Of a stretch of DNA of 64,000 nucleotides, positions 1 through 64,000 are shown piece after piece. The position numbers and the translations under genes are program-made. How positions within the stretch are numbered: position 1 is the first letter of the stretch; each line of letters starts with the position of its first letter. The notes under the pieces were generated by a model. The model worked only from the letters and a program-made list of their open reading frames with translations. It ran no database searches and was not told the DNA's origin. This DNA comes from Eubacteriales bacterium (GTDB taxonomy: Bacteria; Bacillota; Clostridia; Oscillospirales; SIG627), in NCBI GenBank assembly GCA_045536965.1, contig JAZSON010000029.1, positions 72,052-136,051 of the forward strand, in the 5' to 3' direction.

Positions 1-1
1 C

Positions 2-2986
2 AATCAGTTTACAGGTTGTTTGGTTGACAGCTTGGAATCCCCGAACGTAGCGTGGTTAGATATTTGGGCGAATGTTATTTTCCTCTCTCGCGGATATCTT
101 TTGCTGGATGACGGCGGGGTGATTTATACCGATGTTATCCGCAACAGCATTCAGAATGTTTGGGATATACTCGATTCCAAGAGTGAATTTGATGAAAATG
201 ATGATTGGTCCGATTTTGTCGGAGTCGAAGTAAAAAATGAAACGGGTGTCACCGACATCACTTCCCGTGCATATTATCCCGATGCTTATAAATTTCTCTC
301 TGAACTTGAAACCTTGCGCAAGGCAGTCGGAAAAGACGTGAAAAATAAAACCCTTATTCGTTCCGAACTGGGCAGATTGCTTGCCGATTGCACAGACCTT
401 GGGCTTTACAGCGATTATTATCATCAGACCTTTGCAACCGCAGGGAATACTTACTTCGGTGCAAAGGAAGAAACCAACCCCATAGGCGGCGGTGTAGGTT
501 ATGTCAGTGGTATTTCGGGTGCGGCTACTTATACCGTAACGGATGACAACACATTGAAAGCCGCTCTTGACAAAGCAAAATCGGGCGATATCATTTTGGT
601 ATCGGGAGATATTACCATCGATCTTGCAGACTTTATTTTGGCGGGTGATCCCGAAGGATTTGATGGCAGCAAACCGGGTTATACCAAGATTGAATATCAA
701 TTTACCGTTCCCGCAGGCGTTACCCTGATGGGCGAGCGTGGTACAAACGGCAAAAAAGGCGCCGTTCTCAAAACCACCTCTTATGTGGAAAACATGTTTT
801 TCATGGAAGAGGGTTCTCGCATGAGCGGTCTTGTTTTGATGGGACCCGATCAGGCGACCGATGACTCGATCGGCGGAGAAAACCTCTCAGGCGCCATTAA
901 GGTAATCGGTGATAATGTTAAAATCGATAACTGTGAGATTGCAGGTTTTTATCGCTCGTTTGTAGTAGCTCGTGAGGTTGTCGGTTTGACCTTTGAAAAC
1001 AACTATTTCCATCACTGTCTGGGCAATACTACCGGTGTAGCCATTGATCTGTATAATACGGATGCAGTGATTTCAGGAAACTTATTTACCAATTTGCGCC
1101 GCATTGCAAGCATCGGCGGCAAGGAAAGCGATGTTGTTTTCTCGGGGAACGTAGAATCCTCAAACGATGAAACCACATTGATTCTCCTGCGTGTTTCAGG
1201 CGGTCTTGATCTTTCTTATCCGAGTATGCGTCAAAGCATTTCCACGTTGACGGTAGAACATAACGCCTTTTTCTCCAAGGCCAATCCGTTTTATTTCGGC
1301 GGTCTGGTGCAAAAAGTATTTACCCTGACAAATAACTGGTTTGTCTATCCCGAATCGGCGTATTCTGACAATCAGTTGTTACCCGGCGGCAGTGCGTTTG
1401 CCCTTGCTACCAAACGCGGTGTGGCACAAAACAACCTGTTCGGCGTTTCATCTCCCGTCGTTCTTTCCAAGGATCTTGCTTTTGATGAAGTTCCCGAAGA
1501 CGGTCGTTTCGGTTCATATTCTGCGGCGGTCGGCATTGCGGTAAGCCTGCCTGATGCCAAAGTCAATGCCAAAGCCAACCTGTCGTATTCTCAAAAATTG
1601 CAAGCGCCCGTTCTTTCTGCCTCTTATTATTCCGATAACGCAGATCTCCCTTACACCACGCTTGAAAATCTGATTGCAAGCTGTGAATCGGGAAGTGACG
1701 CCCAGATTATCCAAGGCATTGAGCAGATTATGCAGGGGATCGGATGCTATTCCAACTTCCTTTCTTGGAAAGATAACGGCAATATTTCCATGGAAGTGTA
1801 CGGTCAAACCTACGGTGCTTATGAATATAACGACGAACCCTTTGCGGGCGGTGTCGGATATTCGGAAATTTTCACCACGGGTGATTATATCGTTACAAAC
1901 GAAACTGAATTGAGAGCTGCATTGGAGGTTGCCAAGTCGGGAGAAGTTATATTCATTCCCGGATATGTTCAAATGGAACTTGGCGATGCCAATCAAGGCA
2001 TTTGCAAAACATTGAATATCCCGCAGGGTGTTACCCTCGCATCCAACCGCGGATATGTATATCCCGATGGTACGATTTCAACGGGTGCCCTTCTTACCAC
2101 CAGTGTATTTAGTTCTACTCCCATGATCACGGTTGCCATGCCCGACATCCGCATCACCGGTCTGACCATCCAGGGTCCTGACCCGGGACAGCACTTAGCA
2201 CACCATAAGCGTTCCTTCACGACTTACAGCGAAACCACCCACGGCCACGCTTATTACTACCAGCTGAGAACAGTAACAGGCGTGCAGGTTACCGCTGATA
2301 ATTTCCGCTTTGACAACTGCGAGATCTCAGCCTTTAACAATGTTGCCATCGCACTTCGTCCGAAGAATTCGGGTGTTGCCATCGTCAATGCGAAAATACA
2401 CAACAACTATATCCACCACAATCAGATCAACGGTCTTGGTTACGGTGTGTCGTTGACCAAAGCATACTGCGAGGTATATTCCAACTATTTCAACTATAAC
2501 CGTCACTCTATCGCGGGTTCGGGATATCCCGATAGCGGTTACAAAGCGTTTTGTAACGTTGAATTCGGCGCCAGCTTGTCTACATATTTTGATATGCACG
2601 GCGGTTATGACCGTAATAAAACTTATGTCGAAGAATTTGCGGGCGAATATGTTGAAATTTACCACAACACCTTCCTTGGTGACCGTGAGCCCTTCAATCT
2701 CCGTGGTTTCCCGACTTCACACCGTACGTTTGAGTATAACATCTGTTACCTACCGTTTGACTCTTATGGTAAGATCAAGTACACGGGTGTGGATGAAAAT
2801 GGTGAATCAATCATTTGGCTCAACGGAAACAGATTGACTCACTACTGGTACAGAGATGTGCTTGTTACCAACAACTATATCGGTAAAAATATTTGGAATG
2901 CCAAACAATCGCCTGTCATGATGGATCATGGTTACGGCGATAACTACAACTCCACGCCGGATGGATGGGGAAGTTTGGTTTCTTGA
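2..2986 (+). CDS. Parallel beta-helix (PbH1) repeat protein with two tandem beta-helix modules; N-terminus probably cut by the window edge
   Basis: The frame is open from nt 2, with no stop before the TTG at 20. There are two internally duplicated modules, each starting GGVGY...T(D/N)..L(K/R)AAL..AKSG(D/E).I and containing NNY(F/I)HH beta-helix turn motifs. The stop at 2984-2986 is followed by a hairpin terminator. Confidence 0.7.
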   Translation, partial: NQFTGCLVDSLESPNVAWLDIWANVIFLSRGYLLLDDGGVIYTDVIRNSIQNVWDILDSKSEFDENDDWSDFVGVEVKNETGVTDITSRAYYPDAYKFLSELETLRKAVGKDVKNKTLIRSELGRLLADCTDLGLYSDYYHQTFATAGNTYFGAKEETNPIGGGVGYVSGISGAATYTVTDDNTLKAALDKAKSGDIILVSGDITIDLADFILAGDPEGFDGSKPGYTKIEYQFTVPAGVTLMGERGTNGKKGAVLKTTSYVENMFFMEEGSRMSGLVLMGPDQATDDSIGGENLSGAIKVIGDNVKIDNCEIAGFYRSFVVAREVVGLTFENNYFHHCLGNTTGVAIDLYNTDAVISGNLFTNLRRIASIGGKESDVVFSGNVESSNDETTLILLRVSGGLDLSYPSMRQSISTLTVEHNAFFSKANPFYFGGLVQKVFTLTNNWFVYPESAYSDNQLLPGGSAFALATKRGVAQNNLFGVSSPVVLSKDLAFDEVPEDGRFGSYSAAVGIAVSLPDAKVNAKANLSYSQKLQAPVLSASYYSDNADLPYTTLENLIASCESGSDAQIIQGIEQIMQGIGCYSNFLSWKDNGNISMEVYGQTYGAYEYNDEPFAGGVGYSEIFTTGDYIVTNETELRAALEVAKSGEVIFIPGYVQMELGDANQGICKTLNIPQGVTLASNRGYVYPDGTISTGALLTTSVFSSTPMITVAMPDIRITGLTIQGPDPGQHLAHHKRSFTTYSETTHGHAYYYQLRTVTGVQVTADNFRFDNCEISAFNNVAIALRPKNSGVAIVNAKIHNNYIHHNQINGLGYGVSLTKAYCEVYSNYFNYNRHSIAGSGYPDSGYKAFCNVEFGASLSTYFDMHGGYDRNKTYVEEFAGEYVEIYHNTFLGDREPFNLRGFPTSHRTFEYNICYLPFDSYGKIKYTGVDENGESIIWLNGNRLTHYWYRDVLVTNNYIGKNIWNAKQSPVMMDHGYGDNYNSTPDGWGSLVS

Positions 2987-2995
2987 ACTGAATGT

Positions 2996-3031
2996 AAAAA
3001 CACTGCGGTCGAATTCGACCGCAGTGTTTTT
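2996..3031. terminator. Rho-independent terminator (bidirectional geometry)
   Basis: Perfect 11-bp arms cactgcggtcg/cgaccgcagtg (3001-3026), flanked by an A-run upstream and TTTTT downstream. Confidence 0.8.
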
Positions 3032-3034
3032 ATG

Positions 3035-3062
3035 AAAAAAAGAGCGGATTTCCGCTCTTTTT
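3035..3062 (-). terminator. Rho-independent terminator for the minus-strand pterin-binding gene
   Basis: Hairpin agagcg/cgctct (3041-3058). On the minus strand it is followed by a T-run (the plus-strand A-run at 3035-3040). Confidence 0.6.
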
Positions 3063-3069
3063 AGTGCTT

Positions 3070-3840
3070 TTAATTTTCAAATTCTCGTATACAGGTGATG
3101 TAATCCATGCAATACTCATCTTCGCCCGAAAGAAGTTTTATAGCGGCGCGCGTTTTTGTCATGGAAGGGGAAAGGGCATCTAAAATCGCCGAATCCAAAC
3201 CGAGGGATGCGCAAAGTGCAAAGAAAGCGGAGTTAACCGTTTGGCGAGAGGGGAGACCGAAAGCGATGTTAGACAGTCCGCAGGTGGTTTTGATACGGGG
3301 ATGATTTTGTTTTAAATATTTGAGTGTATCGATGGCGCGCTTGCCTGCGGTGTCGTCGGTTGCAACCGATTCGATGTACAAATCCATGTAGATACGCTCG
3401 GGCGAGAGACCTGCGTCGGTCAGCTTTCGGATAAACTTATCCATATCTTCATGGGATTCCACACCGATCGGCATGGCTACGAGTGAAGCGGTGGGGAAAT
3501 CGTTTACCAGTGCAGGGACGATGGTATCAAAACGATCGGTCGGTGTCACCGAATTGACGATGACAGGGCGATCCCCGCAAAGCGGCAGGGTTTCGAGAAT
3601 GACGTTGGGATCGGGAGAATCGAGCATAATACCGCAGGATGTGTGTTGGAGTACAAGCGAGACAAGTGTCTGCATCATACCCGCTTCATCCGAACAGAGG
3701 GCGGTGTTGATGTCCAAATAATCGGCCCCTGCTTCTGCTTGTTTTTGAATAAGGGCGGTAAGCGCAGCAATGTCCGAAGAGTCCATTAAGGGCTTGACCG
3801 ATGGGATTGAGGAGTTGAGTTTTTCTCCGATGATCAGCAT
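3070..3840 (-). CDS. Pterin-binding domain protein (methyltetrahydrofolate:corrinoid methyltransferase / DHPS-like family)
   Basis: N-terminal IIGEKLNSS motif, typical of pterin-binding MeTr/MetH-type domains, with a TIM-barrel-like length. I chose the ATG at 3840 because GGAGG lies 8 nt upstream; the ORF-track start at 3885 has no SD. Confidence 0.6.
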   Translation of the reverse strand: MLIIGEKLNSSIPSVKPLMDSSDIAALTALIQKQAEAGADYLDINTALCSDEAGMMQTLVSLVLQHTSCGIMLDSPDPNVILETLPLCGDRPVIVNSVTPTDRFDTIVPALVNDFPTASLVAMPIGVESHEDMDKFIRKLTDAGLSPERIYMDLYIESVATDDTAGKRAIDTLKYLKQNHPRIKTTCGLSNIAFGLPSRQTVNSAFFALCASLGLDSAILDALSPSMTKTRAAIKLLSGEDEYCMDYITCIREFEN

Positions 3841-3923
3841 GAGAAGTACCTCCGAATGATTGGATAATCCGAATATTTTTTTCATAAAAAGCCATACTTT
3901 ATCTCAAAAGGAGGCGGAAAAGT

Positions 3924-4004
3924 ATGGGTTTTCTTTTTGGTATGATGGCGGGCGGTTTGATAGCGTTTTTTTGGTTTGCTTTGTGCTGCGCCGCTAAATT
4001 ATGA
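3924..4004 (+). CDS. Candidate 26-aa hydrophobic micro-protein (MGFLFGMMAGGLIAFFWFALCCAAKL)
   Basis: AAGGAGG at 3908-3914 lies 9 nt upstream of the ATG. The peptide is a single predicted TM helix. It is not in the ORF track because it is too short. There is no comparative support. Confidence 0.25.
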   Translation: MGFLFGMMAGGLIAFFWFALCCAAKL

Positions 4005-4076
4005 GTAAGTATATCCCAATCTTTGTTATCTGTCAAGTGTACTCGCTTTTTGTTATGCGTTTTTTCGGCAATTCGC

Positions 4077-4104
4077 TTGACAAAAGTGTATAAGGGACTA
4101 TAAT
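4077..4104 (+). promoter_or_regulatory. Sigma-70/SigA-type promoter for the mrp-like gene
   Basis: TTGACA (4077-4082), 16-nt spacer, TATAAT (4099-4104). Confidence 0.6.
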
Positions 4105-4136
4105 ATTATAGAATGCAAAGAAAGGGAGTATGTATA

Positions 4137-4964
4137 ATGAGTCAAGAATGCAATCATGATTGCTCGAATTGCAAAAGCAACTGCGGCGGTAAGCCCGAAA
4201 GTTTAATAGAAAAATGTCATCCGATGGCCAAAGTAAAGAATGTCATCGGTGTAGTCAGCGGCAAGGGCGGTGTAGGTAAATCGGCTGTCACCTCCATGTT
4301 GGCGGTATTGTCCCGCAGAAAAGGATATGAAACGGCTGTTTTGGATGCTGATATCACAGGTCCCTCCATCCCTCGTATGTTCGGAATTACGGGGCATGCC
4401 CATGGCGATGAACAGGGAATCTATCCCGTTTTGACCAAAACGGGTATTCAAACCATGTCGGTCAACCTTCTTTTGGAAAATGAAACCGATCCCGTTGTTT
4501 GGCGCGGTCCCGTGATTGCAGGTACCGTCAAACAGTTCTGGACGGACGTTATTTGGAAAGATGTTGACTATATGTATGTCGATATGCCTCCGGGAACGGG
4601 TGATGTGCCCCTGACCGTTTTCCAGTCCATCCCGTTGACAGGTATCGTTGTGGTTGCATCTCCGCAAGAGCTTGTTTCCATGATTGTGGAAAAAGCAGTG
4701 AAAATGGCCGATATGATGAAGGTTCCCGTTTTGGGTATCGTGGAAAATATGTCCTATTTTGAATGTCCCGATTGCGGCGCAAAGCACAGAGTTTTCGGAG
4801 AAAATCATGTAGACGAAATTGCCGCGCGTTACGGCATTCGATCGGTTGCCTGTCTTCCCATTTCCCAAAATATTGCCCGCGCAGGGGACAAGGGCAGAAT
4901 TGAGGAATTTGAAGGTGGCTGGCTTGATGGATTGAGCGATTATTTGGAGACAGTGGCAAAATAA
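4137..4964 (+). CDS. Mrp/NBP35 family ATP-binding Fe-S cluster carrier protein
   Basis: Deviant Walker A motif GKGGVGKS and an N-terminal Cys-rich segment CNHDCSNCKSNC. The start at 4137 has GGGAG 8 nt upstream. The ATG at 4113 would sit almost on the predicted transcription start. Confidence 0.85.
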   Translation: MSQECNHDCSNCKSNCGGKPESLIEKCHPMAKVKNVIGVVSGKGGVGKSAVTSMLAVLSRRKGYETAVLDADITGPSIPRMFGITGHAHGDEQGIYPVLTKTGIQTMSVNLLLENETDPVVWRGPVIAGTVKQFWTDVIWKDVDYMYVDMPPGTGDVPLTVFQSIPLTGIVVVASPQELVSMIVEKAVKMADMMKVPVLGIVENMSYFECPDCGAKHRVFGENHVDEIAARYGIRSVACLPISQNIARAGDKGRIEEFEGGWLDGLSDYLETVAK

Positions 4965-4992
4965 TCGGTCAAAACGAAAAAACAAAAAACAC

Positions 4993-5021
4993 TTGACTTT
5001 TTTTGTCGGGTATGGTATTGT
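4993..5021 (+). promoter_or_regulatory. Promoter driving the T-box leader
   Basis: TTGACT (4993-4998), 17-nt spacer ending TGg, TATTGT (5016-5021). Confidence 0.5.
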
Positions 5022-5029
5022 ACTCGTGT

Positions 5030-5293
5030 AAAAGCTGTGACCGAAAACAAGTAGACGGCGGTTGTTTTTTCAGAGAGTCGGCGGTGGGTGTGAGCCGATG
5101 GAACGCCTCCTTCGAATACAGTTCGTGAGCTTCGTCCCGAAGCCGTTTTGGCGGTGTGTAGGCGGCGACGGTTTTACCCCGTTACGGTGAAGGGCATGTT
5201 TTGTGCCCGTTGAGGTCGTCTTTGTGAGAAGGCGGCGAAGTTCGAGGTGGTACCGCGGATAAATCCGCCCTCATGATTTTCATGAGGGCTTTT
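5030..5293 (+). promoter_or_regulatory. T-box riboswitch leader (probable Tyr specifier UAC)
   Basis: Stem I elements are present: AGUA (5050-5053), AG bulge AGAGAG (5072-5077) and a distal-loop GGUGUGA-like sequence. GAA-UAC-A lies at 5114-5120, with UAC at 5117-5119. The canonical T-box sequence GAGGUGGUACCGCGG is at 5244-5258. A terminator hairpin gccctcatg/catgagggc (5267-5289) is followed by TTTT. Confidence 0.8.
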
Positions 5294-5316
5294 TCATTTT
5301 GAAAGGATGTATAGAC

Positions 5317-6951
5317 ATGATAATTACCGAGTTACTGGAACGGAATGCCAAACTCTATCCTGATGATGTGAGTTTGGTCGAAGTCAATCCCGCCGTCCGT
5401 CCCGATCCGTCCCTTACATGGCATGAATTCAGTTTGATCGAAACGGCCGCGGGTGAAAAGTACAGACGGGAAATTAGCTGGAAGGATTTTGATGTCAAGG
5501 CCAACCGCTTTGCCAATTTACTGCTTACCCGCGGTGTCAAAAAAGGGGATAAGGTTGCCATACTTCTTATGAACTGTTTGGAATGGCTTCCCATTTATTT
5601 CGGTGTTTTGAAAGCGGGTGCTTTGGCCGTTCCCATGAATTACCGTTATACGGGTGAAGAAATTCGGTATTGTTTGGATCTGGCCGATGCCGATGTGTTG
5701 GTTTTCGGTCCTGAATTTGTCGAACGAATTGATTCGGTCCGTGATTCTTTGCACCGAGTCAAGGATTATTTTTATGTCGGCGCCGACTGTCCCGCTTATG
5801 CAGGGGAGTACACTCGTCTGGTCAACTATTGTTCTTCCATTGCTCCCGCCGTCCATCTCGATGAAGAAGATGATGCTGCGATCTATTTTTCTTCGGGTAC
5901 AACAGGTTTTCCGAAAGCTATTTTACATACCCATCGCGCTTTATACAGCTCCTGCTGCACCGAACAAAATCATCACGGTCAGACCCGTGACGACGTTTTC
6001 CTTTGTATTCCGCCTCTTTACCATACAGGCGCTAAAATGCATTGGTTCGGTTCTCTTTTGGCAGGAAGCCGTGCTGTTTTGCTGCGCGGCATTAAACCCG
6101 AATGGGTGCTTGAAACCGCATCGCAGGAACAGGCGACCATCGTGTGGCTTTTGGTGCCGTGGGTGCAGGATATTTTGGATGCCATCGACCGCGGTGATTT
6201 GAAACTTTCCGACTACTGCTTGGACGCTTGGCGATTGATGCACATTGGCGCCCAACCCGTTCCGCCCAGTTTGATTCGTCGCTGGCTGAAGGTGTTCCCC
6301 AAACATCAGTATGATACCAACTACGGTTTGAGTGAATCCATCGGGCCGGGATGCGTGCATCTTGGTGTGGAAAACATTGATAAAGTGGGTGCCATCGGAA
6401 AGGCAGGGTATCTTTGGGAAACCAAAATCGTGGATGAAAATGGCAATTCCGTGGTCGGTGAAGATGTCGGTGAATTGGCTGTCAAAGGCCCCGGTGTCAT
6501 GAAATGTTATTATAAAAATCCCGTCGCTACCGCTGAAATATTAAAAGATGGTTGGCTTTATACGGGAGATATGGCCAAATGCGATAAAGATGGTTTTATT
6601 TATTTGGTTGATCGCAAAAAAGATGTTATTATATCGGGCGGTGAGAACCTTTACCCCGTACAGATTGAGGATCATTTGCGTGCCCATCCTGCCGTAAAGG
6701 ATGTTGCTGTCATCGGATTGCCGGATGAACGCTTGGGTGAGATTGCTGCGGCCGTGATCGAAATAAAAGAAGATGCCGTTTGCACACAAAGTGATATCGA
6801 TGCTTTTTGTATGGAGCTTCCCCGTTATAAACGTCCCCGCAAGATAATCTTTGCAGATGTTCCCCGCAATCCGACGGGAAAGATTGAAAAACCGAAACTG
6901 CGTGAAAAATACTGCGGCGGCAGATTGGTAGAGGCGCAAACCACAAAATAA
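5317..6951 (+). CDS. Adenylate-forming enzyme (AMP-dependent acyl-CoA synthetase/ligase family)
   Basis: AMP-binding motif SSGTTGFPKA, plus later YTGD and GKIEKPKLRE motifs. The start at 5317 has GAAAGGA upstream. Confidence 0.85.
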   Translation: MIITELLERNAKLYPDDVSLVEVNPAVRPDPSLTWHEFSLIETAAGEKYRREISWKDFDVKANRFANLLLTRGVKKGDKVAILLMNCLEWLPIYFGVLKAGALAVPMNYRYTGEEIRYCLDLADADVLVFGPEFVERIDSVRDSLHRVKDYFYVGADCPAYAGEYTRLVNYCSSIAPAVHLDEEDDAAIYFSSGTTGFPKAILHTHRALYSSCCTEQNHHGQTRDDVFLCIPPLYHTGAKMHWFGSLLAGSRAVLLRGIKPEWVLETASQEQATIVWLLVPWVQDILDAIDRGDLKLSDYCLDAWRLMHIGAQPVPPSLIRRWLKVFPKHQYDTNYGLSESIGPGCVHLGVENIDKVGAIGKAGYLWETKIVDENGNSVVGEDVGELAVKGPGVMKCYYKNPVATAEILKDGWLYTGDMAKCDKDGFIYLVDRKKDVIISGGENLYPVQIEDHLRAHPAVKDVAVIGLPDERLGEIAAAVIEIKEDAVCTQSDIDAFCMELPRYKRPRKIIFADVPRNPTGKIEKPKLREKYCGGRLVEAQTTK

Positions 6952-6952
6952 C

Positions 6953-6981
6953 TTGACACAGTAGCCTTGATGTATTATAAT
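6953..6981 (+). promoter_or_regulatory. Consensus SigA-type promoter for the lipoprotein gene
   Basis: TTGACA (6953-6958), 17-nt spacer, TATAAT (6976-6981). Confidence 0.65.
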
Positions 6982-7018
6982 TTTCACATAGTTTTTCACT
7001 CGTCTTTAGGAGGATATT

Positions 7019-8575
7019 ATGAGCAAATATATGCGTATGGTTAGTTTCTTTCTTGCGCTTGTTTTGACTCTATCTTGCTCTTTGGTCGGTTGCGGCGACA
7101 GTGGAGATGGCGGAAAAGAGGATGGAAAGGGTGATAAAAACGATGGTGTGATATCACCTGATGATTATACCAAGAATCCCGGACATACCATGAGCGGTAT
7201 GTTTGGTTACGAACTCAAACCCGTGCAGGGACTTGATCTTGATGGATTTAATTTCAATGTGCTTGTTCCCGCCGATAGCGGTTGGGTGGTATCTCGTGAT
7301 TTTGCCACCGAGTATTCCGAGGCAGGCTCCGATGTTATTCAGGATGCCGCTTTTGCCCGTGTGGAAAAGTTAAAAGAGCTCTACAATGTAAACGTAAAGT
7401 CGATTACAACGAGTAGCAAAGTCGTTACCGATGCCGACATTGACATCGGCGGGCAGCTTGGAACATATTCTTTGATTCTTTGCGGCGTCACCGAGATCGG
7501 CAGTCTTTCCCTGAAAAACCGCTTGGCCGATTTGACAGAGTTTGCCGATGAAGAGATTACATTGGATGCCCCTTGGTACAATCAAAACTTCGTGGACAAC
7601 ATGACCATTGGCGGAAGACTCTTCTATGTTATCGGCGATTTTTCCATCATCGATAACGAGGGTATTTCGGTTTTGCAGTACAATCTCGATCTTTTCGATG
7701 AATACAAGCTTCCCAACCCTTATACCATGGTGTATGACGGAACTTGGACAATGGATGCCCTTCATGAACTCTGCAAAGGCCGTGTTTCCGACTTCACTGG
7801 TGACGGTATTGTCGATCAATACGATAGCTTTGGTTTCATGACAGCCTCCTCCAACATTGTCTTTTTCATGACATCGGGCGCTGTAAAGTTTGCCGATAAG
7901 GACGAAGATGATTTGCCCTATCTTTCGTTAAACAATAGCCACAGCATTGAAGTGCTTGATAAGGTTTTGCTTCTTTATGGCGACAAAACCTCGACGGTTT
8001 ATTACGACGAGTTTAACAAAGATTTGAACTCAAGCAATGAACAACATGAATATGCCAACAAGGTGTTTATGGAAAACCGTGCGCTTGTGCGTGAATGTTC
8101 CATGTATCGTGTCACCCAGACTCGTTCTATGGTGAGCGATTTCGGTATTCTTCCCATTCCGAAAGCCGATGTGGATCAGGATCAGTATTACCACATGTAT
8201 TCCTTCTCTTCTCCCGCTGTGGCAATTCCTGCTTATTTGAAAAAGGAACTGTCTCATGCGGAGGCTGCGGCCGTTTTGGAAGCCCTTTCTTATTACGGAA
8301 GATCGCTTCTCCTTTACTCTTACTACGAAACGGTGCTGAAAGGCCGTGTTGCCCGTGATGAAGATTCCCGCGCCATGCTTGATATCATTTTCGACTCTTC
8401 TTATTTTGATATCGGTATTTGTAACAACTTCGGCGGTATCGCCTATGTGTTCAACAACAGCAGCAAATATCGTGTCAACACATTTGCATCCGATTTTGAT
8501 GCCATCAAACAAAAAGCCGAATCGGATATTGAAGAGTATGTTGAATCCTGGTCTGAATTTCTTTTGAACACTTAA
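7019..8575 (+). CDS. Lipoprotein, large extracellular solute-binding-protein-like
   Basis: Signal peptide with lipobox LVGC, followed by a Gly/Asp/Lys-rich linker. AGGAGG SD. Size and composition resemble about 500-aa sugar-binding lipoproteins. No permease genes are adjacent. Confidence 0.5.
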   Translation: MSKYMRMVSFFLALVLTLSCSLVGCGDSGDGGKEDGKGDKNDGVISPDDYTKNPGHTMSGMFGYELKPVQGLDLDGFNFNVLVPADSGWVVSRDFATEYSEAGSDVIQDAAFARVEKLKELYNVNVKSITTSSKVVTDADIDIGGQLGTYSLILCGVTEIGSLSLKNRLADLTEFADEEITLDAPWYNQNFVDNMTIGGRLFYVIGDFSIIDNEGISVLQYNLDLFDEYKLPNPYTMVYDGTWTMDALHELCKGRVSDFTGDGIVDQYDSFGFMTASSNIVFFMTSGAVKFADKDEDDLPYLSLNNSHSIEVLDKVLLLYGDKTSTVYYDEFNKDLNSSNEQHEYANKVFMENRALVRECSMYRVTQTRSMVSDFGILPIPKADVDQDQYYHMYSFSSPAVAIPAYLKKELSHAEAAAVLEALSYYGRSLLLYSYYETVLKGRVARDEDSRAMLDIIFDSSYFDIGICNNFGGIAYVFNNSSKYRVNTFASDFDAIKQKAESDIEEYVESWSEFLLNT

Positions 8576-8585
8576 TAAGTCATAA

Positions 8586-8620
8586 AAACGGCGGCACCGA
8601 TTGTGTCGCCGTTTAATTTT
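8586..8620 (+). terminator. Rho-independent terminator
   Basis: 12-bp stem with one G-U pair (8586-8597 / 8603-8614), followed by a T-rich tail. Confidence 0.65.
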
Positions 8621-8640
8621 AAAAAGATATGAATAAAAAC

Positions 8641-8669
8641 TTGCAAAATAATGAAAATATTGCTATACT
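8641..8669 (+). promoter_or_regulatory. Promoter for lemA-DUF2207 operon
   Basis: TTGCAA (8641-8646), 17-nt spacer, TATACT (8664-8669). Confidence 0.55.
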
Positions 8670-8707
8670 GTGGACATAAACTGTAAAAAATGAAAGGTGG
8701 AGCATGT

Positions 8708-9265
8708 ATGAATTGGATCGTCATTGCCGTCATTGCGCTGGTTGCCCTTTTGGTCATTTGGTTTATTTCGTCGTATAATGGATTTGTCAAAAGAAAAAAT
8801 GGTGTAGAAGAAGCTTTTTCGACCATGGATGTCTATATGAAAAAACGCTTCGATATGATTCCCAATCTGGTTGAAACGGTCAAAGGATACGCCAAACATG
8901 AGAGCGAAACACTGGAAAAAGTCATTGCCGCCCGCAATCAAATTGCAAACGGTACCTCAACCGCGGATAGACTGAAAGGGGAGAATGCTTTAAGCGGCAC
9001 CTTGAAATCTCTCTTTGCTTTGGCTGAAAGTTATCCCGATTTGAAGGCCAACAGCAACTTTACCGCTTTGCAGAATCAACTGACCTCCATCGAGGGAGAA
9101 ATCGCCATGTCCCGCAAGTATTATAATGCTTGTGTCAAGGAGTTTAATACCAAGACACAAACCTTCCCCAGCGTCATCATTGCCAATATGTTTGGATTCC
9201 AACGCTTCACTATGTTTGAAGTGGATGCTCCCGAAGAACGTAAAAATGTGAAAGTGCAGTTCTGA
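8708..9265 (+). CDS. lemA: LemA family protein
   Basis: N-terminal TM helix, then the SYNGFV...V..AFS..DV..KRR.D.IPNLV pattern typical of LemA. GGTGGAG SD before the ATG at 8708. Confidence 0.85.
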   Translation: MNWIVIAVIALVALLVIWFISSYNGFVKRKNGVEEAFSTMDVYMKKRFDMIPNLVETVKGYAKHESETLEKVIAARNQIANGTSTADRLKGENALSGTLKSLFALAESYPDLKANSNFTALQNQLTSIEGEIAMSRKYYNACVKEFNTKTQTFPSVIIANMFGFQRFTMFEVDAPEERKNVKVQF

Positions 9266-9267
9266 TT

Positions 9268-11178
9268 ATGAAACGAATCGTTCAAATTACAGCCCTTTTA
9301 ATACTTGTATGCTGTCTGCTTTCCTGTTCACCGTTTGATTTTACCGAGGATGCAAGCGGTAACTTGAATATCGACAGCGGTTATTGCTATGAAGATCTTG
9401 CCATCCGTGTCGTAGTGGATGATGCCCACGCTTACCATGTCAGTTGGGATGTTTCCATTCAATATTTTAAACCGAGACACGGCTTTTACATCTATACCCC
9501 GTATGTAGCCGAGGTTGATTTAAAGGAAGCTGAATACGGTCGGTACTACATGGAGTATTCCGATTTTGCCGTAACAGGCGCTCCTTACGAGGTCTACACC
9601 GAGGACTTGAATTACATTGTCAAGGTCGGCGATCCCAACAAAACGGTGACGGGGATTCAAAAGTATACCATTTCCTATGTTTGTGAAGTTGGTGCTGATT
9701 TTTCCGATGCGCTTGATATTCTTTATTGGAACATTGTCGGCTCCTTTATGGATACCCAAATCAACAACATCTCTTTTGAAGTGGTCCTGCCTCACGCCAT
9801 TGAAAAGGGAAGCGAAGCCAAACTGTATCAGGGTGGTTATGGTTCGCCGCGATATTTGACCCTCAAAACCGAGGACGGCGTGTCCTTTAAGTATGAAAAT
9901 AAAAACGGTCTTGGCAGTTACAATGGGTTAACGCTGTATCTTGAACTGCCCGACGGATATTATACCGATGTGTCAACCCCTGGTATCCTGCCCGCGTTTC
10001 TTTTGATTGCAGTAGGAATCGGCACAGTTTTGCTTTGTGTTTTTCTCTACCGCAAATTCGGTGTTGACCGCACGGTTCTTCCCACGGTGGAGTTTGAAGC
10101 TCCCGAGGGGGTGGATTCGGCGGCGGCGGGATATATTCTCGATGGCTCTGCCGATGCAAAAGACATCGTTTCTCTCATTTTTTGGTTTGCCGATCATGGA
10201 TATTTAACGGTCGAGGATGCAGGCGCTGACACCTTTATTCTCCACAAGAAAAAAGAATTGCCCGACGATGCCCCCCGTTATTTGAATTCCGTCTTTGCAG
10301 GATTTTTTGATGGACGCGACAGCGTTTCCACCCAAGACTTGAATCTCCATTTTTATAAGACCACTCAGGCGGCGCAAACTTCCTTAACACATCATTGGTG
10401 TAAAAAGATATTTGATCAAAAAAGCAGTGTTATGCAGGTGCTTTCGGGGTTTGTTTCTCTCATACCCTTTTTCTTCTGTGTGCTGTGGTCGATTTGTGTC
10501 AGCTCTGCTTTGCTTGATACCGGTGTCATCGGCCTTATGCTTATTTTGGTGGTGGCCGTTGGTTCTGGAGAATTTCTCCTTTCCCGCTGGGTCACTTCAA
10601 AATCGTCCTACGGATTTATAAAGCGGAGTGGCATGCTCATGTTAAGCGTTCTCATTTTGCTCCTTTCCGCTTTCCTGTTTGGATGGATCATCCCCGCATT
10701 TGTGGTGGATCCTTGGGGGATCTCTCGCTGGGCGGGTGTGTTTACCATGGCTTGCTTGCCCTTTGTGATGTTTGCGGGGCGAAAGACCGAGGAGGGAGAA
10801 GCGCTCTTTGCAAAACTTTGCGGTTTCCGCACCTTCATCGAAAAGGCCGAGAAGGAGCGTATTGAAAAAATGGTAGCACAAGACCCTGCTTATTTTTATC
10901 ATGTTCTGCCGTATGCGTACGCTCTGGGTGTCACCGATCAATGGGCAAAACGTTTTGAAAAGATCACCATTGAACCCCCGAGCTGGTACAGTTCCTCAAG
11001 TATGGATGCCTTCACCCTCTATCTGTTCATGTCTTCGTTTAGGCGATCTGCGATGGTCATGAATCGTTCCATGGTTTCCCGTCCCGAAGTCAAAGGCAGT
11101 TCGGGTGGTGGATTCTCGGGCGGTGGTGGCGGATTCTCGGGCGGCGGCTTCGGCGGCGGTGGCGGCGGTAGCTGGTAA
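9268..11178 (+). CDS. DUF2207-like membrane protein with Gly-rich C-terminal tail
   Basis: Follows lemA by 2 nt, the usual LemA/DUF2207 pairing. Lipoprotein-like signal LLSC, multiple TM helices, and a C-terminal GGGFSGGGGGFSGGGFGGGGGGSW tail. Confidence 0.7.
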   Translation: MKRIVQITALLILVCCLLSCSPFDFTEDASGNLNIDSGYCYEDLAIRVVVDDAHAYHVSWDVSIQYFKPRHGFYIYTPYVAEVDLKEAEYGRYYMEYSDFAVTGAPYEVYTEDLNYIVKVGDPNKTVTGIQKYTISYVCEVGADFSDALDILYWNIVGSFMDTQINNISFEVVLPHAIEKGSEAKLYQGGYGSPRYLTLKTEDGVSFKYENKNGLGSYNGLTLYLELPDGYYTDVSTPGILPAFLLIAVGIGTVLLCVFLYRKFGVDRTVLPTVEFEAPEGVDSAAAGYILDGSADAKDIVSLIFWFADHGYLTVEDAGADTFILHKKKELPDDAPRYLNSVFAGFFDGRDSVSTQDLNLHFYKTTQAAQTSLTHHWCKKIFDQKSSVMQVLSGFVSLIPFFFCVLWSICVSSALLDTGVIGLMLILVVAVGSGEFLLSRWVTSKSSYGFIKRSGMLMLSVLILLLSAFLFGWIIPAFVVDPWGISRWAGVFTMACLPFVMFAGRKTEEGEALFAKLCGFRTFIEKAEKERIEKMVAQDPAYFYHVLPYAYALGVTDQWAKRFEKITIEPPSWYSSSSMDAFTLYLFMSSFRRSAMVMNRSMVSRPEVKGSSGGGFSGGGGGFSGGGFGGGGGGSW

Positions 11179-11195
11179 ACCCCAATTTGTAGTTT

Positions 11196-11230
11196 ATATG
11201 CACGCTTCGAGAGAGGCGTGCATATTTTTT
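11196..11230 (+). terminator. Rho-independent terminator
   Basis: Hairpin tatgcacgc/gcgtgcata followed by TTTTTT. Confidence 0.7.
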
Positions 11231-11267
11231 AGTTTCATAAAAATGTTTTTGTCATTGCATTCTCTTC

Positions 11268-11296
11268 TTGACAAAAAAGTTCTTTTGTGATATAGG
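11268..11296 (+). promoter_or_regulatory. Cassette A promoter (weak -10)
   Basis: TTGACA (11268-11273), 17-nt spacer ending TGa, TATAGG (11291-11296). Confidence 0.45.
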
Positions 11297-11354
11297 GTAT
11301 ACTGCATTTTTTTAAATACAATGCTTTATCACAATAATCACAAAGGAGATTGTT

Positions 11355-14300
11355 ATGAACACAAACAAACGTATTCTCTCTCTGCTTCTTTCGGTGCTTA
11401 TGCTTCTGTCTTTGCTCCGGCAGGACTGTTTGTATTCGCAGAAGGTGCCATGAATGCAGGAAATACTGTCTATGTCGATCAGACAAACGGCTCTGATGAA
11501 ACAGGCGACGGTACTGAGGCAAAGCCTGTTCAAACCATTGAAAAAGCAGTTGAACTGCTCGAAGCAGGAGATAAAACTGCAGATGGTTACGTTTATCTCT
11601 TAGATGATTACTCCGCCGTTTACAACGGAGAAAAATCCGGCGCCGAAGCCTTGACAAGCGTTTTGCCCGCCCATACCCGCCACATTATTATTACGGGTAA
11701 CGTGGGAAATAAACCCACTTGGGAATTGAGATTTAAACCGTTGATTTACAAGGACTTTTTTACACCTACGGCTAATAGACACGGCGCTGCCAGTTTGTAT
11801 CCTCTTACCAACGGCCCGTCACCTTTGATGCCGTTACGGTTCATTCGACGGTAGATAAGGAAAACTATATCCAATTCCCGACGACGACCACCTATACCAT
11901 TCCGGCAGATCATCCGAATGAAAAATATAGAGCCTATGCCGGTAAAACCATTACCTTTGAAGAAGGTTCCTATCTTTATATAGATTACAACATCACCGAT
12001 AACGGTGACGGCACCCTTACACTCACCCCGAATGGTGATGCGAAATACTATCTCCTGATCAACACTTTGCGTTGGATCCCCAAGGGATATTTCGCCACCA
12101 CCGCGAATAACACTCTCACTTGGGATACTGCGGCTGAAACCGACCGTCAGAACAGTGCTTTCCCGACCACGAAAGGAAATGCAGGTCACTGCCAAGTGGT
12201 TGCTCAAAAATATTTCTATTTTAATGCTCCCACTACCTTGAACGGCACCGGATGGGATTTATGCTACGCTTGCGTAGAGGGTGCAAAAAAAGGTGTTCAA
12301 CCCGAAAGTGAGATCATTCTTACCATCGGTGTAAACTCCGATCTTATCGGCAGATATTTGAATGCTCCCGCCAAAACAGCTCCTGCTTCCACCAAGGTAA
12401 CCTATGTGATCGAGAAACAAGGTTTTAACTGGACGCATACTACCTACAATATTTTTGGTGGCACCAAGACTTCCCCCGAAATCCTTTGTGACTTTGCGGT
12501 TGTTGTCAAAGCATCGGGTGCAAAATTTGCCGGCGGTTTGACAGAATCTTCCACCGCGACAGGCAAAGGTACCTACAATCTTGTGATTGACAATCCCTCG
12601 GTTAACTTCAGTGCCGCCGATCAGCTCATGAGCGGCTTTAACTCTTTGCAGTTTACAAACGTTGGTGAAGGCTTTACCTTCGATAACAGGAACCGTTTCA
12701 TACCTTCTCGACAGCGGCACTGTTGCCTACGCGAAGGGCGATGCCGAAGAAGAAATCGTTCTTCCCGAGAGCGAGACCGTTATTGTCGGCAATTCCATCA
12801 CCCTTGCCGCTCCTGCCACTACCACCCTTGCCGATGGCAAAAAATTTATGGGCTGGATGGATAAAGAGGGCAAACTTTACAAGGCAGGGGATGTTTTCGC
12901 GGTGGATGCAGCCGTTACCTTCACCCTGACCGCTGTTTGGGAACTTTGCATCAGCTTTACCACCGGTTATGAAGAAAGCGGCGTTTTCCAAAGCGACATT
13001 GCTGTCGATTTGGGTGAAAAATTCGCACTACCCAATGATCTTCGCGGCACCATCGTCAACGATGGCAAGTATGATCTTGTGTTCTACGGCTGGAATATTG
13101 GCGGCAAGATCCGTTTTGCCGGCGAAACGCTTACCATGGACGGCGCTGACCTTTCCGCCGAAGCCGTTTGGGTTCCCGCTATCTTCGTGGATGGCACCAA
13201 CGGAAATGATGAAGAGGCAGATGGCACGAGAGCGAAGCCTTACCAAACCCTCAATGCTGCCTATAAAGCGTTGGGTGATCTTCTCAGTGACCGCGGTAAT
13301 ACCGATGCGGCAGGCGCGGTTTATCTGTTAAGCGATGCGGCGTTTGCACCCATCGACGATTCTGTTTATTATCGCGAGTCGTCAAGTGTTGTAGCCCTCC
13401 AATCCCTCAATATGCCGATACTCTTTACCGCCGCGACTGCCAATACGGTATGCGAATTCAAAATGACTACGCAAATTTATATCTACTTCAATAACGATAT
13501 CTTATTTGATAACGTTAGCGTAGCCGTGACCTCCGAGTCCTATCCGAACGATACTAACATTCGTATGTATCCCAGTGGTGATTTGTATTTCGGCTTGCAT
13601 GTAAAAACCGAGCAATTTGTTATTGACTGCAATCAATTGATCGAGTTCTCGGCGGATTGCAAAGTGTATAACGGCACATTTAAACAAATCAACATGGGTG
13701 GCGCATCTTCTGTCCGTACCATGAACTTCAATCTCTATTTCGGTAACGGTACGAAAGAATCCACACCGTTTATTGATCCTGTTTTCCCGAATGGTCAAAA
13801 GAATGTCAACTCTCTCATTAACGCCGAATTCCGCTCCGGCACTGTCAATACTCTCGATATCAGAAAAAGCGGTACCGTTGCTGCCAACGATGATAGAAAA
13901 CTCTCGGGCGATCTGATCTGTAAGATTTACAAAGGTATAACTCTTACTAAAATTACAGACGGTGCTCCGATTTATTGTGAACAAACGTACAACAATAAAC
14001 AATACACCGATACTGAACACATGCATGATATGTCGAGAACGATCATTTTCAATGGATTCTGTGGTTCTGTATACTATGGCCATGGCACAGTGACAGGAAG
14101 TGTTGAGTATGATCATGAACTTCCCAACGGTCTGGATGCTATCGCATTTATCAATGGCGCAAACGTTACCTTTACAAACCATGCTCCCCGTATTGCCGCG
14201 CGTGCAAATGGTATCGGTAATGTTTATGTGGATGCTACCTCCACCTACACCGGAAAGGATATCATCCCCGTTTACTATGACCACGAAAATGAAGTCGAAG

Positions 14301-14785
14301 TTGACGGAACACACCTTTCACCCATTGCAGGTACCCTCCACACTTGGAACGGCACCGAATGGACCACCGATGTTTACGGTGCAGCCCTCGGCGCACAAAG
14401 ACGTACCACCGCTCCTTACGGCATCCGCTTTGGATTTGTCGGTTCTACCGCCACCCTTGAAGCCATGTTCGGACAAAAAGTAACCAAGGGAATTCTCCTG
14501 ATTCCCACCGCTCTTTTGAACGAAACCCTGGAACTTGACACCGAAAATGTTCTCAATGTAGAAGCCAAGGTTTCCTTCAGCTTGAGCCAGCCTAACGTCT
14601 TCACCGCTATGCTGATTGACGATTACGACAATTCTTCCGAAAAATGGCTGGAAACTTGGGAAAATGTAGAATTCACCGCCCGCGCATATTTTGAGCTTGC
14701 CGACGGTACCGTGTTCTACTCCGATTCTATCACAAAGAGCATCGCTTCCATCAACCAAGCATTGACCGAGATGTTGCCCGCCTGA
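11355..14785 (+). pseudogene. Cassette A giant secreted protein, disrupted (three frame breaks; lacks the middle module)
   Basis: AAAGGAG SD and ATG at 11355 encode signal peptide MNTNKRILSLLLSVLMLLSLL. The frame is lost at about 11417-11420, where the paralogs read LLPAG. There is a second shift at about 11815-11821, at the NGP(L)T motif. An out-of-frame internal deletion junction lies at about 12685-12692. The ORF-track pieces 11321-11854, 12067-12864 and 12662-14785 each align to the paralogs in turn. Confidence 0.75.
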
Positions 14786-14800
14786 TAGGGAGGAAGAGTC

Positions 14801-14920
14801 ATGAAAAACGTATATGAATCCCCCGCAATGATTTCTCTGGAATTTCCGGAAGAAATCATGTCCATCAGTTTCGGCGATAACTATGGTTCATTGCTTCCCG
14901 GTTGGGGAGAACCGAACTGA
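14801..14920 (+). CDS. Conserved 39-aa acidic small ORF, copy 1 (MKNVYESPAMISLEFPEEIMSISFGDNYGSLLPGWGEPN)
   Basis: GGGAGGA SD. The ATG lies 15 nt after the upstream stop (TGA then TAG). A terminator follows 22 nt downstream. Compared with copy 2 there are 6 synonymous and 2 non-synonymous codon differences. Confidence 0.7.
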   Translation: MKNVYESPAMISLEFPEEIMSISFGDNYGSLLPGWGEPN

Positions 14921-14942
14921 ATCATTTGCGCATACTATTTAC

Positions 14943-14981
14943 GCGAAGCACGCTTCTTATTGAAGTGTGCTTCGCTTTTTT
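14943..14981 (+). terminator. Rho-independent terminator of cassette A
   Basis: Arms gcgaagcac/gtgcttcgc followed by TTTTTT. Confidence 0.75.
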
Positions 14982-15096
14982 ACTTCACGCCAAAAGGTAA
15001 AAAAGGATTTTTTGTGATTTTGTTTTGATTTTCCCATGCAGTGAATGTTTTTTTGTTTCCATGTGTTAAAATATCGCAAATTGAAAGCGAGATATA

Positions 15097-15125
15097 TTGA
15101 CATGGCGATGATTTTGTGATAAACT
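15097..15125 (+). promoter_or_regulatory. Cassette B promoter
   Basis: TTGACA (15097-15102), 17-nt spacer ending TGa, TAAACT (15120-15125). Confidence 0.55.
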
Positions 15126-15182
15126 GTAGATGGTATACCTTAGCCGTGTTTTCACAATACCAATACTTTAGGAGGAAACGAA

Positions 15183-18100
15183 ATGAAAAACACAAACAAG
15201 CGCATTCTCTCTTTTGTGTTGTCTGCTCTTATGCTCATCTCTCTGCTTCCCGCAGGTATGATGGCAGGCGCGTTGGATGCTATGAACGCAACCAATACGA
15301 TCTATGTAGATCAGGCAAAAGGTTCGGATACCAACACAGGTACCGAATCGTCTCCCGTTAAAACCATCGAAAAGGCTGTTGAACTGCTTGAAGCGGGCGA
15401 CAAAACCGCCGATGGTTACATCTACCTCAAAAGTGATTATTCCCAACTGTATGACGGTAGAGGCCAGCGTAACTTTTTAGACATTATGCCCACCCATACC
15501 CGTAATATCATCGTAACGGGTAATGCAAATAAAAAGCCGACCTGGGAAATGATCATTGCTTGCAGTGCGAGCACCTCTGCCGCTTATTTGAAAGAGCGTC
15601 ATTTGGCCGCCTCGGGCTATATTCGCAACAATGGTCCTTTGACCCTTGATGTGGTTAAGGTTAATGTAAAGACCGACCCCAACAACCTCACCACTATTGC
15701 TTTGAAAATGGAATATGAATTCCCTGCAGGTCATGAATTTGCAGGCAAGAAGCTTGCTTTCAAGGGTGGCGATTATCTTTACAAAAAGTATGATCTTGCC
15801 ATCGATCCCAATAACGCTGCGTATGTGATCGATGTTACCGATCGTACCAAAGAAAATGAAGTATATCCCGTCCGTATGAACGATCTGCGTTGGACCACCA
15901 ATGCTAAATTCGTTGCAACCGAAAACTGCGAAGTTACCTACGAAGATCAGGCGGATAATTCTCGTTTGGAGGCGGATATCCCCACCACTTCGAGTCATGT
16001 CAAAGAGATCAACTACATCTATTTCCAACCCTACTCCAATGCCTCCTTGTACGGCGGCTTCTTTGGTGACGGCTGGGTTGTAGGTGCAAGCGCCACCTAT
16101 GATGATGAAGTGATTCTGACTATCGGCAGCAAGGATGCGTTGAAAATCCTCCGCGCTCCCAGTGCAGATGTTCCTGCCACCACCAAGGTTTCCTATGTTT
16201 TCGAAACCCCCGATGTTTTTAACATCCCCTTCTATACCTCCGAGAAAACGAACGCACCTGCCCTGAAATGTGAATTCAGCATGGTTTTGAAAACGACAGG
16301 TGTAACCTATGGTACGGGCGCAAGCGATATTGCCGAGTTGTACACTTCTTATGTAGACGGCTTCGGTACCTACAACATCGTATTTGATAACCCTGCCGAA
16401 ACATTTGACCAGAATCTTTTGTTGCCCGGTTACCATTCCCTTTATTTCAAGGGAATCGGCGGTTCCCTTTCCTTTGATTTTGAATCTCTTCCCCAAGTTG
16501 GTTACAAAGTCATTCGTATCGACGAAGGCGATATTCTCGATCTTCAGGGAACTACCGTTCAAAGAGAATTCATGCTTGACATCGTCAAAGCAGGAAAAAG
16601 CTTTGAAAACGATTCTTTCCCCGTAATTTATGCCGATGATGAATCGGTTCTCGACTTCATCACCCTGACCGAAGAAGCCGAAGCGCTCGGTTCTTTGGTA
16701 TATTCCGAAGATGACTATGCTGTTTACTACACCTTGGATCGCGGCAATGTTGTCTATGAAAAAGGCGATACCGACGAAGATGTTGAAATGCCCGCCGACT
16801 CCGAAACCGTTTTTGCAGGCGAAAACATCATCGTCAGCGCGCCCGTAAATAGCACTCTGGAAAACGGAAAGAAATTCTCCGGTTGGAAAGATGCGAAGGG
16901 CAACATCTATCAGCCCGGCGACAGCTATATGATCAACTCTAACGGCAGTGTAACCCTCACCGCAACTTGGGGCTTCCCCCTCTCGTTTGTGACAGGTTAT
17001 GAAGATGCCGCAACTCCCGTCACCAGAGAAGACATGTTCTTCGTTCCCGGTGACAGAGTGGCACTTCCCAATGATCTCCGCGCTTCCGATGAGGATAAAG
17101 ACGGTGTATACACCCTCAAAACCATCACCGATGGCGGCAAGGACTATGTCTTCTACGGCTGGACCATTGATGGCAAGTTCTATCATGCAGGCGAGACCAT
17201 TAAAACGGGTACTACTGCCATCACCGCAACCGCTGTTTGGATTCCCGCCATCTATGTCAAACCCTCCTATGCGGGCAACGACTCCGACGGTTCCAAAGCC
17301 AAACCCTACAACTCGATTCTGAAAGCACAGATGGCCGTTCGCGCTCTCTTTGGTGCCGATGAAGGAAATGAAATCCCCGCCGCTTCCATCGTTATGATGG
17401 AAAACACCATTTGGAACTGGAGCTACACCGAGACCGTTCCCGGTCATGTCGGTGGTGTTCAAGACGATGGCTATACCTATTATGAAAAGAATAGTGCAAA
17501 CGCCAACCATCCCAAACTGAATACTCTCGGCGGATCGGTTCTTTACACGGCAATTTCCAGCGACATCGAAGTTTTGATGTATCAGTACGAATCCCTGTAC
17601 TTCTACATTGCTGACGACTTCATGCTTGACAACTTGACCTACCTTGTCAGCGCCACCCACTCCATTTCCCGTCTTTACTTCACGACCACGGGCAGAGTCC
17701 TTTATATGGGCCCGACCGTGAAATGCTTGAAGAAAAACAACAATACCCAAAACGTAGATACCTTGTATGGTTTGCCTCTCGGTTCTTACAGCGCAACCGT
17801 TCATCAGCAGTATTCCTACATTCTGTTTGATGTCAACTTACCCGATATCACAGCGCATATCTATGGCGGTGAGTACACAGGTCTTTATATGCTCTATGCC
17901 AACGCAGGTACCAACACCTCTTATATCGGTGCTCCCGGTACTACTGGTCCGACCATTGCATATACCGCTCTCGGTAACACCAACAACCATCCTTCCGCTG
18001 TTTGGGATTACTACCAATATTCGGGCAATGTAAAGGAATTTCGTTTCGGTGTTCTTTCTACCGCTAACAATATTTTCCGTGGTACATGGAATCTCCATTT

Positions 18101-20396
18101 CTATGGCAACGCCAAATTCACCCTCAAAGACTGGAATGCTGCGTATGCAGGCAATGTAACCGATAGAAAAGCCAACCAGCAGACCATCAATCTTTATTTT
18201 GAAGATTGCGATGCCGAAGTGACCACAAACCATCAAAACACACCCCACCAAGCTACAATTGCTACCTCCAAAGGCGCCACCCTCGGCGATGACTATTACA
18301 ATTCTTCTGTCAGCGGTGCCAACACTATCTATTATTACAGTGCAACCAATCCCAGTGGTATTTCCTCTATTTCCTTGAAGAACAGTAATGTCGAATTCGT
18401 TAACCCCTTGTATGTCAGATCTGGCGCAGGCGTCAGCTTCTCGCAGGATGAAAACTCCTCTTATGTCGGTAACATCTACGCTACCAAAGATACCTTTGTC
18501 AAGGGTGAAGGCAATGTTTACACCCCCGTCGAAGTCACCCAAGTGCTTTCGGGCATGGGCGTGAAAGGCCAAGCGATCTCTACTTGCTTTAACGGCGAAA
18601 AATGGGTAAGAACCTATGCCTTTAACTATGAAACGGGCTATGATAGCGTGAAAATCGATGGCTCCTTCGGCGGCTTTGCAGGCAACCGTATCGTTCTGTC
18701 CGATGCACTTCGCGGCCAAGTAGTCACCGATGCAGGCAAAGAACTCACCTTCTTCGGTTGGAATATCGATGGCAAATTCTACGATGCAGGCGACGGCTAT
18801 GTGCTGGGTGAATCCGATGCAACTGCCACGGCAGTTTGGGTTCCCGCCATCTTCGTGGATCCCACCTATGCAGGCGGCAACTCCGATGGTTCCAAAGCAA
18901 AACCCTTCGTGAAAGTTGCAGATGCGTATGCAGCCCTGAAAACCCTCCTTGCTTCTTCGGATGCTGTGGGCGGCGCTGTATATCTCCTTTCCGATGCTGT
19001 GATGGATGCAGAACCCGACACCTCTTTTGCTCCTGTTTCCAACATTCCCAGCCTCGAGGATGCAGGTAAACCCGTTCTCTTTACCGCAGCGAATAAAACC
19101 ATTAAGTTCACCACCGATAACGAAAGCTACTCCAACACTCTCCATTTCCTCGGTTCTGTGATGTTTGATAACCTCACCCTCCGTGTGAAGGGTACCACCT
19201 TTATCAGACTTACGCCCGCCAAGGACGCTTACTTTGGCCCGAATTTTGCTTTTGAACAACCCAGCGGTTACAGAGTCGTTTATCTGGATGGTCAAAACCA
19301 AAATGTTGAAGAAGTAACCTACAAAATTTATAACGGCACCTTCTCTCTCGTTTGCTTTGGTTCCAACTTTACCAAAACCACCTATGCCAAGCAAAACGTC
19401 TATGTGGGTACAGGTGAATCTACCTCTGCTCCCACAGTGTCCAACCTCTTTGCAAACACGATTGCCACATTCGTCAATGCAAAAGTTGAATTGCGTTCGG
19501 GCACCGTGACCAACGCCATCCTCGGCACAAACTACGGCAACGCTGCTTACAGCAATGCACAGCCTTTCGGCGAATGGATTTACGTTGTCTACAACGGCAT
19601 GAACATCGGCAACATCCGCGATGCTTATTCCGATGGCGCAAATCAAATCCCCGCAACGACAACTTATTGCGCTAACCTTACGAGAACCCTGATCTTCGAT
19701 GGTTACAAAGGCAACATTGCATATAACCACTTTGCCAATACCAACGAAACCGTTGTCAACGGTATCAATAACGTTTCCTTTATAGGTGGCGCACAAGTCA
19801 ACTTTACAACTAACGATGTAGTTGTTACCTCCGGCTCTGTCTACGTCGAAGAAGGCTCTTCCTACACCGGCAAAGCCATCAAAGGCAGCTGCATCCATGA
19901 AGGAAACGAAGTGCAGGTTGCTTTGACTCCCGCAAATGGACTCAACACTTGGAACAGCGATAAGGATCACACCTGGACCACCGATGTTTACGGTGCAGCC
20001 CTCGGCGCACAGATCCGTGTCGAAGCTCCTTACGGTATTCGTTTCGGCTTCAATGGTTCCACCACCGCTCTCGAAGCTATGCTCGGCCAAGCCGTTGCTG
20101 AAAAAGGCGTCCTGATCATCCGTGATTCCATGTTGGATGGCGCTTTGACCCTTGACACCGAAAACGTTTTGAAGATTGTCGCAAACAAAGCATACAGCTT
20201 GACCCAGTCTGCTGTCTTCACAGGCGTTTTGGTCGACACCCCCGATGCCGGCGCTTCTTCCAAAGCATGGCTGGAAACCTGGAAAGATGTTGATTTCACC
20301 GCCCGCGCTTACTTCAAACTGGCCGATGGCAGTGTGATCTACTCTAACAGCGATACCAACAGCATTGCGGCTATTTCCGCTTCGTTGGTCGGCTGA
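15183..20396 (+). CDS. Giant secreted multi-module protein (1737 aa): signal peptide, three beta-helix-cap modules separated by InlB-B/Flg_new-like repeats, conserved C-terminal domain
   Basis: AGGAGG SD and signal peptide MKNTNKRILSFVLSALMLISLLPAG. The motif YV(D/K)...G(S/N)D..GS...P(V/Y/F)K(T/S) recurs three times, at about 15298, 17241 and 18841. (F/Y)(Y/F/S)GW..(D/N)GK.Y..G......(T/A)ATA(V/T)W repeats are present. The ORF is uninterrupted. Confidence 0.9.
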   Translation: MKNTNKRILSFVLSALMLISLLPAGMMAGALDAMNATNTIYVDQAKGSDTNTGTESSPVKTIEKAVELLEAGDKTADGYIYLKSDYSQLYDGRGQRNFLDIMPTHTRNIIVTGNANKKPTWEMIIACSASTSAAYLKERHLAASGYIRNNGPLTLDVVKVNVKTDPNNLTTIALKMEYEFPAGHEFAGKKLAFKGGDYLYKKYDLAIDPNNAAYVIDVTDRTKENEVYPVRMNDLRWTTNAKFVATENCEVTYEDQADNSRLEADIPTTSSHVKEINYIYFQPYSNASLYGGFFGDGWVVGASATYDDEVILTIGSKDALKILRAPSADVPATTKVSYVFETPDVFNIPFYTSEKTNAPALKCEFSMVLKTTGVTYGTGASDIAELYTSYVDGFGTYNIVFDNPAETFDQNLLLPGYHSLYFKGIGGSLSFDFESLPQVGYKVIRIDEGDILDLQGTTVQREFMLDIVKAGKSFENDSFPVIYADDESVLDFITLTEEAEALGSLVYSEDDYAVYYTLDRGNVVYEKGDTDEDVEMPADSETVFAGENIIVSAPVNSTLENGKKFSGWKDAKGNIYQPGDSYMINSNGSVTLTATWGFPLSFVTGYEDAATPVTREDMFFVPGDRVALPNDLRASDEDKDGVYTLKTITDGGKDYVFYGWTIDGKFYHAGETIKTGTTAITATAVWIPAIYVKPSYAGNDSDGSKAKPYNSILKAQMAVRALFGADEGNEIPAASIVMMENTIWNWSYTETVPGHVGGVQDDGYTYYEKNSANANHPKLNTLGGSVLYTAISSDIEVLMYQYESLYFYIADDFMLDNLTYLVSATHSISRLYFTTTGRVLYMGPTVKCLKKNNNTQNVDTLYGLPLGSYSATVHQQYSYILFDVNLPDITAHIYGGEYTGLYMLYANAGTNTSYIGAPGTTGPTIAYTALGNTNNHPSAVWDYYQYSGNVKEFRFGVLSTANNIFRGTWNLHFYGNAKFTLKDWNAAYAGNVTDRKANQQTINLYFEDCDAEVTTNHQNTPHQATIATSKGATLGDDYYNSSVSGANTIYYYSATNPSGISSISLKNSNVEFVNPLYVRSGAGVSFSQDENSSYVGNIYATKDTFVKGEGNVYTPVEVTQVLSGMGVKGQAISTCFNGEKWVRTYAFNYETGYDSVKIDGSFGGFAGNRIVLSDALRGQVVTDAGKELTFFGWNIDGKFYDAGDGYVLGESDATATAVWVPAIFVDPTYAGGNSDGSKAKPFVKVADAYAALKTLLASSDAVGGAVYLLSDAVMDAEPDTSFAPVSNIPSLEDAGKPVLFTAANKTIKFTTDNESYSNTLHFLGSVMFDNLTLRVKGTTFIRLTPAKDAYFGPNFAFEQPSGYRVVYLDGQNQNVEEVTYKIYNGTFSLVCFGSNFTKTTYAKQNVYVGTGESTSAPTVSNLFANTIATFVNAKVELRSGTVTNAILGTNYGNAAYSNAQPFGEWIYVVYNGMNIGNIRDAYSDGANQIPATTTYCANLTRTLIFDGYKGNIAYNHFANTNETVVNGINNVSFIGGAQVNFTTNDVVVTSGSVYVEEGSSYTGKAIKGSCIHEGNEVQVALTPANGLNTWNSDKDHTWTTDVYGAALGAQIRVEAPYGIRFGFNGSTTALEAMLGQAVAEKGVLIIRDSMLDGALTLDTENVLKIVANKAYSLTQSAVFTGVLVDTPDAGASSKAWLETWKDVDFTARAYFKLADGSVIYSNSDTNSIAAISASLVG

Positions 20397-20411
20397 TAGG
20401 GAGGAGAAATC

Positions 20412-20531
20412 ATGAAAAACGTGTATGAATCTCCCGTAATGATTTCTCTGGAATTTTCGGAAGAAATCATGTCCATCAGTTTCGGTGATAACTATGGTTC
20501 GCTTCTTCCCGGTTGGGGAGAACCAAACTAA
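20412..20531 (+). CDS. Conserved 39-aa acidic small ORF, copy 2 (MKNVYESPVMISLEFSEEIMSISFGDNYGSLLPGWGEPN)
   Basis: GGGAGGAG SD. The ATG lies 15 nt after the TGA-TAG double stop of the giant gene. A terminator follows 17 nt downstream. Confidence 0.75.
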   Translation: MKNVYESPVMISLEFSEEIMSISFGDNYGSLLPGWGEPN

Positions 20532-20548
20532 ACCAAACCTAAAAGCCG

Positions 20549-20585
20549 TGAGGCGCACTTAGTTAAAAGTGCGCCTCATTTTTTT
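20549..20585 (+). terminator. Rho-independent terminator of cassette B
   Basis: Arms tgaggcgcac/gtgcgcctca followed by a 7-T run. Confidence 0.85.
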
Positions 20586-20781
20586 GTAAAAGATTTGCCG
20601 GTGCACGCCAACCATACAAAATCCTTTATGCAAAACCTACCCCAACCTCGTAAGGGAGGATACCATCTTCCCGATAATTTTGCATTTTACCCATTTGCAT
20701 CTTTGAAAAAAAGTTCTGCCATGAATCTTCAATTATGCAATTTATATAATTATGGGTGCTGTAATTTGATAAGTTTATCCA

Positions 20782-20810
20782 TTGACATCATGTGTATTGA
20801 ATGTTAAAAT
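20782..20810 (+). promoter_or_regulatory. Cassette C promoter
   Basis: TTGACA (20782-20787), 17-nt spacer ending TGt, TAAAAT (20805-20810). Confidence 0.6.
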
Positions 20811-20869
20811 TTACTTGGTATATTATAAATTATATGATGATATTACCAAAATTTTTAGGAGGATTTAAG

Positions 20870-23800
20870 ATGAAACACACAAACATGCGCATTCTCTCAT
20901 TTGTGTTGTCTGCTCTCATGCTTCTTTCTTTGCTTCCTGCGGGTATTCTTGCGGGTGCAGCCGATGCCATGAATGCAGAAAACACCATCTATGTGGATCA
21001 GGCCAAAGGCTCTGATGCTAATGATGGCTCCAAATCCAATCCCGTGAAAACCGTCGTAAAGGCTGTTGAACTGCTCGAGGCAGGCGACGTGACCGCCGAT
21101 GGTTACATCTATCTTGTCGGTGATTACACCGCTCGATATGTAGGTAAAAACCTTGCGGGAACTGCGTTTGGTTCCGTTATCGATTATCTCCCCGTGCACA
21201 CCCGTCATATCATTGTGACCGGTGACCCTTCCGACAAACCGACCTGGACTCTCCAGATTGCAGTTCCGGCGGGTTCGGGTTACCCCGATCGTCATGCACC
21301 GGGTTCTGCCTATTTGCGCACCAACGGACCTTTGACCTTAGATGCGATTGCGGTGTATGTTACAAATGATAAAACCAATCTCACCGTGTTTCCCCAAGAT
21401 CTTGAATACTCTATTACCGGCGGTACATTCGCGGGTAAAAAATTCAAGCTCAAAGCCGGTGAATATCTTTATAAGATCTATGATTTTGCCGAGGATCCTC
21501 AAAACAGCGGTTATGTAATCGATGTTACCGACCGTTCGTCCGATCCCGAAAAACAAATTAAATTCCCCGTGCGTATCAATGACTTCCGCTGGATTATCAA
21601 TGGTACTTTTACCAGTACGGCGAATTTCTCCTTGAGTTATGACAACGCGATCGATCCCGATCGTGCTGCTGCTACTTTGGTGACCAATACCACCGATAAC
21701 AGCAAAAATATCACTCAGATCTATACCATCCCGTTTGCCTCTGCCTCGTTTTACGGTGGCAACTGGGGTAGCTTGATGGTTTATTCCACCTCGTCTTACG
21801 GCGCTTCCTATTCCACCGATGATCTTGTTGTGACCATTGGTGAAAAATCGGGTATTGGTTCTGTTTATTATCCCAACAGCACCGTTCCCGCAACCGTTAA
21901 AAAGGTGACCTATGTCATCGAAGAAGCAGGCAGAAAGATCAGCAATCCTTTTTACCTCGCTACCACTGAACCTATCATCAACTGTGACTTTTATTTGCAC
22001 ATCAAAGCTTCCGGTGTGATTATGGGGGCTGGCGGTTTGACCGAAAAGTCTTATATTTCGGGCAAAGGAACCTACAATCTTATCATCGAAAATCCCGGTG
22101 AAAATTTTGACTCGTCCCTCTTGCTCTCGGGCTATCATTCCCTCTATTTCAAGGGAATCGGTGGCGCCCTTTCCATGGATTTTGAATCTCTTCCCGCAGT
22201 CGGTTACGAAATTATTCGTATCGATGAAGGCGATACCTTGGATTTGCAGGGCACCGTTTTAGAAAATAAATTCATCCTTGACATTGTCAAGGCAGGTGAA
22301 AACTTTGAAAATGACTCTTTTGAAGTCATTTATGCCGACGATGAATCTGTTCTCGACTTTATCACCCTCACCGAAGAAGCCGATGCGCTCGGATCTTTGG
22401 TATATTCCGAAGATGACTATGCCGTTTACTACACCTTGGATCGCGGCAATGTTGTCTATGAAAAAGGCGATACCGAGGACGAAATCAAAATGCCCGAAGC
22501 CTCCGAAACCGTTTTGGGCGGCGAAACCATTGTTTTAGGTGCGCCCGCCAAGACTGTTCTTGAAAATGGCAAGAAGTTCTCCGGCTGGAAAGATGAATTG
22601 GGCAGAATTTATCAAGCAGGCGATACCTTTACCATCAAAGTCAACGGCACCGAAACCCTGACCGCAACCTGGGGTATTTCCATGTCCTTTGTTACAGGTT
22701 ATGAGTCGGCAGGTGTTGTCAGACAAGATTTGTTCTATGTTCCCGGCGAAAGAGTAACACTTCCCTCCGATCTTCGTGCAGATGATCAGGATGGCGACGG
22801 TGTCTCCACCTTGAAGATCGTCACCGACGGCGGTAAGGACTATGTGTTCTACGGTTGGACCATCGATGGTAAGTTTTACCATGCGGGCGAGACCATCCAA
22901 ACCTCCGATACCCTCATCACCGCAACCGCTGTTTGGGTTCCCGCCATTTATGTCAAACCCACCTACGCAGGCGGCGATTCGGACGGTTCTAAGGCAAAAC
23001 CTTATACCTCCATTTTGGCAGCCCAAATTGCCATGAACAAGCTTTTTGGTGAAACCACCGAAGAGGATGTTCCGGGCGGCTCCATTGTTATGCTTGAAGA
23101 TACTGTTTGGAGCTTTAGCTATTTGCAAAACATCGGCGACACCCCCAACCCCGGCTATGTTGGCGGCGCGCAAGCCGATGGAAATGTCTATTATACCAAT
23201 ACCGGTGCTCAGGTTCTCATGAAGGCGCTCAAGAGAAATGTTCTTTACACGGCCATTTCCAATGATGTAAGAGTTCTGTTCTACCAGTATGAAGCAATTT
23301 ATTTCTACTCTGAAGGCGATTTCTTCATCGATAACCTTTCCTACTTCACCCGTTGCTATCATTCCATTCCGCGTTTGTATCTCCAATCACCCAATAAAGT
23401 TCTTTATATTGGTCCGACTGTCAAGACCGCATCGAGTTCTTCCGCTGCATCCTTTACAGCCGATGATTATCTCTATGCAACCCATTCCTCCGATGCTGTG
23501 AATACAGGCAAAGCCCCTGTTTATTCCAAATTCTTGTTTGATATGAATAAAGCGGGTTCTACCGCTTACATTCTCGGTGGTGAGCACGTCGGTCTTTACG
23601 GTGTTTACGGTACCAGTGGTGTTTATACCTCCTACATTGGCGCTCCCAATACCGATGGCCCGACACTTGATTACATCGCACTCGGTAACACAAACTCCAA
23701 GACAACCACCGATACTTGGAACTATTACCAGTATTCGGGCAATGTGAAAGAAATCCGTTTTGGTGCTCTTTCTAACTACGACTATATGTTCCGCGGTACT

Positions 23801-26113
23801 TGGAATCTTCATTTCTATGGAAATGCAAACATCAAACTTGATGATGCTGTAGCTAGCTATTATGGCAATACGTCCACAAGAAATCCCAACGCACAGATCA
23901 TCAACCTCTTCTTTGAAGATTGCAAGGCTACGGTAACGACCCTGCATGATAACTTGCCCCACCAAGCTACAATCGCTACCTCCAACGGCGCAACCCTCGG
24001 CGACGATTATTATAAATCGGTTGTCAGTGGCAATAACACCATCTATTATTACGACGCTACTGTTCCGAGTGGTGTAAATTCGATTTCCTTGAAGAACAGC
24101 CAGGTCAATTTCTCCACCCCCTTGTATGTCAAGTCGGGCGCAGATGTTACCTATGCTCAGGATGAAAAATCTTCCTATACCGGTAGTATCTACGCCACCA
24201 AAGACACCTTTGTCAGGGGTGAAGGCAATCGTTATACCGCTGTTGAAGTCACCGATGTCCTTGCAGGCATGGGTGTCGAAGGAAAAGTCATTACTGCTTG
24301 CTTTGATGGTGATAAGTGGAAGCAATCCTTCAGCATGAGCTATCAAACCGGTTATGACTCTGTTAAATTTGATGTCACCGCAGGCGGTCTTGCAGGTACT
24401 CGTCTGGTATTGTCCGATGCACTCCGTGGCCAAGTGGTTACTGATGCAGGCAAAGAACTGACCTTCTACGGTTGGAATATCAATGGCAAGTTCTACGATG
24501 CGGGCGATGCTTATGTACTGGGTGAATCCGATGTCATTGCCGCGGCAGTTTGGGTTCCCGCCATCTTTGTCGATCCCGCTTATGCTGGCGGCGATTCCGA
24601 TGGTAGCCGAACCAAACCTTTCGTAAGCGCTTTGGATGCCTATGCAGCTGCTGTTGCCGCTGAAGGTGATGCCATCGCAGTTGTTCTTCTCGCAAATGCC
24701 ACTATGACGCAAACCGCAGAATCTTCCTTTGACATGGTAGGCACAGCAACGGGCTTTGCCGATGCAGGCAAGAGAGTGCTTCTTACCGCTGTTTCAAGCG
24801 ATATCACTTTGACGATTGACAGCGGCAGCAGCTCCTCTTATGTCAGAATTTTCAACTCTATTATGTTTGATAACCTGACTCTCCATGCGACTACTTCTTC
24901 GGCGGCCTACATCCGACTTCTTCCCGCCAAGGATATTTACTTTGGCCCGAACTTTATTTTCGCCCAACCCACCGGCTTGAAGTATTTCGGTCTCGATGGT
25001 ATGTATCAGGAAGCTTCGGAAGTGATCTATAAGATCTACAACGGCGCCGTCAACTTTGTTTACCTCGGTACTTCCATTGTTTCTACCGAACAAACCAAGG
25101 CCAATGCATTGATTGGTACAGGCGAAGAAACTTCTAAGCCTGAAATCGACCTTGTATCCGTCAATACACTTTCGGCTGTCGTTTCTGCCAAGGTTGATTT
25201 CCGTTCGGGTATAATTAAGAGAGGAATGTTAGGTGCCACCAAGGGTGGTGCGGGCGATACCTCTTACGCCACCAAGCAACCTTCGGGCGATTTCATCTTC
25301 ACCGTTTATAGCGGTGTAACCGAATTGTGTCTTATGGATTCCTGGACAGGCGTCAACCCCGGACTTTCCTCTTATTGCGCCAACCTTTCCAGAACCCTTG
25401 TTTTTGACGGTTATGTCGGCAATGTTAAATACATCCACTACAGTGCAGCAAATGGTATTTTTGCAAACGGTATCGATAACATTGCGTTTATCAATGGTGC
25501 AAAAGTTAACTTTACCAACAATGATGTAGTCGTAGCCGCCCGTGCAAACGGTGTTGGCAGTGTCTATGTCGAAAGCGGTTCTTCTTACAGTGGTAAGGTC
25601 ATCAAAGGTGCCTACATCAACGAAAGTGCCGAAGCTTTTGTCGACTTTACCCCCGTTGTCGGTAAGATCAACGCGTTCAATGGTACTGCATGGACAACCG
25701 ATACTTACGGTGCAGCCCTCGGCGCACAGATCCGCGTAGAAGCCCCCTATGGTATCCGCTTTGGCTTTGTCGGTTCTAACGCCGCCCTCGAAGCTATGCT
25801 CGGTCAGGCTGTTGTCGAAAAAGGTGTGTTGGTTATCCGCAGCTCGCTGTTGGAAGGCAAACTCACTCTTGATACAGAAAATGTTCTCAAGATCGTTGCT
25901 GAAAAAGCCCATTCCTTGAAACAATACAACTGCTTCAACGGTGTTTTGGTCGATACTGCCGACGCAGGTGCTTCTTCGGAAGCTTGGTTGGAAGCATGGG
26001 AGAATGTTGACTTTACCGCTTGCGCCTACTTTACGTTGGCCGACGGCACTGTTCTTTACTCCAATAGCACCCAAAACAACATCGCAGGTGTATACGCTTC
26101 GCTGGTCGGTTGA
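20870..26113 (+). CDS. Giant secreted multi-module protein (1747 aa), paralog of 15183-20396
   Basis: AGGAGG at 20857-20862, then the ATG at 20870, gives signal peptide MKHTNMRILSFVLSALMLLSLLPAG. The ORF-track start at 20801 lies inside the promoter. The module order matches cassette B. Confidence 0.9.
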   Translation: MKHTNMRILSFVLSALMLLSLLPAGILAGAADAMNAENTIYVDQAKGSDANDGSKSNPVKTVVKAVELLEAGDVTADGYIYLVGDYTARYVGKNLAGTAFGSVIDYLPVHTRHIIVTGDPSDKPTWTLQIAVPAGSGYPDRHAPGSAYLRTNGPLTLDAIAVYVTNDKTNLTVFPQDLEYSITGGTFAGKKFKLKAGEYLYKIYDFAEDPQNSGYVIDVTDRSSDPEKQIKFPVRINDFRWIINGTFTSTANFSLSYDNAIDPDRAAATLVTNTTDNSKNITQIYTIPFASASFYGGNWGSLMVYSTSSYGASYSTDDLVVTIGEKSGIGSVYYPNSTVPATVKKVTYVIEEAGRKISNPFYLATTEPIINCDFYLHIKASGVIMGAGGLTEKSYISGKGTYNLIIENPGENFDSSLLLSGYHSLYFKGIGGALSMDFESLPAVGYEIIRIDEGDTLDLQGTVLENKFILDIVKAGENFENDSFEVIYADDESVLDFITLTEEADALGSLVYSEDDYAVYYTLDRGNVVYEKGDTEDEIKMPEASETVLGGETIVLGAPAKTVLENGKKFSGWKDELGRIYQAGDTFTIKVNGTETLTATWGISMSFVTGYESAGVVRQDLFYVPGERVTLPSDLRADDQDGDGVSTLKIVTDGGKDYVFYGWTIDGKFYHAGETIQTSDTLITATAVWVPAIYVKPTYAGGDSDGSKAKPYTSILAAQIAMNKLFGETTEEDVPGGSIVMLEDTVWSFSYLQNIGDTPNPGYVGGAQADGNVYYTNTGAQVLMKALKRNVLYTAISNDVRVLFYQYEAIYFYSEGDFFIDNLSYFTRCYHSIPRLYLQSPNKVLYIGPTVKTASSSSAASFTADDYLYATHSSDAVNTGKAPVYSKFLFDMNKAGSTAYILGGEHVGLYGVYGTSGVYTSYIGAPNTDGPTLDYIALGNTNSKTTTDTWNYYQYSGNVKEIRFGALSNYDYMFRGTWNLHFYGNANIKLDDAVASYYGNTSTRNPNAQIINLFFEDCKATVTTLHDNLPHQATIATSNGATLGDDYYKSVVSGNNTIYYYDATVPSGVNSISLKNSQVNFSTPLYVKSGADVTYAQDEKSSYTGSIYATKDTFVRGEGNRYTAVEVTDVLAGMGVEGKVITACFDGDKWKQSFSMSYQTGYDSVKFDVTAGGLAGTRLVLSDALRGQVVTDAGKELTFYGWNINGKFYDAGDAYVLGESDVIAAAVWVPAIFVDPAYAGGDSDGSRTKPFVSALDAYAAAVAAEGDAIAVVLLANATMTQTAESSFDMVGTATGFADAGKRVLLTAVSSDITLTIDSGSSSSYVRIFNSIMFDNLTLHATTSSAAYIRLLPAKDIYFGPNFIFAQPTGLKYFGLDGMYQEASEVIYKIYNGAVNFVYLGTSIVSTEQTKANALIGTGEETSKPEIDLVSVNTLSAVVSAKVDFRSGIIKRGMLGATKGGAGDTSYATKQPSGDFIFTVYSGVTELCLMDSWTGVNPGLSSYCANLSRTLVFDGYVGNVKYIHYSAANGIFANGIDNIAFINGAKVNFTNNDVVVAARANGVGSVYVESGSSYSGKVIKGAYINESAEAFVDFTPVVGKINAFNGTAWTTDTYGAALGAQIRVEAPYGIRFGFVGSNAALEAMLGQAVVEKGVLVIRSSLLEGKLTLDTENVLKIVAEKAHSLKQYNCFNGVLVDTADAGASSEAWLEAWENVDFTACAYFTLADGTVLYSNSTQNNIAGVYASLVG

Positions 26114-26128
26114 TAGGGAGGAGAAATC

Positions 26129-26248
26129 ATGAAAAACGTGTATGAATCTCCCGTAATGATTTCTCTGGAATTTTCGGAAGAAATCATGTCCATCAGTTTC
26201 GGTGATAACTATGGTTCGCTTCTTCCCGGTTGGGGAGAGCCGAGCTAA
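26129..26248 (+). CDS. Conserved 39-aa acidic small ORF, copy 3 (MKNVYESPVMISLEFSEEIMSISFGDNYGSLLPGWGEPS)
   Basis: Same SD, 15-nt spacing and terminator as copy 2. It is nucleotide-identical to copy 2 over its first 110 nt. Confidence 0.75.
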   Translation: MKNVYESPVMISLEFSEEIMSISFGDNYGSLLPGWGEPS

Positions 26249-26265
26249 ACAAAACCTAAAAGCTG

Positions 26266-26300
26266 TGAGGCGCACTTATTAAAAAGTGCGCCTCATTTTT
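26266..26300 (+). terminator. Rho-independent terminator of cassette C
   Basis: Arms tgaggcgcac/gtgcgcctca followed by TTTTT. Confidence 0.85.
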
Positions 26301-26343
26301 CTTTTAACGCCTCATCCTAACCGATGGTATGATGAGAATTGTA

Positions 26344-26372
26344 TTGACAATACTTGCTTTTAGTGATACACC
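26344..26372 (+). promoter_or_regulatory. Cassette D promoter (weak -10)
   Basis: TTGACA (26344-26349), 17-nt spacer ending TGa, TACACC (26367-26372). It overlaps the small hairpin acaccaa-tac-ttggtgt. Confidence 0.4.
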
Positions 26373-26430
26373 AATACTTGGTGTAGAGTAATTTATCTAA
26401 ACCAAAACAAACCATTCAGGAGGACTCACG

Positions 26431-29400
26431 ATGAAACACACAAACAAGCGTATTCTCTCATTTGTGTTGTCTGCTCTCATGCTTCTTTCTTTGCTTCCTG
26501 CAGGTATCCTTGCGGGTGCGGTTGATGCCATGAATGCAGAAAATACCGTTTATGTCGATCAGAGCAAAGGTTCTGATTCCAACAACGGTACCGAATCCAA
26601 TCCCGTCAAAACCATCGAAAAGGCTGTTGCGTTGCTTGAAGCAGGCGATAAGACTGCCGATGGCTACATCTATCTTGTCGGTGATTATACGGCTGTATAT
26701 GATTGTACTGAGACATCTCAGAATATCTCTCTTGTGCCGGTTCATACCCGTCATATCATTATCACGGGTGATTCCGACAGCAAGCCCACTTGGACCGTGA
26801 AAATCCATTGCTCTACTTTGGCTACTTATATGGATGTTACCGCTGACAACAAAATGAGACAAGGTATGAACGGTGTTAGATATTTAAACAACGGACCACT
26901 TACCTTGGACTTTATCAAAATGTATTCGACGGTAGATGAAACCAACGCCATCATCTTCCCCCAAGATATCGAATACACCTTTAAGGATACGCATGCAAAC
27001 GAAAAATATAAAGCATTTGCCGGCTATAAATTTGTATTTAAGCAAGGCGAACCGCTTTAGAAAGAATATGACTTTGCAATCGATGCCAACAACCCCGGTT
27101 ATCTCAAAGATGTTACCGATCGCTCGAAATATTCGGATAAATATTGCGTTTTTATCAATGACTTGCGTTGGGCTCCCAATGCCTATTTGGGACTGACCGA
27201 AAATGTCGAGATTTCTTATAATAAAACGCCTGATTACGATCGTAAAAATGCGGCATTCCCTGTCATGGACAATGCATACTGCCTGCCTATTTCTCAGCTC
27301 TACTTCCAGGCCTATGCTTCCGCTGATATTTACACCGATATTTTTGATGGCAACAGAGGTACCATTTGGGTCATGTCCGCATCCTATGGTGTAACCCATG
27401 CTTCTGAAATCGTCCTCACCATCGGTCCCAAGGTAGGAGATGCTTCTACTGTCGATCTTTATTCTCCTGCTAAAAATGTTCCCGCTTCCACCAAAGTAAC
27501 TTATGTCATTGAAAAACCCGATTTCGTAATCAATCAGCCTTTTTATGAGTCGACCGAGTCTCCTGCTATTAAATGTGACTATTCACTTGTCATCAAAGCA
27601 CCCGGCGTTACTCTAAAAGATGGTAAACAGTTGACCACTTCCGCCACTGCTGCGGGGTGCGGCACCTATAACCTTGTAATTGAAAATCCTGCCAAAAATT
27701 TGAATGACGGTCTTTTGCGTTCGGGTTTCTATTCGTTGTATTTCAAAGAAGTCGGCGGTACCCTTTCCTTTGACTTTGCCTCCTTGCCCCAGGTTGGTTA
27801 TCAAGTTATTCGCTTCAACGAAGGGGATAGTCTTGATTTGACAGATACTTTGGATAGAGAAATCATGCTTGACATTGTCAAGGCCGGTAAAGAATTTTCA
27901 AATGACTCCTTCGAAGTGATCTATAGCGACGATGATTCCCTCCTTGAGTTCATCACCCTCACCGAAGAAGCCGATAAGATCGGTTCTTTGGTGTATTCTG
28001 AAGACGATGGTGTGGTTTACTACCAGTTGGATCGCGGCACCGTCTCCTTCAACAAAGGCGATATTGATGAAGATGTTGCAATGCCCGCAACCACCAAAGA
28101 AGTTTTGACAGGTAAGACCATTACCCTTCCCACTCCCGCCACTACCACTCTTGCAAACGGCAAAAAATTCTCGGGGTGGAAAAATGAGGCAGGTAAATTC
28201 TTTGCCGCAGGTTCGGAATATACCATTTCCGTCAATGGTAACGAAACCCTCACCGCTGTTTGGGGACTTGCGTTCTCCTTTGTTACAGGTTATGAAAATT
28301 CCGATGCCACTCCTGTTGTACAAAATGAAATTTTGGTTGGTGTTGGCGAAAAGTTTGTTCTTCCCAACATCCGCGGCACCATCGTCAACGATGGAAAATA
28401 TGACCTCGTATTCTACGGTTGGAATGTAAACGGCAATATCCGTTTTGCAGGGGAGACCCTTGTAATGGATGGAACCGGCCTTTCCGCCACCGCTGTTTGG
28501 GTTCCTGCTTTCTATGTGGCTCCTTCCTTCACAGGCGAATCCGACGGCACTTTCGACGCTCCCTATAAGTCGGTTGTTGAAGCCCAGCACAACATCAAGG
28601 TTTTCTTTGAGAATGCTCAAAATAAGGCTGCTTATGCGGCCGGTGCGATTGTTTTGAAAGAAGATGCTGTTTTGGATTGGACGCCCGCAGGCCCCAATTC
28701 TTCCTTCGGCGGTGTCACCTATTATACCACCAAAGGTTTGGCTGTTGAAATCGGAGCTCCCATACTTTTTGTCGGTATCACCAGCGACGTTTCTTTGACA
28801 CTTTTCAACTCTTCGACTCAAAATGACTTTACCATTGGAAAATCTCTTCTCTTTGACTATCTTGTACTTCGCTCCATTTGTCGTTATAACCCGATCCGTG
28901 TGCACACAACGGGTGGCTCTGAATTGTCTCCCGCTATGCTGTACTTCGGTCCTGCCTTGACCACCTCCGTTCCTACAACGGCTCTGCCCGCTGAATATGC
29001 ATCTTTGACAACCCATGTTTGGGCTCGTTTCCTCATTGAGCCTAATACCATGACGAACGTGCACATTTATGGCGGTGATAGTTGGTATGGTGTTTATGCC
29101 TGCAACTCCAAGTCCTCCACCAACACCTATATCGGTTCTCACGGCGACGACACTTACCCCGTTGTTCCTGTCGCGCAAATCGTCAACTCAACGACTCTTT
29201 CCGAAAACGTATGGAATTATTATCAGTACGGCGGCGTAGTAACCAAGTTGAATACAGGTCTTCAAGCAAGCGGCAAACCCGCTGTGAATGAGGGTGTTGT
29301 CAACATGTATTTCTATGGCGGTGTTGTCACCACGTTCATGGACGGTTTGGACTACTCTGCTGCGACAAATTCCCGCAATCCTTCTCCTATCAAGAGAAAC

Positions 29401-31615
29401 ATGTATTTTGAAAACTTCAACGGCACGATTTACACCACCCATGTCAACCCTGAAATTCGCATCACCTCCGCAGCTTATGGAGATGCCTACTATAAATTGG
29501 TAAGTGGCACCTATTACTATTCTGCTATTTCTCCCAACGCGATTGATTCCGCCACATTCGTCAATAGTAATGTTACCTTCACGGGTAGCGGCCTGAATCT
29601 CCGTGCGGGCGCAGAAGTGACCTATCGTCAGGATGAAACCTCGGTAGTAACAGGTACCATCGTCGCGACCAAAGATATTTTCAAAGAAGATGAAAATACC
29701 CCCAACAAATTCAATCCCGTCACGGTAGCTCTTCCCGATTTTTCTGGTGCTGTTTCCTATACCTTCAACGGTTCTGCATGGAAACAGACGATGTCTGTGA
29801 ACTATGTAACAGGTTATGATCAAATCAAGGTCACCCAGTCAACCGAAGGTATGGCGGGTTCTCAGATTGCTCTGTCCGATGAACTTCGCGGACAAACCGT
29901 CACTGTCGGCGGACAAGAAATGACTTTCTATGGTTGGATGATCAACGGCAAGTTCTATGATGCAGGCGATTTGGCAGAAATGTCTGAATCGGGTTTGACT
30001 GCCACCGCTGTTTGGGTACCCGTTATCTTTGTTGACGGCGTATCGGGCAACGATGAAACTGCAGACGGCACCAAAACCCTTTAAGACTGTAAACCTTGCT
30101 CACAAGGCGCTCGGTGATTTGTTGGATGCCCGCGGTAATACCGATGTAGCAGGTTCGATTCTTCTTCTCGATGATACTACTGTGACACCCGCGGATGGAA
30201 CCAATTTTAAAAACTCAGGTTCTTCCGATGTTGTACTTGCAGCTTTGGGTGTTCCCGTTCTCTTCACCGCAGAAGATCCCGACACCCTCCTCGTTTTCAA
30301 TACCTTGGCAAGAATTCAAATGCTGTTACTTGATTCTACCCTCTTTGACAACATTTCTGTTGCGGTTGCAACCGATTATGCAACTGATCCCACCCTTTAT
30401 GTTCGTGTCTATCCCTCCAAAGATTTTTATTTTGGTCCGATGGTAAAAACCCCTGTTCTTGGTGATGGTTCTACCCACGATACATGGCTCTTGGATGGTG
30501 ATAATGTAGCTCTCAATTCGGTTGATTATAAGATCTATAACGGCGATTTTGAGTATATTATGCTGGGCGATTCCTCTTCTACCCAAGCCAAAGTTGTCAA
30601 TCTGCATTTCGGTAATGGTACCGTCGATTCCAAACCTTATGCAAAACAACTGTACACAACGGGTCTGTCCAATGTTAATAGTGTGATCACCGCCCAATTC
30701 CGTTCGGGCACTGTTTACGACTTGCGTTTGGGCAAAGCTTCCAACAAAGTTGGTAAGATTTTCTCGGGCGACTTGATTTACAGAGTATATAGTGGTGTGT
30801 CAATCAATCAAATTGTTGACTATACCACCAATGCTCTCGGTGACAAAGACTTCTTTGGTAATATGGCGAGAACCCTCGTTTTCGATGGTTATGTCGGCTC
30901 TATCAAATATGTTCACGGTCCTGCCGATGCAGCTGTTAACGGTGATAATGGCGGTATTCCCAATGGTTTGGATGCCATCGCATTTTTAAACGGCGCCAAC
31001 GTTACCTTCACCGAAAATGCTGTTCGTGTAGTATCCCGCTCCAATGGTTTTGGTAATGTCTATGTAGACGAAACCTCCTCTTTCGGTGGTCTTGGTATTG
31101 TTGGTTCTTACTATGACACCGATTTGCAAAAACAGGTCAATGGTTCCGCTTTGGAAGCAACTTCGGGTACTCTCTACACTTGGCATGGTTCGGGCTGGAT
31201 GACCGACATCTACGGCAAGTCGCTGGGTGCTCAGGTTCGTGTGGAAGCTCCCTATGGTATCCGTTTTGGCTTCATGGGTTCTACCGCCGCACTCGAAGCC
31301 ATGGTTGGTCAAAAGGTTACAGAAAAAGGCGTGCTGATTATCCGCAGCTCTCTCTTGGCCGGCGATTTGACTCTCGAAACCGAAAACTCCCTCAAGATTG
31401 TTGCGAATAAAGCCTTTAGCTTAACCCACCCCAACCTCTTCACGGGTGTTTTAGTTGATACCGCCGATGCTTCTGCTTCTTCCGAAGCTTGGTTGCAAGA
31501 ATGGAAGAATGTTAACTTCACCGCTCGTGCATACTTTACTCTTGCGGATGGTTCTGTGATTTACACTGATACCGACACAACTACTATCCAAGATGTATTG
31601 AATGCCCTTAACTAA
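26431..31615 (+). pseudogene. Cassette D giant secreted protein, disrupted by an in-frame TAG and one frameshift
   Basis: AGGAGG SD and an intact signal peptide. TAG at 27058-27060 replaces the Tyr codon seen in paralogs (YLYKKYD / YLYKIYD versus PL*KEYD), and the same frame continues. A frameshift at about 30070-30080 falls inside the conserved ADGT..KP(Y/F) cap motif. No sORF follows. Confidence 0.75.
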
Positions 31616-31640
31616 AGTTTTGTTGGCCTTATAACAATTT

Positions 31641-31675
31641 GCGGGCGTGTTCGATGAACACGCCCGCGTATTTTT
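31641..31675 (+). terminator. Rho-independent terminator ending the array
   Basis: Arms gcgggcgtgttc/gaacacgcccgc, then a T-run. Confidence 0.8.
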
Positions 31676-31676
31676 A

Positions 31677-31706
31677 TAAAAAAACCGCGCGAATTTCTTC
31701 GCGCGG
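31677..31706 (-). terminator. Rho-independent terminator for the minus-strand gene 31721-32911
   Basis: Hairpin ccgcgcgaa/ttcgcgcgg. On the minus strand it is followed by a T-run (the plus-strand A-run at 31677-31684). Confidence 0.7.
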
Positions 31707-31720
31707 TTTTGGTGTTTTGT

Positions 31721-32911
31721 TTATGCGGTATAGTTATCAAAATAACCTTGAACCAAGACGATGGGAGTACCTTTGTCACCACTGCCTGAGGTCAAATCGC
31801 AGAGAGAACCGATCAAGTCGGTGAGACGGCGAGGGGTGGTTCCTTGGGAAACCATTTTGCCCATGAGGTTATCGTCTTTTTTGCGGATGTAATCCGAAAT
31901 AGCTTGCTTGAGAGCATCGCCCGAAAGGTTGGCAAAATCGTTATCGGCCAAATATTTCAATTTTACTTCATTAGGAACGCCGACAAGACCTTCAGTAAAT
32001 GCAGGGGAGACAACGGGGTCAGCAAGCTCCCAAATTTTACCGACGGGATCTTTGAATGCGCCGTCGCCGTAAATCATGGCTTCAACCTTTTTACCCGTTG
32101 CTTCGAAGATAGCCGATTGAATGCGGTCGACAACTTCCTGACCATCGCGAGGGAAGAGCTTGACGGTATGTTCGGTGGCTTTGTTGCTGCCGAGAAGTCC
32201 GTAATTTTCATTATAGCCGCTGTTTTCCACAGAAGCGGTGAGAATATCATCCAAACCATAAACGAGTTTTGCACCGGCTGCTTTGAGCAGGCGTTTGGTT
32301 CTTTTTCTGGTGTGAATGTCACAGCAAAGAACATGATCGGTGTAAGAAAGGATAGAGCGGCAATCGTTAGCAAGGATGATTTCGCAAGCACAACCGGTCG
32401 ATGTAATCAATTCTTTATAGTAGGCGATGTAATCCACCTTGGTAAAGGGGTGGACGCTTTCGCCAAACAGTTCGCGGTATTTCTTTTCGGTCAGAACTTC
32501 GGTGGCGAATTGAACACCCTTTTCGTCGAGCAGGTCTATATCAAGCAGGTGATTGCCGACCTCGTCCGAGGGATAACTGAGCATGAGCACGATTTTTTTT
32601 GCGCCCATGGCAATACCTTTCAGACAAACAGCAAAACGGTTGCGGCTGAGAATCGGGAAAATAACACCGATGGTTGCATCACCGAATTTTGTCTTAATAT
32701 CGGTAGCGATTTGCTTGGTTGAGGCATAATTTCCTTGTGCGCGGGCAACGACGGCTTCGGTTACAGCGATAACATCGCGGTCTCTCAAATCAAAGCCTTC
32801 GGATTTAGATGCTGCCAGCACGCTGTCAACGACGATCTTTGCGATGTCATCACCCTCGCGGATGATAGGTGCGCGTACGCCGCGGGAAACAGTGCCGATG
32901 AGTCTCTCCAT
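31721..32911 (-). CDS. CofE-like protein (F420-0:gamma-glutamyl ligase family domain)
   Basis: N-terminal pattern GVRAPIIREGDDI......L.DRDVIAVTEAVVARAQG is typical of the F420_ligase fold. Confidence 0.5.
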   Translation of the reverse strand: MERLIGTVSRGVRAPIIREGDDIAKIVVDSVLAASKSEGFDLRDRDVIAVTEAVVARAQGNYASTKQIATDIKTKFGDATIGVIFPILSRNRFAVCLKGIAMGAKKIVLMLSYPSDEVGNHLLDIDLLDEKGVQFATEVLTEKKYRELFGESVHPFTKVDYIAYYKELITSTGCACEIILANDCRSILSYTDHVLCCDIHTRKRTKRLLKAAGAKLVYGLDDILTASVENSGYNENYGLLGSNKATEHTVKLFPRDGQEVVDRIQSAIFEATGKKVEAMIYGDGAFKDPVGKIWELADPVVSPAFTEGLVGVPNEVKLKYLADNDFANLSGDALKQAISDYIRKKDDNLMGKMVSQGTTPRRLTDLIGSLCDLTSGSGDKGTPIVLVQGYFDNYTA

Positions 32912-33048
32912 AAAAATCTTCCTTTACAAAAGTATATGAGTTTATCCAACAGCGTACAGTATACAACATTTTCGAGAGAAATTCAAGCATTTTATGTATT
33001 TTTTGCATTGTTTTTGTAACTTTTTATAAGAATGATCGTATGTATGAC

Positions 33049-33077
33049 TTGACATAACCGTTTGAATTTGTTATACT
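33049..33077 (+). promoter_or_regulatory. Promoter for the epimerase/aldolase-like operon
   Basis: TTGACA (33049-33054), 17-nt spacer, TATACT (33072-33077). Confidence 0.6.
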
Positions 33078-33092
33078 TATAATGTTAAGGTC

Positions 33093-33106
33093 TGTACATA
33101 TGTACA
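33093..33106. promoter_or_regulatory. Candidate operator: perfect 14-bp palindrome TGTACATATGTACA
   Basis: The sequence is exactly self-complementary and starts 16 nt downstream of the -10 hexamer. Confidence 0.4.
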
Positions 33107-33154
33107 AGTTATTTTTTGTATGAAAGGACGCTTGTTTTGAGCGGGTGTAAATTC

Positions 33155-34171
33155 ATGTTGAATGAAGCAAAACTTGATCAAATGCTGACGACCCCTTCTG
33201 TGCGGTTAATCGAAGATGTTAAAAAAATCAAAGGTGATCTGATTATTTTAGGTGCAGGCGGTAAGATGGGTCCTACCTTGGCCATCCTTGCCAAGAATGC
33301 CTTTGAAGCGGCAGGTTGTTCCAACCGTGTTATTGCCGTATCCCGTTTTTCCGATCCCTTTGCCGTGAAACTTCTCAATGATAACAAAGTTGAATGCATT
33401 TCGTGCGACATGATGGAGCATGGTGCGGTTGATAAACTGCCTGATTGCGAAAACGTAATTTATATGGCAGGTAAAAAATTCGGTACTTCGGCTAACAGTG
33501 CCCCCACTTGGGCAATGAACGCTTGGCTCCCCGCTTTGGTTGCGGAGCGCTATAAGAAGTCTAACATCGTTGTCTTTTCTTCGGGTAATATTTATCGTTT
33601 CTGCCCCATCGCTCAGTGTGGCGCTTCCGAGAATTCTCCCGTTGAGCCCATCGGTGAATATGCGCAGAGCGTTCTCGCCCGTGAAAAAATGTTTGAATAT
33701 GGTTCCATGACTTATGGTACCAAAACTTTGATGTATCGTCTGTCCTATGCATGTGATATGCGTTATGGCGTATTGCACGATATCGCACAACATGTATTGA
33801 AGGATGAGCCCGTTGCGCTCGATCCCACTGCATTTGCTTGCATTTGGCAGGGCGATGCCAACGAGATTGCAATTAGAAGTTTATTGCATTGCGATGAAAC
33901 TGCTCCCAAATTGGTTGTATCCGGTCCCGAATGCGTTTCCATTCGTAAGACCGCTCTCCGCTTTGGCGAACTGTTCGGCAAAAAAGTCACCTTTACAGGT
34001 GAAGAACAGCCCAACGCTCTCTTGGTGGATGCTTCTCGTTGTTGCCAGATCATGGGTTACCCCTCTGTAACCGTTGCCCAGATGATCGAATGGCAAGCTG
34101 AATACCTGCTCGGCGGCGGCAGAACCTTAAATAAGCCGACCCACTATGAAGAAAGAAAAGGTGATTATTAA
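33155..34171 (+). CDS. NAD(P)-dependent epimerase/dehydratase-family oxidoreductase
   Basis: Rossmann motif ILGAGGKMG near the N-terminus. The start is uncertain: ATG at 33155, or TTG at 33137 with a GAAAGGA SD. Confidence 0.6.
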   Translation: MLNEAKLDQMLTTPSVRLIEDVKKIKGDLIILGAGGKMGPTLAILAKNAFEAAGCSNRVIAVSRFSDPFAVKLLNDNKVECISCDMMEHGAVDKLPDCENVIYMAGKKFGTSANSAPTWAMNAWLPALVAERYKKSNIVVFSSGNIYRFCPIAQCGASENSPVEPIGEYAQSVLAREKMFEYGSMTYGTKTLMYRLSYACDMRYGVLHDIAQHVLKDEPVALDPTAFACIWQGDANEIAIRSLLHCDETAPKLVVSGPECVSIRKTALRFGELFGKKVTFTGEEQPNALLVDASRCCQIMGYPSVTVAQMIEWQAEYLLGGGRTLNKPTHYEERKGDY

Positions 34172-35229
34172 TGTCTCGTTTCGATAAAGTAAAAGAAATT
34201 TTGCATGATGGTGTTGTTATTCCCGCTACACCTCTCGCGCTTCATGCCGACCGCTCCTTCAATCCCGAAGGACAGGCTACTCTTTGCCGCTACTATTTGG
34301 ATTGCGGTGTTGGCGGTATCGCAACGGCTGTACATACTACTCAGTTTGAAATTCGCAACCCCGAATACAATTTGTATGATACCGTTTTGAAGATCATGGC
34401 CGATGAAATCGATGCCTATGAAGCCAAAACAGGTAAGATCGTTGTAAAAGTTGCAGGCGTTTGCGGCAAGATTCCCCAAGCGATCAGCGAAGCAAAAATT
34501 GCAAAGAGCCTCGGTTTTGACTGCGTATTGCTCAGCCCCGGCGGTCTTTCTGATCTTTCTGAAGATGAAATGATTGAGCGTACCAAAGCAGTTGCCGAGA
34601 TCATGCCCGTTATCGGTTTCTATCTCCAACCTGCTGCAGGCGGCCGTATTTTCAGCTATAACTACTGGGAACGTCTCTGCGCTTGCGAAGGTGTTGTCGC
34701 TATCAAATGCGCTTCCTTCAACCGTTATCAGACTCTCGACGTTATGCGTGCGGCAGCTTTGTCTCCTCGCAGCAAAGAGATTGCTCTCTATACCGGTAAT
34801 GATGACAACATCGTTATCGATCTGTTGACTCCTTACAAATTTGTTGTCGCCGGAAAAGAATACACTTCTCATTTTGTTGGCGGACTTCTCGGTCACTGGA
34901 CTGTTTGGACCAAAAAAGTGGTTGAAATGCATGCCATGCTGAAAGAAGCTGCCAAAAAAGATACCATTCCCGTTGAACTTTTGACTTTGGCTACCCATGT
35001 TACCGATATGAACGCCGCCCTGTTTGATGCCGCCAACGGCTTTGCAGGTTGCGTACCCGGTGTTCATGAGGTGCTCGTGCGTCAGGGTTTGATGGAGGGT
35101 ACTTGGTGCTTGAATCCCGATGAAAAACTCAGCAAGGGTCAACCCGAAGAACTCACCCGTGTTTGCGAATATTACCCCGATCTCGTTGATGATGCTTTTA
35201 TTGCAGCACATCTGCCTGAATGGAGATAA
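34171..35229 (+). CDS. TIM-barrel aldolase-like protein (DapA/DUF993-like family, uncertain)
   Basis: The start overlaps the upstream stop (TAATG), so the two genes are translationally coupled. The ORF is long and uninterrupted. The family call rests on weak pattern resemblance only. Confidence 0.4.
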   Translation: MSRFDKVKEILHDGVVIPATPLALHADRSFNPEGQATLCRYYLDCGVGGIATAVHTTQFEIRNPEYNLYDTVLKIMADEIDAYEAKTGKIVVKVAGVCGKIPQAISEAKIAKSLGFDCVLLSPGGLSDLSEDEMIERTKAVAEIMPVIGFYLQPAAGGRIFSYNYWERLCACEGVVAIKCASFNRYQTLDVMRAAALSPRSKEIALYTGNDDNIVIDLLTPYKFVVAGKEYTSHFVGGLLGHWTVWTKKVVEMHAMLKEAAKKDTIPVELLTLATHVTDMNAALFDAANGFAGCVPGVHEVLVRQGLMEGTWCLNPDEKLSKGQPEELTRVCEYYPDLVDDAFIAAHLPEWR

Positions 35230-35243
35230 ATAATTGAATTGAA

Positions 35244-35277
35244 ATAGCCGCGACAATATGTCGCGGCTATTTTTTTA
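35244..35277. terminator. Bidirectional rho-independent terminator
   Basis: Arms atagccgcgac/gtcgcggctat followed by a 7-T run. It sits between convergent genes. Confidence 0.75.
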
Positions 35278-36699
35278 ATTTGTTTCTTTACCTTGGGTTG
35301 AGCGGAAAAACAGTCGAAAAAAAACCTTGTGATTATACGGATAAATTGGATAGAGATAACTTCTGTTTTCAATGGTTTTTGTTTTCAATAAGACAACTGC
35401 AATCAAAAGCAACCCACTCAACAGCCCGAAAATTTGAAACAAAGATACCAAAATAATCAAAAGAAGCCGAGCAAATTTTGAACTGTATCCAAGCTCATAA
35501 TTTGCAGGAATGAAATTGGAGAGTGCGGTGAAAGCGGCGCAAAGTATGGTATCGGGAACAAACCAACCCGCTTTTACAGCAAAATCCCCAAGTAAGAGAC
35601 CGCCGACCACACTCAAAGAATTAGAGAGTGTTGAGGGGGTATTTAGCGATGCAATTTTAATTCCGTCGATTGCGAACTCTAAAATGAGAAGCTGTGTGAA
35701 TATCGGGATGGTGTAAGAATCGGTTACATCTAAAAATGATAGAGAATCGGGCAAAATATCCCGATATTCAAAGGATAAAAGCCAAAGCGGCGCCAACATG
35801 ATAGAACCAATAAAAATAATAAAACGTATAATCCGAAGATAACTTCCGGTAAACGGTGGAAAATAATAGTCTTCGGTTTCTTCAAAAAAATCATAAATAC
35901 ATACAGGTAATACAATGACCGCAGGGGAAGCATCGGTTAAGATCAAAATTTTCCCTTCTGTGAGTTGTGCAACGGCAGTATCAGGGCGTTCTATATAACG
36001 TACTCGTGGGAGCGGATTCCATTTTGCCCAAAATTTGTTTTTAAAAAACAAGTGTTCTGTGATGGTTTCTTGTGACATGGTAAGATACTGCATTTTTAAT
36101 CCTTTTAGTTTTTCTCGCAAATCACTTACAAACTTTTGATCGACTTGTCCATCAAGATACGCCATGATCACATCGGTTTTAGCGCTGATTCCCAGCGGGA
36201 TTTTTTCAAAAATCAGAGATGGCGTGGTGAGTCTTCGACGAATGAGGATGGTATTTTGTAAAATATTTTCCACAAATCCTTCGTGTGGACCTCTGAGTGT
36301 ACGGTTTTTTTCAGGTTCTTTGGTCTCTTTTTGAGGATACATGCGAATATCAAGTATTAAAATATCGCTAAATCCATCCATTAAAAGAATAGCCATTCCT
36401 TTTAGTATGGCATCCATGGCAACAGTTACATCTTCGGTGGATGAAAATGAGATTTGCGGTATAAATTGCGTGGCCATGTCAAAAGTGTTTTGAATGCTTT
36501 CAGAGATGTCTTGTGGCTTGATTTTAATGAGGGTCTCGTGAATCTTAATCAAACTTTCCACTCTGACAAATCCGTCTATATAGTAGTAGGCAGCATTTTT
36601 ACCGCCTGTCTGCATGCGGGTTTGAATAACATCAAAATTTATATTTCTGTTGAGTCGGGTATCCAATGTGTATAATTGTTCAGAGAAAGATGGCTGCAT
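35275..36699 (-). CDS. Spore germination protein, GerA family (A subunit-like)
   Basis: The N-terminal soluble region (YYIDGF..., ILLMDG) and C-terminal multi-TM region are typical of GerAA/GerKA/SpoVAF. No B or C subunit genes are adjacent. Confidence 0.75.
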   Translation of the reverse strand: MQPSFSEQLYTLDTRLNRNINFDVIQTRMQTGGKNAAYYYIDGFVRVESLIKIHETLIKIKPQDISESIQNTFDMATQFIPQISFSSTEDVTVAMDAILKGMAILLMDGFSDILILDIRMYPQKETKEPEKNRTLRGPHEGFVENILQNTILIRRRLTTPSLIFEKIPLGISAKTDVIMAYLDGQVDQKFVSDLREKLKGLKMQYLTMSQETITEHLFFKNKFWAKWNPLPRVRYIERPDTAVAQLTEGKILILTDASPAVIVLPVCIYDFFEETEDYYFPPFTGSYLRIIRFIIFIGSIMLAPLWLLSFEYRDILPDSLSFLDVTDSYTIPIFTQLLILEFAIDGIKIASLNTPSTLSNSLSVVGGLLLGDFAVKAGWFVPDTILCAAFTALSNFIPANYELGYSSKFARLLLIILVSLFQIFGLLSGLLLIAVVLLKTKTIENRSYLYPIYPYNHKVFFRLFFRSTQGKETN

Positions 36700-36738
36700 A
36701 AAAAACCTCCCTTTGGCAAGTAGTATGCCAAAGGGAGG
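36700..36738 (-). terminator. Rho-independent terminator after transketolase genes (overlaps the gerA SD)
   Basis: 13-bp arms (plus strand cctccctttggca/tgccaaagggagg). On the minus strand the T-run runs directly into the gerA-family ATG. Confidence 0.65.
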
Positions 36739-36750
36739 GAGAAAAAATGC

Positions 36751-37719
36751 TTATTTTTTCAAAGCGATGGCTTCTTTTGCTTTTTTTACGATCTCTTCTG
36801 CAGTCAAGCCGAAGTATTCAAGTACAGCTTTGGCAGCACCCGATTTACCGAATTTATCGGGAACACCGTGACGAATGACGGGCACGGGGCAGGATGCCGA
36901 AAGAACTTCGCAAACTGCGCTACCCAGACCGCCGATGACATTGTGCTCTTCGGTGGTGACAACACATCCGGTGCGTTTGGCCGATTCAATGATCATTTCG
37001 CTGTCGATCGGTTTCACGGTGTGGATGTTGATCAAATCAACAGAAATACCTTCTGCTTTCAGCATTTCGGTGGCTTTGATGGCTTCAGAGGTCATCAAAC
37101 CGGTAGAAATGATGGTGACATCCTTGCCTTCATTCAAGCGAATGCCTTTGCCGATTTGGAAATCATAATCCTTTTCATCATAGATGACGGGAACGGCAAG
37201 TCTGCCAAAGCGCAGATAAACAGGACCGACATAATCAAGCGCGGCGCGAACAGCTGCACGAGCTTCTACTGCGTCGGCGGGGTTGAGGATCACCATGCCG
37301 GGGATGGTACGCATAATGCCCATATCCTCGTTGCATTGATGGGTGGCACCGTCCTCACCGACAGAAACGCCGGCGTGGGTAGCACCGATTTTCACATTCA
37401 ACTGAGGATATGCTACGGAGTTGCGGACGGGTTCAAAAGCACGTCCTGCGGCAAACATGGCAAACGAACTGGCAAAAACGATTTTACCGGTAGTAGCCAT
37501 ACCGGCGGCAGTGGACATCATGTTGGCTTCTGCGATACCGCAGTTAATAAAACGTTCGGGGAATGCTTTTTGGAATGTATTGGTTTTTGTGGATTTGGAA
37601 AGGTCGGCGTCAAAAACGTAGAGATTTTCAAATTCTGCGCCGAATTCAGCGAGTGCATCGCCGTATGCTTCACGGGTAGCAACCTTTTGTCCGAGTTCAT
37701 ATTTGGGTGTTAATTTCAT
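36751..37719 (-). CDS. Transketolase, C-terminal subunit (pyrimidine-binding and C-terminal domains)
   Basis: Split-transketolase B-subunit pattern (ATREAYG..L, FINCGIAEANM, GATHQ). Confidence 0.9.
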   Translation of the reverse strand: MKLTPKYELGQKVATREAYGDALAEFGAEFENLYVFDADLSKSTKTNTFQKAFPERFINCGIAEANMMSTAAGMATTGKIVFASSFAMFAAGRAFEPVRNSVAYPQLNVKIGATHAGVSVGEDGATHQCNEDMGIMRTIPGMVILNPADAVEARAAVRAALDYVGPVYLRFGRLAVPVIYDEKDYDFQIGKGIRLNEGKDVTIISTGLMTSEAIKATEMLKAEGISVDLINIHTVKPIDSEMIIESAKRTGCVVTTEEHNVIGGLGSAVCEVLSASCPVPVIRHGVPDKFGKSGAAKAVLEYFGLTAEEIVKKAKEAIALKK

Positions 37720-37735
37720 TGTACCTCACTCCTCC

Positions 37736-38560
37736 TTACATAGATGCCTGCAATTCGGCAACAGCAGCAGTATATTGTTCATCGTTGGGGGCGGTTCCGT
37801 GCCAAGAGGCTTGGTTTTCCATAAAGGAAACGCCTTTGCCCTTTACGCATTTTGCAATAATGGCTGTGGGGGCATCCGATTTTTCAGAAGCGGCAACAGC
37901 GGCTTCGATTTCATCAAAGTTGTGTCCGTCGATAACGATTACATTCCAGTTAAAAGCGCGGAATTTTTCGTCGATGGGGGTGGGATTCATAACTTTGGTA
38001 ATATCACCGTCGATCTGGAGACCGTTGTAGTCGATAAATGCGGTGAGATTGTTCAGTTTGTAGTGTGCGGCAAACATTGCGGCTTCCCAGACCTGACCTT
38101 CTTCCAGTTCGCCGTCTCCAAGAATGGTGTATACGCGGTAGTTTTTGCCCGACAGTTTGCCCGAAAGAGCCATACCGTTGGCGGCAGAAATACCAAGTCC
38201 CAAAGAACCGGCAGACATGTCAACACCTTTGACTTTGTTCATGTCGGGGTGACCTTCCAATGTGGTATTGATGTTGCGGAAGCCTTTGAGGTCTTCAACA
38301 GGGAAGTAACCGCGGTGTGCCAAGGTAGCATACAATGCAGGACAGGTATGACCTTTGGAAAGAACAAAGCGATCACGATCTTCCATTCTGGGGTTTTTCG
38401 GATCGATGTTCATTTTGTCAAAATAGAGGTATGCGAGAATGTCTGCGATAGAAAGGGATCCGCCGGGATGGCCGGCTTTGGCGCTGTGAACTGCTGTCAG
38501 CGAACCAACACGGATATTGGCGGCAACTTTGGCAAGTTCTTGTTTTTTTGTTTGTTGCAT
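37736..38560 (-). CDS. Transketolase, N-terminal subunit (TPP-binding)
   Basis: GHPGGSLS, LSKGH and GDGELEEGQVWEA motifs. Confidence 0.9.
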   Translation of the reverse strand: MQQTKKQELAKVAANIRVGSLTAVHSAKAGHPGGSLSIADILAYLYFDKMNIDPKNPRMEDRDRFVLSKGHTCPALYATLAHRGYFPVEDLKGFRNINTTLEGHPDMNKVKGVDMSAGSLGLGISAANGMALSGKLSGKNYRVYTILGDGELEEGQVWEAAMFAAHYKLNNLTAFIDYNGLQIDGDITKVMNPTPIDEKFRAFNWNVIVIDGHNFDEIEAAVAASEKSDAPTAIIAKCVKGKGVSFMENQASWHGTAPNDEQYTAAVAELQASM

Positions 38561-38579
38561 GATGTGTTCCTCCTGTGTT

Positions 38580-39689
38580 TTATTGCATTTTATTTTTTAA
38601 GAAAGCAAGGAATAAATTCCAGTCTTCGCGTGACAAGGTATGACCGCGCTTTCTGACGTGGTAACCGATTCTGCCGTCATGATAGTGCTTGGGGGCATTA
38701 TCGGGCATTTCTTCGGGCACGACAAATCCGTCTAAACCCAAAGCGTTGTAAATTTCGGACGCGGCGTAGCAGGAAAGATAATCGGAACGCCAGTCGATAC
38801 AGTGATCATCCTCACCGCTTGAAACGTACATGTACCGCGGTGCAACGCAGGCAAGCAGCATGTGTTGATCGGTAGGACGCGCGGATTCTGGCATATCAAG
38901 GGTGTTTAAGAAGTTTTCGCAGAAAAAGTCCTTGCTGCCTACCGTGATAAAGTTAGCGACCACCTCGCCGATATGACCACGGTGGAGAGCAGAGCCGCCG
39001 TATCCGCCGTCATTACAGTGGACGGCAAAGAAACGCTCGTCCTGAGCTCCTGCCCAAAGAGCAGTCTTGCCAAGGCGGGAGTGTCCGTTGATGGCAATGT
39101 GGGATGTGTCGATGTCGTCGCGGGTCACGAGATGATCCATGAGACGCATGGCGCCGTATGCCCAAAGACCGACTCTGCCGATCTCGTTCTTTTTACGGGG
39201 ACGGTCACCGATAAAATGATCGGCAAGACCGAGGGTGAAATCGTTATTCAAGCCGTCGCGGGAAATGTCGTTGTGGATAAGAATGGCAAGTCCGAAGCCA
39301 TGATCGATGATCTCCTCAAGAGGAATATAATAGTCAGGGAGAGGACGGTATGAAAGATGTAAAACGATCGGCGGCTTTTCGACGCTTGTGGGAAGGGCGA
39401 GCATAAAGGGGAAGGAATATTCACCCTTCGGTGTATCAAAATGCAGATCGTATGCTTTTATGGAGATTTTTCCTGCATAAACCATATGCTTTTTAACGAG
39501 TCGGGGAATTTCGCGTTCTTCTGCCCACACCGATTTCGGCGGGGGCGGCGTAAAGCCGTACATATGCTCGGATAATTCGCGTATAAAACGTTTGCGCAGA
39601 ATTTGAAATTCATCATTTGTAAGGGTAGTTTTATTTTTGGGGAGCAACTGTGGAAGCTCTCTTTTGAGAATTTCTTGCTTTGCATTCAT
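38580..39689 (-). CDS. Alpha/beta hydrolase, CE15 glucuronoyl-esterase-like (paralog 1)
   Basis: The GHSRLGKTALW nucleophile motif resembles the G-C/H-S-R-x-G-K motif of CE15. No signal peptide. Confidence 0.55.
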   Translation of the reverse strand: MNAKQEILKRELPQLLPKNKTTLTNDEFQILRKRFIRELSEHMYGFTPPPPKSVWAEEREIPRLVKKHMVYAGKISIKAYDLHFDTPKGEYSFPFMLALPTSVEKPPIVLHLSYRPLPDYYIPLEEIIDHGFGLAILIHNDISRDGLNNDFTLGLADHFIGDRPRKKNEIGRVGLWAYGAMRLMDHLVTRDDIDTSHIAINGHSRLGKTALWAGAQDERFFAVHCNDGGYGGSALHRGHIGEVVANFITVGSKDFFCENFLNTLDMPESARPTDQHMLLACVAPRYMYVSSGEDDHCIDWRSDYLSCYAASEIYNALGLDGFVVPEEMPDNAPKHYHDGRIGYHVRKRGHTLSREDWNLFLAFLKNKMQ

Positions 39690-39713
39690 ATTATTTATCT
39701 CCTGCGTGAAAAC

Positions 39714-40823
39714 TTACCCAATCTTCTTTTTTAAGAAAGCAAGGAATAAATTCCAGTCTTCGCGTGACATATAATGGTGATTTTTTCTTACATGGTATCC
39801 GATGGTTCCCTCATGGAAATAAAACGGAACGGTATCAGGGATTTCTTCCGAAGCGATAAATCCTTTTTTACCTAAAACTTTATAAACTTCAGAAGCGGCA
39901 TAACAAGAAAGATAATCGGAACGCCAATCCATGCAATGATCAATTTCTGCGCTGGAAACGTATAGATAGCGTGGCGCGATACATGCAAGTAACATATGTT
40001 GATCGGTGGGACGCGCCGATTCGGGCATATCAAGTGTATTTAAGAAATTTTCACAGAAAAAGTCTTTGCTGCCACAACGGACAAATGCGGAAACGATCTC
40101 GCCGATATGACCGCGGTGGAGACCTGAACCGCCGTACCCGCCCTCATTGCAATGAACGGCGAAGAAGCGTTCGTCCTGCGCACCGACCCAGAGTGCGGTC
40201 TTGCCTAAGCGGGAATGGCCGTTGACAGCGATGTGTGCGGTATCAATATCCTCGCGCGTCATTAAATAATCCATGAGTCTCATGGCGCCGTATGCCCAAA
40301 GACCGACACGACCGATTTCGTTCTTTTGACGGGGACGGTCACCGATGAAATGATCGGCAAGACCCAAGGTGAAATCGCTGTTTAATCCATCGAAAGAAAC
40401 ATCGTTATAAACCATAACAGCAACACCGAAACCTTGATCGGTGATTTCTTCCAGCGGAATATAGGAATCGGGGAGTCCGCGGAAAGCGATGTGTAAGACA
40501 ACGGGCGATTTTTCAACATTGATGGGAAGCGCGAGAACAAACGGGAATGAAAACTCGCCTTTGGGTGTATCAAAATGAAGATTGTAGGATTCAATGGTTA
40601 CTTTACCTGCGCAGATCAAATGGTTTAAATCTGCCTTGGGGATCTCTCGTTTTTTCACCCAGACTGATTTTGGGGCAGGGGGAGTAAACCCATACATATG
40701 CTCGGATAAATCGCGGATGAATTGTTTTCGAAGATTTTCAAATTCGCCGTTGGTGAGGGAAGTTACGTTTGGGGGAAGCAAAGGAGGAAGTTCTCTTTTG
40801 AGAAGTTCTTGTTTTGCGTTCAT
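39714..40823 (-). CDS. Alpha/beta hydrolase, CE15 glucuronoyl-esterase-like (paralog 2)
   Basis: Same length (369 aa) and roughly three quarters identical by eye to 38580-39689. Same GHSRLGKTALW motif. Confidence 0.55.
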   Translation of the reverse strand: MNAKQELLKRELPPLLPPNVTSLTNGEFENLRKQFIRDLSEHMYGFTPPAPKSVWVKKREIPKADLNHLICAGKVTIESYNLHFDTPKGEFSFPFVLALPINVEKSPVVLHIAFRGLPDSYIPLEEITDQGFGVAVMVYNDVSFDGLNSDFTLGLADHFIGDRPRQKNEIGRVGLWAYGAMRLMDYLMTREDIDTAHIAVNGHSRLGKTALWVGAQDERFFAVHCNEGGYGGSGLHRGHIGEIVSAFVRCGSKDFFCENFLNTLDMPESARPTDQHMLLACIAPRYLYVSSAEIDHCMDWRSDYLSCYAASEVYKVLGKKGFIASEEIPDTVPFYFHEGTIGYHVRKNHHYMSREDWNLFLAFLKKKIG

Positions 40824-40836
40824 GGTAAGCCTCCGA

Positions 40837-41640
40837 TCAGAGTTTGTAAATCAAATCTGCAATGGCACCTTGATCATGATGACAAAGATGAACCGAGCAA
40901 ATATTTTTCACTTCAGGCACAGCGTTGTCGGGACAAGCGGCAACGTCGGCACATTTGAGCATATCAATGTCATTGTTGTAATCACCCACAGCGTAGACAA
41001 CAGGAGAGGGATGAGATACAAGTGTCTTTAATTGTGGAATACGTTTACCCTTGGTTGCGTTTACGTTGCATACCTCAAGCAGGATGGGGGAGGAATGGAA
41101 AATGGCAAGCTCGGGTAAATGAAGGGTGTCAAGATAAGCTTTTAAAGGAGCCAACTCCTCGGGCGAAGCAACGAACACGAATTTATTAAAATCGCGCGGC
41201 AATTCGTCAATCGACATAAAGGTGGTGATGGAAAGAAGTTTTCGGATTTCATGTTCCAAAAATGGGGTGCGGTTGGTAACAAGATAGGTTTCGCCACGCC
41301 CGACACGAACACCGACGTTTGGAAACTTGTCTAAAGCATCCTTTAAGAGGGAAACGGTTACGTCGAAAGGCATCAGCAATTCATCGTAAACCGATTGCGT
41401 TTGAAAATCATAAAGAACAGAACCGTTTGTTAAAATTCCGCAGATGTTGGCGATCTCCCAAGCCTCGGGACAGACACGTTTGAGCGCGCCTGCACTTCTG
41501 CCTGTTGAAAATGTAATATGACCGCCATGTTCTTTGAAATATCTTATAGCATCGAGATTTTCCGGAACAACTCGGGAATCCTTACCCAAAAATGTGCCGT
41601 CCAAATCGGTTGCAATGATAATGTCGTCAAAACGTTTCAT
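40837..41640 (-). CDS. Cof-type HAD-IIB family hydrolase
   Basis: ATDLDGTFL motif I and C-terminal GDYNNDIDML motif. Confidence 0.8.
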   Translation of the reverse strand: MKRFDDIIIATDLDGTFLGKDSRVVPENLDAIRYFKEHGGHITFSTGRSAGALKRVCPEAWEIANICGILTNGSVLYDFQTQSVYDELLMPFDVTVSLLKDALDKFPNVGVRVGRGETYLVTNRTPFLEHEIRKLLSITTFMSIDELPRDFNKFVFVASPEELAPLKAYLDTLHLPELAIFHSSPILLEVCNVNATKGKRIPQLKTLVSHPSPVVYAVGDYNNDIDMLKCADVAACPDNAVPEVKNICSVHLCHHDQGAIADLIYKL

Positions 41641-41646
41641 GTAAAC

Positions 41647-42591
41647 CTACCGTAATTTTTGAACTTTTTGTATGGTTGCCGTAAAGAAATCGGGGAGAGG
41701 TGCGTGAAATGTAAGAAATTCGCCTGAACGGGGATGGATAAATCCCAGCGTTGTGGCTACAAGACATTGCCCTTGCAAACCCAATGTGGGGCGGCCCGGT
41801 GCATACACATCATCACCGACAACGGGATGGCCGATGGAAGAGAGGTGGACGCGAATTTGATGGGTGCGGCCCGTTTCAAGGCGACAGGAAAGGTGGGTAT
41901 AGCCCGAGTAAACGGCCTTGCATTCATAGTGAGTGACCGCATCTCGTATTCCTACGCTGACCGAGGGGAAGACGGCCATTTTCTTGCGATCCTTTAAACT
42001 GCGTCCGATGGGTTTGTGGATGGTGCCGTTTTCGGGGGAGGGAAGACCGTAAACCACTGTTTCGTATTGGCGAAGAAGGGTATGCGCACGAATCTGCTCG
42101 GAGAGACCGATGTGAGTAAAATCGTTTTTGGCAACCATCAAAAGTCCTGCGGTGTTCTTATCAATGCGATGGACGATGCCGGGGCGGATGGTACCGCCTA
42201 TACCCGACAGAGAGGATCGGCAATGATAGAGAAGGGCGTTGACCAAAGTGCCGCTTTCATTTCCCGGTGCAGGATGAACCACCATGCCCTGCGGTTTATT
42301 GACAACCAAGAGATCGTCATCTTCATATAAAATATCCAGAGGGATATTTTCGGGCTGAGCGTCTTGTTCTTTGAGGGGGGGGAGTTTCACCGAAACGGTA
42401 TCGCCGACATTCACTTGCGTGTTCTTTTTAGGTATAATACCATTGATAAAAACAGAGGAATCGGCAATGAGTCGCTGTATGGCAGAACGGCTAAAGTCGG
42501 TATTGTCGGCAAGATACTTGTCTACCCGTGCAACATTTTCGGTTGCAATGGAAACAAGAAGCTGCTCGTCATCAAAGGTGTCCTTATGCAT
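41647..42591 (-). CDS. rluD: RluA-family 23S rRNA pseudouridine synthase (RluD-like)
   Basis: S4-like N-terminus and HRIDKNTAGLL catalytic motif. I chose the ATG at 42591 (MHKDTFDD), which overlaps the lspA stop by 8 nt. The ORF-track start at 42654 lies inside lspA. Confidence 0.85.
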   Translation of the reverse strand: MHKDTFDDEQLLVSIATENVARVDKYLADNTDFSRSAIQRLIADSSVFINGIIPKKNTQVNVGDTVSVKLPPLKEQDAQPENIPLDILYEDDDLLVVNKPQGMVVHPAPGNESGTLVNALLYHCRSSLSGIGGTIRPGIVHRIDKNTAGLLMVAKNDFTHIGLSEQIRAHTLLRQYETVVYGLPSPENGTIHKPIGRSLKDRKKMAVFPSVSVGIRDAVTHYECKAVYSGYTHLSCRLETGRTHQIRVHLSSIGHPVVGDDVYAPGRPTLGLQGQCLVATTLGFIHPRSGEFLTFHAPLPDFFTATIQKVQKLR

Positions 42592-43084
42592 GATCGTCAC
42601 CGGCGCTATTTTGTTTTTTCTCGTTGTTTTTCTTTCTCTCTGCAGGAAAATCAATGAAAATAAACCAAGCGATCAGCAAGGAGCCTCCTATGGTTACGCC
42701 GCAATCTGCAATGTTGAATGTGGGGAATGAAATGAATTCAAAGTGTAAAAAATCCACCACTTCGCCAAAGAGAATACGATCGATCATGTTTCCGATACCA
42801 CCGCCTAAAATCAAGGCGAGGGAGACCGTCAAAAGCGGATGACGGTTTTTATATACAAAGAAAAAGATGATCACACCAATGATAGCAACCGTCGAAAGGG
42901 TCATAAAAATCCATGGATGTGAACTTAACATTCCCCATGCGGCACCGGGGTTTAATACATAGCGAAAAGAAAGAAAATGAGGGATGAAGTCGGAAAAACC
43001 TATGGGGGCAAGATATGCGCTTGCGAAGTATTTAGTCAGTTGGTCAAGGCCAATCACGGCGGCTGTGATCCAAATCCACCACAT
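42584..43084 (-). CDS. lspA: Lipoprotein signal peptidase II
   Basis: LDQLTK, NPGAAWG and FNIAD motifs; four TM segments. Confidence 0.9.
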   Translation of the reverse strand: MWWIWITAAVIGLDQLTKYFASAYLAPIGFSDFIPHFLSFRYVLNPGAAWGMLSSHPWIFMTLSTVAIIGVIIFFFVYKNRHPLLTVSLALILGGGIGNMIDRILFGEVVDFLHFEFISFPTFNIADCGVTIGGSLLIAWFIFIDFPAERKKNNEKKQNSAGDDHA

Positions 43085-43158
43085 AGTCGACTCCTTAATG
43101 ATTCAAAGTAAGCACAACTTGCGGGCACACATATTTGTGCGCCCACAAAAAAGTGATT

Positions 43159-45984
43159 TTATTTACCTAAAACGCTGCGGCAACGTGCGCAGAGATGGCC
43201 ATTGTCAATTTCTGTGCAATCGTTTGAATAAATCCAGCAACGGTCGCACTTGATACCATCGGCGGGTTCAACCAAAACAGCAATTTGGTGTTCGGTTTCG
43301 GAAAATGCATTTGCAGGGGGATTGTCGTGCGAGAGGGTGGTACCCGAGGTGATGAATATGGTGTTCAACTCGTTTTTGAAGCGAATAAACTCCTGCATAG
43401 CTTCGTTGTCTTGGGGAGCAAAAATGGTGATTTTTGCTTCAAGTGATTTGCCGATCACCTTGGAAGCGCGGGCTTCTTCCAGTGCTTTCATGACGTCATC
43501 ACGATAGAGGAAGAGGCGAGAGTAGCTTTCTTCCACGGCATTGTCGGTCAAAGAAGCATCGACACTTGGCATTTGGTTGTAGAATACACTGCCCTTGTCG
43601 TCGGTGGGAAGATGGGGCATGAATCCCCAAGTTTCTTCTGCGGTGAACGAAAGAAGCGGGGCAATCAAGAGGGTCAAGCTATGCAAAATTCTATACATAG
43701 CCGTCTGACCGCTTCTTCTTTCCAAGGAATCTTTCTTTTCGACATAGAGGCGGTCTTTGGAAATGTCGATATAAAGCTTGGAAAGGTCGGTGGTGCAGAA
43801 GTTATGAATGTCGTGATAGATGGTATGGAATTCATATGCATCATAGCAAGCGCGCACACGTCCGATCAATTGCTGCAAACGGGTAAGCGCCCAACGGTCA
43901 AGATCGAGCATCTTTTCAAAAGGAACCATATCGTTTGCGGGATCAAAATCAGTAGCGGGATCACCGAGATTGGCCATTAAGATGCGGAGTGTATTGCGGA
44001 TCTTACGATAAATCTCGGAAAGCTGTTTGAGAATTTCTTTGGAAAGACGGACATCTCCCGTGTAATCGGAAGAAGATACCCAAAGACGGAGGATGTCGGC
44101 ACCGTATTCTTTGATGATATCACGGGGATCGATGCCGTTTCCAAGGGATTTGGACATCTTTTTGCCTTCGCCATCCACTACCATACCGTGGGTAATGACC
44201 ATCTTATAGGGAGCAACGCCACGGGTTGCTACCGAGGTGAGAAGGGAGGACTGGAACCAACCGCGGTACTGATCGTTTCCTTCCAAATACAGATCGGCGG
44301 GGAAACTGTGGTGTGCTCTTTCAAGCACCGATGCATAGGATGCGCCGGAATCGAACCAAACATCCATGATGTCTGTTTCTTTGGTCAAATGGGTGGAGCC
44401 ACACTTGTCACAGACGGCCAAATCACCGATCAATTCTTCGGGGGTATAGCGATACCATGCATCCGAACCCTCTTTTTCGAAAATAGCGGCGATGCGGTCG
44501 ATGGCTTTTTTGGAAATGATGGTGTGCTTGCAATCTTCACAATAGAAGATCGGAATAGGTACACCCCAAGTGCGTTGGCGGGAAATACACCAGTCGGCAC
44601 GATCGGAGACCATGCTTTCAATGCGGGATTCGCCCCAAGCGGGCAACCAATTGACATCTTTGATGGCACGAATGGCTTCGTCCTTAAAACCGTCTACCGA
44701 GCAGAACCATTGTTGGGTCGCGCGGAAGAGGATAGGACTCTTGCAACGCCAACAGTGCGGATACTGGTGAACAATGTTTGCTTTTGCCCAGAGGACATGG
44801 TTATCCTCCAGTTTTTTCAAAATAGCAACATTGGCTTCATCGGTGGTCAATCCCGCGAATTCACCGGCCAACTCATTCATTCTGCCGTGCTCATCCACAG
44901 GAACCACAATGTTTTGTTTCAAAGTGGGGTAATTCTGGCAAACCACGAAGTCCTCTACACCGTGTCCGGGGGCTGTGTGAACACAACCCGTACCGCTTTC
45001 GAGGGTGACATGATCGCCGACGATCAAAAGGGAATCCTTGTCCATGAAGGGATGACGGCATACCATGCCCTCAAGCTCTGCGCCCGTGAAGGTAGCAAGA
45101 ACCTGGCAATCGTCAGAATAGCCTGCTGCATCCAATACCGACTGAGTCAATTCTTCGGCTATCACGATGATCTCATCTTTGCAGCGGAGAAGAGAATATT
45201 GGAACTGCGGACCGAGACAGATGGCCATATTGCCGGGAAGTGTCCAAGTTGTGGTGGTCCAAATTACAAAGTAAACATTATCAAGAGATTTGGTAAAAGG
45301 GGTGAAAAGGCCCTTGTCGTCTTTGAGAGGGAATTTAACATAAATCGAAACACAAGGATCGTCAGAATACTCTATTTCAGCTTCGGCAAGTGCGGTTTCG
45401 TCATGTGCGCACCAATAAACAGGCTTCATGCCCTTGTAAATATAGCCTTTTTCGGCCATGGTGCCAAAAACTTCAATTTGTCTGGCTTCGAAATCATGTT
45501 GCAAGGTTAAATAAGGATGCTCGAAATCGGCCAAGCAACCCAAACGCTGGATCTGTTCTTTCTGGGTGTTGACGGAATTGACAGCAAATTCTTTGCAAAG
45601 CTTTCTAAAAGCAATGGGATCCATCATTTTGGGATTGACTTTGTGCTTTTTGATCATTTGCAATTCGATGGGAAGTCCGTGTGTATCCCAACCGGGAATG
45701 AAGGGCACTTTGTAGCCGCTCATGGTTTTGTATTTGAGTACAAAATCCTTCAGGCAGCGGTTGAGAGCGTGACCCATGTGCATATCGCCGTTGGCATAGG
45801 GAGGACCGTCATGGAGAATATAGGTCGGCTTACCCTCATTTTTTTCAAGCAATGTATCATATAATGCGTTGTCCTGCCATTGTTTTAAGAACTCACCTTC
45901 ACGTTGGGGAAGGTTGGCACGCATCGGAAACGCGGTTGTGGGCAGATTGAGAGTAGAAGAAAAGTCGGTTTTTTCGTTTGACAT
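43159..45984 (-). CDS. ileS: Isoleucine--tRNA ligase
   Basis: HMGH and KMSKS motifs, a C-terminal zinc-finger Cys pairs region, 941 aa. AAAGGAG SD. Confidence 0.95.
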   Translation of the reverse strand: MSNEKTDFSSTLNLPTTAFPMRANLPQREGEFLKQWQDNALYDTLLEKNEGKPTYILHDGPPYANGDMHMGHALNRCLKDFVLKYKTMSGYKVPFIPGWDTHGLPIELQMIKKHKVNPKMMDPIAFRKLCKEFAVNSVNTQKEQIQRLGCLADFEHPYLTLQHDFEARQIEVFGTMAEKGYIYKGMKPVYWCAHDETALAEAEIEYSDDPCVSIYVKFPLKDDKGLFTPFTKSLDNVYFVIWTTTTWTLPGNMAICLGPQFQYSLLRCKDEIIVIAEELTQSVLDAAGYSDDCQVLATFTGAELEGMVCRHPFMDKDSLLIVGDHVTLESGTGCVHTAPGHGVEDFVVCQNYPTLKQNIVVPVDEHGRMNELAGEFAGLTTDEANVAILKKLEDNHVLWAKANIVHQYPHCWRCKSPILFRATQQWFCSVDGFKDEAIRAIKDVNWLPAWGESRIESMVSDRADWCISRQRTWGVPIPIFYCEDCKHTIISKKAIDRIAAIFEKEGSDAWYRYTPEELIGDLAVCDKCGSTHLTKETDIMDVWFDSGASYASVLERAHHSFPADLYLEGNDQYRGWFQSSLLTSVATRGVAPYKMVITHGMVVDGEGKKMSKSLGNGIDPRDIIKEYGADILRLWVSSSDYTGDVRLSKEILKQLSEIYRKIRNTLRILMANLGDPATDFDPANDMVPFEKMLDLDRWALTRLQQLIGRVRACYDAYEFHTIYHDIHNFCTTDLSKLYIDISKDRLYVEKKDSLERRSGQTAMYRILHSLTLLIAPLLSFTAEETWGFMPHLPTDDKGSVFYNQMPSVDASLTDNAVEESYSRLFLYRDDVMKALEEARASKVIGKSLEAKITIFAPQDNEAMQEFIRFKNELNTIFITSGTTLSHDNPPANAFSETEHQIAVLVEPADGIKCDRCWIYSNDCTEIDNGHLCARCRSVLGK

Positions 45985-46011
45985 TTTGGTAACTCCTTTA
46001 ACTCGATGGAT

Positions 46012-46605
46012 TTATTCGGCCGTATCTAAGCGGTCTGTAATCAGTGCAATGTCTTGCTCTTCCCCCTCGTCGGGAGCGGGTTCGGATGCCTTGATACCGT
46101 CAGCAGCGGCTTGATCGATCTTATTTTCATCAGGCATGTCGCGAGCAATTTGATCGATAGTTCCGATTTCCACTGTTTTCAGATATTCCAAATGTTTTAT
46201 GTATGCATCGTATATGCTGGTGCGGAAGGCTTCGGCGGCGAGACGTACTTCTTCCAAGTTGCGCTTTTCGGTCTCGACGCGGCCTGCCGCTTCTTTGACC
46301 AACGCGTCGACACGCGCTTTGGCTTCAGCGATCATGGCGTCTGATTGTTTACGGGCGGTATCCAACATAACTTCACTGAGCTTTTGCGCCTTTACAATGG
46401 CAGAACGGATGGATTCTTCGTCCCCTGCGAGTGAATCGTATTTTGCTGTTATCACATTTAACTTTTGTTGATTGGAAGCGTTTTCTTTGTAAAGCTCGGT
46501 GTATTTTTCGAGCAGAAAATCAATATACTCTTCTACCTCGGCAGGATTGTATCCGCGTATGGCATGCGTAAATACTTTGTCTTTTAATTCGTGGGGAGCG
46601 ATCAT
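46012..46605 (-). CDS. divIVA: DivIVA domain cell-division protein
   Basis: N-terminal F...RGY...EV..(F/Y) motif followed by coiled coil. Confidence 0.85.
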   Translation of the reverse strand: MIAPHELKDKVFTHAIRGYNPAEVEEYIDFLLEKYTELYKENASNQQKLNVITAKYDSLAGDEESIRSAIVKAQKLSEVMLDTARKQSDAMIAEAKARVDALVKEAAGRVETEKRNLEEVRLAAEAFRTSIYDAYIKHLEYLKTVEIGTIDQIARDMPDENKIDQAAADGIKASEPAPDEGEEQDIALITDRLDTAE

Positions 46606-46624
46606 ATGGTTGTGTTCTCCTATG

Positions 46625-46918
46625 TTACATATTCACTGCGGGGAGCAGTCCTTGTATCACGCTTAATAAAATGTAAGTGACGAAAAACGATAGATCTATA
46701 GGAAGCATCTGCACCGATTTTGAACGCTCCAGTAAACTTCTGATGGGTATGATCAACGGTTCGGTCACGGCGTAAGTAAAGCGCACCAATGGGCTGTCAT
46801 CGTCAAAGGGAAGCCATGAGAGTATGGCACGAAGAAGCATACAAATCTGCACGGAAGACAGCATAATGGTGACGAGCTTTACCAAAATATAGAGTGTGTA
46901 CTCCATGTATTTGTTCAC
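46625..46918 (-). CDS. YggT family membrane protein
   Basis: Small two-TM protein sitting between sepF and divIVA. The start is uncertain: GTG at 46918 or ATG at 46906. Confidence 0.7.
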   Translation of the reverse strand: MNKYMEYTLYILVKLVTIMLSSVQICMLLRAILSWLPFDDDSPLVRFTYAVTEPLIIPIRSLLERSKSVQMLPIDLSFFVTYILLSVIQGLLPAVNM

Positions 46919-47016
46919 TCATCTCTTTGGATAATTACGGAAAAACGGTACCTGCCTCATGTCAATACACGAAAGCCTGTACCGCTACTCCTGCGTGCGA
47001 TTTGGAAACATGCATT

Positions 47017-47499
47017 TCAAAACAGGTTGGTGTTCTCCGCGGGGGCGGTTGCGGCAGCCGCCTGTAAAGATTCGCCCGACACGTCAACATTGCTGGGGGT
47101 GATGACGTAGGTGCTGTTAGCAACTTTTTTCAGCGAACCGTTGATGGCGTAAGCCACACCGTTAAGGAAGTCGATCAAACGACGTGCGTTCTCTTTGTTG
47201 GTGTCTTCCAGGTTGAGGAGAACGGTTTTTCTGTCAAGGAGATAATCAGCAATTTGCTCTACCTTTTCAAGACCTTCGGGTTTGACAACCTTCATTTCAA
47301 TGGAGGCGCCGGAAGACATCGAAAAGTTAGAAGGACGGGAATCTCTGGCAGAAGCAACCGATTCGGCTTTGGGTTGAACGGGAGAGATGCCTTCGACCGG
47401 AGTTTCATCTTCGGGTTCGATTGTGTTATCGGGTTCGTAGTCGTCACCTTGATCGGTACCGACCGCCATTGTTTTCAACCACTCAGTAAATTTGCTCAT
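47017..47499 (-). CDS. sepF: Cell division protein SepF
   Basis: C-terminal SepF domain (V.P....V..IAD.L......LLNLE........RL.DFL.G..YA..G). Confidence 0.85.
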   Translation of the reverse strand: MSKFTEWLKTMAVGTDQGDDYEPDNTIEPEDETPVEGISPVQPKAESVASARDSRPSNFSMSSGASIEMKVVKPEGLEKVEQIADYLLDRKTVLLNLEDTNKENARRLIDFLNGVAYAINGSLKKVANSTYVITPSNVDVSGESLQAAAATAPAENTNLF

Positions 47500-47539
47500 T
47501 TTTAACCTCCGCTATATTTGTTGTTAAAATTTTTCATTT

Positions 47540-48256
47540 TCAGTTTTGGGGTGTTGTCGGATAAACACGGGCACCGAAAATACCCGAACCGACACGCACC
47601 ATTGTCGAACCTGCCGATGCCGCGATAGCATAATCATCGGACATACCGATCGACAATACCTGCATATTACTATTATCTATGTTTTTGCTCGATATGTCAA
47701 TAAAAATTTCAAATATTTTTTGGAAAAATTCAAGTTGTCGTGCAGAATCGGTACAAATAGGGGGGATTGCCATCAAACCTTTGACGGAAATTCCCTCTAA
47801 AGGACTGATTTTTTGGATGAAATCAAGAGTGTCCTCGGGACGGATTCCCGATTTGGTTTCTTCAGCGGCCAGATTCAACTCGACCAAAATATCCATTCGT
47901 TTTCCTTTTGCAAGCGCGCGCTTTGAAATTTCGGATGCAAGCTCATAGGAATCTACCGATTGGATCATGTCAACCTTGTCGACAATGTATTTGACTTTGT
48001 TGGTTTGTAAATGTCCGATGAAATGGACTTGCACGCGATCGGTATTGATCTTGTCATACTTCTCAAGAAGTTCCTGCACACGGTTTTCACCGATGTGGGT
48101 CAAGCCGCAATCGATGGCAAAGTTGATTTCCTCGGGGGTGCGTGTTTTGGTGGCCGCAAGTAAAACAATGTCGGGATTGACGGCCGTTATTTTCAAATCC
48201 TCGCGTATGCGGGCAATGTTGTTTTGAATGTTCTCTTTCTGCTGATTGGTCATCAT
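47540..48256 (-). CDS. YggS/PLPBP family pyridoxal-phosphate homeostasis protein
   Basis: LLAATKT, HFIGHLQTNKV and MGMS.DY motifs. Confidence 0.85.
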   Translation of the reverse strand: MMTNQQKENIQNNIARIREDLKITAVNPDIVLLAATKTRTPEEINFAIDCGLTHIGENRVQELLEKYDKINTDRVQVHFIGHLQTNKVKYIVDKVDMIQSVDSYELASEISKRALAKGKRMDILVELNLAAEETKSGIRPEDTLDFIQKISPLEGISVKGLMAIPPICTDSARQLEFFQKIFEIFIDISSKNIDNSNMQVLSIGMSDDYAIAASAGSTMVRVGSGIFGARVYPTTPQN

Positions 48257-48271
48257 ATCTATTCACCTTGC

Positions 48272-49504
48272 TTATGTAATGGTTTTTCCCTCAAAAAGAT
48301 CCTTGCCGCCAATCAGCACGGTATCGTGCAGATGGAGGGAAGTGGCGTAATTTTCATCTTCTTCCGACACGGCTTTGACGATGTAATAACCACCGGATTC
48401 ATACAAACGCTCAATGGTACGGAAGGTGACGGTGCTGCCGTTTAAGATGTAAACACCCTCTTTTCCTTGGATGTAACGAACGGCATCTTTGGATATGCGG
48501 TATCCTTCATGGACGGCGCGTCTGAGCTGAACGCTTTGAGCCCGCGTGTAATCGAAATCGATGGGCATTTCGGTCATTTCAAAAACCAAAAGCTGTTCGT
48601 TTTGACCCGATTCGGCAATTTTTTTTAGCAGTTTGCCCCGAATGGAAATGCTGTCGGAATAGGGGAATATGACCGAATAATATTTGTTTTCGGTAAAATT
48701 GAAGCATTCTTCTTTGGAAAGAGGACAAACAACGTACCATGTGTAATCCGTTATGATCTTTCCAACAGCTCCGTCGGCGGTGACTTTTTCATTGAGCGCC
48801 TCATAAAAACCCGAGACTGTAAGTGTGTCAATCAAAGAGGGGGTGAAGATTGTTTCATATCCGTCGATCCGGGAAGAAAAATAACCGGGAACGGTGGCAC
48901 AAACAGGTTCTTTGGGGGATGAGAGAGAGTTGTAAAGCGCCTCTTTTTCTTCTTTTAACGCGGCAATTTGCGCATCGAACCCCGCAACCTCATTGACCAT
49001 CAACTGCCGCTTGTTCATCAAAGTCAAAAGGGAAGAACGCTTTTGCAGAGCAAGTAAAGTTTTGCCGGCAAGCAAATTTTGCTTTATTTCCAAAATACTG
49101 TTGTAAATGGATTGATCCAAAGCGCCGATATCGGAGATTAAATACGATGTGTCAACGGTGCTGGCTTCTAATGTTCGGATTTTTTCTTCGATGGCACGAA
49201 TGCGATTCTGAATGTTGACATCGGGGGAATCGGTATAGACGGCTACAATCGGTTGCTTTACCGAAACCTTCTCACCCTCATCGACCAAGTTGTAAAAGAT
49301 ACCCGATTCGTCGGTGGTTAAGAGTGTTTCGCTACGCATCAGATAGGCCGATGCATCCACAATATCTTCCATCTCTGTTTTGAAAACGTATTCGGTGGTC
49401 ATACCCGTATTGAAGCGGGAAGAGAGTTGCATCAAAAGATAAAAGACTACGAGAAAGGGCACAACGAAAGCCAAAATGCGCTGAAGTATTTTCTTGGATT
49501 TCAT
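48272..49504 (-). CDS. Membrane-anchored protein with barrel-sandwich/coiled-coil features (HlyD-like, uncertain)
   Basis: N-terminal TM helix and a central coiled-coil-like stretch (IAALKEEKEALYNSL). Its start overlaps the miaA stop by 4 nt. Confidence 0.4.
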   Translation of the reverse strand: MKSKKILQRILAFVVPFLVVFYLLMQLSSRFNTGMTTEYVFKTEMEDIVDASAYLMRSETLLTTDESGIFYNLVDEGEKVSVKQPIVAVYTDSPDVNIQNRIRAIEEKIRTLEASTVDTSYLISDIGALDQSIYNSILEIKQNLLAGKTLLALQKRSSLLTLMNKRQLMVNEVAGFDAQIAALKEEKEALYNSLSSPKEPVCATVPGYFSSRIDGYETIFTPSLIDTLTVSGFYEALNEKVTADGAVGKIITDYTWYVVCPLSKEECFNFTENKYYSVIFPYSDSISIRGKLLKKIAESGQNEQLLVFEMTEMPIDFDYTRAQSVQLRRAVHEGYRISKDAVRYIQGKEGVYILNGSTVTFRTIERLYESGGYYIVKAVSEEDENYATSLHLHDTVLIGGKDLFEGKTIT

Positions 49505-50445
49505 TTTTGCACCTCCTCCTTGTATAACAATTCATTCAATTCATTATCATCGGGAAGCCCGTTATCCATGGGCAGAAAAACAGCTTGATTGTAGCGTTTG
49601 AACCAGGTGATCTGACGTTTTGCATATTGTCTTGAGCGTGTTTTCAAAATATCTACCGCTTCTTCTTGTGTCATGGTGCCTTCAAAATAAGAAATAAACT
49701 CTTTGTAACCTATAGCTTGACTTGCGGTGGGATTATCGGCGAGCCCCGATTGCAGTAAGGATTCGGTCTCTTTCATCAAGCCGTCTTTGACCATTTGATC
49801 GACGCGCCTGTTGATGCGGTCGTACAGCTTTTGACGGTCCTCGAAAACCGTCACGATCAAGCGGTAGGAAAAAGGCGGCGGGGTATGATGAGAGTCGGAT
49901 TGCAGTTTGCTGATGGGGGTACCTGTTTCTTCATATACTTCCAGCGCTCGAATAATACGGCGAATGTTGGAAGGGTGGAGCTTTTGAGCCGTCTCCGGAT
50001 CGACCGAAAAAAGTTTTGCAAGCATTGCTTCGGCCCCCTCTTGTTCGGCTTGCTGTTGTAACTTTTCCCTCAAACCTTGCGTGGGGGTGTAGCGGCCGAA
50101 ATCGGTGTTTTGAATGAGTGCATCGATGTAAAGTCCTGTTCCGCCAACGACAATGGGGAACTTGCCGCGAGAGAGTACGTCACGAATGGTTCGGTTGGCC
50201 GCTTCTTGATAGGCGGCCGCTGAAAACGGCTGGGTGATATCGAGAATGTCGATCAAGTGGTGAGGGATACCCTCGGTTTCACTTGGGGTGGGTTTGGCCG
50301 TACCGATGTTCATGCCGCGATATATCTGCATGGAATCGGCGGAAACGATCTCACCGCCGAAACGTTTTGCAATGGCAAGGGAAAGAGCGGTTTTTCCCGA
50401 TGCTGTCGGGCCGCCGATGACCAAACAATCAAAAGGTATTTTCAC
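49501..50445 (-). CDS. miaA: tRNA dimethylallyltransferase
   Basis: GPTASGKT P-loop, SADSMQIYRGMNIGTAKP. Confidence 0.9.
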   Translation of the reverse strand: MKIPFDCLVIGGPTASGKTALSLAIAKRFGGEIVSADSMQIYRGMNIGTAKPTPSETEGIPHHLIDILDITQPFSAAAYQEAANRTIRDVLSRGKFPIVVGGTGLYIDALIQNTDFGRYTPTQGLREKLQQQAEQEGAEAMLAKLFSVDPETAQKLHPSNIRRIIRALEVYEETGTPISKLQSDSHHTPPPFSYRLIVTVFEDRQKLYDRINRRVDQMVKDGLMKETESLLQSGLADNPTASQAIGYKEFISYFEGTMTQEEAVDILKTRSRQYAKRQITWFKRYNQAVFLPMDNGLPDDNELNELLYKEEVQK

Positions 50446-51509
50446 TGCATATCCTTTCTTTCGATGAACATAGCATCACCGAAGGAGAAAAAGCGGAAAC
50501 GATTGTCCACTGCATAACGATAGGCCGCCATGGTTTCATCATATCCCATAAAGGCGGAAACCAACATGATAAGGGTGCTTTCGGGCAGATGGAAGTTGGT
50601 GATTAACCCATCGGGGATTTTAAAGCGGTAGCCCGGATAGATGAAGATGGAAGTGTTTCCGTCGCCGCTCAAGAGCGTGCCGTTTTCATCCGAGGCTCCT
50701 TCCAGAGTGCGCAGTGAGGTTGTACCGACCGCGATGACACGCCTACCCTCAGCTTTTGCAAGGTTAACCTGATCGGCGGTTTCTTTCGGAACCGAGAAAA
50801 ATTCGTTGTGCATCAGATGTTTTGTGATATCCTCTTCTTTTACGGGACGGAATGTGCCCAAACCGACATGCAATGTAACGGGCGCGATGATGACGCCCAT
50901 GTTACGGATGGCATCCAACAAGGCGGGGGTGAAATGGAGACCGGCGGTTGGTGCTGCGGCTGAACCGTCATGACGGGCATAGACGGTTTGATAACGAGAG
51001 GTATCCTCGCACTTTTTTGTGATATAAGGGGGGAGAGGGGTGTTTCCGAGTTTATCGAGCAACGAAAAGAACGGCTCGCTGTGATCGTAGTCAAAACGAA
51101 CGAGGCGATTTCCGCCGTCGGTGATTTCCAAAACTGTGCCGCTCAATGCATCACCGATCCTAAAGGTCTGGCCACACTTTGCTCGCTTGCCCGGTTTTGT
51201 CAAAACCTCCCATACATCCTGGGCTTGTTGACGGAGAAGAAGAATTTCCAGAGGCTTTTCGTTTCCGTCACCATCGTGGGTAACGGCGAAAAGTCGCGCG
51301 GGGATGACCCGCGTTTCATTCAAGACCAAAACATCTCCTGCTTTTAACAGAGAGGGAAGGGCAGAGAATAAACCTTCGCTCAGCGGCAGTTTTTTTTTGC
51401 ATATAAGCAGACGCGAATGATCCCGAGGCTCTGCGGGCGTTTGGGCAATCAGTTCGGGGGGGAGGTCATAAAAATATGAAGAGCGTTTTGTGCATAACTC
51501 GTTATTCAT
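50442..51509 (-). CDS. queA: S-adenosylmethionine:tRNA ribosyltransferase-isomerase
   Basis: YDLPPELIAQ.PA.PRD.SRLL N-terminus and FSFGDAM C-terminus. Confidence 0.9.
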   Translation of the reverse strand: MNNELCTKRSSYFYDLPPELIAQTPAEPRDHSRLLICKKKLPLSEGLFSALPSLLKAGDVLVLNETRVIPARLFAVTHDGDGNEKPLEILLLRQQAQDVWEVLTKPGKRAKCGQTFRIGDALSGTVLEITDGGNRLVRFDYDHSEPFFSLLDKLGNTPLPPYITKKCEDTSRYQTVYARHDGSAAAPTAGLHFTPALLDAIRNMGVIIAPVTLHVGLGTFRPVKEEDITKHLMHNEFFSVPKETADQVNLAKAEGRRVIAVGTTSLRTLEGASDENGTLLSGDGNTSIFIYPGYRFKIPDGLITNFHLPESTLIMLVSAFMGYDETMAAYRYAVDNRFRFFSFGDAMFIERKDMQ

Positions 51510-51539
51510 GGGATTTTTTCCTTTTCGGGATAAAATGGC

Positions 51540-51568
51540 TTGACGGAGCGATAAAAAGGTGATACAAT
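51540..51568 (+). promoter_or_regulatory. Promoter for dapA-dapB
   Basis: TTGACG, 17-nt spacer ending TGa, TACAAT. This leaves a 5' UTR of about 150 nt. Confidence 0.5.
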
Positions 51569-51721
51569 ACCTATACTTGATATTCTAACGCAAATAGTTT
51601 GTTTTTGCAAGGTTTTCAACGATAATTTATAAAAATCTCGGTGCTTCGGTCGAAAAATGGGCGTTTGATCTTACTTTGCATATACTGGAGCAGACAGATA
51701 ATACAGAAAGGGAAGCTTACA

Positions 51722-52603
51722 ATGAAAAAAAAGACGATTTTTGAAGGTGCGGCTACCGCTTTGATTACCCCGTTCAGAGATGGGCACATAGATTATAAGG
51801 CGTTCGACAAGATTATAGAGGATCAGATTGCCGCAGGTATCGATGCATTGGTTGTTTGCGGTACCACGGGTGAATCTTCCACTTTGACCGACTTGGAGCA
51901 CAGAGAATTGATTTCCGACTGCGTTACCCGTGTAGCGGGTCGCGTGCCCGTAATTGCGGGTACGGGAAGCAATGAAACGTCTTATGCGGTTGAACTCTCT
52001 CGCTTTGCAGCATCCGAGGGTGTTGACGGCGTTTTGATCGTTACCCCTTATTACAACAAATCCACCCCCAAGGGCTTGGTGCGCCATTACAATGCGATTG
52101 CCGATGCTAGCACCGCTCCCGTGATCGTTTATAATGTTCCCTCTCGTACCGGTGTGAACATCAAGCCGGAAACCTATGTGAAATTGGCTGAACACGAAAA
52201 CATCGTTGCGATCAAAGAGGCAAACGGCGATGCTGCGGCCGCCGCTACAACTTTGGCGCTGTGCGGCGATTCTATCGATATGTATTCAGGTAACGATGAT
52301 GAGATCGTTTCTTTGATGGCTGTCGGTGCCAAGGGTGTTATCTCGGTGCTTTCCAATGTAGTTCCCGCCGAGACCCACGAAATGTGCCGTGCGCTTCTTG
52401 ATGGTGATCTTGTCCGTGCTCGTACACTCCAACTTCGCTACATGGATTTGATCCATGCTCTCTTTTGCGAGGTCAATCCCATCCCCGTTAAAACTGCTAT
52501 GGCGGCTATGGGGTATTGCACTGAAGAAATGCGTCTGCCCCTTTGCGAGATGGAAGAGGCTACTCGTGTCCGTCTTATGAAGGCGTTGCAAATCTGTATT
52601 TAA
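51722..52603 (+). CDS. dapA: 4-hydroxy-tetrahydrodipicolinate synthase
   Basis: VCGTTGES and YNVP.RTG motifs. The ATG at 51722 has an AAGGGAAG SD. The ORF-track start at 51641 is an upstream extension. Confidence 0.9.
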   Translation: MKKKTIFEGAATALITPFRDGHIDYKAFDKIIEDQIAAGIDALVVCGTTGESSTLTDLEHRELISDCVTRVAGRVPVIAGTGSNETSYAVELSRFAASEGVDGVLIVTPYYNKSTPKGLVRHYNAIADASTAPVIVYNVPSRTGVNIKPETYVKLAEHENIVAIKEANGDAAAAATTLALCGDSIDMYSGNDDEIVSLMAVGAKGVISVLSNVVPAETHEMCRALLDGDLVRARTLQLRYMDLIHALFCEVNPIPVKTAMAAMGYCTEEMRLPLCEMEEATRVRLMKALQICI

Positions 52604-52617
52604 GCGGGGACTGCGAT

Positions 52618-53385
52618 ATGGTGAATATTTTACTGTCAGGTTGCTTGGGGAAAATGGGGCGAATGATTGCTTCGCTCGTGAATGAAACAGAGGGTGTCCG
52701 TGTCGTTGCGGGTGTCGATATAAACACTGCCGATGATTTGGGATTCCCTGTGTATACCGATATTTTTGCGGTCAAGGAAAAAGCAGATGTTTTGATCGAC
52801 TTTTCCCATCATAGCGCTGTCTTTTCTGTCCTGCGCATGGCTAAGATGAATCGTATGCCCGTTGTGATATGCACCACGGGTCACACACCCGACGAAAAAG
52901 AACTGATCACAGCCGCTTCTTCCGAGGTGCCCGTCTTCTTCTCGGCCAATATGTCGCTTGGTATCAATCTTTTGATGCTTTTGTGTAAGCAGGCGGCTTC
53001 TGTTTTGGAGAATGATTTTGATATTGAACTGATTGAAAAGCATCACAATCAGAAACTGGATGCTCCCAGCGGAACCGCATATCTTCTTGCCGATGCCATC
53101 AACGATGCTCTCGAGCAGCCCTGTGAATATGTATACGACCGTCACGATCGCCGTGAAAAACGCGGTAAAAAAGAGATCGGTTTGCATGCTGTTCGCGGTG
53201 GAAATATCGTCGGTGAGCACGAAGTGATTTTTGCAGGACAGGACGAAGTGGTTACCCTTTCTCACAGCGCTACTTCCCGTCGGGTTTTTGCTGAGGGTGC
53301 TGTAAAAGCGGCGGTGTTTGTTAAGGATCAGAACCCCGGTCTTTATTCCATGCAGGATCTGTTAAAATTGCGTCTCGGTTTATAA
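52618..53385 (+). CDS. dapB: 4-hydroxy-tetrahydrodipicolinate reductase
   Basis: N-terminal G..GKMG Rossmann motif and E.HH..K.DAPSGTA motif. Start ATG at 52618. Confidence 0.9.
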   Translation: MVNILLSGCLGKMGRMIASLVNETEGVRVVAGVDINTADDLGFPVYTDIFAVKEKADVLIDFSHHSAVFSVLRMAKMNRMPVVICTTGHTPDEKELITAASSEVPVFFSANMSLGINLLMLLCKQAASVLENDFDIELIEKHHNQKLDAPSGTAYLLADAINDALEQPCEYVYDRHDRREKRGKKEIGLHAVRGGNIVGEHEVIFAGQDEVVTLSHSATSRRVFAEGAVKAAVFVKDQNPGLYSMQDLLKLRLGL

Positions 53386-53399
53386 ACTGTATATACGAC

Positions 53400-53428
53400 A
53401 AAAAGCGTCACAATGCGTGACGCTTTTT
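53400..53428. terminator. Bidirectional rho-independent terminator
   Basis: Arms agcgtcac/gtgacgct, flanked by an A-run and a T-run, between convergent dapB and uppP. Confidence 0.75.
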
Positions 53429-53452
53429 GTATGCCGTTTGTATGTAATTTGT

Positions 53453-54268
53453 CTATTTGAGGAGATAATAAACAAGGAGAATGGCTGCAAGAATGATGCG
53501 GTAAATACCGAAAGAACGAAAATCATGTTTTTTTACAAATCCGAGCAGGAAACGAATGGCAAGGAGTGAAACCGCAAAAGAGATAACCGAGCCTGTGAGG
53601 AGGAGCCAAAGTTCGGTGGAGGTGAAATTAAGGCCGAAATCAAGAAGCTTAATAGCGGAAGCACCGAACATGACGGGGATGGCGAGAAAGAAGGAGAATT
53701 CAGCCGCGAGTTCTCTGGAACAACCGATTAAAATAGCCGCCAAAATGGTAGAACCTGAACGGGATGTGCCGGGGATAATGGAAAGACATTGGATGATACC
53801 TATGATAAAGGCGGTTTTGTATGATAGCTCGGAAAAAGAGCGGATGGCAGGAGTTTTCGTTTTGTTTTGGTTTTCTATGAGTATAAATAAAACGCCGTAT
53901 ATAAAGAGGGTGCAGATGACGGTGGGGAAGTTGAAGAAGTGTTCATCCATCCAATCGTCAAACAAAACGCCGATGATTCCGGCGGGAAGGCAGGCGATGA
54001 ATACGCGAAACCAAATATGCCAGGTTTCTTTTTTTTGCACCGAACTTTTGGAGGGGGCGAATGGATTTAGCTTGTTAAAATATAGGAAAATAACGGCAAA
54101 AATAGCGCCGAGTTGGATGACTACATCAAACATTTCATAAAAGGCGGACGACGTATCCGTGCCGAAAAATTCGTGTGCGATAATCAAATGGCCGGTTGAA
54201 CTGATCGGTAAAAATTCGGTGATGCCTTCAATGATACCGAGGACGATAACTTTGATGAATTCGATCAT
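53453..54268 (-). CDS. uppP: Undecaprenyl-diphosphate phosphatase
   Basis: EFLPISSTGHL and PGTSRSG motifs; polytopic membrane protein. Confidence 0.9.
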   Translation of the reverse strand: MIEFIKVIVLGIIEGITEFLPISSTGHLIIAHEFFGTDTSSAFYEMFDVVIQLGAIFAVIFLYFNKLNPFAPSKSSVQKKETWHIWFRVFIACLPAGIIGVLFDDWMDEHFFNFPTVICTLFIYGVLFILIENQNKTKTPAIRSFSELSYKTAFIIGIIQCLSIIPGTSRSGSTILAAILIGCSRELAAEFSFFLAIPVMFGASAIKLLDFGLNFTSTELWLLLTGSVISFAVSLLAIRFLLGFVKKHDFRSFGIYRIILAAILLVYYLLK

Positions 54269-54438
54269 AAGGACTTCCTTTCAAAAAATGGTTTGAATGC
54301 ATATATTGTAACATAATGTCTTGTCTTTTGCAAGATATGTTGTGGGGGATGGTATATAAAATATGCACAAAAATCAAAAAGAATGTTGTGCAAATCGTAA
54401 ATTGTTTGAAAAAAGTGGCGGAATGATAAAATTAGACC

Positions 54439-54467
54439 TTGATTTATTTTATATTTTGCGTTATAAT
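54439..54467 (+). promoter_or_regulatory. Promoter for the kinase / Wzz / BY-kinase genes
   Basis: TTGATT (54439-54444), 17-nt spacer, TATAAT (54462-54467). Confidence 0.55.
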
Positions 54468-54536
54468 ATAAATATAAAAAGGAATTGCGTTTATATTGCC
54501 TTTTCGTAATGCATTACAGCGAAGGGGGGTATCCCA

Positions 54537-55649
54537 ATGAACCGTAATAGCGGTTTTATCAGCGTCGGTTTGTTGTCTAAATTTGGAATTAACGACCGTG
54601 TTGCTAAGGAAACAGTCTTGGAAAATGGCCATATCAACGGAACTTATCGGATTGACCTTTTAGGGAAGAACGGTCCGTACAGTGTTATTTTGCAGTCGGT
54701 CAATACGTTTGTTTTCAGCGAACCGACTTTGATTATGCAAAATATCGAAAAAGTGACAAGCCACATCCGCGATCGAATGATTGCGGCGGGCATCAATCCC
54801 GAACGGCGTGTCATGGAGTTTTTTAAGACACAAAGCGGAGATAATTATTATATTGATGAGCATGGTTCGTTTTGGCGTTCCTATGTCTTTATTGATGGCG
54901 CTCGTACCTATGATTTTGCCGACACTCTCGATCTTCTTTACCGCACCGGTTGTGCTTTTGGCAGTTTTCAGCGTTGGCTTTCGGATTTCCCGATGCGAGA
55001 ACTGTATGAGACGATTCCCAATTTCCATAATACGCCGCTTCGTCTTCGTCAACTGGAAGAGGCGATAGCGTCGGATCCGTTGGGACGTGTAAAGGAAGTC
55101 ACCGAAGAAATAGCTTTCTTCCGCGATCGCAAGGGTGTCGCCGCCAAGTTGGTCAATATGCTCGAAAACGGAGAAATTCCTCTCCGTGTAACCCACAACG
55201 ATACAAAATGCAACAATGTTTTGATCGATTTGGAAACACACGAGGATTTGTGTGTCATAGACTTGGATACCGTAATGCCCGGTCTTGCCGCATTTGATTT
55301 TGGTGATGCCGTTCGTTTTGCTGCAAGTTCTGTAGCCGAAGATGAAACCGACCTTTCGAAAGTATATCTTGATTTGAATCGTTTTGAAGCATTTGCGCGC
55401 GGTTTTATCGGTGAGTCGTCAGGCTTTTTCACCTCTGCCGAGCTTGCATCTATGCCTTGGGGTGCACTGGTTATTACCATTGAATTGGCTTCCCGCTTTT
55501 TGGCTGATTATATTATGGGCGATAAATACTTTAGAATTCACCGTTCGGGACAAAATCTTGATAGGGCGCGTAATCAAATTCACCTTGCCAAAAGTATGGA
55601 GTCGAAGTTTGATCTCATGTGTTCCTTAGTGGAAAGGTATGTAAAGTAG
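54537..55649 (+). CDS. APH-family phosphotransferase (N-acetylhexosamine 1-kinase-like)
   Basis: GHINGTY near the N-terminus, HNDTKCNNVLID catalytic loop, IDLDT Mg-binding motif. Confidence 0.6.
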   Translation: MNRNSGFISVGLLSKFGINDRVAKETVLENGHINGTYRIDLLGKNGPYSVILQSVNTFVFSEPTLIMQNIEKVTSHIRDRMIAAGINPERRVMEFFKTQSGDNYYIDEHGSFWRSYVFIDGARTYDFADTLDLLYRTGCAFGSFQRWLSDFPMRELYETIPNFHNTPLRLRQLEEAIASDPLGRVKEVTEEIAFFRDRKGVAAKLVNMLENGEIPLRVTHNDTKCNNVLIDLETHEDLCVIDLDTVMPGLAAFDFGDAVRFAASSVAEDETDLSKVYLDLNRFEAFARGFIGESSGFFTSAELASMPWGALVITIELASRFLADYIMGDKYFRIHRSGQNLDRARNQIHLAKSMESKFDLMCSLVERYVK

Positions 55650-55739
55650 CCCGATATGCGGAAATTTAATATCCAGAAGTTGAACATTCGAAAGATTAAA
55701 ATTCAAAATAGACTTGCATTTAGGAGAGTATGTTTTCAT

Positions 55740-56462
55740 ATGGAAATTACGTTAAAGGATTGCGGACTTGCAATTTTAAGACATGTACTGCCCATTCTTT
55801 TGGTGAGTGTGTTTGTGTTTGTTGTTGTTTTTGCTTATTTTTCCGCAAACGTGGAGACCTCTTATTCTTATGAGGTGACTTTTTCAAACACAACGGTTGA
55901 TGTGCTTCCCCCCGAAACGGTTACTGGCACATCCTATGCAATTCACACCTATTTGGTAACGGTTATTCCCACACAGATTGATTTGCTTGATACCGAAACT
56001 TTCTTTGCTTTGGTGGCGCAGGATTCTGCCGTTAAGGCGTTGGGTGAGAATAAATACACTAAACAGACATTGCAGAAAATGGTCACTTTCTCGCAACCCG
56101 ATGAAGAGGTTGCCAACTTCCATGCGAAGATTGCCGCTTCTTCCAATGCAGATTCAAAGGTCCTTTCCGAAGCCATCGCAAAGTATGTCCCGCAATATTT
56201 GAAGCAATGCGGACACGGAAACGGCAACAAAGCAATCGGTGAACCTGCAGGCCCGAAAAAATCGGTTACCAATCCTTTTACGCAGGGAATCAAGGGTTTT
56301 ATTATCATTGCTGTATTGATGTGTGCTGTCTTTGTTGTTCGCGAGGCTTTGGACACTCGAATTAAAAACGAAAAGGTTATTACAACCAACCTCAAAATCC
56401 CCGTATTGGGATCGGTCCCCTCCTTTTCGGTTGACAAAAAACTGAAAGGAAGTGACAAATAA
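55740..56462 (+). CDS. Wzz/CpsC-like polysaccharide chain-length determinant (BY-kinase modulator)
   Basis: N- and C-terminal TM helices flank an extracellular region. It lies immediately upstream of the BY-kinase gene, with a 1-nt stop/start overlap. The start is uncertain (55740 versus 55656). Confidence 0.6.
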   Translation: MEITLKDCGLAILRHVLPILLVSVFVFVVVFAYFSANVETSYSYEVTFSNTTVDVLPPETVTGTSYAIHTYLVTVIPTQIDLLDTETFFALVAQDSAVKALGENKYTKQTLQKMVTFSQPDEEVANFHAKIAASSNADSKVLSEAIAKYVPQYLKQCGHGNGNKAIGEPAGPKKSVTNPFTQGIKGFIIIAVLMCAVFVVREALDTRIKNEKVITTNLKIPVLGSVPSFSVDKKLKGSDK

Positions 56463-57205
56463 TGCGTAACAATAAGTTGGAGACGTTTTCTCCCGTTGAA
56501 TCTAATGTCTTTGAAAAAGAAAATGCTTTTTATGCACGCGAGGCGTACCGTTCCATCCGAACCAATTTAACCTTTTCGGTATTGAAGGATGGTTGCAAAC
56601 GGATCCTTTTTTCCAGTCCTGCTCCCAGTGAAGGTAAAACGACCACGACTGTCAATCTTTCCATCTCTATGGCGCAGACTGAAAACCGCGTGTTACTTAT
56701 TGATACCGATTTGCGTAAGCCCCGTGTTCATTCAGTTTTTGGTTTTGAGGCATCGCCCGGTGTTTCCAATGTTTTGGGGCGCATGTCTTCCTTGGCCGAT
56801 GCAATCCGCCACACAAAGTACAAAAATCTTGATGTTCTTTGTGCGGGAGACAGAGTGGCCAACCCCGCTGAAATGGTTACAAGTGAAGCCATGATGCAAA
56901 TGCTTGATCAGCTTTCCAAAGTGTATGATTATATTTTCATCGATACACCGCCGCTCAATGTTGTTTCGGATGCGCTTCCTCTTGCAAAGCAGTCTGATGG
57001 TGTTGTGTTGGTTGTCCGTCAAATGGTTTCGACCTACAATGAGCTTGAAAAGGCCGTTAATTCTCTTGCTTTTGTAGAAGCCAATCTCATCGGTGTTGTA
57101 TTGAATGACACAATTACCGACGATGATGGTAATCGTTATAGCCGCTATGGTAAATACGGCAAACATGGAAGGTACAGTAAATACAGTTCCTATCGCAATT
57201 CTTGA
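56462..57205 (+). CDS. CpsD/CapB-family protein tyrosine kinase (BY-kinase)
   Basis: Walker A SEGKTTT and a C-terminal Tyr cluster YSRYGKYGKHGRYSKYSSY. Confidence 0.85.
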   Translation: MRNNKLETFSPVESNVFEKENAFYAREAYRSIRTNLTFSVLKDGCKRILFSSPAPSEGKTTTTVNLSISMAQTENRVLLIDTDLRKPRVHSVFGFEASPGVSNVLGRMSSLADAIRHTKYKNLDVLCAGDRVANPAEMVTSEAMMQMLDQLSKVYDYIFIDTPPLNVVSDALPLAKQSDGVVLVVRQMVSTYNELEKAVNSLAFVEANLIGVVLNDTITDDDGNRYSRYGKYGKHGRYSKYSSYRNS

Positions 57206-57270
57206 CAAAGTATTTCACGCGATTTCGCGTAAAATAAATTAAATAAGAAAATTTTATTAGGAGGTTCCCC

Positions 57271-57846
57271 ATGAAAAAAGTTCTTTCTCTCGCACTTTGC
57301 GCAATCATGTTGATTGCATTGTCCGTCATGACTGTTGTTGCAGCCGGCGACCTGAACGAATACGAACAGGCCATCATGGACGAATTGAAGGAAAAAGTTT
57401 CCATTGGTGACATTGAAATGATCATTCCTTCTGCTTACTTCAACTATGTTGAAAACTACTTTAGACAAGACGGTGTTTCCTTGACCGAAGATCAGGCCAA
57501 TACTATTTTGGCTGAAATCGCTGCCAGTAAAGCTGCCATCGTTGCAGGTGGCGAACTTGCTTACAACGATATGTCTTCCAGCACCACCTCTGCTGTTCTC
57601 GAAAACATCAAAGATGCTGCTGCCGCTATCGGTCTGAACGCTGAATTCAATGCCAACACCCAAGTGGTCACCCTTAAAGATGCTAACGGCGCTCCCGTTA
57701 TGGAATCCATGGATGTCACCGAAGTTCGTGCTACCGGTTCTTCCGTCAGCGTGACCACCATTGTTGTTGCTGCTCTTTCTGTTGTTGCTGCTCTCGGCCT
57801 CTGCGTCGTGATTGCCAAAAAAGCGAAAGTTGCTGCCGCAGCCTAA
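57271..57846 (+). CDS. Small secreted protein with C-terminal cell-wall-sorting-like signal (VRATG + hydrophobic helix + KKAK)
   Basis: AGGAGG SD and an N-terminal signal peptide. The C-terminus reads VRATG (57724-57738), then SSVSVTTIVVAALSVVAALGLCVVIA, then KKAKVAAAA. Confidence 0.7.
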   Translation: MKKVLSLALCAIMLIALSVMTVVAAGDLNEYEQAIMDELKEKVSIGDIEMIIPSAYFNYVENYFRQDGVSLTEDQANTILAEIAASKAAIVAGGELAYNDMSSSTTSAVLENIKDAAAAIGLNAEFNANTQVVTLKDANGAPVMESMDVTEVRATGSSVSVTTIVVAALSVVAALGLCVVIAKKAKVAAAA

Positions 57847-57878
57847 TCGTTTTGTTTAATTATTCCATTGAGTTTAGT

Positions 57879-57913
57879 ATGCGGGTATGATCATTCATGC
57901 CCGCATATTTTTT
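57879..57913 (+). terminator. Rho-independent terminator / attenuator between substrate and sortase genes
   Basis: Arms atgcggg...cccgcat with an extended imperfect stem, then a T-run (57908-57913). Confidence 0.6.
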
Positions 57914-57933
57914 CAAAGAAATAGTGGTGTAAT

Positions 57934-58875
57934 ATGAATAAAATCATCAATTTTCTTAAAAATTTAATACCCATTGTTTTGCCTTGTGCTTCGGTCATGT
58001 TGTTGGTCACCCTTTTTATGCTGGTTATTTGGCCGCAACTTGGCCCTATTTTGTCTGCAGGATCGTTGTTTATCGCTTCGGAAGATAAAGCAGGCGAGAA
58101 TACCGACTCGGAACACAAGCAGGGGTTTAATGAAAATACAAATTTTGATGATATGCCGTATATTATTCCTGAGGAAGATTTACAACAACCCGATGTTTTG
58201 CCCGATGGGGGCAATGAAAACACAGAAGATGAAACGGTGAATAACACCGAAAGCACCGATGGGAATGATCCTGTAAAAGATCCAAAACCTGATAAAGACA
58301 CATCAAGTGGTTCATCGAGCAGTTCATCGAGCAGTTCAAGTGATAAAAATAAGGGATACAAACAAGAGCTTGGTTTGGTAGAATATCCTGCTACGTATAT
58401 TTTGTCGGAATATGTTTCCTATCCGTCTTATAATGAGCATTATGCCATGATCGATATTTATGGTCGTAAGGTCAAGGTCTTTTTTTCGGATGGGAATTCT
58501 GCCCTTAATAAAGGCGCAGGCCAGTCTATGGGGAGTATGCCGCCGGGATTTGGTCGTCCCATTTTATTGGGAGGGCATAACAACAGTTATTTTAAGAATT
58601 TGAAAAAATACGTCGTGGGTGATATAATCACCATTACAACCAATTACGGCGTTTATTATTATAGAGTATATGAAACAAAGATTGCATCGCGAGATGATCG
58701 CGCCGCACAGCATTTGGATAATCAGAAAGAGGAATTGATTTTATATACTTGTTATCCTTTTACAACACTTCGTTTGACAAAACGTCGCTATTTTGTGTAT
58801 GCGGAAAAAATTGCGGGGCCTACCGTGGTAGATTCGCTTGATCAGATTCCCTCGTCGAATTCTACTGAATCGTAG
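57934..58875 (+). CDS. Sortase family transpeptidase with N-terminal TM anchor and acidic/Ser-rich linker
   Basis: The catalytic triad context is present: GGHNNSYFKNLKKYVVGD (His), LILYTCYP (Cys), RRYFVYAEK (Arg). Confidence 0.8.
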   Translation: MNKIINFLKNLIPIVLPCASVMLLVTLFMLVIWPQLGPILSAGSLFIASEDKAGENTDSEHKQGFNENTNFDDMPYIIPEEDLQQPDVLPDGGNENTEDETVNNTESTDGNDPVKDPKPDKDTSSGSSSSSSSSSSDKNKGYKQELGLVEYPATYILSEYVSYPSYNEHYAMIDIYGRKVKVFFSDGNSALNKGAGQSMGSMPPGFGRPILLGGHNNSYFKNLKKYVVGDIITITTNYGVYYYRVYETKIASRDDRAAQHLDNQKEELILYTCYPFTTLRLTKRRYFVYAEKIAGPTVVDSLDQIPSSNSTES

Positions 58876-58918
58876 ACAGAAGACCATTGTTTGACTTAGA
58901 AAGTCGGAGGCTGTTTCA

Positions 58919-59797
58919 ATGCAAATAAAAACAAAAAACAACATCATTGGATGGGTGGTTTCTTTCATCATATCTATTGGTTGTGTAGGATTTCTTGTTG
59001 CAGTTTTATCTTTCCACACCGTCTTTAGCTACGATTATGCTTTGCGCGGAGCCGAAAAGGTTTCTTATATCGAGGGAACACGGGATGAGATACAAAAGCA
59101 ATTTTTAATGCTTGCAATGCCATCGGACGATCCGGAGGAAGCCAATATTCCCGTTGATGTCATGGAGGATTTCTTTGCGAAATTTGATATGATTCCTGAC
59201 ATTGAAAACGCCATTGCCCAAGCATACGGAAAGGGAGAATTTTCAACCGAACGAATGGAAAAAGCTATGGCAGAGCATTTGATTGCTTATGCCGAAAGAA
59301 TCCAAGTAGAGCATCTGGATGAAGTTAAAGAGAGTATGGGAGAGACAACCGCGCTCTTTGCTGAAGAATATACTGCCGTTTGTAACAATGCGTTGCTTGA
59401 ATATTTTGGTTTTTACCGCGCGGGTATTTTGCAGTTTTTGATTATTGCGGCCGTTTTTTGCGGGGCGATCTTTATATTTGGGTGTGGCTTTTTGTGGTGG
59501 CTTTTTTGGAAAGAGCGGCGCAATACATTTTTCTATATGATGTATAACGCGATTTTTCCCAGTGCACTGATTCTTTTGCCTTTGGGAATTTATTTGGGGA
59601 TGTCCGATTTTCTCTATCGGTTGTCCATCAATCCAAAGTATGTGCGTGATTTTATCGCCTTTATTGGCAGTGGTCTGTTTATGGATATTTTATATACCGG
59701 CGTTGTTTTATTGGTTTTATCGGTTGCTTGTTTTTGTGTTTATCGCTTTTGGAAATTTGGCGTTAATTCACAAAACAAAAGTGTGAATAATGTTTAA
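58919..59797 (+). CDS. Polytopic membrane protein, unknown function
   Basis: GGAGG SD. One N-terminal TM helix, a soluble region and about four C-terminal TM helices. Confidence 0.55.
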   Translation: MQIKTKNNIIGWVVSFIISIGCVGFLVAVLSFHTVFSYDYALRGAEKVSYIEGTRDEIQKQFLMLAMPSDDPEEANIPVDVMEDFFAKFDMIPDIENAIAQAYGKGEFSTERMEKAMAEHLIAYAERIQVEHLDEVKESMGETTALFAEEYTAVCNNALLEYFGFYRAGILQFLIIAAVFCGAIFIFGCGFLWWLFWKERRNTFFYMMYNAIFPSALILLPLGIYLGMSDFLYRLSINPKYVRDFIAFIGSGLFMDILYTGVVLLVLSVACFCVYRFWKFGVNSQNKSVNNV

Positions 59798-59814
59798 AAT
59801 TCACGGTATTTTGG

Positions 59815-59843
59815 TTGACTTTGACTTTTTTGTATGGTATACT
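59815..59843 (+). promoter_or_regulatory. Promoter for the aminotransferase gene
   Basis: TTGACT (59815-59820), 17-nt spacer ending TGg, TATACT (59838-59843). Confidence 0.55.
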
Positions 59844-59888
59844 TTAGGCGTATAACCCGTATCTAACGGGATATTGAGGAGGATAAAT

Positions 59889-61157
59889 ATGTCACAGAAT
59901 GCTTTGTCCGCTTTGGCGATAAATGGCGGCGAAAAAACCATTACTAAACCGTTTCCCCCGCGTGGACATTTTGGACAAGAAGAAAAAGATGCTTGCAACC
60001 GTGTTATCGATAAGGCGATTGCTGCAGGCGTTGCCCCCGGTTACGGCGGCGTAGAAGAAGATTCTCTTTGCGCTGAATTTGCTCAAATGCTCGGTGGTGG
60101 CTATGCAGACGCTGTTAACGGCGGTACCACTGCTGTTTATGTTGCCCTCCGCGCGATTGATATTCAACCCTTTACCGAAGTAATTGTCGGTCCTATCACC
60201 GATCCCGGCGGAATCATGCCCATCACCATGATGAACTGTATTCCGATTATTGCTGACTCTAAGCCCAATTCCTTTAACATCAGCCTTGACAGCATCAAGG
60301 AACGTGTCACTCCTTGGACATCTGCTATCGTTGTTCCGCACATTTCCGGCGAACCTGCCGATATTGAAGCCATTGTTGAATTTGCGCATAGCCGCGGCAT
60401 TAAAGTTGTAGAAGACTGTGCTCAGGCACATGGTGCTACCATTAATGGTAAGATGGTCGGTACCTTTGGTGATTGCGCCGCTTTCTCTATGATGTTTGGT
60501 AAGCATACCTGTGCAGGTGGTCAGGGCGGTCTTGTATTCACCAAAGATTACAATACCTACCTCCGCGCACGTCATGCTTCTGACCGTGGCAAACCTTTTG
60601 GTGTGCCCGGTGCCAACGGTAACGTTGTGGCTTCCTTAAACTATAACATGGATGAAATGCATGCTGCCATTTGCCGTGTTCAGATTCAGAAGATGGAATC
60701 CATTGCTGCACGCAGAAACCACTATGTCAATTCGATCCGTGAGAAAATTTCCGAAGTGAAGGCTCTTCGTTTTGCGCCCGTTCCCGATGGTTCGCGTCCT
60801 TCCTATTGGTTTGTTTGCACATTCTTTGATGAATCCACCGTTACCTGCGACAAAAATACTTTCATTGCTGCTTTGAAAGCTGAAGGTTTGAACGCGGTCG
60901 GTGCATACGTTGCAAATCCCTATACCTATCAGTGGTATACTCGTCGCAAAGTATTTGGTGACAGTGGTTATCCTTGGGCCGCTCCCGAATATAAGGGCGA
61001 TAAGAACAAGTTCTACACCATGGATGACCTTCCCAACTGCGCAGAAAGCATGAAAAACATTCTGCGTCTCGAAGCTTCTGAAGCTTGGGATACTCCCGAA
61101 TATATCGATTTGGTTTCTAAGGCCATCCTCAAAGTTTGGAACGCTTACAAGAAATAA
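59889..61157 (+). CDS. DegT/DnrJ/EryC1/StrS-family PLP-dependent aminotransferase
   Basis: GAGGAGG SD before the ATG at 59889. Sugar-aminotransferase fold pattern (..GG.P........W....E...). The family call is by overall resemblance. Confidence 0.65.
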   Translation: MSQNALSALAINGGEKTITKPFPPRGHFGQEEKDACNRVIDKAIAAGVAPGYGGVEEDSLCAEFAQMLGGGYADAVNGGTTAVYVALRAIDIQPFTEVIVGPITDPGGIMPITMMNCIPIIADSKPNSFNISLDSIKERVTPWTSAIVVPHISGEPADIEAIVEFAHSRGIKVVEDCAQAHGATINGKMVGTFGDCAAFSMMFGKHTCAGGQGGLVFTKDYNTYLRARHASDRGKPFGVPGANGNVVASLNYNMDEMHAAICRVQIQKMESIAARRNHYVNSIREKISEVKALRFAPVPDGSRPSYWFVCTFFDESTVTCDKNTFIAALKAEGLNAVGAYVANPYTYQWYTRRKVFGDSGYPWAAPEYKGDKNKFYTMDDLPNCAESMKNILRLEASEAWDTPEYIDLVSKAILKVWNAYKK

Positions 61158-61169
61158 TGTTTTTTTGAA

Positions 61170-61199
61170 AACGGGCTGTTCTTTCAGCCCGTTTTCTTT
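61170..61199 (+). terminator. Rho-independent terminator
   Basis: Arms aacgggctg/cagcccgtt followed by a T-rich tail. Confidence 0.6.
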
Positions 61200-61207
61200 G
61201 GAGAAAT

Positions 61208-62884
61208 ATGAAGAAACCCGAATTGCTTTCCCCCTGCGGATCGCCTGAAGCCCTGCAAGCTGCGGTTCGCGCGGGTGCAGATGCCGTTTATTTGGGCGGC
61301 CCTGCATTTCACGCCCGTATGAATGCAAAAAATTTCACTATGCAGGAGATTGAAAAAGCAGTGGATTTTTGCCATGATGCAGGTGTATCCGTGTATATTA
61401 CTTTAAACACACTGCTTTCCGATCGAGAGATTTTACCCGCCTTGCGCTATGTCGAGTCATTGTATATGAGTGGTGTAGATGGCTTGATTACCGCAGATCT
61501 GGGGCTTTCTACTGCCATACATCGGTATTTTCCCGATCTTCCGCTTCACGCCAGCACCCAAGCCTGCGCCCATAACGGTGATGCGGGTGTAGCCTTTGAA
61601 CGCTTGGGATTTACCCGCATGGTTGCCGCAAGAGAGTTGACAAAAGAAAATATCATTTCAATGGTCAAAATCTCGCCCATTGAAATTGAAATTTTTGTAC
61701 ATGGCGCGATGTGTGTCTGTCATTCGGGGCAATGTCTGATGAGTTCTGTGATCGGTGGCCGAAGCGGTAATCGAGGACTGTGTGCCCAGCCATGCCGCTT
61801 GCCGTATAATGGTGCTTACCCTTTAAGCTTGAAAGATATGTGTCTTGCGCAGCACATGAAAGAAATACTCGATATCGGTGTTGCTTCTTTAAAGATTGAG
61901 GGGAGAATGAAACCTCCTGCATATGTACAAGGGGTTACAGCGATTTACAGAAAATTGATTGATGAACGCCGTGATGCGACCAATGAGGAGATGCAATATT
62001 TGGCATCGCTCTTTTCTCGCAGCGGATTTACCGATGGTTATTTTGCCGGCAAAAAGACTTCTGCAATGCTTGGAATTCGTCGGGAAGAAGACAAAAATCA
62101 AGTGATTTTAACCCGAAAAACCCAAAAAATCACCCCTAAATTACCCATAAAAACCCCTAAAAGGAAGTCTTGTTTACCCGAAAATCCCACCTTAAATAGG
62201 CCTGCAACCAAAGAACGGTTTATAAAAAGCGCGCGATATCTTTCACCTGCGCAAATGATGGATTGTGACGATTTTGACATTCGCTATCTGCCGCTTGAAG
62301 TGTTTCAATCTCCTGCTAACGCTTTTATTATGCCATATCCCGTGCTCGATAGCGAAAAAGAGAAGGTATATTCCATGGTGGAAAAGGCGATTGATGACGG
62401 TGCAAAGCACATATTGGTTACTCATATTTCGCAAATCGATGATTTGAGAAAATATCCTTGCAGTTTACATGGAGATTATCGTTTGAATATTACCAATGCA
62501 GGTGGAGCGGCTGTTTATTCCGCGTTGGAAGATGTGATATTGTCACCCGAGTTGACATTGCCGCAGATTCGAGATTTGCATTTTGCAAAATCCACCATTG
62601 TTTACGGAAGACTTCCCTTGATGACGCTGGAAAAAGTGGTTGGAGCTGCATCGTTGACCGATCGGCGCGATGTGACATTTCCCATTGTTTCTTCTTTTGG
62701 CCGCGATCTTCTTTTAAACAGTGTTCCGATATATATGCTGGATAAAAAAGCAAATCTGAAAAAAGTGGGTGGGGGGATTCATTTCATGTTTACAACCGAA
62801 ACCCCTCAGCAGATTAGGGATATAATGCAGGCATTTCGTGAAGGATTGCCGCCCAAAGGCGATGTGAAACGTATTAAAGAATGA
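61208..62884 (+). CDS. Peptidase U32 family protein
   Basis: N-terminal ELL.P.G...AL.AA...GADAVYLGG and the E.FVHGA.C...SG.C motif. Confidence 0.85.
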   Translation: MKKPELLSPCGSPEALQAAVRAGADAVYLGGPAFHARMNAKNFTMQEIEKAVDFCHDAGVSVYITLNTLLSDREILPALRYVESLYMSGVDGLITADLGLSTAIHRYFPDLPLHASTQACAHNGDAGVAFERLGFTRMVAARELTKENIISMVKISPIEIEIFVHGAMCVCHSGQCLMSSVIGGRSGNRGLCAQPCRLPYNGAYPLSLKDMCLAQHMKEILDIGVASLKIEGRMKPPAYVQGVTAIYRKLIDERRDATNEEMQYLASLFSRSGFTDGYFAGKKTSAMLGIRREEDKNQVILTRKTQKITPKLPIKTPKRKSCLPENPTLNRPATKERFIKSARYLSPAQMMDCDDFDIRYLPLEVFQSPANAFIMPYPVLDSEKEKVYSMVEKAIDDGAKHILVTHISQIDDLRKYPCSLHGDYRLNITNAGGAAVYSALEDVILSPELTLPQIRDLHFAKSTIVYGRLPLMTLEKVVGAASLTDRRDVTFPIVSSFGRDLLLNSVPIYMLDKKANLKKVGGGIHFMFTTETPQQIRDIMQAFREGLPPKGDVKRIKE

Positions 62885-62890
62885 AGAAAA

Positions 62891-62921
62891 ACGGAAAGCA
62901 TTTGTATGCTTTCCGTTTTTG
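62891..62921. terminator. Bidirectional rho-independent terminator
   Basis: Arms acggaaagca/tgctttccgt, flanked by an A-run and a T-run, between convergent genes. Confidence 0.75.
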
Positions 62922-62945
62922 TGTATACATGAAATAGAATCAATA

Positions 62946-64000
62946 TCAGATTTCCAGAAGGTTCGAGATGGTTTGGCGATCGCTGTTAAATTTAAAGGTT
63001 CCTCTAAAGAATCTAAACCACATATAATGGTCGAAGCAGGTTTGGATTTCAGCTTCATATTTTCCGAAATTGTAATAAAGCTCTGCGGCGAAATTCGCAC
63101 CCTTTTCCAGATCGCCCACTGCCAATCGTTCGATGGCGCGGGAAGCACCGAGGACGTATTCGGTGTGGTATTTCAAAAGACGCCATGATACCGTGGAGGC
63201 GCGCATTCTCTGACACTTGTTTTTTTCGATCACGGGTAAAAATGCGTTGACAACATCGGGAACTTGCGCGGCGGTGCGGGATACCTCCGGATTATAATAA
63301 GGTCCTTTTTCGGCATCGGCGCTCATTTGCATTTCAAGATAAGGCTGAGGAATCAGCTTTTCGATCTGTTTTAAGTAATCGAGTACCACTTTCCAACTTT
63401 CTCCGAATGCATGGGAGAAATAATCCTCGACCAGACTGTCATAAGATGCGTTGACGTCAAAGAGAGTTTCGGCATATACGAAGAAGGGAAAACCTGTGGG
63501 GAAAAAGCTGCGCTGCGAACCATCTTCAATGATGCCTAACAAACCGTGCTTTTTGAGGTTTTTGATGTCATTGTGGACAAGTTTGGCCAGCGTCAGACCG
63601 CTGTAATCATAGGTCTGGTGGCGGTAGAAGTGATATTCGTAGCAGAAGCAGTCGCCCGAAAAAGTTTCTTTCCATTTTTGCAGATAGCCAAGCGATTCGC
63701 CCATGCCTTTGGGGAATTGGCAATGATTACGGTTGTAGGGGGTAACGAGGTCGGGTCGGGCGTCTTGGCCGTAATCCTGTGTGTAGAGACGGGAACCGGG
63801 CGCGAAAAGCATGGAAAAACGCTTGGGATTATTAAGTCTTTCCACAATGGGAGGCCAGAAGGTATCGTTGTAGACAATAAAAACGAGGTGGGTGTCGAGA
63901 TTGCGTTTTTCAAGTTCTGCATCAATCTCATTTAGGAGGATCATATACCAATCGGAGGTATCTTTCTTTTGACATTCGGGACATTCGCAATGGACATTTC
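62946..64000 (-). CDS. Hypothetical protein, 5' end outside window (possibly DUF4838-like)
   Basis: The frame stays open upstream of the Met at 63944 to the window edge (...NVHCECPECQKKDTSDWY-MILLNE...). The CxCxxC motif is the only family hint. Confidence 0.5.
   Translation of the reverse strand, partial: NVHCECPECQKKDTSDWYMILLNEIDAELEKRNLDTHLVFIVYNDTFWPPIVERLNNPKRFSMLFAPGSRLYTQDYGQDARPDLVTPYNRNHCQFPKGMGESLGYLQKWKETFSGDCFCYEYHFYRHQTYDYSGLTLAKLVHNDIKNLKKHGLLGIIEDGSQRSFFPTGFPFFVYAETLFDVNASYDSLVEDYFSHAFGESWKVVLDYLKQIEKLIPQPYLEMQMSADAEKGPYYNPEVSRTAAQVPDVVNAFLPVIEKNKCQRMRASTVSWRLLKYHTEYVLGASRAIERLAVGDLEKGANFAAELYYNFGKYEAEIQTCFDHYMWFRFFRGTFKFNSDRQTISNLLEI

Follow-up and report, generated by a model that had tools for sequence, protein, structure and literature searches.

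Three small open reading frames (sORFs) of 39 codons each, which close operons of giant beta-helix protein genes in the 64-kb stretch of DNA analysed here (hereafter the window), are by the evidence of their sequence evolution genuine and strongly constrained coding genes. They encode peptides under purifying selection, are co-transcribed with the giant genes, recur behind such genes at other loci and have a counterpart in the fused tail of a further giant paralogue. The peptides most likely act together with the giant proteins, and we tentatively propose, as a reading of these sequences that is plausible without yet being probable, that they are trans-supplied tails or partners of giant beta-helix proteins.

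Position and expression signals of the sORFs

An initial annotation of the window had claimed three 39-codon ORFs, and all of them are present with the translation MKNVYESP(A/V)MISLEF(P/S)EEIMSISFGDNYGSLLPGWGEP(N/S), which contains one Lys, six Asp or Glu and no Cys (Table 1). The gene is not called in the source NCBI assembly and was thus rightly described as unannotated; the proposed lack of a signal peptide and of a TM segment in the peptide is likewise supported, while Sec signal peptides are found in the giant proteins. All three copies share the reading frame of the preceding giant gene. Their ATG, said to lie 15 nt after a TGA-TAG double stop, does lie 15 nt past the TGA but 12 nt past the TAG, and the Shine-Dalgarno sequence GGGAGGA(A/G) in front of each copy, which we could confirm by reading the sequence, overlaps this TAG. 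Downstream, the reported hairpin and T-run terminator is found 16 to 22 nt past the stop codon of each copy, with stems of 13 to 14 bp. Since only 15 nt lie between giant gene and sORF and a terminator is present only after the sORF, these signals mark the sORF as co-transcribed with the giant gene, as had been proposed, and as equipped with a strong Shine-Dalgarno of its own. The claim that an sORF lies behind each giant gene does not hold, as paralogue 4 has none, and gene 1 carries two frameshifts.

The initial annotation had also assigned the giant genes to the Flg_new type, which we could not reproduce: at E<=1, none of the giant proteins has a Flg_new match in Pfam. Giant protein 2 as a query against PDB sequences returned no match either. 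Profile and PDB sequence searches found no toxin family in the giant C-terminal domain, which is not hypervariable and also occurs as an internal structural module (locus L022). A word-index search for homologues of this domain returned two fragments only, and the AlphaFold2 model of the domain alone was unusable (pLDDT 46).

Table 1. Coordinates of the giant genes, sORFs and associated signals in the window.
Feature	Position	Strand	Description
Giant paralogue 1	11321..14785	+	Signal-peptide-like start, beta-helix start motifs, conserved C-terminal domain; two frameshifts
Giant paralogue 2	15183..20396	+	1737 aa, intact; Sec signal peptide, repeated beta-helix start motifs, conserved C-terminal domain (..FTARAYFKLADGSVIYS..)
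Giant paralogue 3	20801..26113	+	1770-aa ORF; likely true start ~20870 (MKHTNMRILSF..); promoter-like site 20782-20810
Giant paralogue 4	26431..31615	+	In-frame TAG near 27058, frameshift near 30075; same C-terminal domain; terminator directly 3'; no sORF
sORF copy 1	14801..14920	+	39 aa, MKNVYESPAMISLEFPEEIMSISFGDNYGSLLPGWGEPN; 3' of frameshifted giant gene 1
sORF copy 2	20412..20531	+	39 aa; subject of the study; terminal cistron of giant gene 2 operon
sORF copy 3	26129..26248	+	39 aa, last residue S; terminal cistron of giant gene 3 operon
Shine-Dalgarno, copy 1	14788..14795	+	GGGAGGAA; overlaps TAG after the giant gene's TGA; read from sequence
Shine-Dalgarno, copy 2	20399..20406	+	GGGAGGAG; read from sequence
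Shine-Dalgarno, copy 3	26116..26123	+	GGGAGGAG; read from sequence
Intrinsic terminator, operon 1	14943..14985	+	Hairpin 14943-14975, then T-run; 14-bp stem; 3' of sORF
Intrinsic terminator, operon 2	20548..20589	+	Hairpin 20548-20579, then T-run; 13-bp stem; 3' of sORF
Intrinsic terminator, operon 3	26265..26306	+	Hairpin 26265-26296, then T-run; 13-bp stem; 3' of sORF
C-terminal tail of ORF 20-2986	2897..2986	+	..NAKQSPVMMDHGYGDNYNSTPDGWGSLVS*; resembles sORF peptide minus residues 11-19

Coding status and evolutionary constraint

The initial annotation had named a lack of homologues with a conserved reading frame and a non-coding substitution pattern as grounds against the gene. Homologues in other assemblies retain the sORF frame, and the window sORFs compared with metagenome homologues show dN/dS values of 0.02-0.2 at a near-saturated dS of ~1-2 (Fisher tests gave p ~1e-7 in the three pairs of window and metagenome sequences compared, and p 0.002 when copy 1 was set against copy 2). 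Variable columns are distributed 10/4/25 over the three codon positions, a third-position bias of the coding type; the other two frames hold stop codons in every copy, and nine residues stay invariant in peptide homologues whose identity falls as low as 45%. Over the 3' ends of the paralogues, nucleotide identity peaks at the sORF (97-100% between copies 2 and 3, 78-97% between copy 1 and either of these) and is 85% or less in flanking intervals, and the peptide is conserved at 79-97% compared to 41-72% for the C-terminal 60 aa of the giant proteins. Strong purifying selection acts on copy 1 in spite of the frameshifts in the giant gene before it.

ORFs of 39 codons often arise by chance, and copies 2 and 3 are near-identical right through their non-coding terminator, a sign of recent duplication or gene conversion; both observations would suit a relic, or an element that works as RNA or through translation, so that nothing but the translating of the 3' end, or the RNA structure, counts. 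At the level of sequence evolution this explanation is already refuted by the low dN/dS, the third-position bias, the interrupted alternative frames and the invariant residues; Rfam has no match over window positions 11000-32000, and we give it next to no chance.

A rare family of small peptides

The peptides form a rare family (~10 clusters at 90% identity, all 38-59 aa) that, as far as these searches extend, has neither a description nor a database model: Pfam and NCBIfam hold no family for it, the peptide profile matched no sequence in the PDB, and in the literature the motif strings were unmatched and nothing relevant was found on small proteins coupled to surface proteins. The N-terminal motif YExPxΦ (Y-E-x-P-x-(M/I/L/F), residues 4-10, with Y5, E6 and P8 invariant across the family) is present in all 17-plus members, and a C-terminal motif [FY]GDNxGxLΦPGW is conserved as well. 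Around its Trp the latter varies as ΦP(G/D/N)W and is followed by a tail that varies in sequence and length (2 to 16 residues from Trp to stop). Longer members repeat ΦP(G/D/N)W and carry DxDxDGxxDxxD, a TSP3-like calcium-loop motif (Pfam TSP_3, E 0.15) of a kind typical of extracellular proteins. AlphaFold2 places no secondary structure in the peptide alone (pLDDT 66, pTM 0.16), and we predict it to be intrinsically disordered.

All profile matches of peptide members stay below curated cutoffs: NCBIfam lasso_cyano matches residues 1-12 of P0012 and P0013 (E 0.006 and 0.053; 16.5 and 13.5 bits, cutoff 33), and Pfam DUF5972 matches residues 2-12 of P0013 (E 0.11). A first scan of the genome-contig collection found no peptide homologue, and a second returned Clostridiales bacterium UBA5448 and a leader-like Faecalibacterium ORF, but nothing else. 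This ORF of 43 aa (locus L019), encoded between a glycosyltransferase and an HprK/ScmC-like kinase gene, matches the family profile over its first 24 residues. A scan of viral contigs returned no homologue and therefore gave no sign of phage origin.

Some candidates were set aside. A match in a high-GC soil metagenome (L003) is spurious, and apparent fusions among long-protein matches (P0014, P0016 and P0018) are repeat artefacts. LPGWG does not qualify as a sortase-like LPxTG signal, given the missing TM segment and charged tail and the variation of the motif described above. A regulatory arrest peptide or attenuator was rejected as well: the sORF is the last cistron, its distances from terminator and from Trp to stop vary, and the invariant residues Y5, E6 and P8 are N-terminal.

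Linkage to giant genes across loci

The sORF lies 3' of three giant genes in the window, and the same 15-nt layout recurs at metagenome loci L001/2/4-8/10. Peptide gene P0012 (L024) follows the same giant C-terminal domain after a gap of 24 nt, UBA5448 and GCA_002427005.1 carry giant genes of 1200 and 1662 aa in tandem with an identical 45-aa homologue 31 nt past each, and P0017 (L022) starts 6 nt past a large-protein gene with a related domain. In four peptide subfamilies, the sORF is thus found 6-31 nt past a large surface-protein gene with the same or, in L022, a related C-terminal domain. In four of the five layouts it shares the frame of the gene before it, which would be compatible with fission of a C-terminal tail, and in UBA5448 the spacing puts it in another frame. 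Homologues do not keep the TGA-TAG double stop, and the distance to the terminator is roughly 35 nt in L001 (read from sequence). The end of the L022 large protein looks like an Ig-like Big_2 domain, an assignment made by eye with no profile test. Read-through or frameshift fusion with the giant gene was rejected in view of the two consecutive stops in the window, the out-of-frame spacing in UBA5448 and the sORF's own strong Shine-Dalgarno.

The pairing of giant gene and sORF had been called fixed, and it had been suggested to check whether homologues always lie 3' of giant genes. The family searches contradict both ideas, since giant paralogue 4 has no sORF and since two subfamilies, P0015/P0022 (L020, L021 and L026) and P0013 (L023), consist of free-standing genes, each with a near-consensus promoter and a terminator to itself. 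Judged by eye from translations, the L020 gene lies between GAPDH-like and oxidoreductase-like genes; the L023 gene directly follows a DUF2207 orthologue, syntenic with window positions 9268-11178.

A peptide-like tail fused to a fifth paralogue

A fifth giant paralogue, ORF 20-2986, opens, within the window, on the giant C-terminal domain. Beta-helix domains fill the next ~930 aa, and its end, SPVM...[Y]GDNY..P.GWG, resembles both motifs of the sORF peptide while lacking the invariant Tyr-Glu. Aligned with the sORF peptide, this tail scores 26.9 bits, a value reached by 0 of 200 shuffles (maximum 23.1, mean 19.3); the family HMM gives it 8.3 bits, which is not significant alone. We read the tail as a hint, in the manner of a Rosetta stone, at a link between the peptide and the giant proteins. 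A weak match to the sortase ORF was set aside, as its 23.5 bits are at shuffle level.

Leader motifs and maturation genes

The resemblance to YxxP leaders of RiPP precursors that the initial annotation had noticed is real at the motif level, with Y-E-x-P-x-Φ invariant in all members and the lasso_cyano matches weak and below cutoff. Its statement that no maturase gene lies in the window also agrees with our Pfam and NCBIfam scans of all plausible genes of the 64-kb window, which found no RRE/PqqD, radical-SAM, SPASM, lasso cyclase, B2/C39 peptidase, kinase or dedicated exporter. No lasso cyclase, B1 RRE or B2 peptidase is listed in the precomputed Pfam annotation of L012-L017. LPP neighbour genes are absent from the window and related loci, the HprK/ScmC-like gene at the unrelated Faecalibacterium locus being the only such gene, and the window holds no Peptidase_C39 ABC transporter, nor do the peptides have a GG motif at a conserved position.

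Comparison with known precursor types disfavours each of them. The lasso leader motif [Y/W]xxPx[L/V/I/A/F/Y] is present, the last position in the window peptides being Met, which is outside the published list yet hydrophobic. For a lasso core, no register pairs an allowed first residue (Gly, Ala, Ser or Cys) with the Asp/Glu at 7-9 that would form the macrolactam: in the window peptide, counting from S21 places Asp at position 6, and counting from G25 places Asp at 2 and Glu at 13. The invariant Met is followed by different residues in different members (S, T, L, G, D). With LPP precursors (YxxPxVLxHQxIxFETxxS) the peptides have only the YxxPxΦΦ part in common, as HQ, FET and the spacing are absent. 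A PqqA/mycofactocin-type precursor is disfavoured by the lack of Radical_SAM, SPASM and PqqD matches in any scanned window ORF, and a class II bacteriocin or double-glycine leader by the lack of a conserved GG and of a C39 exporter in the window.

Proposed role and alternative explanations

The sORF is probably translated efficiently: ribosomes that end the giant gene would meet its strong Shine-Dalgarno 7-8 nt before the ATG, so that peptide and giant protein should be produced jointly from one mRNA and in roughly matched amounts. We regard its two conserved stretches, an N-terminal Y-E-x-P-x-Φ...F of strand-like character and the C-terminal motif, as short linear motifs. If the peptide is a trans-supplied tail or partner, it may dock on the giant protein as a detached "tail", in the form of an extended strand or short linear motif, and could serve as a partner in assembly, export competence or capping; this binding, its site (cytoplasm or surface) and its effect are what we infer. 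In the fifth paralogue, the same motifs are covalently attached at the C-terminal end. The predicted disorder of the lone peptide is as expected of one that folds upon binding. Several observations speak against such a partnership, however. The giant proteins are Sec-borne and the peptide has no signal, so that the two could meet only in the cytoplasm before export, barring an unknown exporter; peptide genes P0015/P0022 and P0013 stand alone, giant paralogue 4 has no sORF, and the fused tail has a low family HMM score and no Tyr-Glu. Descent, by tandem duplication and gene conversion of a 3' cassette, could moreover explain part of the pairing without any interaction.

Alternatively, the peptide may be a RiPP-like or signalling precursor with an RRE-type leader in its N-terminal ~20 residues and [FY]GDNxGxLΦPGW as its core, which unlinked RRE machinery modifies and/or exports and whose expression is tied to giant operons; we regard this as possible, if rather doubtful. 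Its invariant N-terminal motif has the [Y/W]xxPxΦ format of lasso, LPP and PQQ leaders that are bound by discrete RREs (PMC13381572), and the sub-cutoff lasso_cyano and DUF5972 matches, the Faecalibacterium ORF next to an HprK/ScmC-like kinase gene, the predicted disorder, the strongly promoted stand-alone copies, the repeated ΦP(G/D/N)W and TSP3-like loop of longer members and the variable tail after the Trp all fit a precursor. Yet RiPP precursors normally adjoin their maturases, and no gene for an RRE/PqqD, radical-SAM enzyme, lasso cyclase, B2 or C39 peptidase, kinase or dedicated exporter turns up in the 64-kb window or in the 10 kb that flank L012/L013 on each side. The putative core is conserved as much as the leader, lasso core rules are broken (no Thr at -2, no Asp/Glu at core 7-9), every profile match is below its curated cutoff, and a peptide-like tail on a protein of >1000 aa fits no RiPP precursor. 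Of the several functions among which the initial annotation had made no choice, the precursor and the partner explanation both survive, and the balance tips slightly to the partner because a peptide-like tail is fused in the fifth paralogue. An autonomous cytoplasmic regulatory small protein, such as a feedback reporter of the giant operon or a modulator of an unrelated target whose position reflects co-expression only, would suit the stand-alone copies with near-consensus promoters in housekeeping neighbourhoods (L020 and L023), the lack of a signal peptide and the strong selection on copy 1 behind a frameshifted gene, but its target or regulator is not evident, and it leaves the fused tail and the linkage of four subfamilies to one protein family unexplained, which makes it unlikely. 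The initial annotation had further raised the idea of an immunity factor, here an antitoxin against a toxic giant C-terminal domain in the style of polymorphic toxins, as a small acidic ORF directly 3' of a giant secreted protein gene in the same operon might suggest. It finds no support and is very improbable: the domain has no toxin match, is not hypervariable and is an internal module in L022, the peptide is far more conserved than usual immunity proteins, and peptides without a giant gene occur as well as a giant paralogue without a peptide.

The partner and leader ideas may also be combined. The peptides could represent a hitherto undescribed class of micro-peptides that are leaderless and produced 1:1 with a giant Sec-secreted beta-helix surface protein from a shared mRNA. 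Each would be a detached tail whose RRE-leader-like strand docks on the partner or on an unlinked recognition protein, and which either controls how the giant protein is exported, folded, capped or anchored, or is released to signal that the surface protein is expressed; we consider such a class conceivable, on the unlikely side.

Implications

Small proteins of <50 aa are systematically overlooked in annotation. The evolutionary evidence shows that this 39-aa gene is real, and it belongs to a family without a database model, in uncultivated Clostridia and repeatedly 3' of giant surface-protein genes. If the peptide is a partner or tail, it would point to a new step by which Gram-positive bacteria build their very large beta-helix surface proteins. 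If it is RiPP-like, precursors would be dispersed into unrelated operons far from their maturase and be missed by genome-mining tools that rely on cluster adjacency. A micro-peptide class, if true, would link a recognition motif of RiPP style with the making of surface proteins, away from any biosynthetic gene cluster.

Comparison with known systems

Folding helpers of beta-helical fibres comprise the assembly chaperones of phage tail fibres and tailspikes, whose genes lie immediately 3', intramolecular chaperone domains at the C-terminus, and autochaperone segments of autotransporters. As with the sORF, the gene of a small factor adjoins the 3' end of a long beta-helix gene, and in the fused form it is C-terminal after the beta-helix domain, as in one paralogue here. 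In contrast, these helpers are folded domains of ~100-200 aa without sequence similarity to the disordered 39-aa peptide, which has no export signal while the giant proteins are Sec substrates, and whose interaction is putative. Polymorphic toxin/immunity pairs share the arrangement of a giant secreted gene followed within few nucleotides by a small acidic ORF, but the present system has no toxin domain, its peptide is conserved rather than diversifying, and unpaired genes occur both ways.

ComX-type pheromone precursors are leaderless and carry a modified Trp near the C-terminus. Like them, the sORF peptide is small, has no Sec signal and shows an invariant Trp in a short C-terminal motif with a variable tail, but it differs in its N-terminal motif, shares no sequence similarity and has no adjacent ComQ-like prenyltransferase or ComP-like sensor. 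The RRE-dependent RiPP precursors (PMC13381572) resemble it in being small, acidic and disordered and in the start MK(K/N)xYExPxΦ at the canonical N-terminal position. Unlike in their case, no RRE, cyclase, kinase, SpI/B2 peptidase or transporter is near any examined peptide locus (the L019 kinase aside), the C-terminal "core" of the sORF peptide is invariant instead of variable, and its gene forms the final cistron in operons of giant surface proteins.

A conserved small gene behind giant surface-protein genes

The window contains three 39-codon ORFs, uncalled in the NCBI assembly of the source genome, that encode the peptide MKNVYESP(A/V)MISLEF(P/S)EEIMSISFGDNYGSLLPGWGEP(N/S) exactly where the initial annotation had placed them. 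In every copy, the TGA of a giant gene is followed by TAG, 12 nt and the ATG of the small ORF (sORF), so that the previously described distance of 15 nt from a double stop is correct from the TGA but is only 12 nt from the TAG; the sORF is thereby in frame with the upstream gene. The Shine-Dalgarno site GGGAGGA(A/G) and the hairpin with T-run that trails each copy are as described earlier, and the former overlaps the TAG. These terminators are the only strong ones in the region besides one after the DUF2207 gene upstream of the array. Because nothing lies between them, giant gene and sORF are on the plain reading co-transcribed, and this layout shows that the sORF is made from the giant-gene mRNA via its own strong Shine-Dalgarno site.

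Features of the giant-gene array and other loci in the window
Feature	Coordinates	Strand	Remarks
Fifth giant-family paralogue	2-2986 (also ORF 20-2986)	+	Enters from window edge; tail 2897-2986
LemA-DUF2207 pair	8690-11178		Immediately upstream of array; DUF2207 gene 9268-11178
Giant gene 1	11321-14785	+	Two frameshifts, near 11800-11850 and 12690
sORF copy 1	14801-14920	+	Intact although giant gene 1 is interrupted
Terminator	14943-14975	+	13-14 bp stem (all three terminators), T-run
Giant gene 2	15183-20396	+	1737 aa, intact
sORF copy 2	20412-20531	+	39 codons
Terminator	20548-20579	+	T-run
Promoter	20782-20810		TTGACA-17-TAAAAT with TG, near-consensus
Giant gene 3	20801-26113	+	Intact; ORF opens at 20801
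sORF copy 3	26129-26248	+	39 codons
Terminator	26265-26296	+	T-run
Giant gene 4	26431-31615	+	In-frame TAG near 27058; 1-nt frameshift at A/C run near 30075
Glucuronyl-esterase-like genes	38580-39689, 39714-40823	-	Tandem 369-aa paralogues
Sortase gene	57934-58875		Contains weak peptide-like match at 58447-58560 (+)

Comparing all three sORFs of the window with five metagenome sORFs (protein divergence up to about 20%) by the Nei-Gojobori method gave dN/dS of 0.02-0.2 with dS of about 1-2, and testing synonymous against non-synonymous differences in the window-versus-metagenome pairs gave a Fisher p of about 1e-7. Variable columns are distributed 10/4/25 over codon positions 1/2/3, every copy has stops in both alternative frames, and, when the 3' ends of all three loci are aligned, nucleotide identity peaks at the sORF (97-100% for copies 2 versus 3 and 78-97% for copy 1 versus the others, with 85% or less elsewhere). 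The likeness of copies 2 and 3 is in part due to recent duplication or gene conversion, since their terminator is nearly identical as well; this event has no bearing on the comparisons that involve copy 1 or other assemblies. Rfam has no match in the sORF/giant-gene region. These comparisons show a translated-looking small gene under strong purifying constraint, in line with the strong conservation noted in the initial annotation; the non-coding substitution pattern that it had named as part of a refutation is the opposite of what we find, and these tests make a non-coding ORF barely credible.

The upstream genes are four tandem paralogues. Their two intact products begin with typical Sec signal peptides, repeat the beta-helix start motif YVDxxxGSDxxxGxxxxPxKT several times and show weak profile matches to DUF1565 and the LIC10774 surface-protein family; their earlier designation as Flg_new proteins is not borne out by Pfam, which gives no such match. 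Giant gene 3 probably starts at about 20870 and not at 20801, because a promoter overlaps the opening of its ORF and a signal peptide (MKHTNMRILSF) begins at about 20870. The interrupted paralogues 1 and 4 could be pseudogenes or phase variants, or could reflect assembly errors. Paralogue 4 has the same C-terminal domain followed directly by a terminator, so that not every giant gene is accompanied by an sORF as previously thought.

Distribution and genomic context of the peptide family

Searching by word index gave a single 90%-identity cluster, made up of 11 metagenome peptides, and a full HMMER scan in which the family profile was run against 1.84 billion representatives added four further small peptides (P0012, P0013, P0015 and P0017); three long repeat proteins from the same scan are artefacts. 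P0019-P0023 were added by profile search and P0024-P0027 by cluster look-ups. All members are 38-59 aa long, never annotated beyond "hypothetical protein", with invariant Y5, E6, P8, F15, M20, G25, N27, P33 and W35 and nearly invariant S23 and D26. Viral contigs yielded no member, and Clostridiales bacterium UBA5448 is the only carrier among GTDB species representatives. The family is thus rare, made up only of small peptides and undescribed; searches of PDB, literature and JGI metagenomes gave nothing usable on it.

In class A, to which the three window cases belong, the peptide gene lies directly 3' of a large surface-protein gene. Loci L001, L002, L004-L008 and L010 from other assemblies share the 15-nt layout, several then starting another giant gene, while the gap is 24 nt at L024/L025 (P0012), where the upstream protein has the C-terminal domain of the giants. 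UBA5448-type contigs carry two giant genes in tandem, encoding 1200 and 1662 aa, each with a 45-aa homologue 31 nt downstream; these homologues are identical to each other and share only about 59% identity with the window peptide. At L022, P0017 is encoded 6 nt 3' of the gene for a large protein in which a related "G.RI...GMRF" domain precedes an apparent Ig-like Big_2 end (assigned by eye). The common module, ...W(L/Y)(E/D)xWxx(V/I)xFTARAY(F/Y).(L/M).DG(S/T)(V/I).YS..., is always terminal or internal in the upstream proteins, and the peptide is the better conserved part, at 79-97% identity versus 41-72% for the 60 C-terminal residues of the giants. In the UBA5448-type contig, the two tandem regions (L012:4330-4640 and 9932-10245) do not differ in DNA sequence across the giant 3' ends, the sORFs and the beginning of the downstream hairpin, which indicates that a cassette of C-terminal domain, sORF and terminator was recently duplicated or converted.

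Class B comprises stand-alone genes. P0015 and P0022 (L020, L021 and L026) have their own TTGACA-17-TATAGT promoter, Shine-Dalgarno site and terminator in housekeeping neighbourhoods, with GAPDH-like and oxidoreductase-like flanks at L020 (by eye from translations). The promoters of the longer stand-alone members P0015, P0022 and P0023 (L020:1118-1273, L026:254-433) are strong and have an extended -10 element. P0013 (L023, stretch 1-370) lies directly 3' of an orthologue of the window DUF2207 gene, a syntenic position with no giant gene; this orthologue ends GGGFSGGG...GGGGSW, as in the window. L020/L021 and the class-A loci L001/L002 derive from the same samples. The stand-alone copies show that the peptide can be expressed independently of giant genes and, since both classes exist, the pairing is frequent and old, not obligatory. 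It is therefore not fixed as the initial annotation had assumed: P0013, P0015 and P0022 stand alone, giant 4 lacks an sORF, and the check it proposed, whether homologs always lie 3' of giant genes, comes out negative at L020, L021, L023 and L026.

A peptide-like tail fused to a fifth paralogue

The paralogue at the window edge has a giant-type C-terminal domain at 2-172, and the first residues of its ORF correspond to the 59 C-terminal residues of giant protein 3. The ORF runs on past this domain, about 930 residues with Beta_helix and DUF4957 matches, and ends ...NAKQSPVMMDHGYGDNYNSTPDGWGSLVS* just ahead of a terminator. Its tail aligns to the sORF peptide at SPVM and (F/Y)GDNY.S...GWG with residues 11-19 missing and scores 26.9 bits, which none of 200 residue-shuffles of the window six-frame translation reached (best score mean 19.3, sd 1.4, maximum 23.1). 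This resemblance is suggestive, not proven, because the family HMM alone gives just 8.3 bits. Another peptide-like match, inside the sortase gene, is weak, at the level of the best shuffles (23.5 bits), and is taken to be chance. Taken together, the fused tail and the in-frame position of the sORF in four of five layouts are compatible with the sORF having split off as a C-terminal tail or, in reverse, with a fusion; in both cases this is a Rosetta-stone-type hint at a shared function.

Leader likeness and possible functions of the peptide

AlphaFold2 with the family alignment returned no secondary structure (pLDDT 66, pTM 0.16), and the peptide alone is predicted to be disordered. Its N-terminal half, MK.xYExPxΦ....F..(E/D).(I/V)M (Φ, hydrophobic), follows the pattern of leaders to which RiPP recognition elements (RREs) bind. 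The likeness to YxxP leaders that had been pointed out initially is matched at the motif level by the consensus of discrete lasso RRE leaders, [Y/W]xxPx[L/V/I/A/F/Y], common to precursors of linear polyphosphorylated peptides (LPPs) and PQQ (PMC13381572). In line with this, two members match NCBIfam lasso_cyano over residues 1-12 (E 0.006 and 0.053), and one matches Pfam DUF5972 over residues 2-12 (E 0.11), all below curated cutoffs. The family profile also matches residues 1-24 of a Faecalibacterium prausnitzii ORF of 43 aa (MKKTYEAPVTEIVTFEAADVITTS...) flanked by a family-2 glycosyltransferase and an HprK/ScmC-like P-loop kinase (L019:2766-4991, UBA1082); this is apparently an LPP- or lasso-related RiPP locus, which has nothing but the format of the leader in common with the window peptide. 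The C-terminal half reads S[FY]G(D/E)Nx(G/A)xLΦP(G/D)W before a tail variable in sequence and length. In class-B members, ΦP(G/D/N)W occurs repeatedly and DSDGDGIPDWMD is present, a sequence that conforms to the DxDxDGxxDxxD pattern of the calcium loops in thrombospondin type-3 repeats (TSP_3 E 0.15, not significant).

Profile scanning of every plausible gene of the window found no PqqD/RRE, radical-SAM enzyme, lasso cyclase, HprK-like kinase, transglutaminase-like or C39 peptidase or dedicated exporter, in agreement with the lack of a maturase gene noted before. The UBA5448-type contig likewise has no such maturation genes within 10 kb in each direction; its sole transporter there is an ABC_tran/ABC2_membrane pair at a distance of about 2 kb. 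The window neighbours are housekeeping genes: pterin-binding protein, ParA-like ATPase, AMP-binding enzyme, LemA, DUF2207, F420-ligase-like, GerA, transketolase halves, two glucuronyl-esterase-like genes, IleRS, a DivIVA/SepF/YggT cell-division block, MiaA, QueA, DapA/B, UppP, capsule-type genes, sortase and U32 peptidase. The glucuronyl-esterase-like paralogues match the fungal-type family (GCE_fung), which suggests a plant-cell-wall-degrading lifestyle.

Given the recurrent linkage of the peptide gene with one family of secreted beta-helix proteins, we tentatively favor the peptide as a partner or detached tail of the giant proteins. It would bind them as an extended linear motif and might serve their assembly, export competence or capping. 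Topology is the weak point of this partner role: because the giants, unlike the signal-less peptide, are Sec substrates, contact would have to be cytoplasmic or would require an additional exporter. The main rival is a RiPP-like or signal precursor. This reading would account for the leader-like half and the disorder as well as for the stand-alone genes, the repetition of the core motif and a calcium-loop motif of extracellular type; it must assume unlinked machinery, the fused tail is awkward for it, and we consider it rather unlikely. That the peptide acts as an autonomous regulatory small protein seems improbable, and the immunity factor proposed initially is disfavored by our tests to the point of being very improbable.

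Compared to known systems, membership among lasso, LPP or PQQ/mycofactocin precursors, double-glycine bacteriocins, immunity proteins or arrest peptides fails in each case on at least one tested defining feature. The remaining likeness to RRE-leader systems is a possible N-terminal mode in which the YxxPxΦ strand docks onto a recognition domain. The peptide is thus akin to leader-like micro-peptides and small fibre-protein partners, in a family that is itself undescribed.
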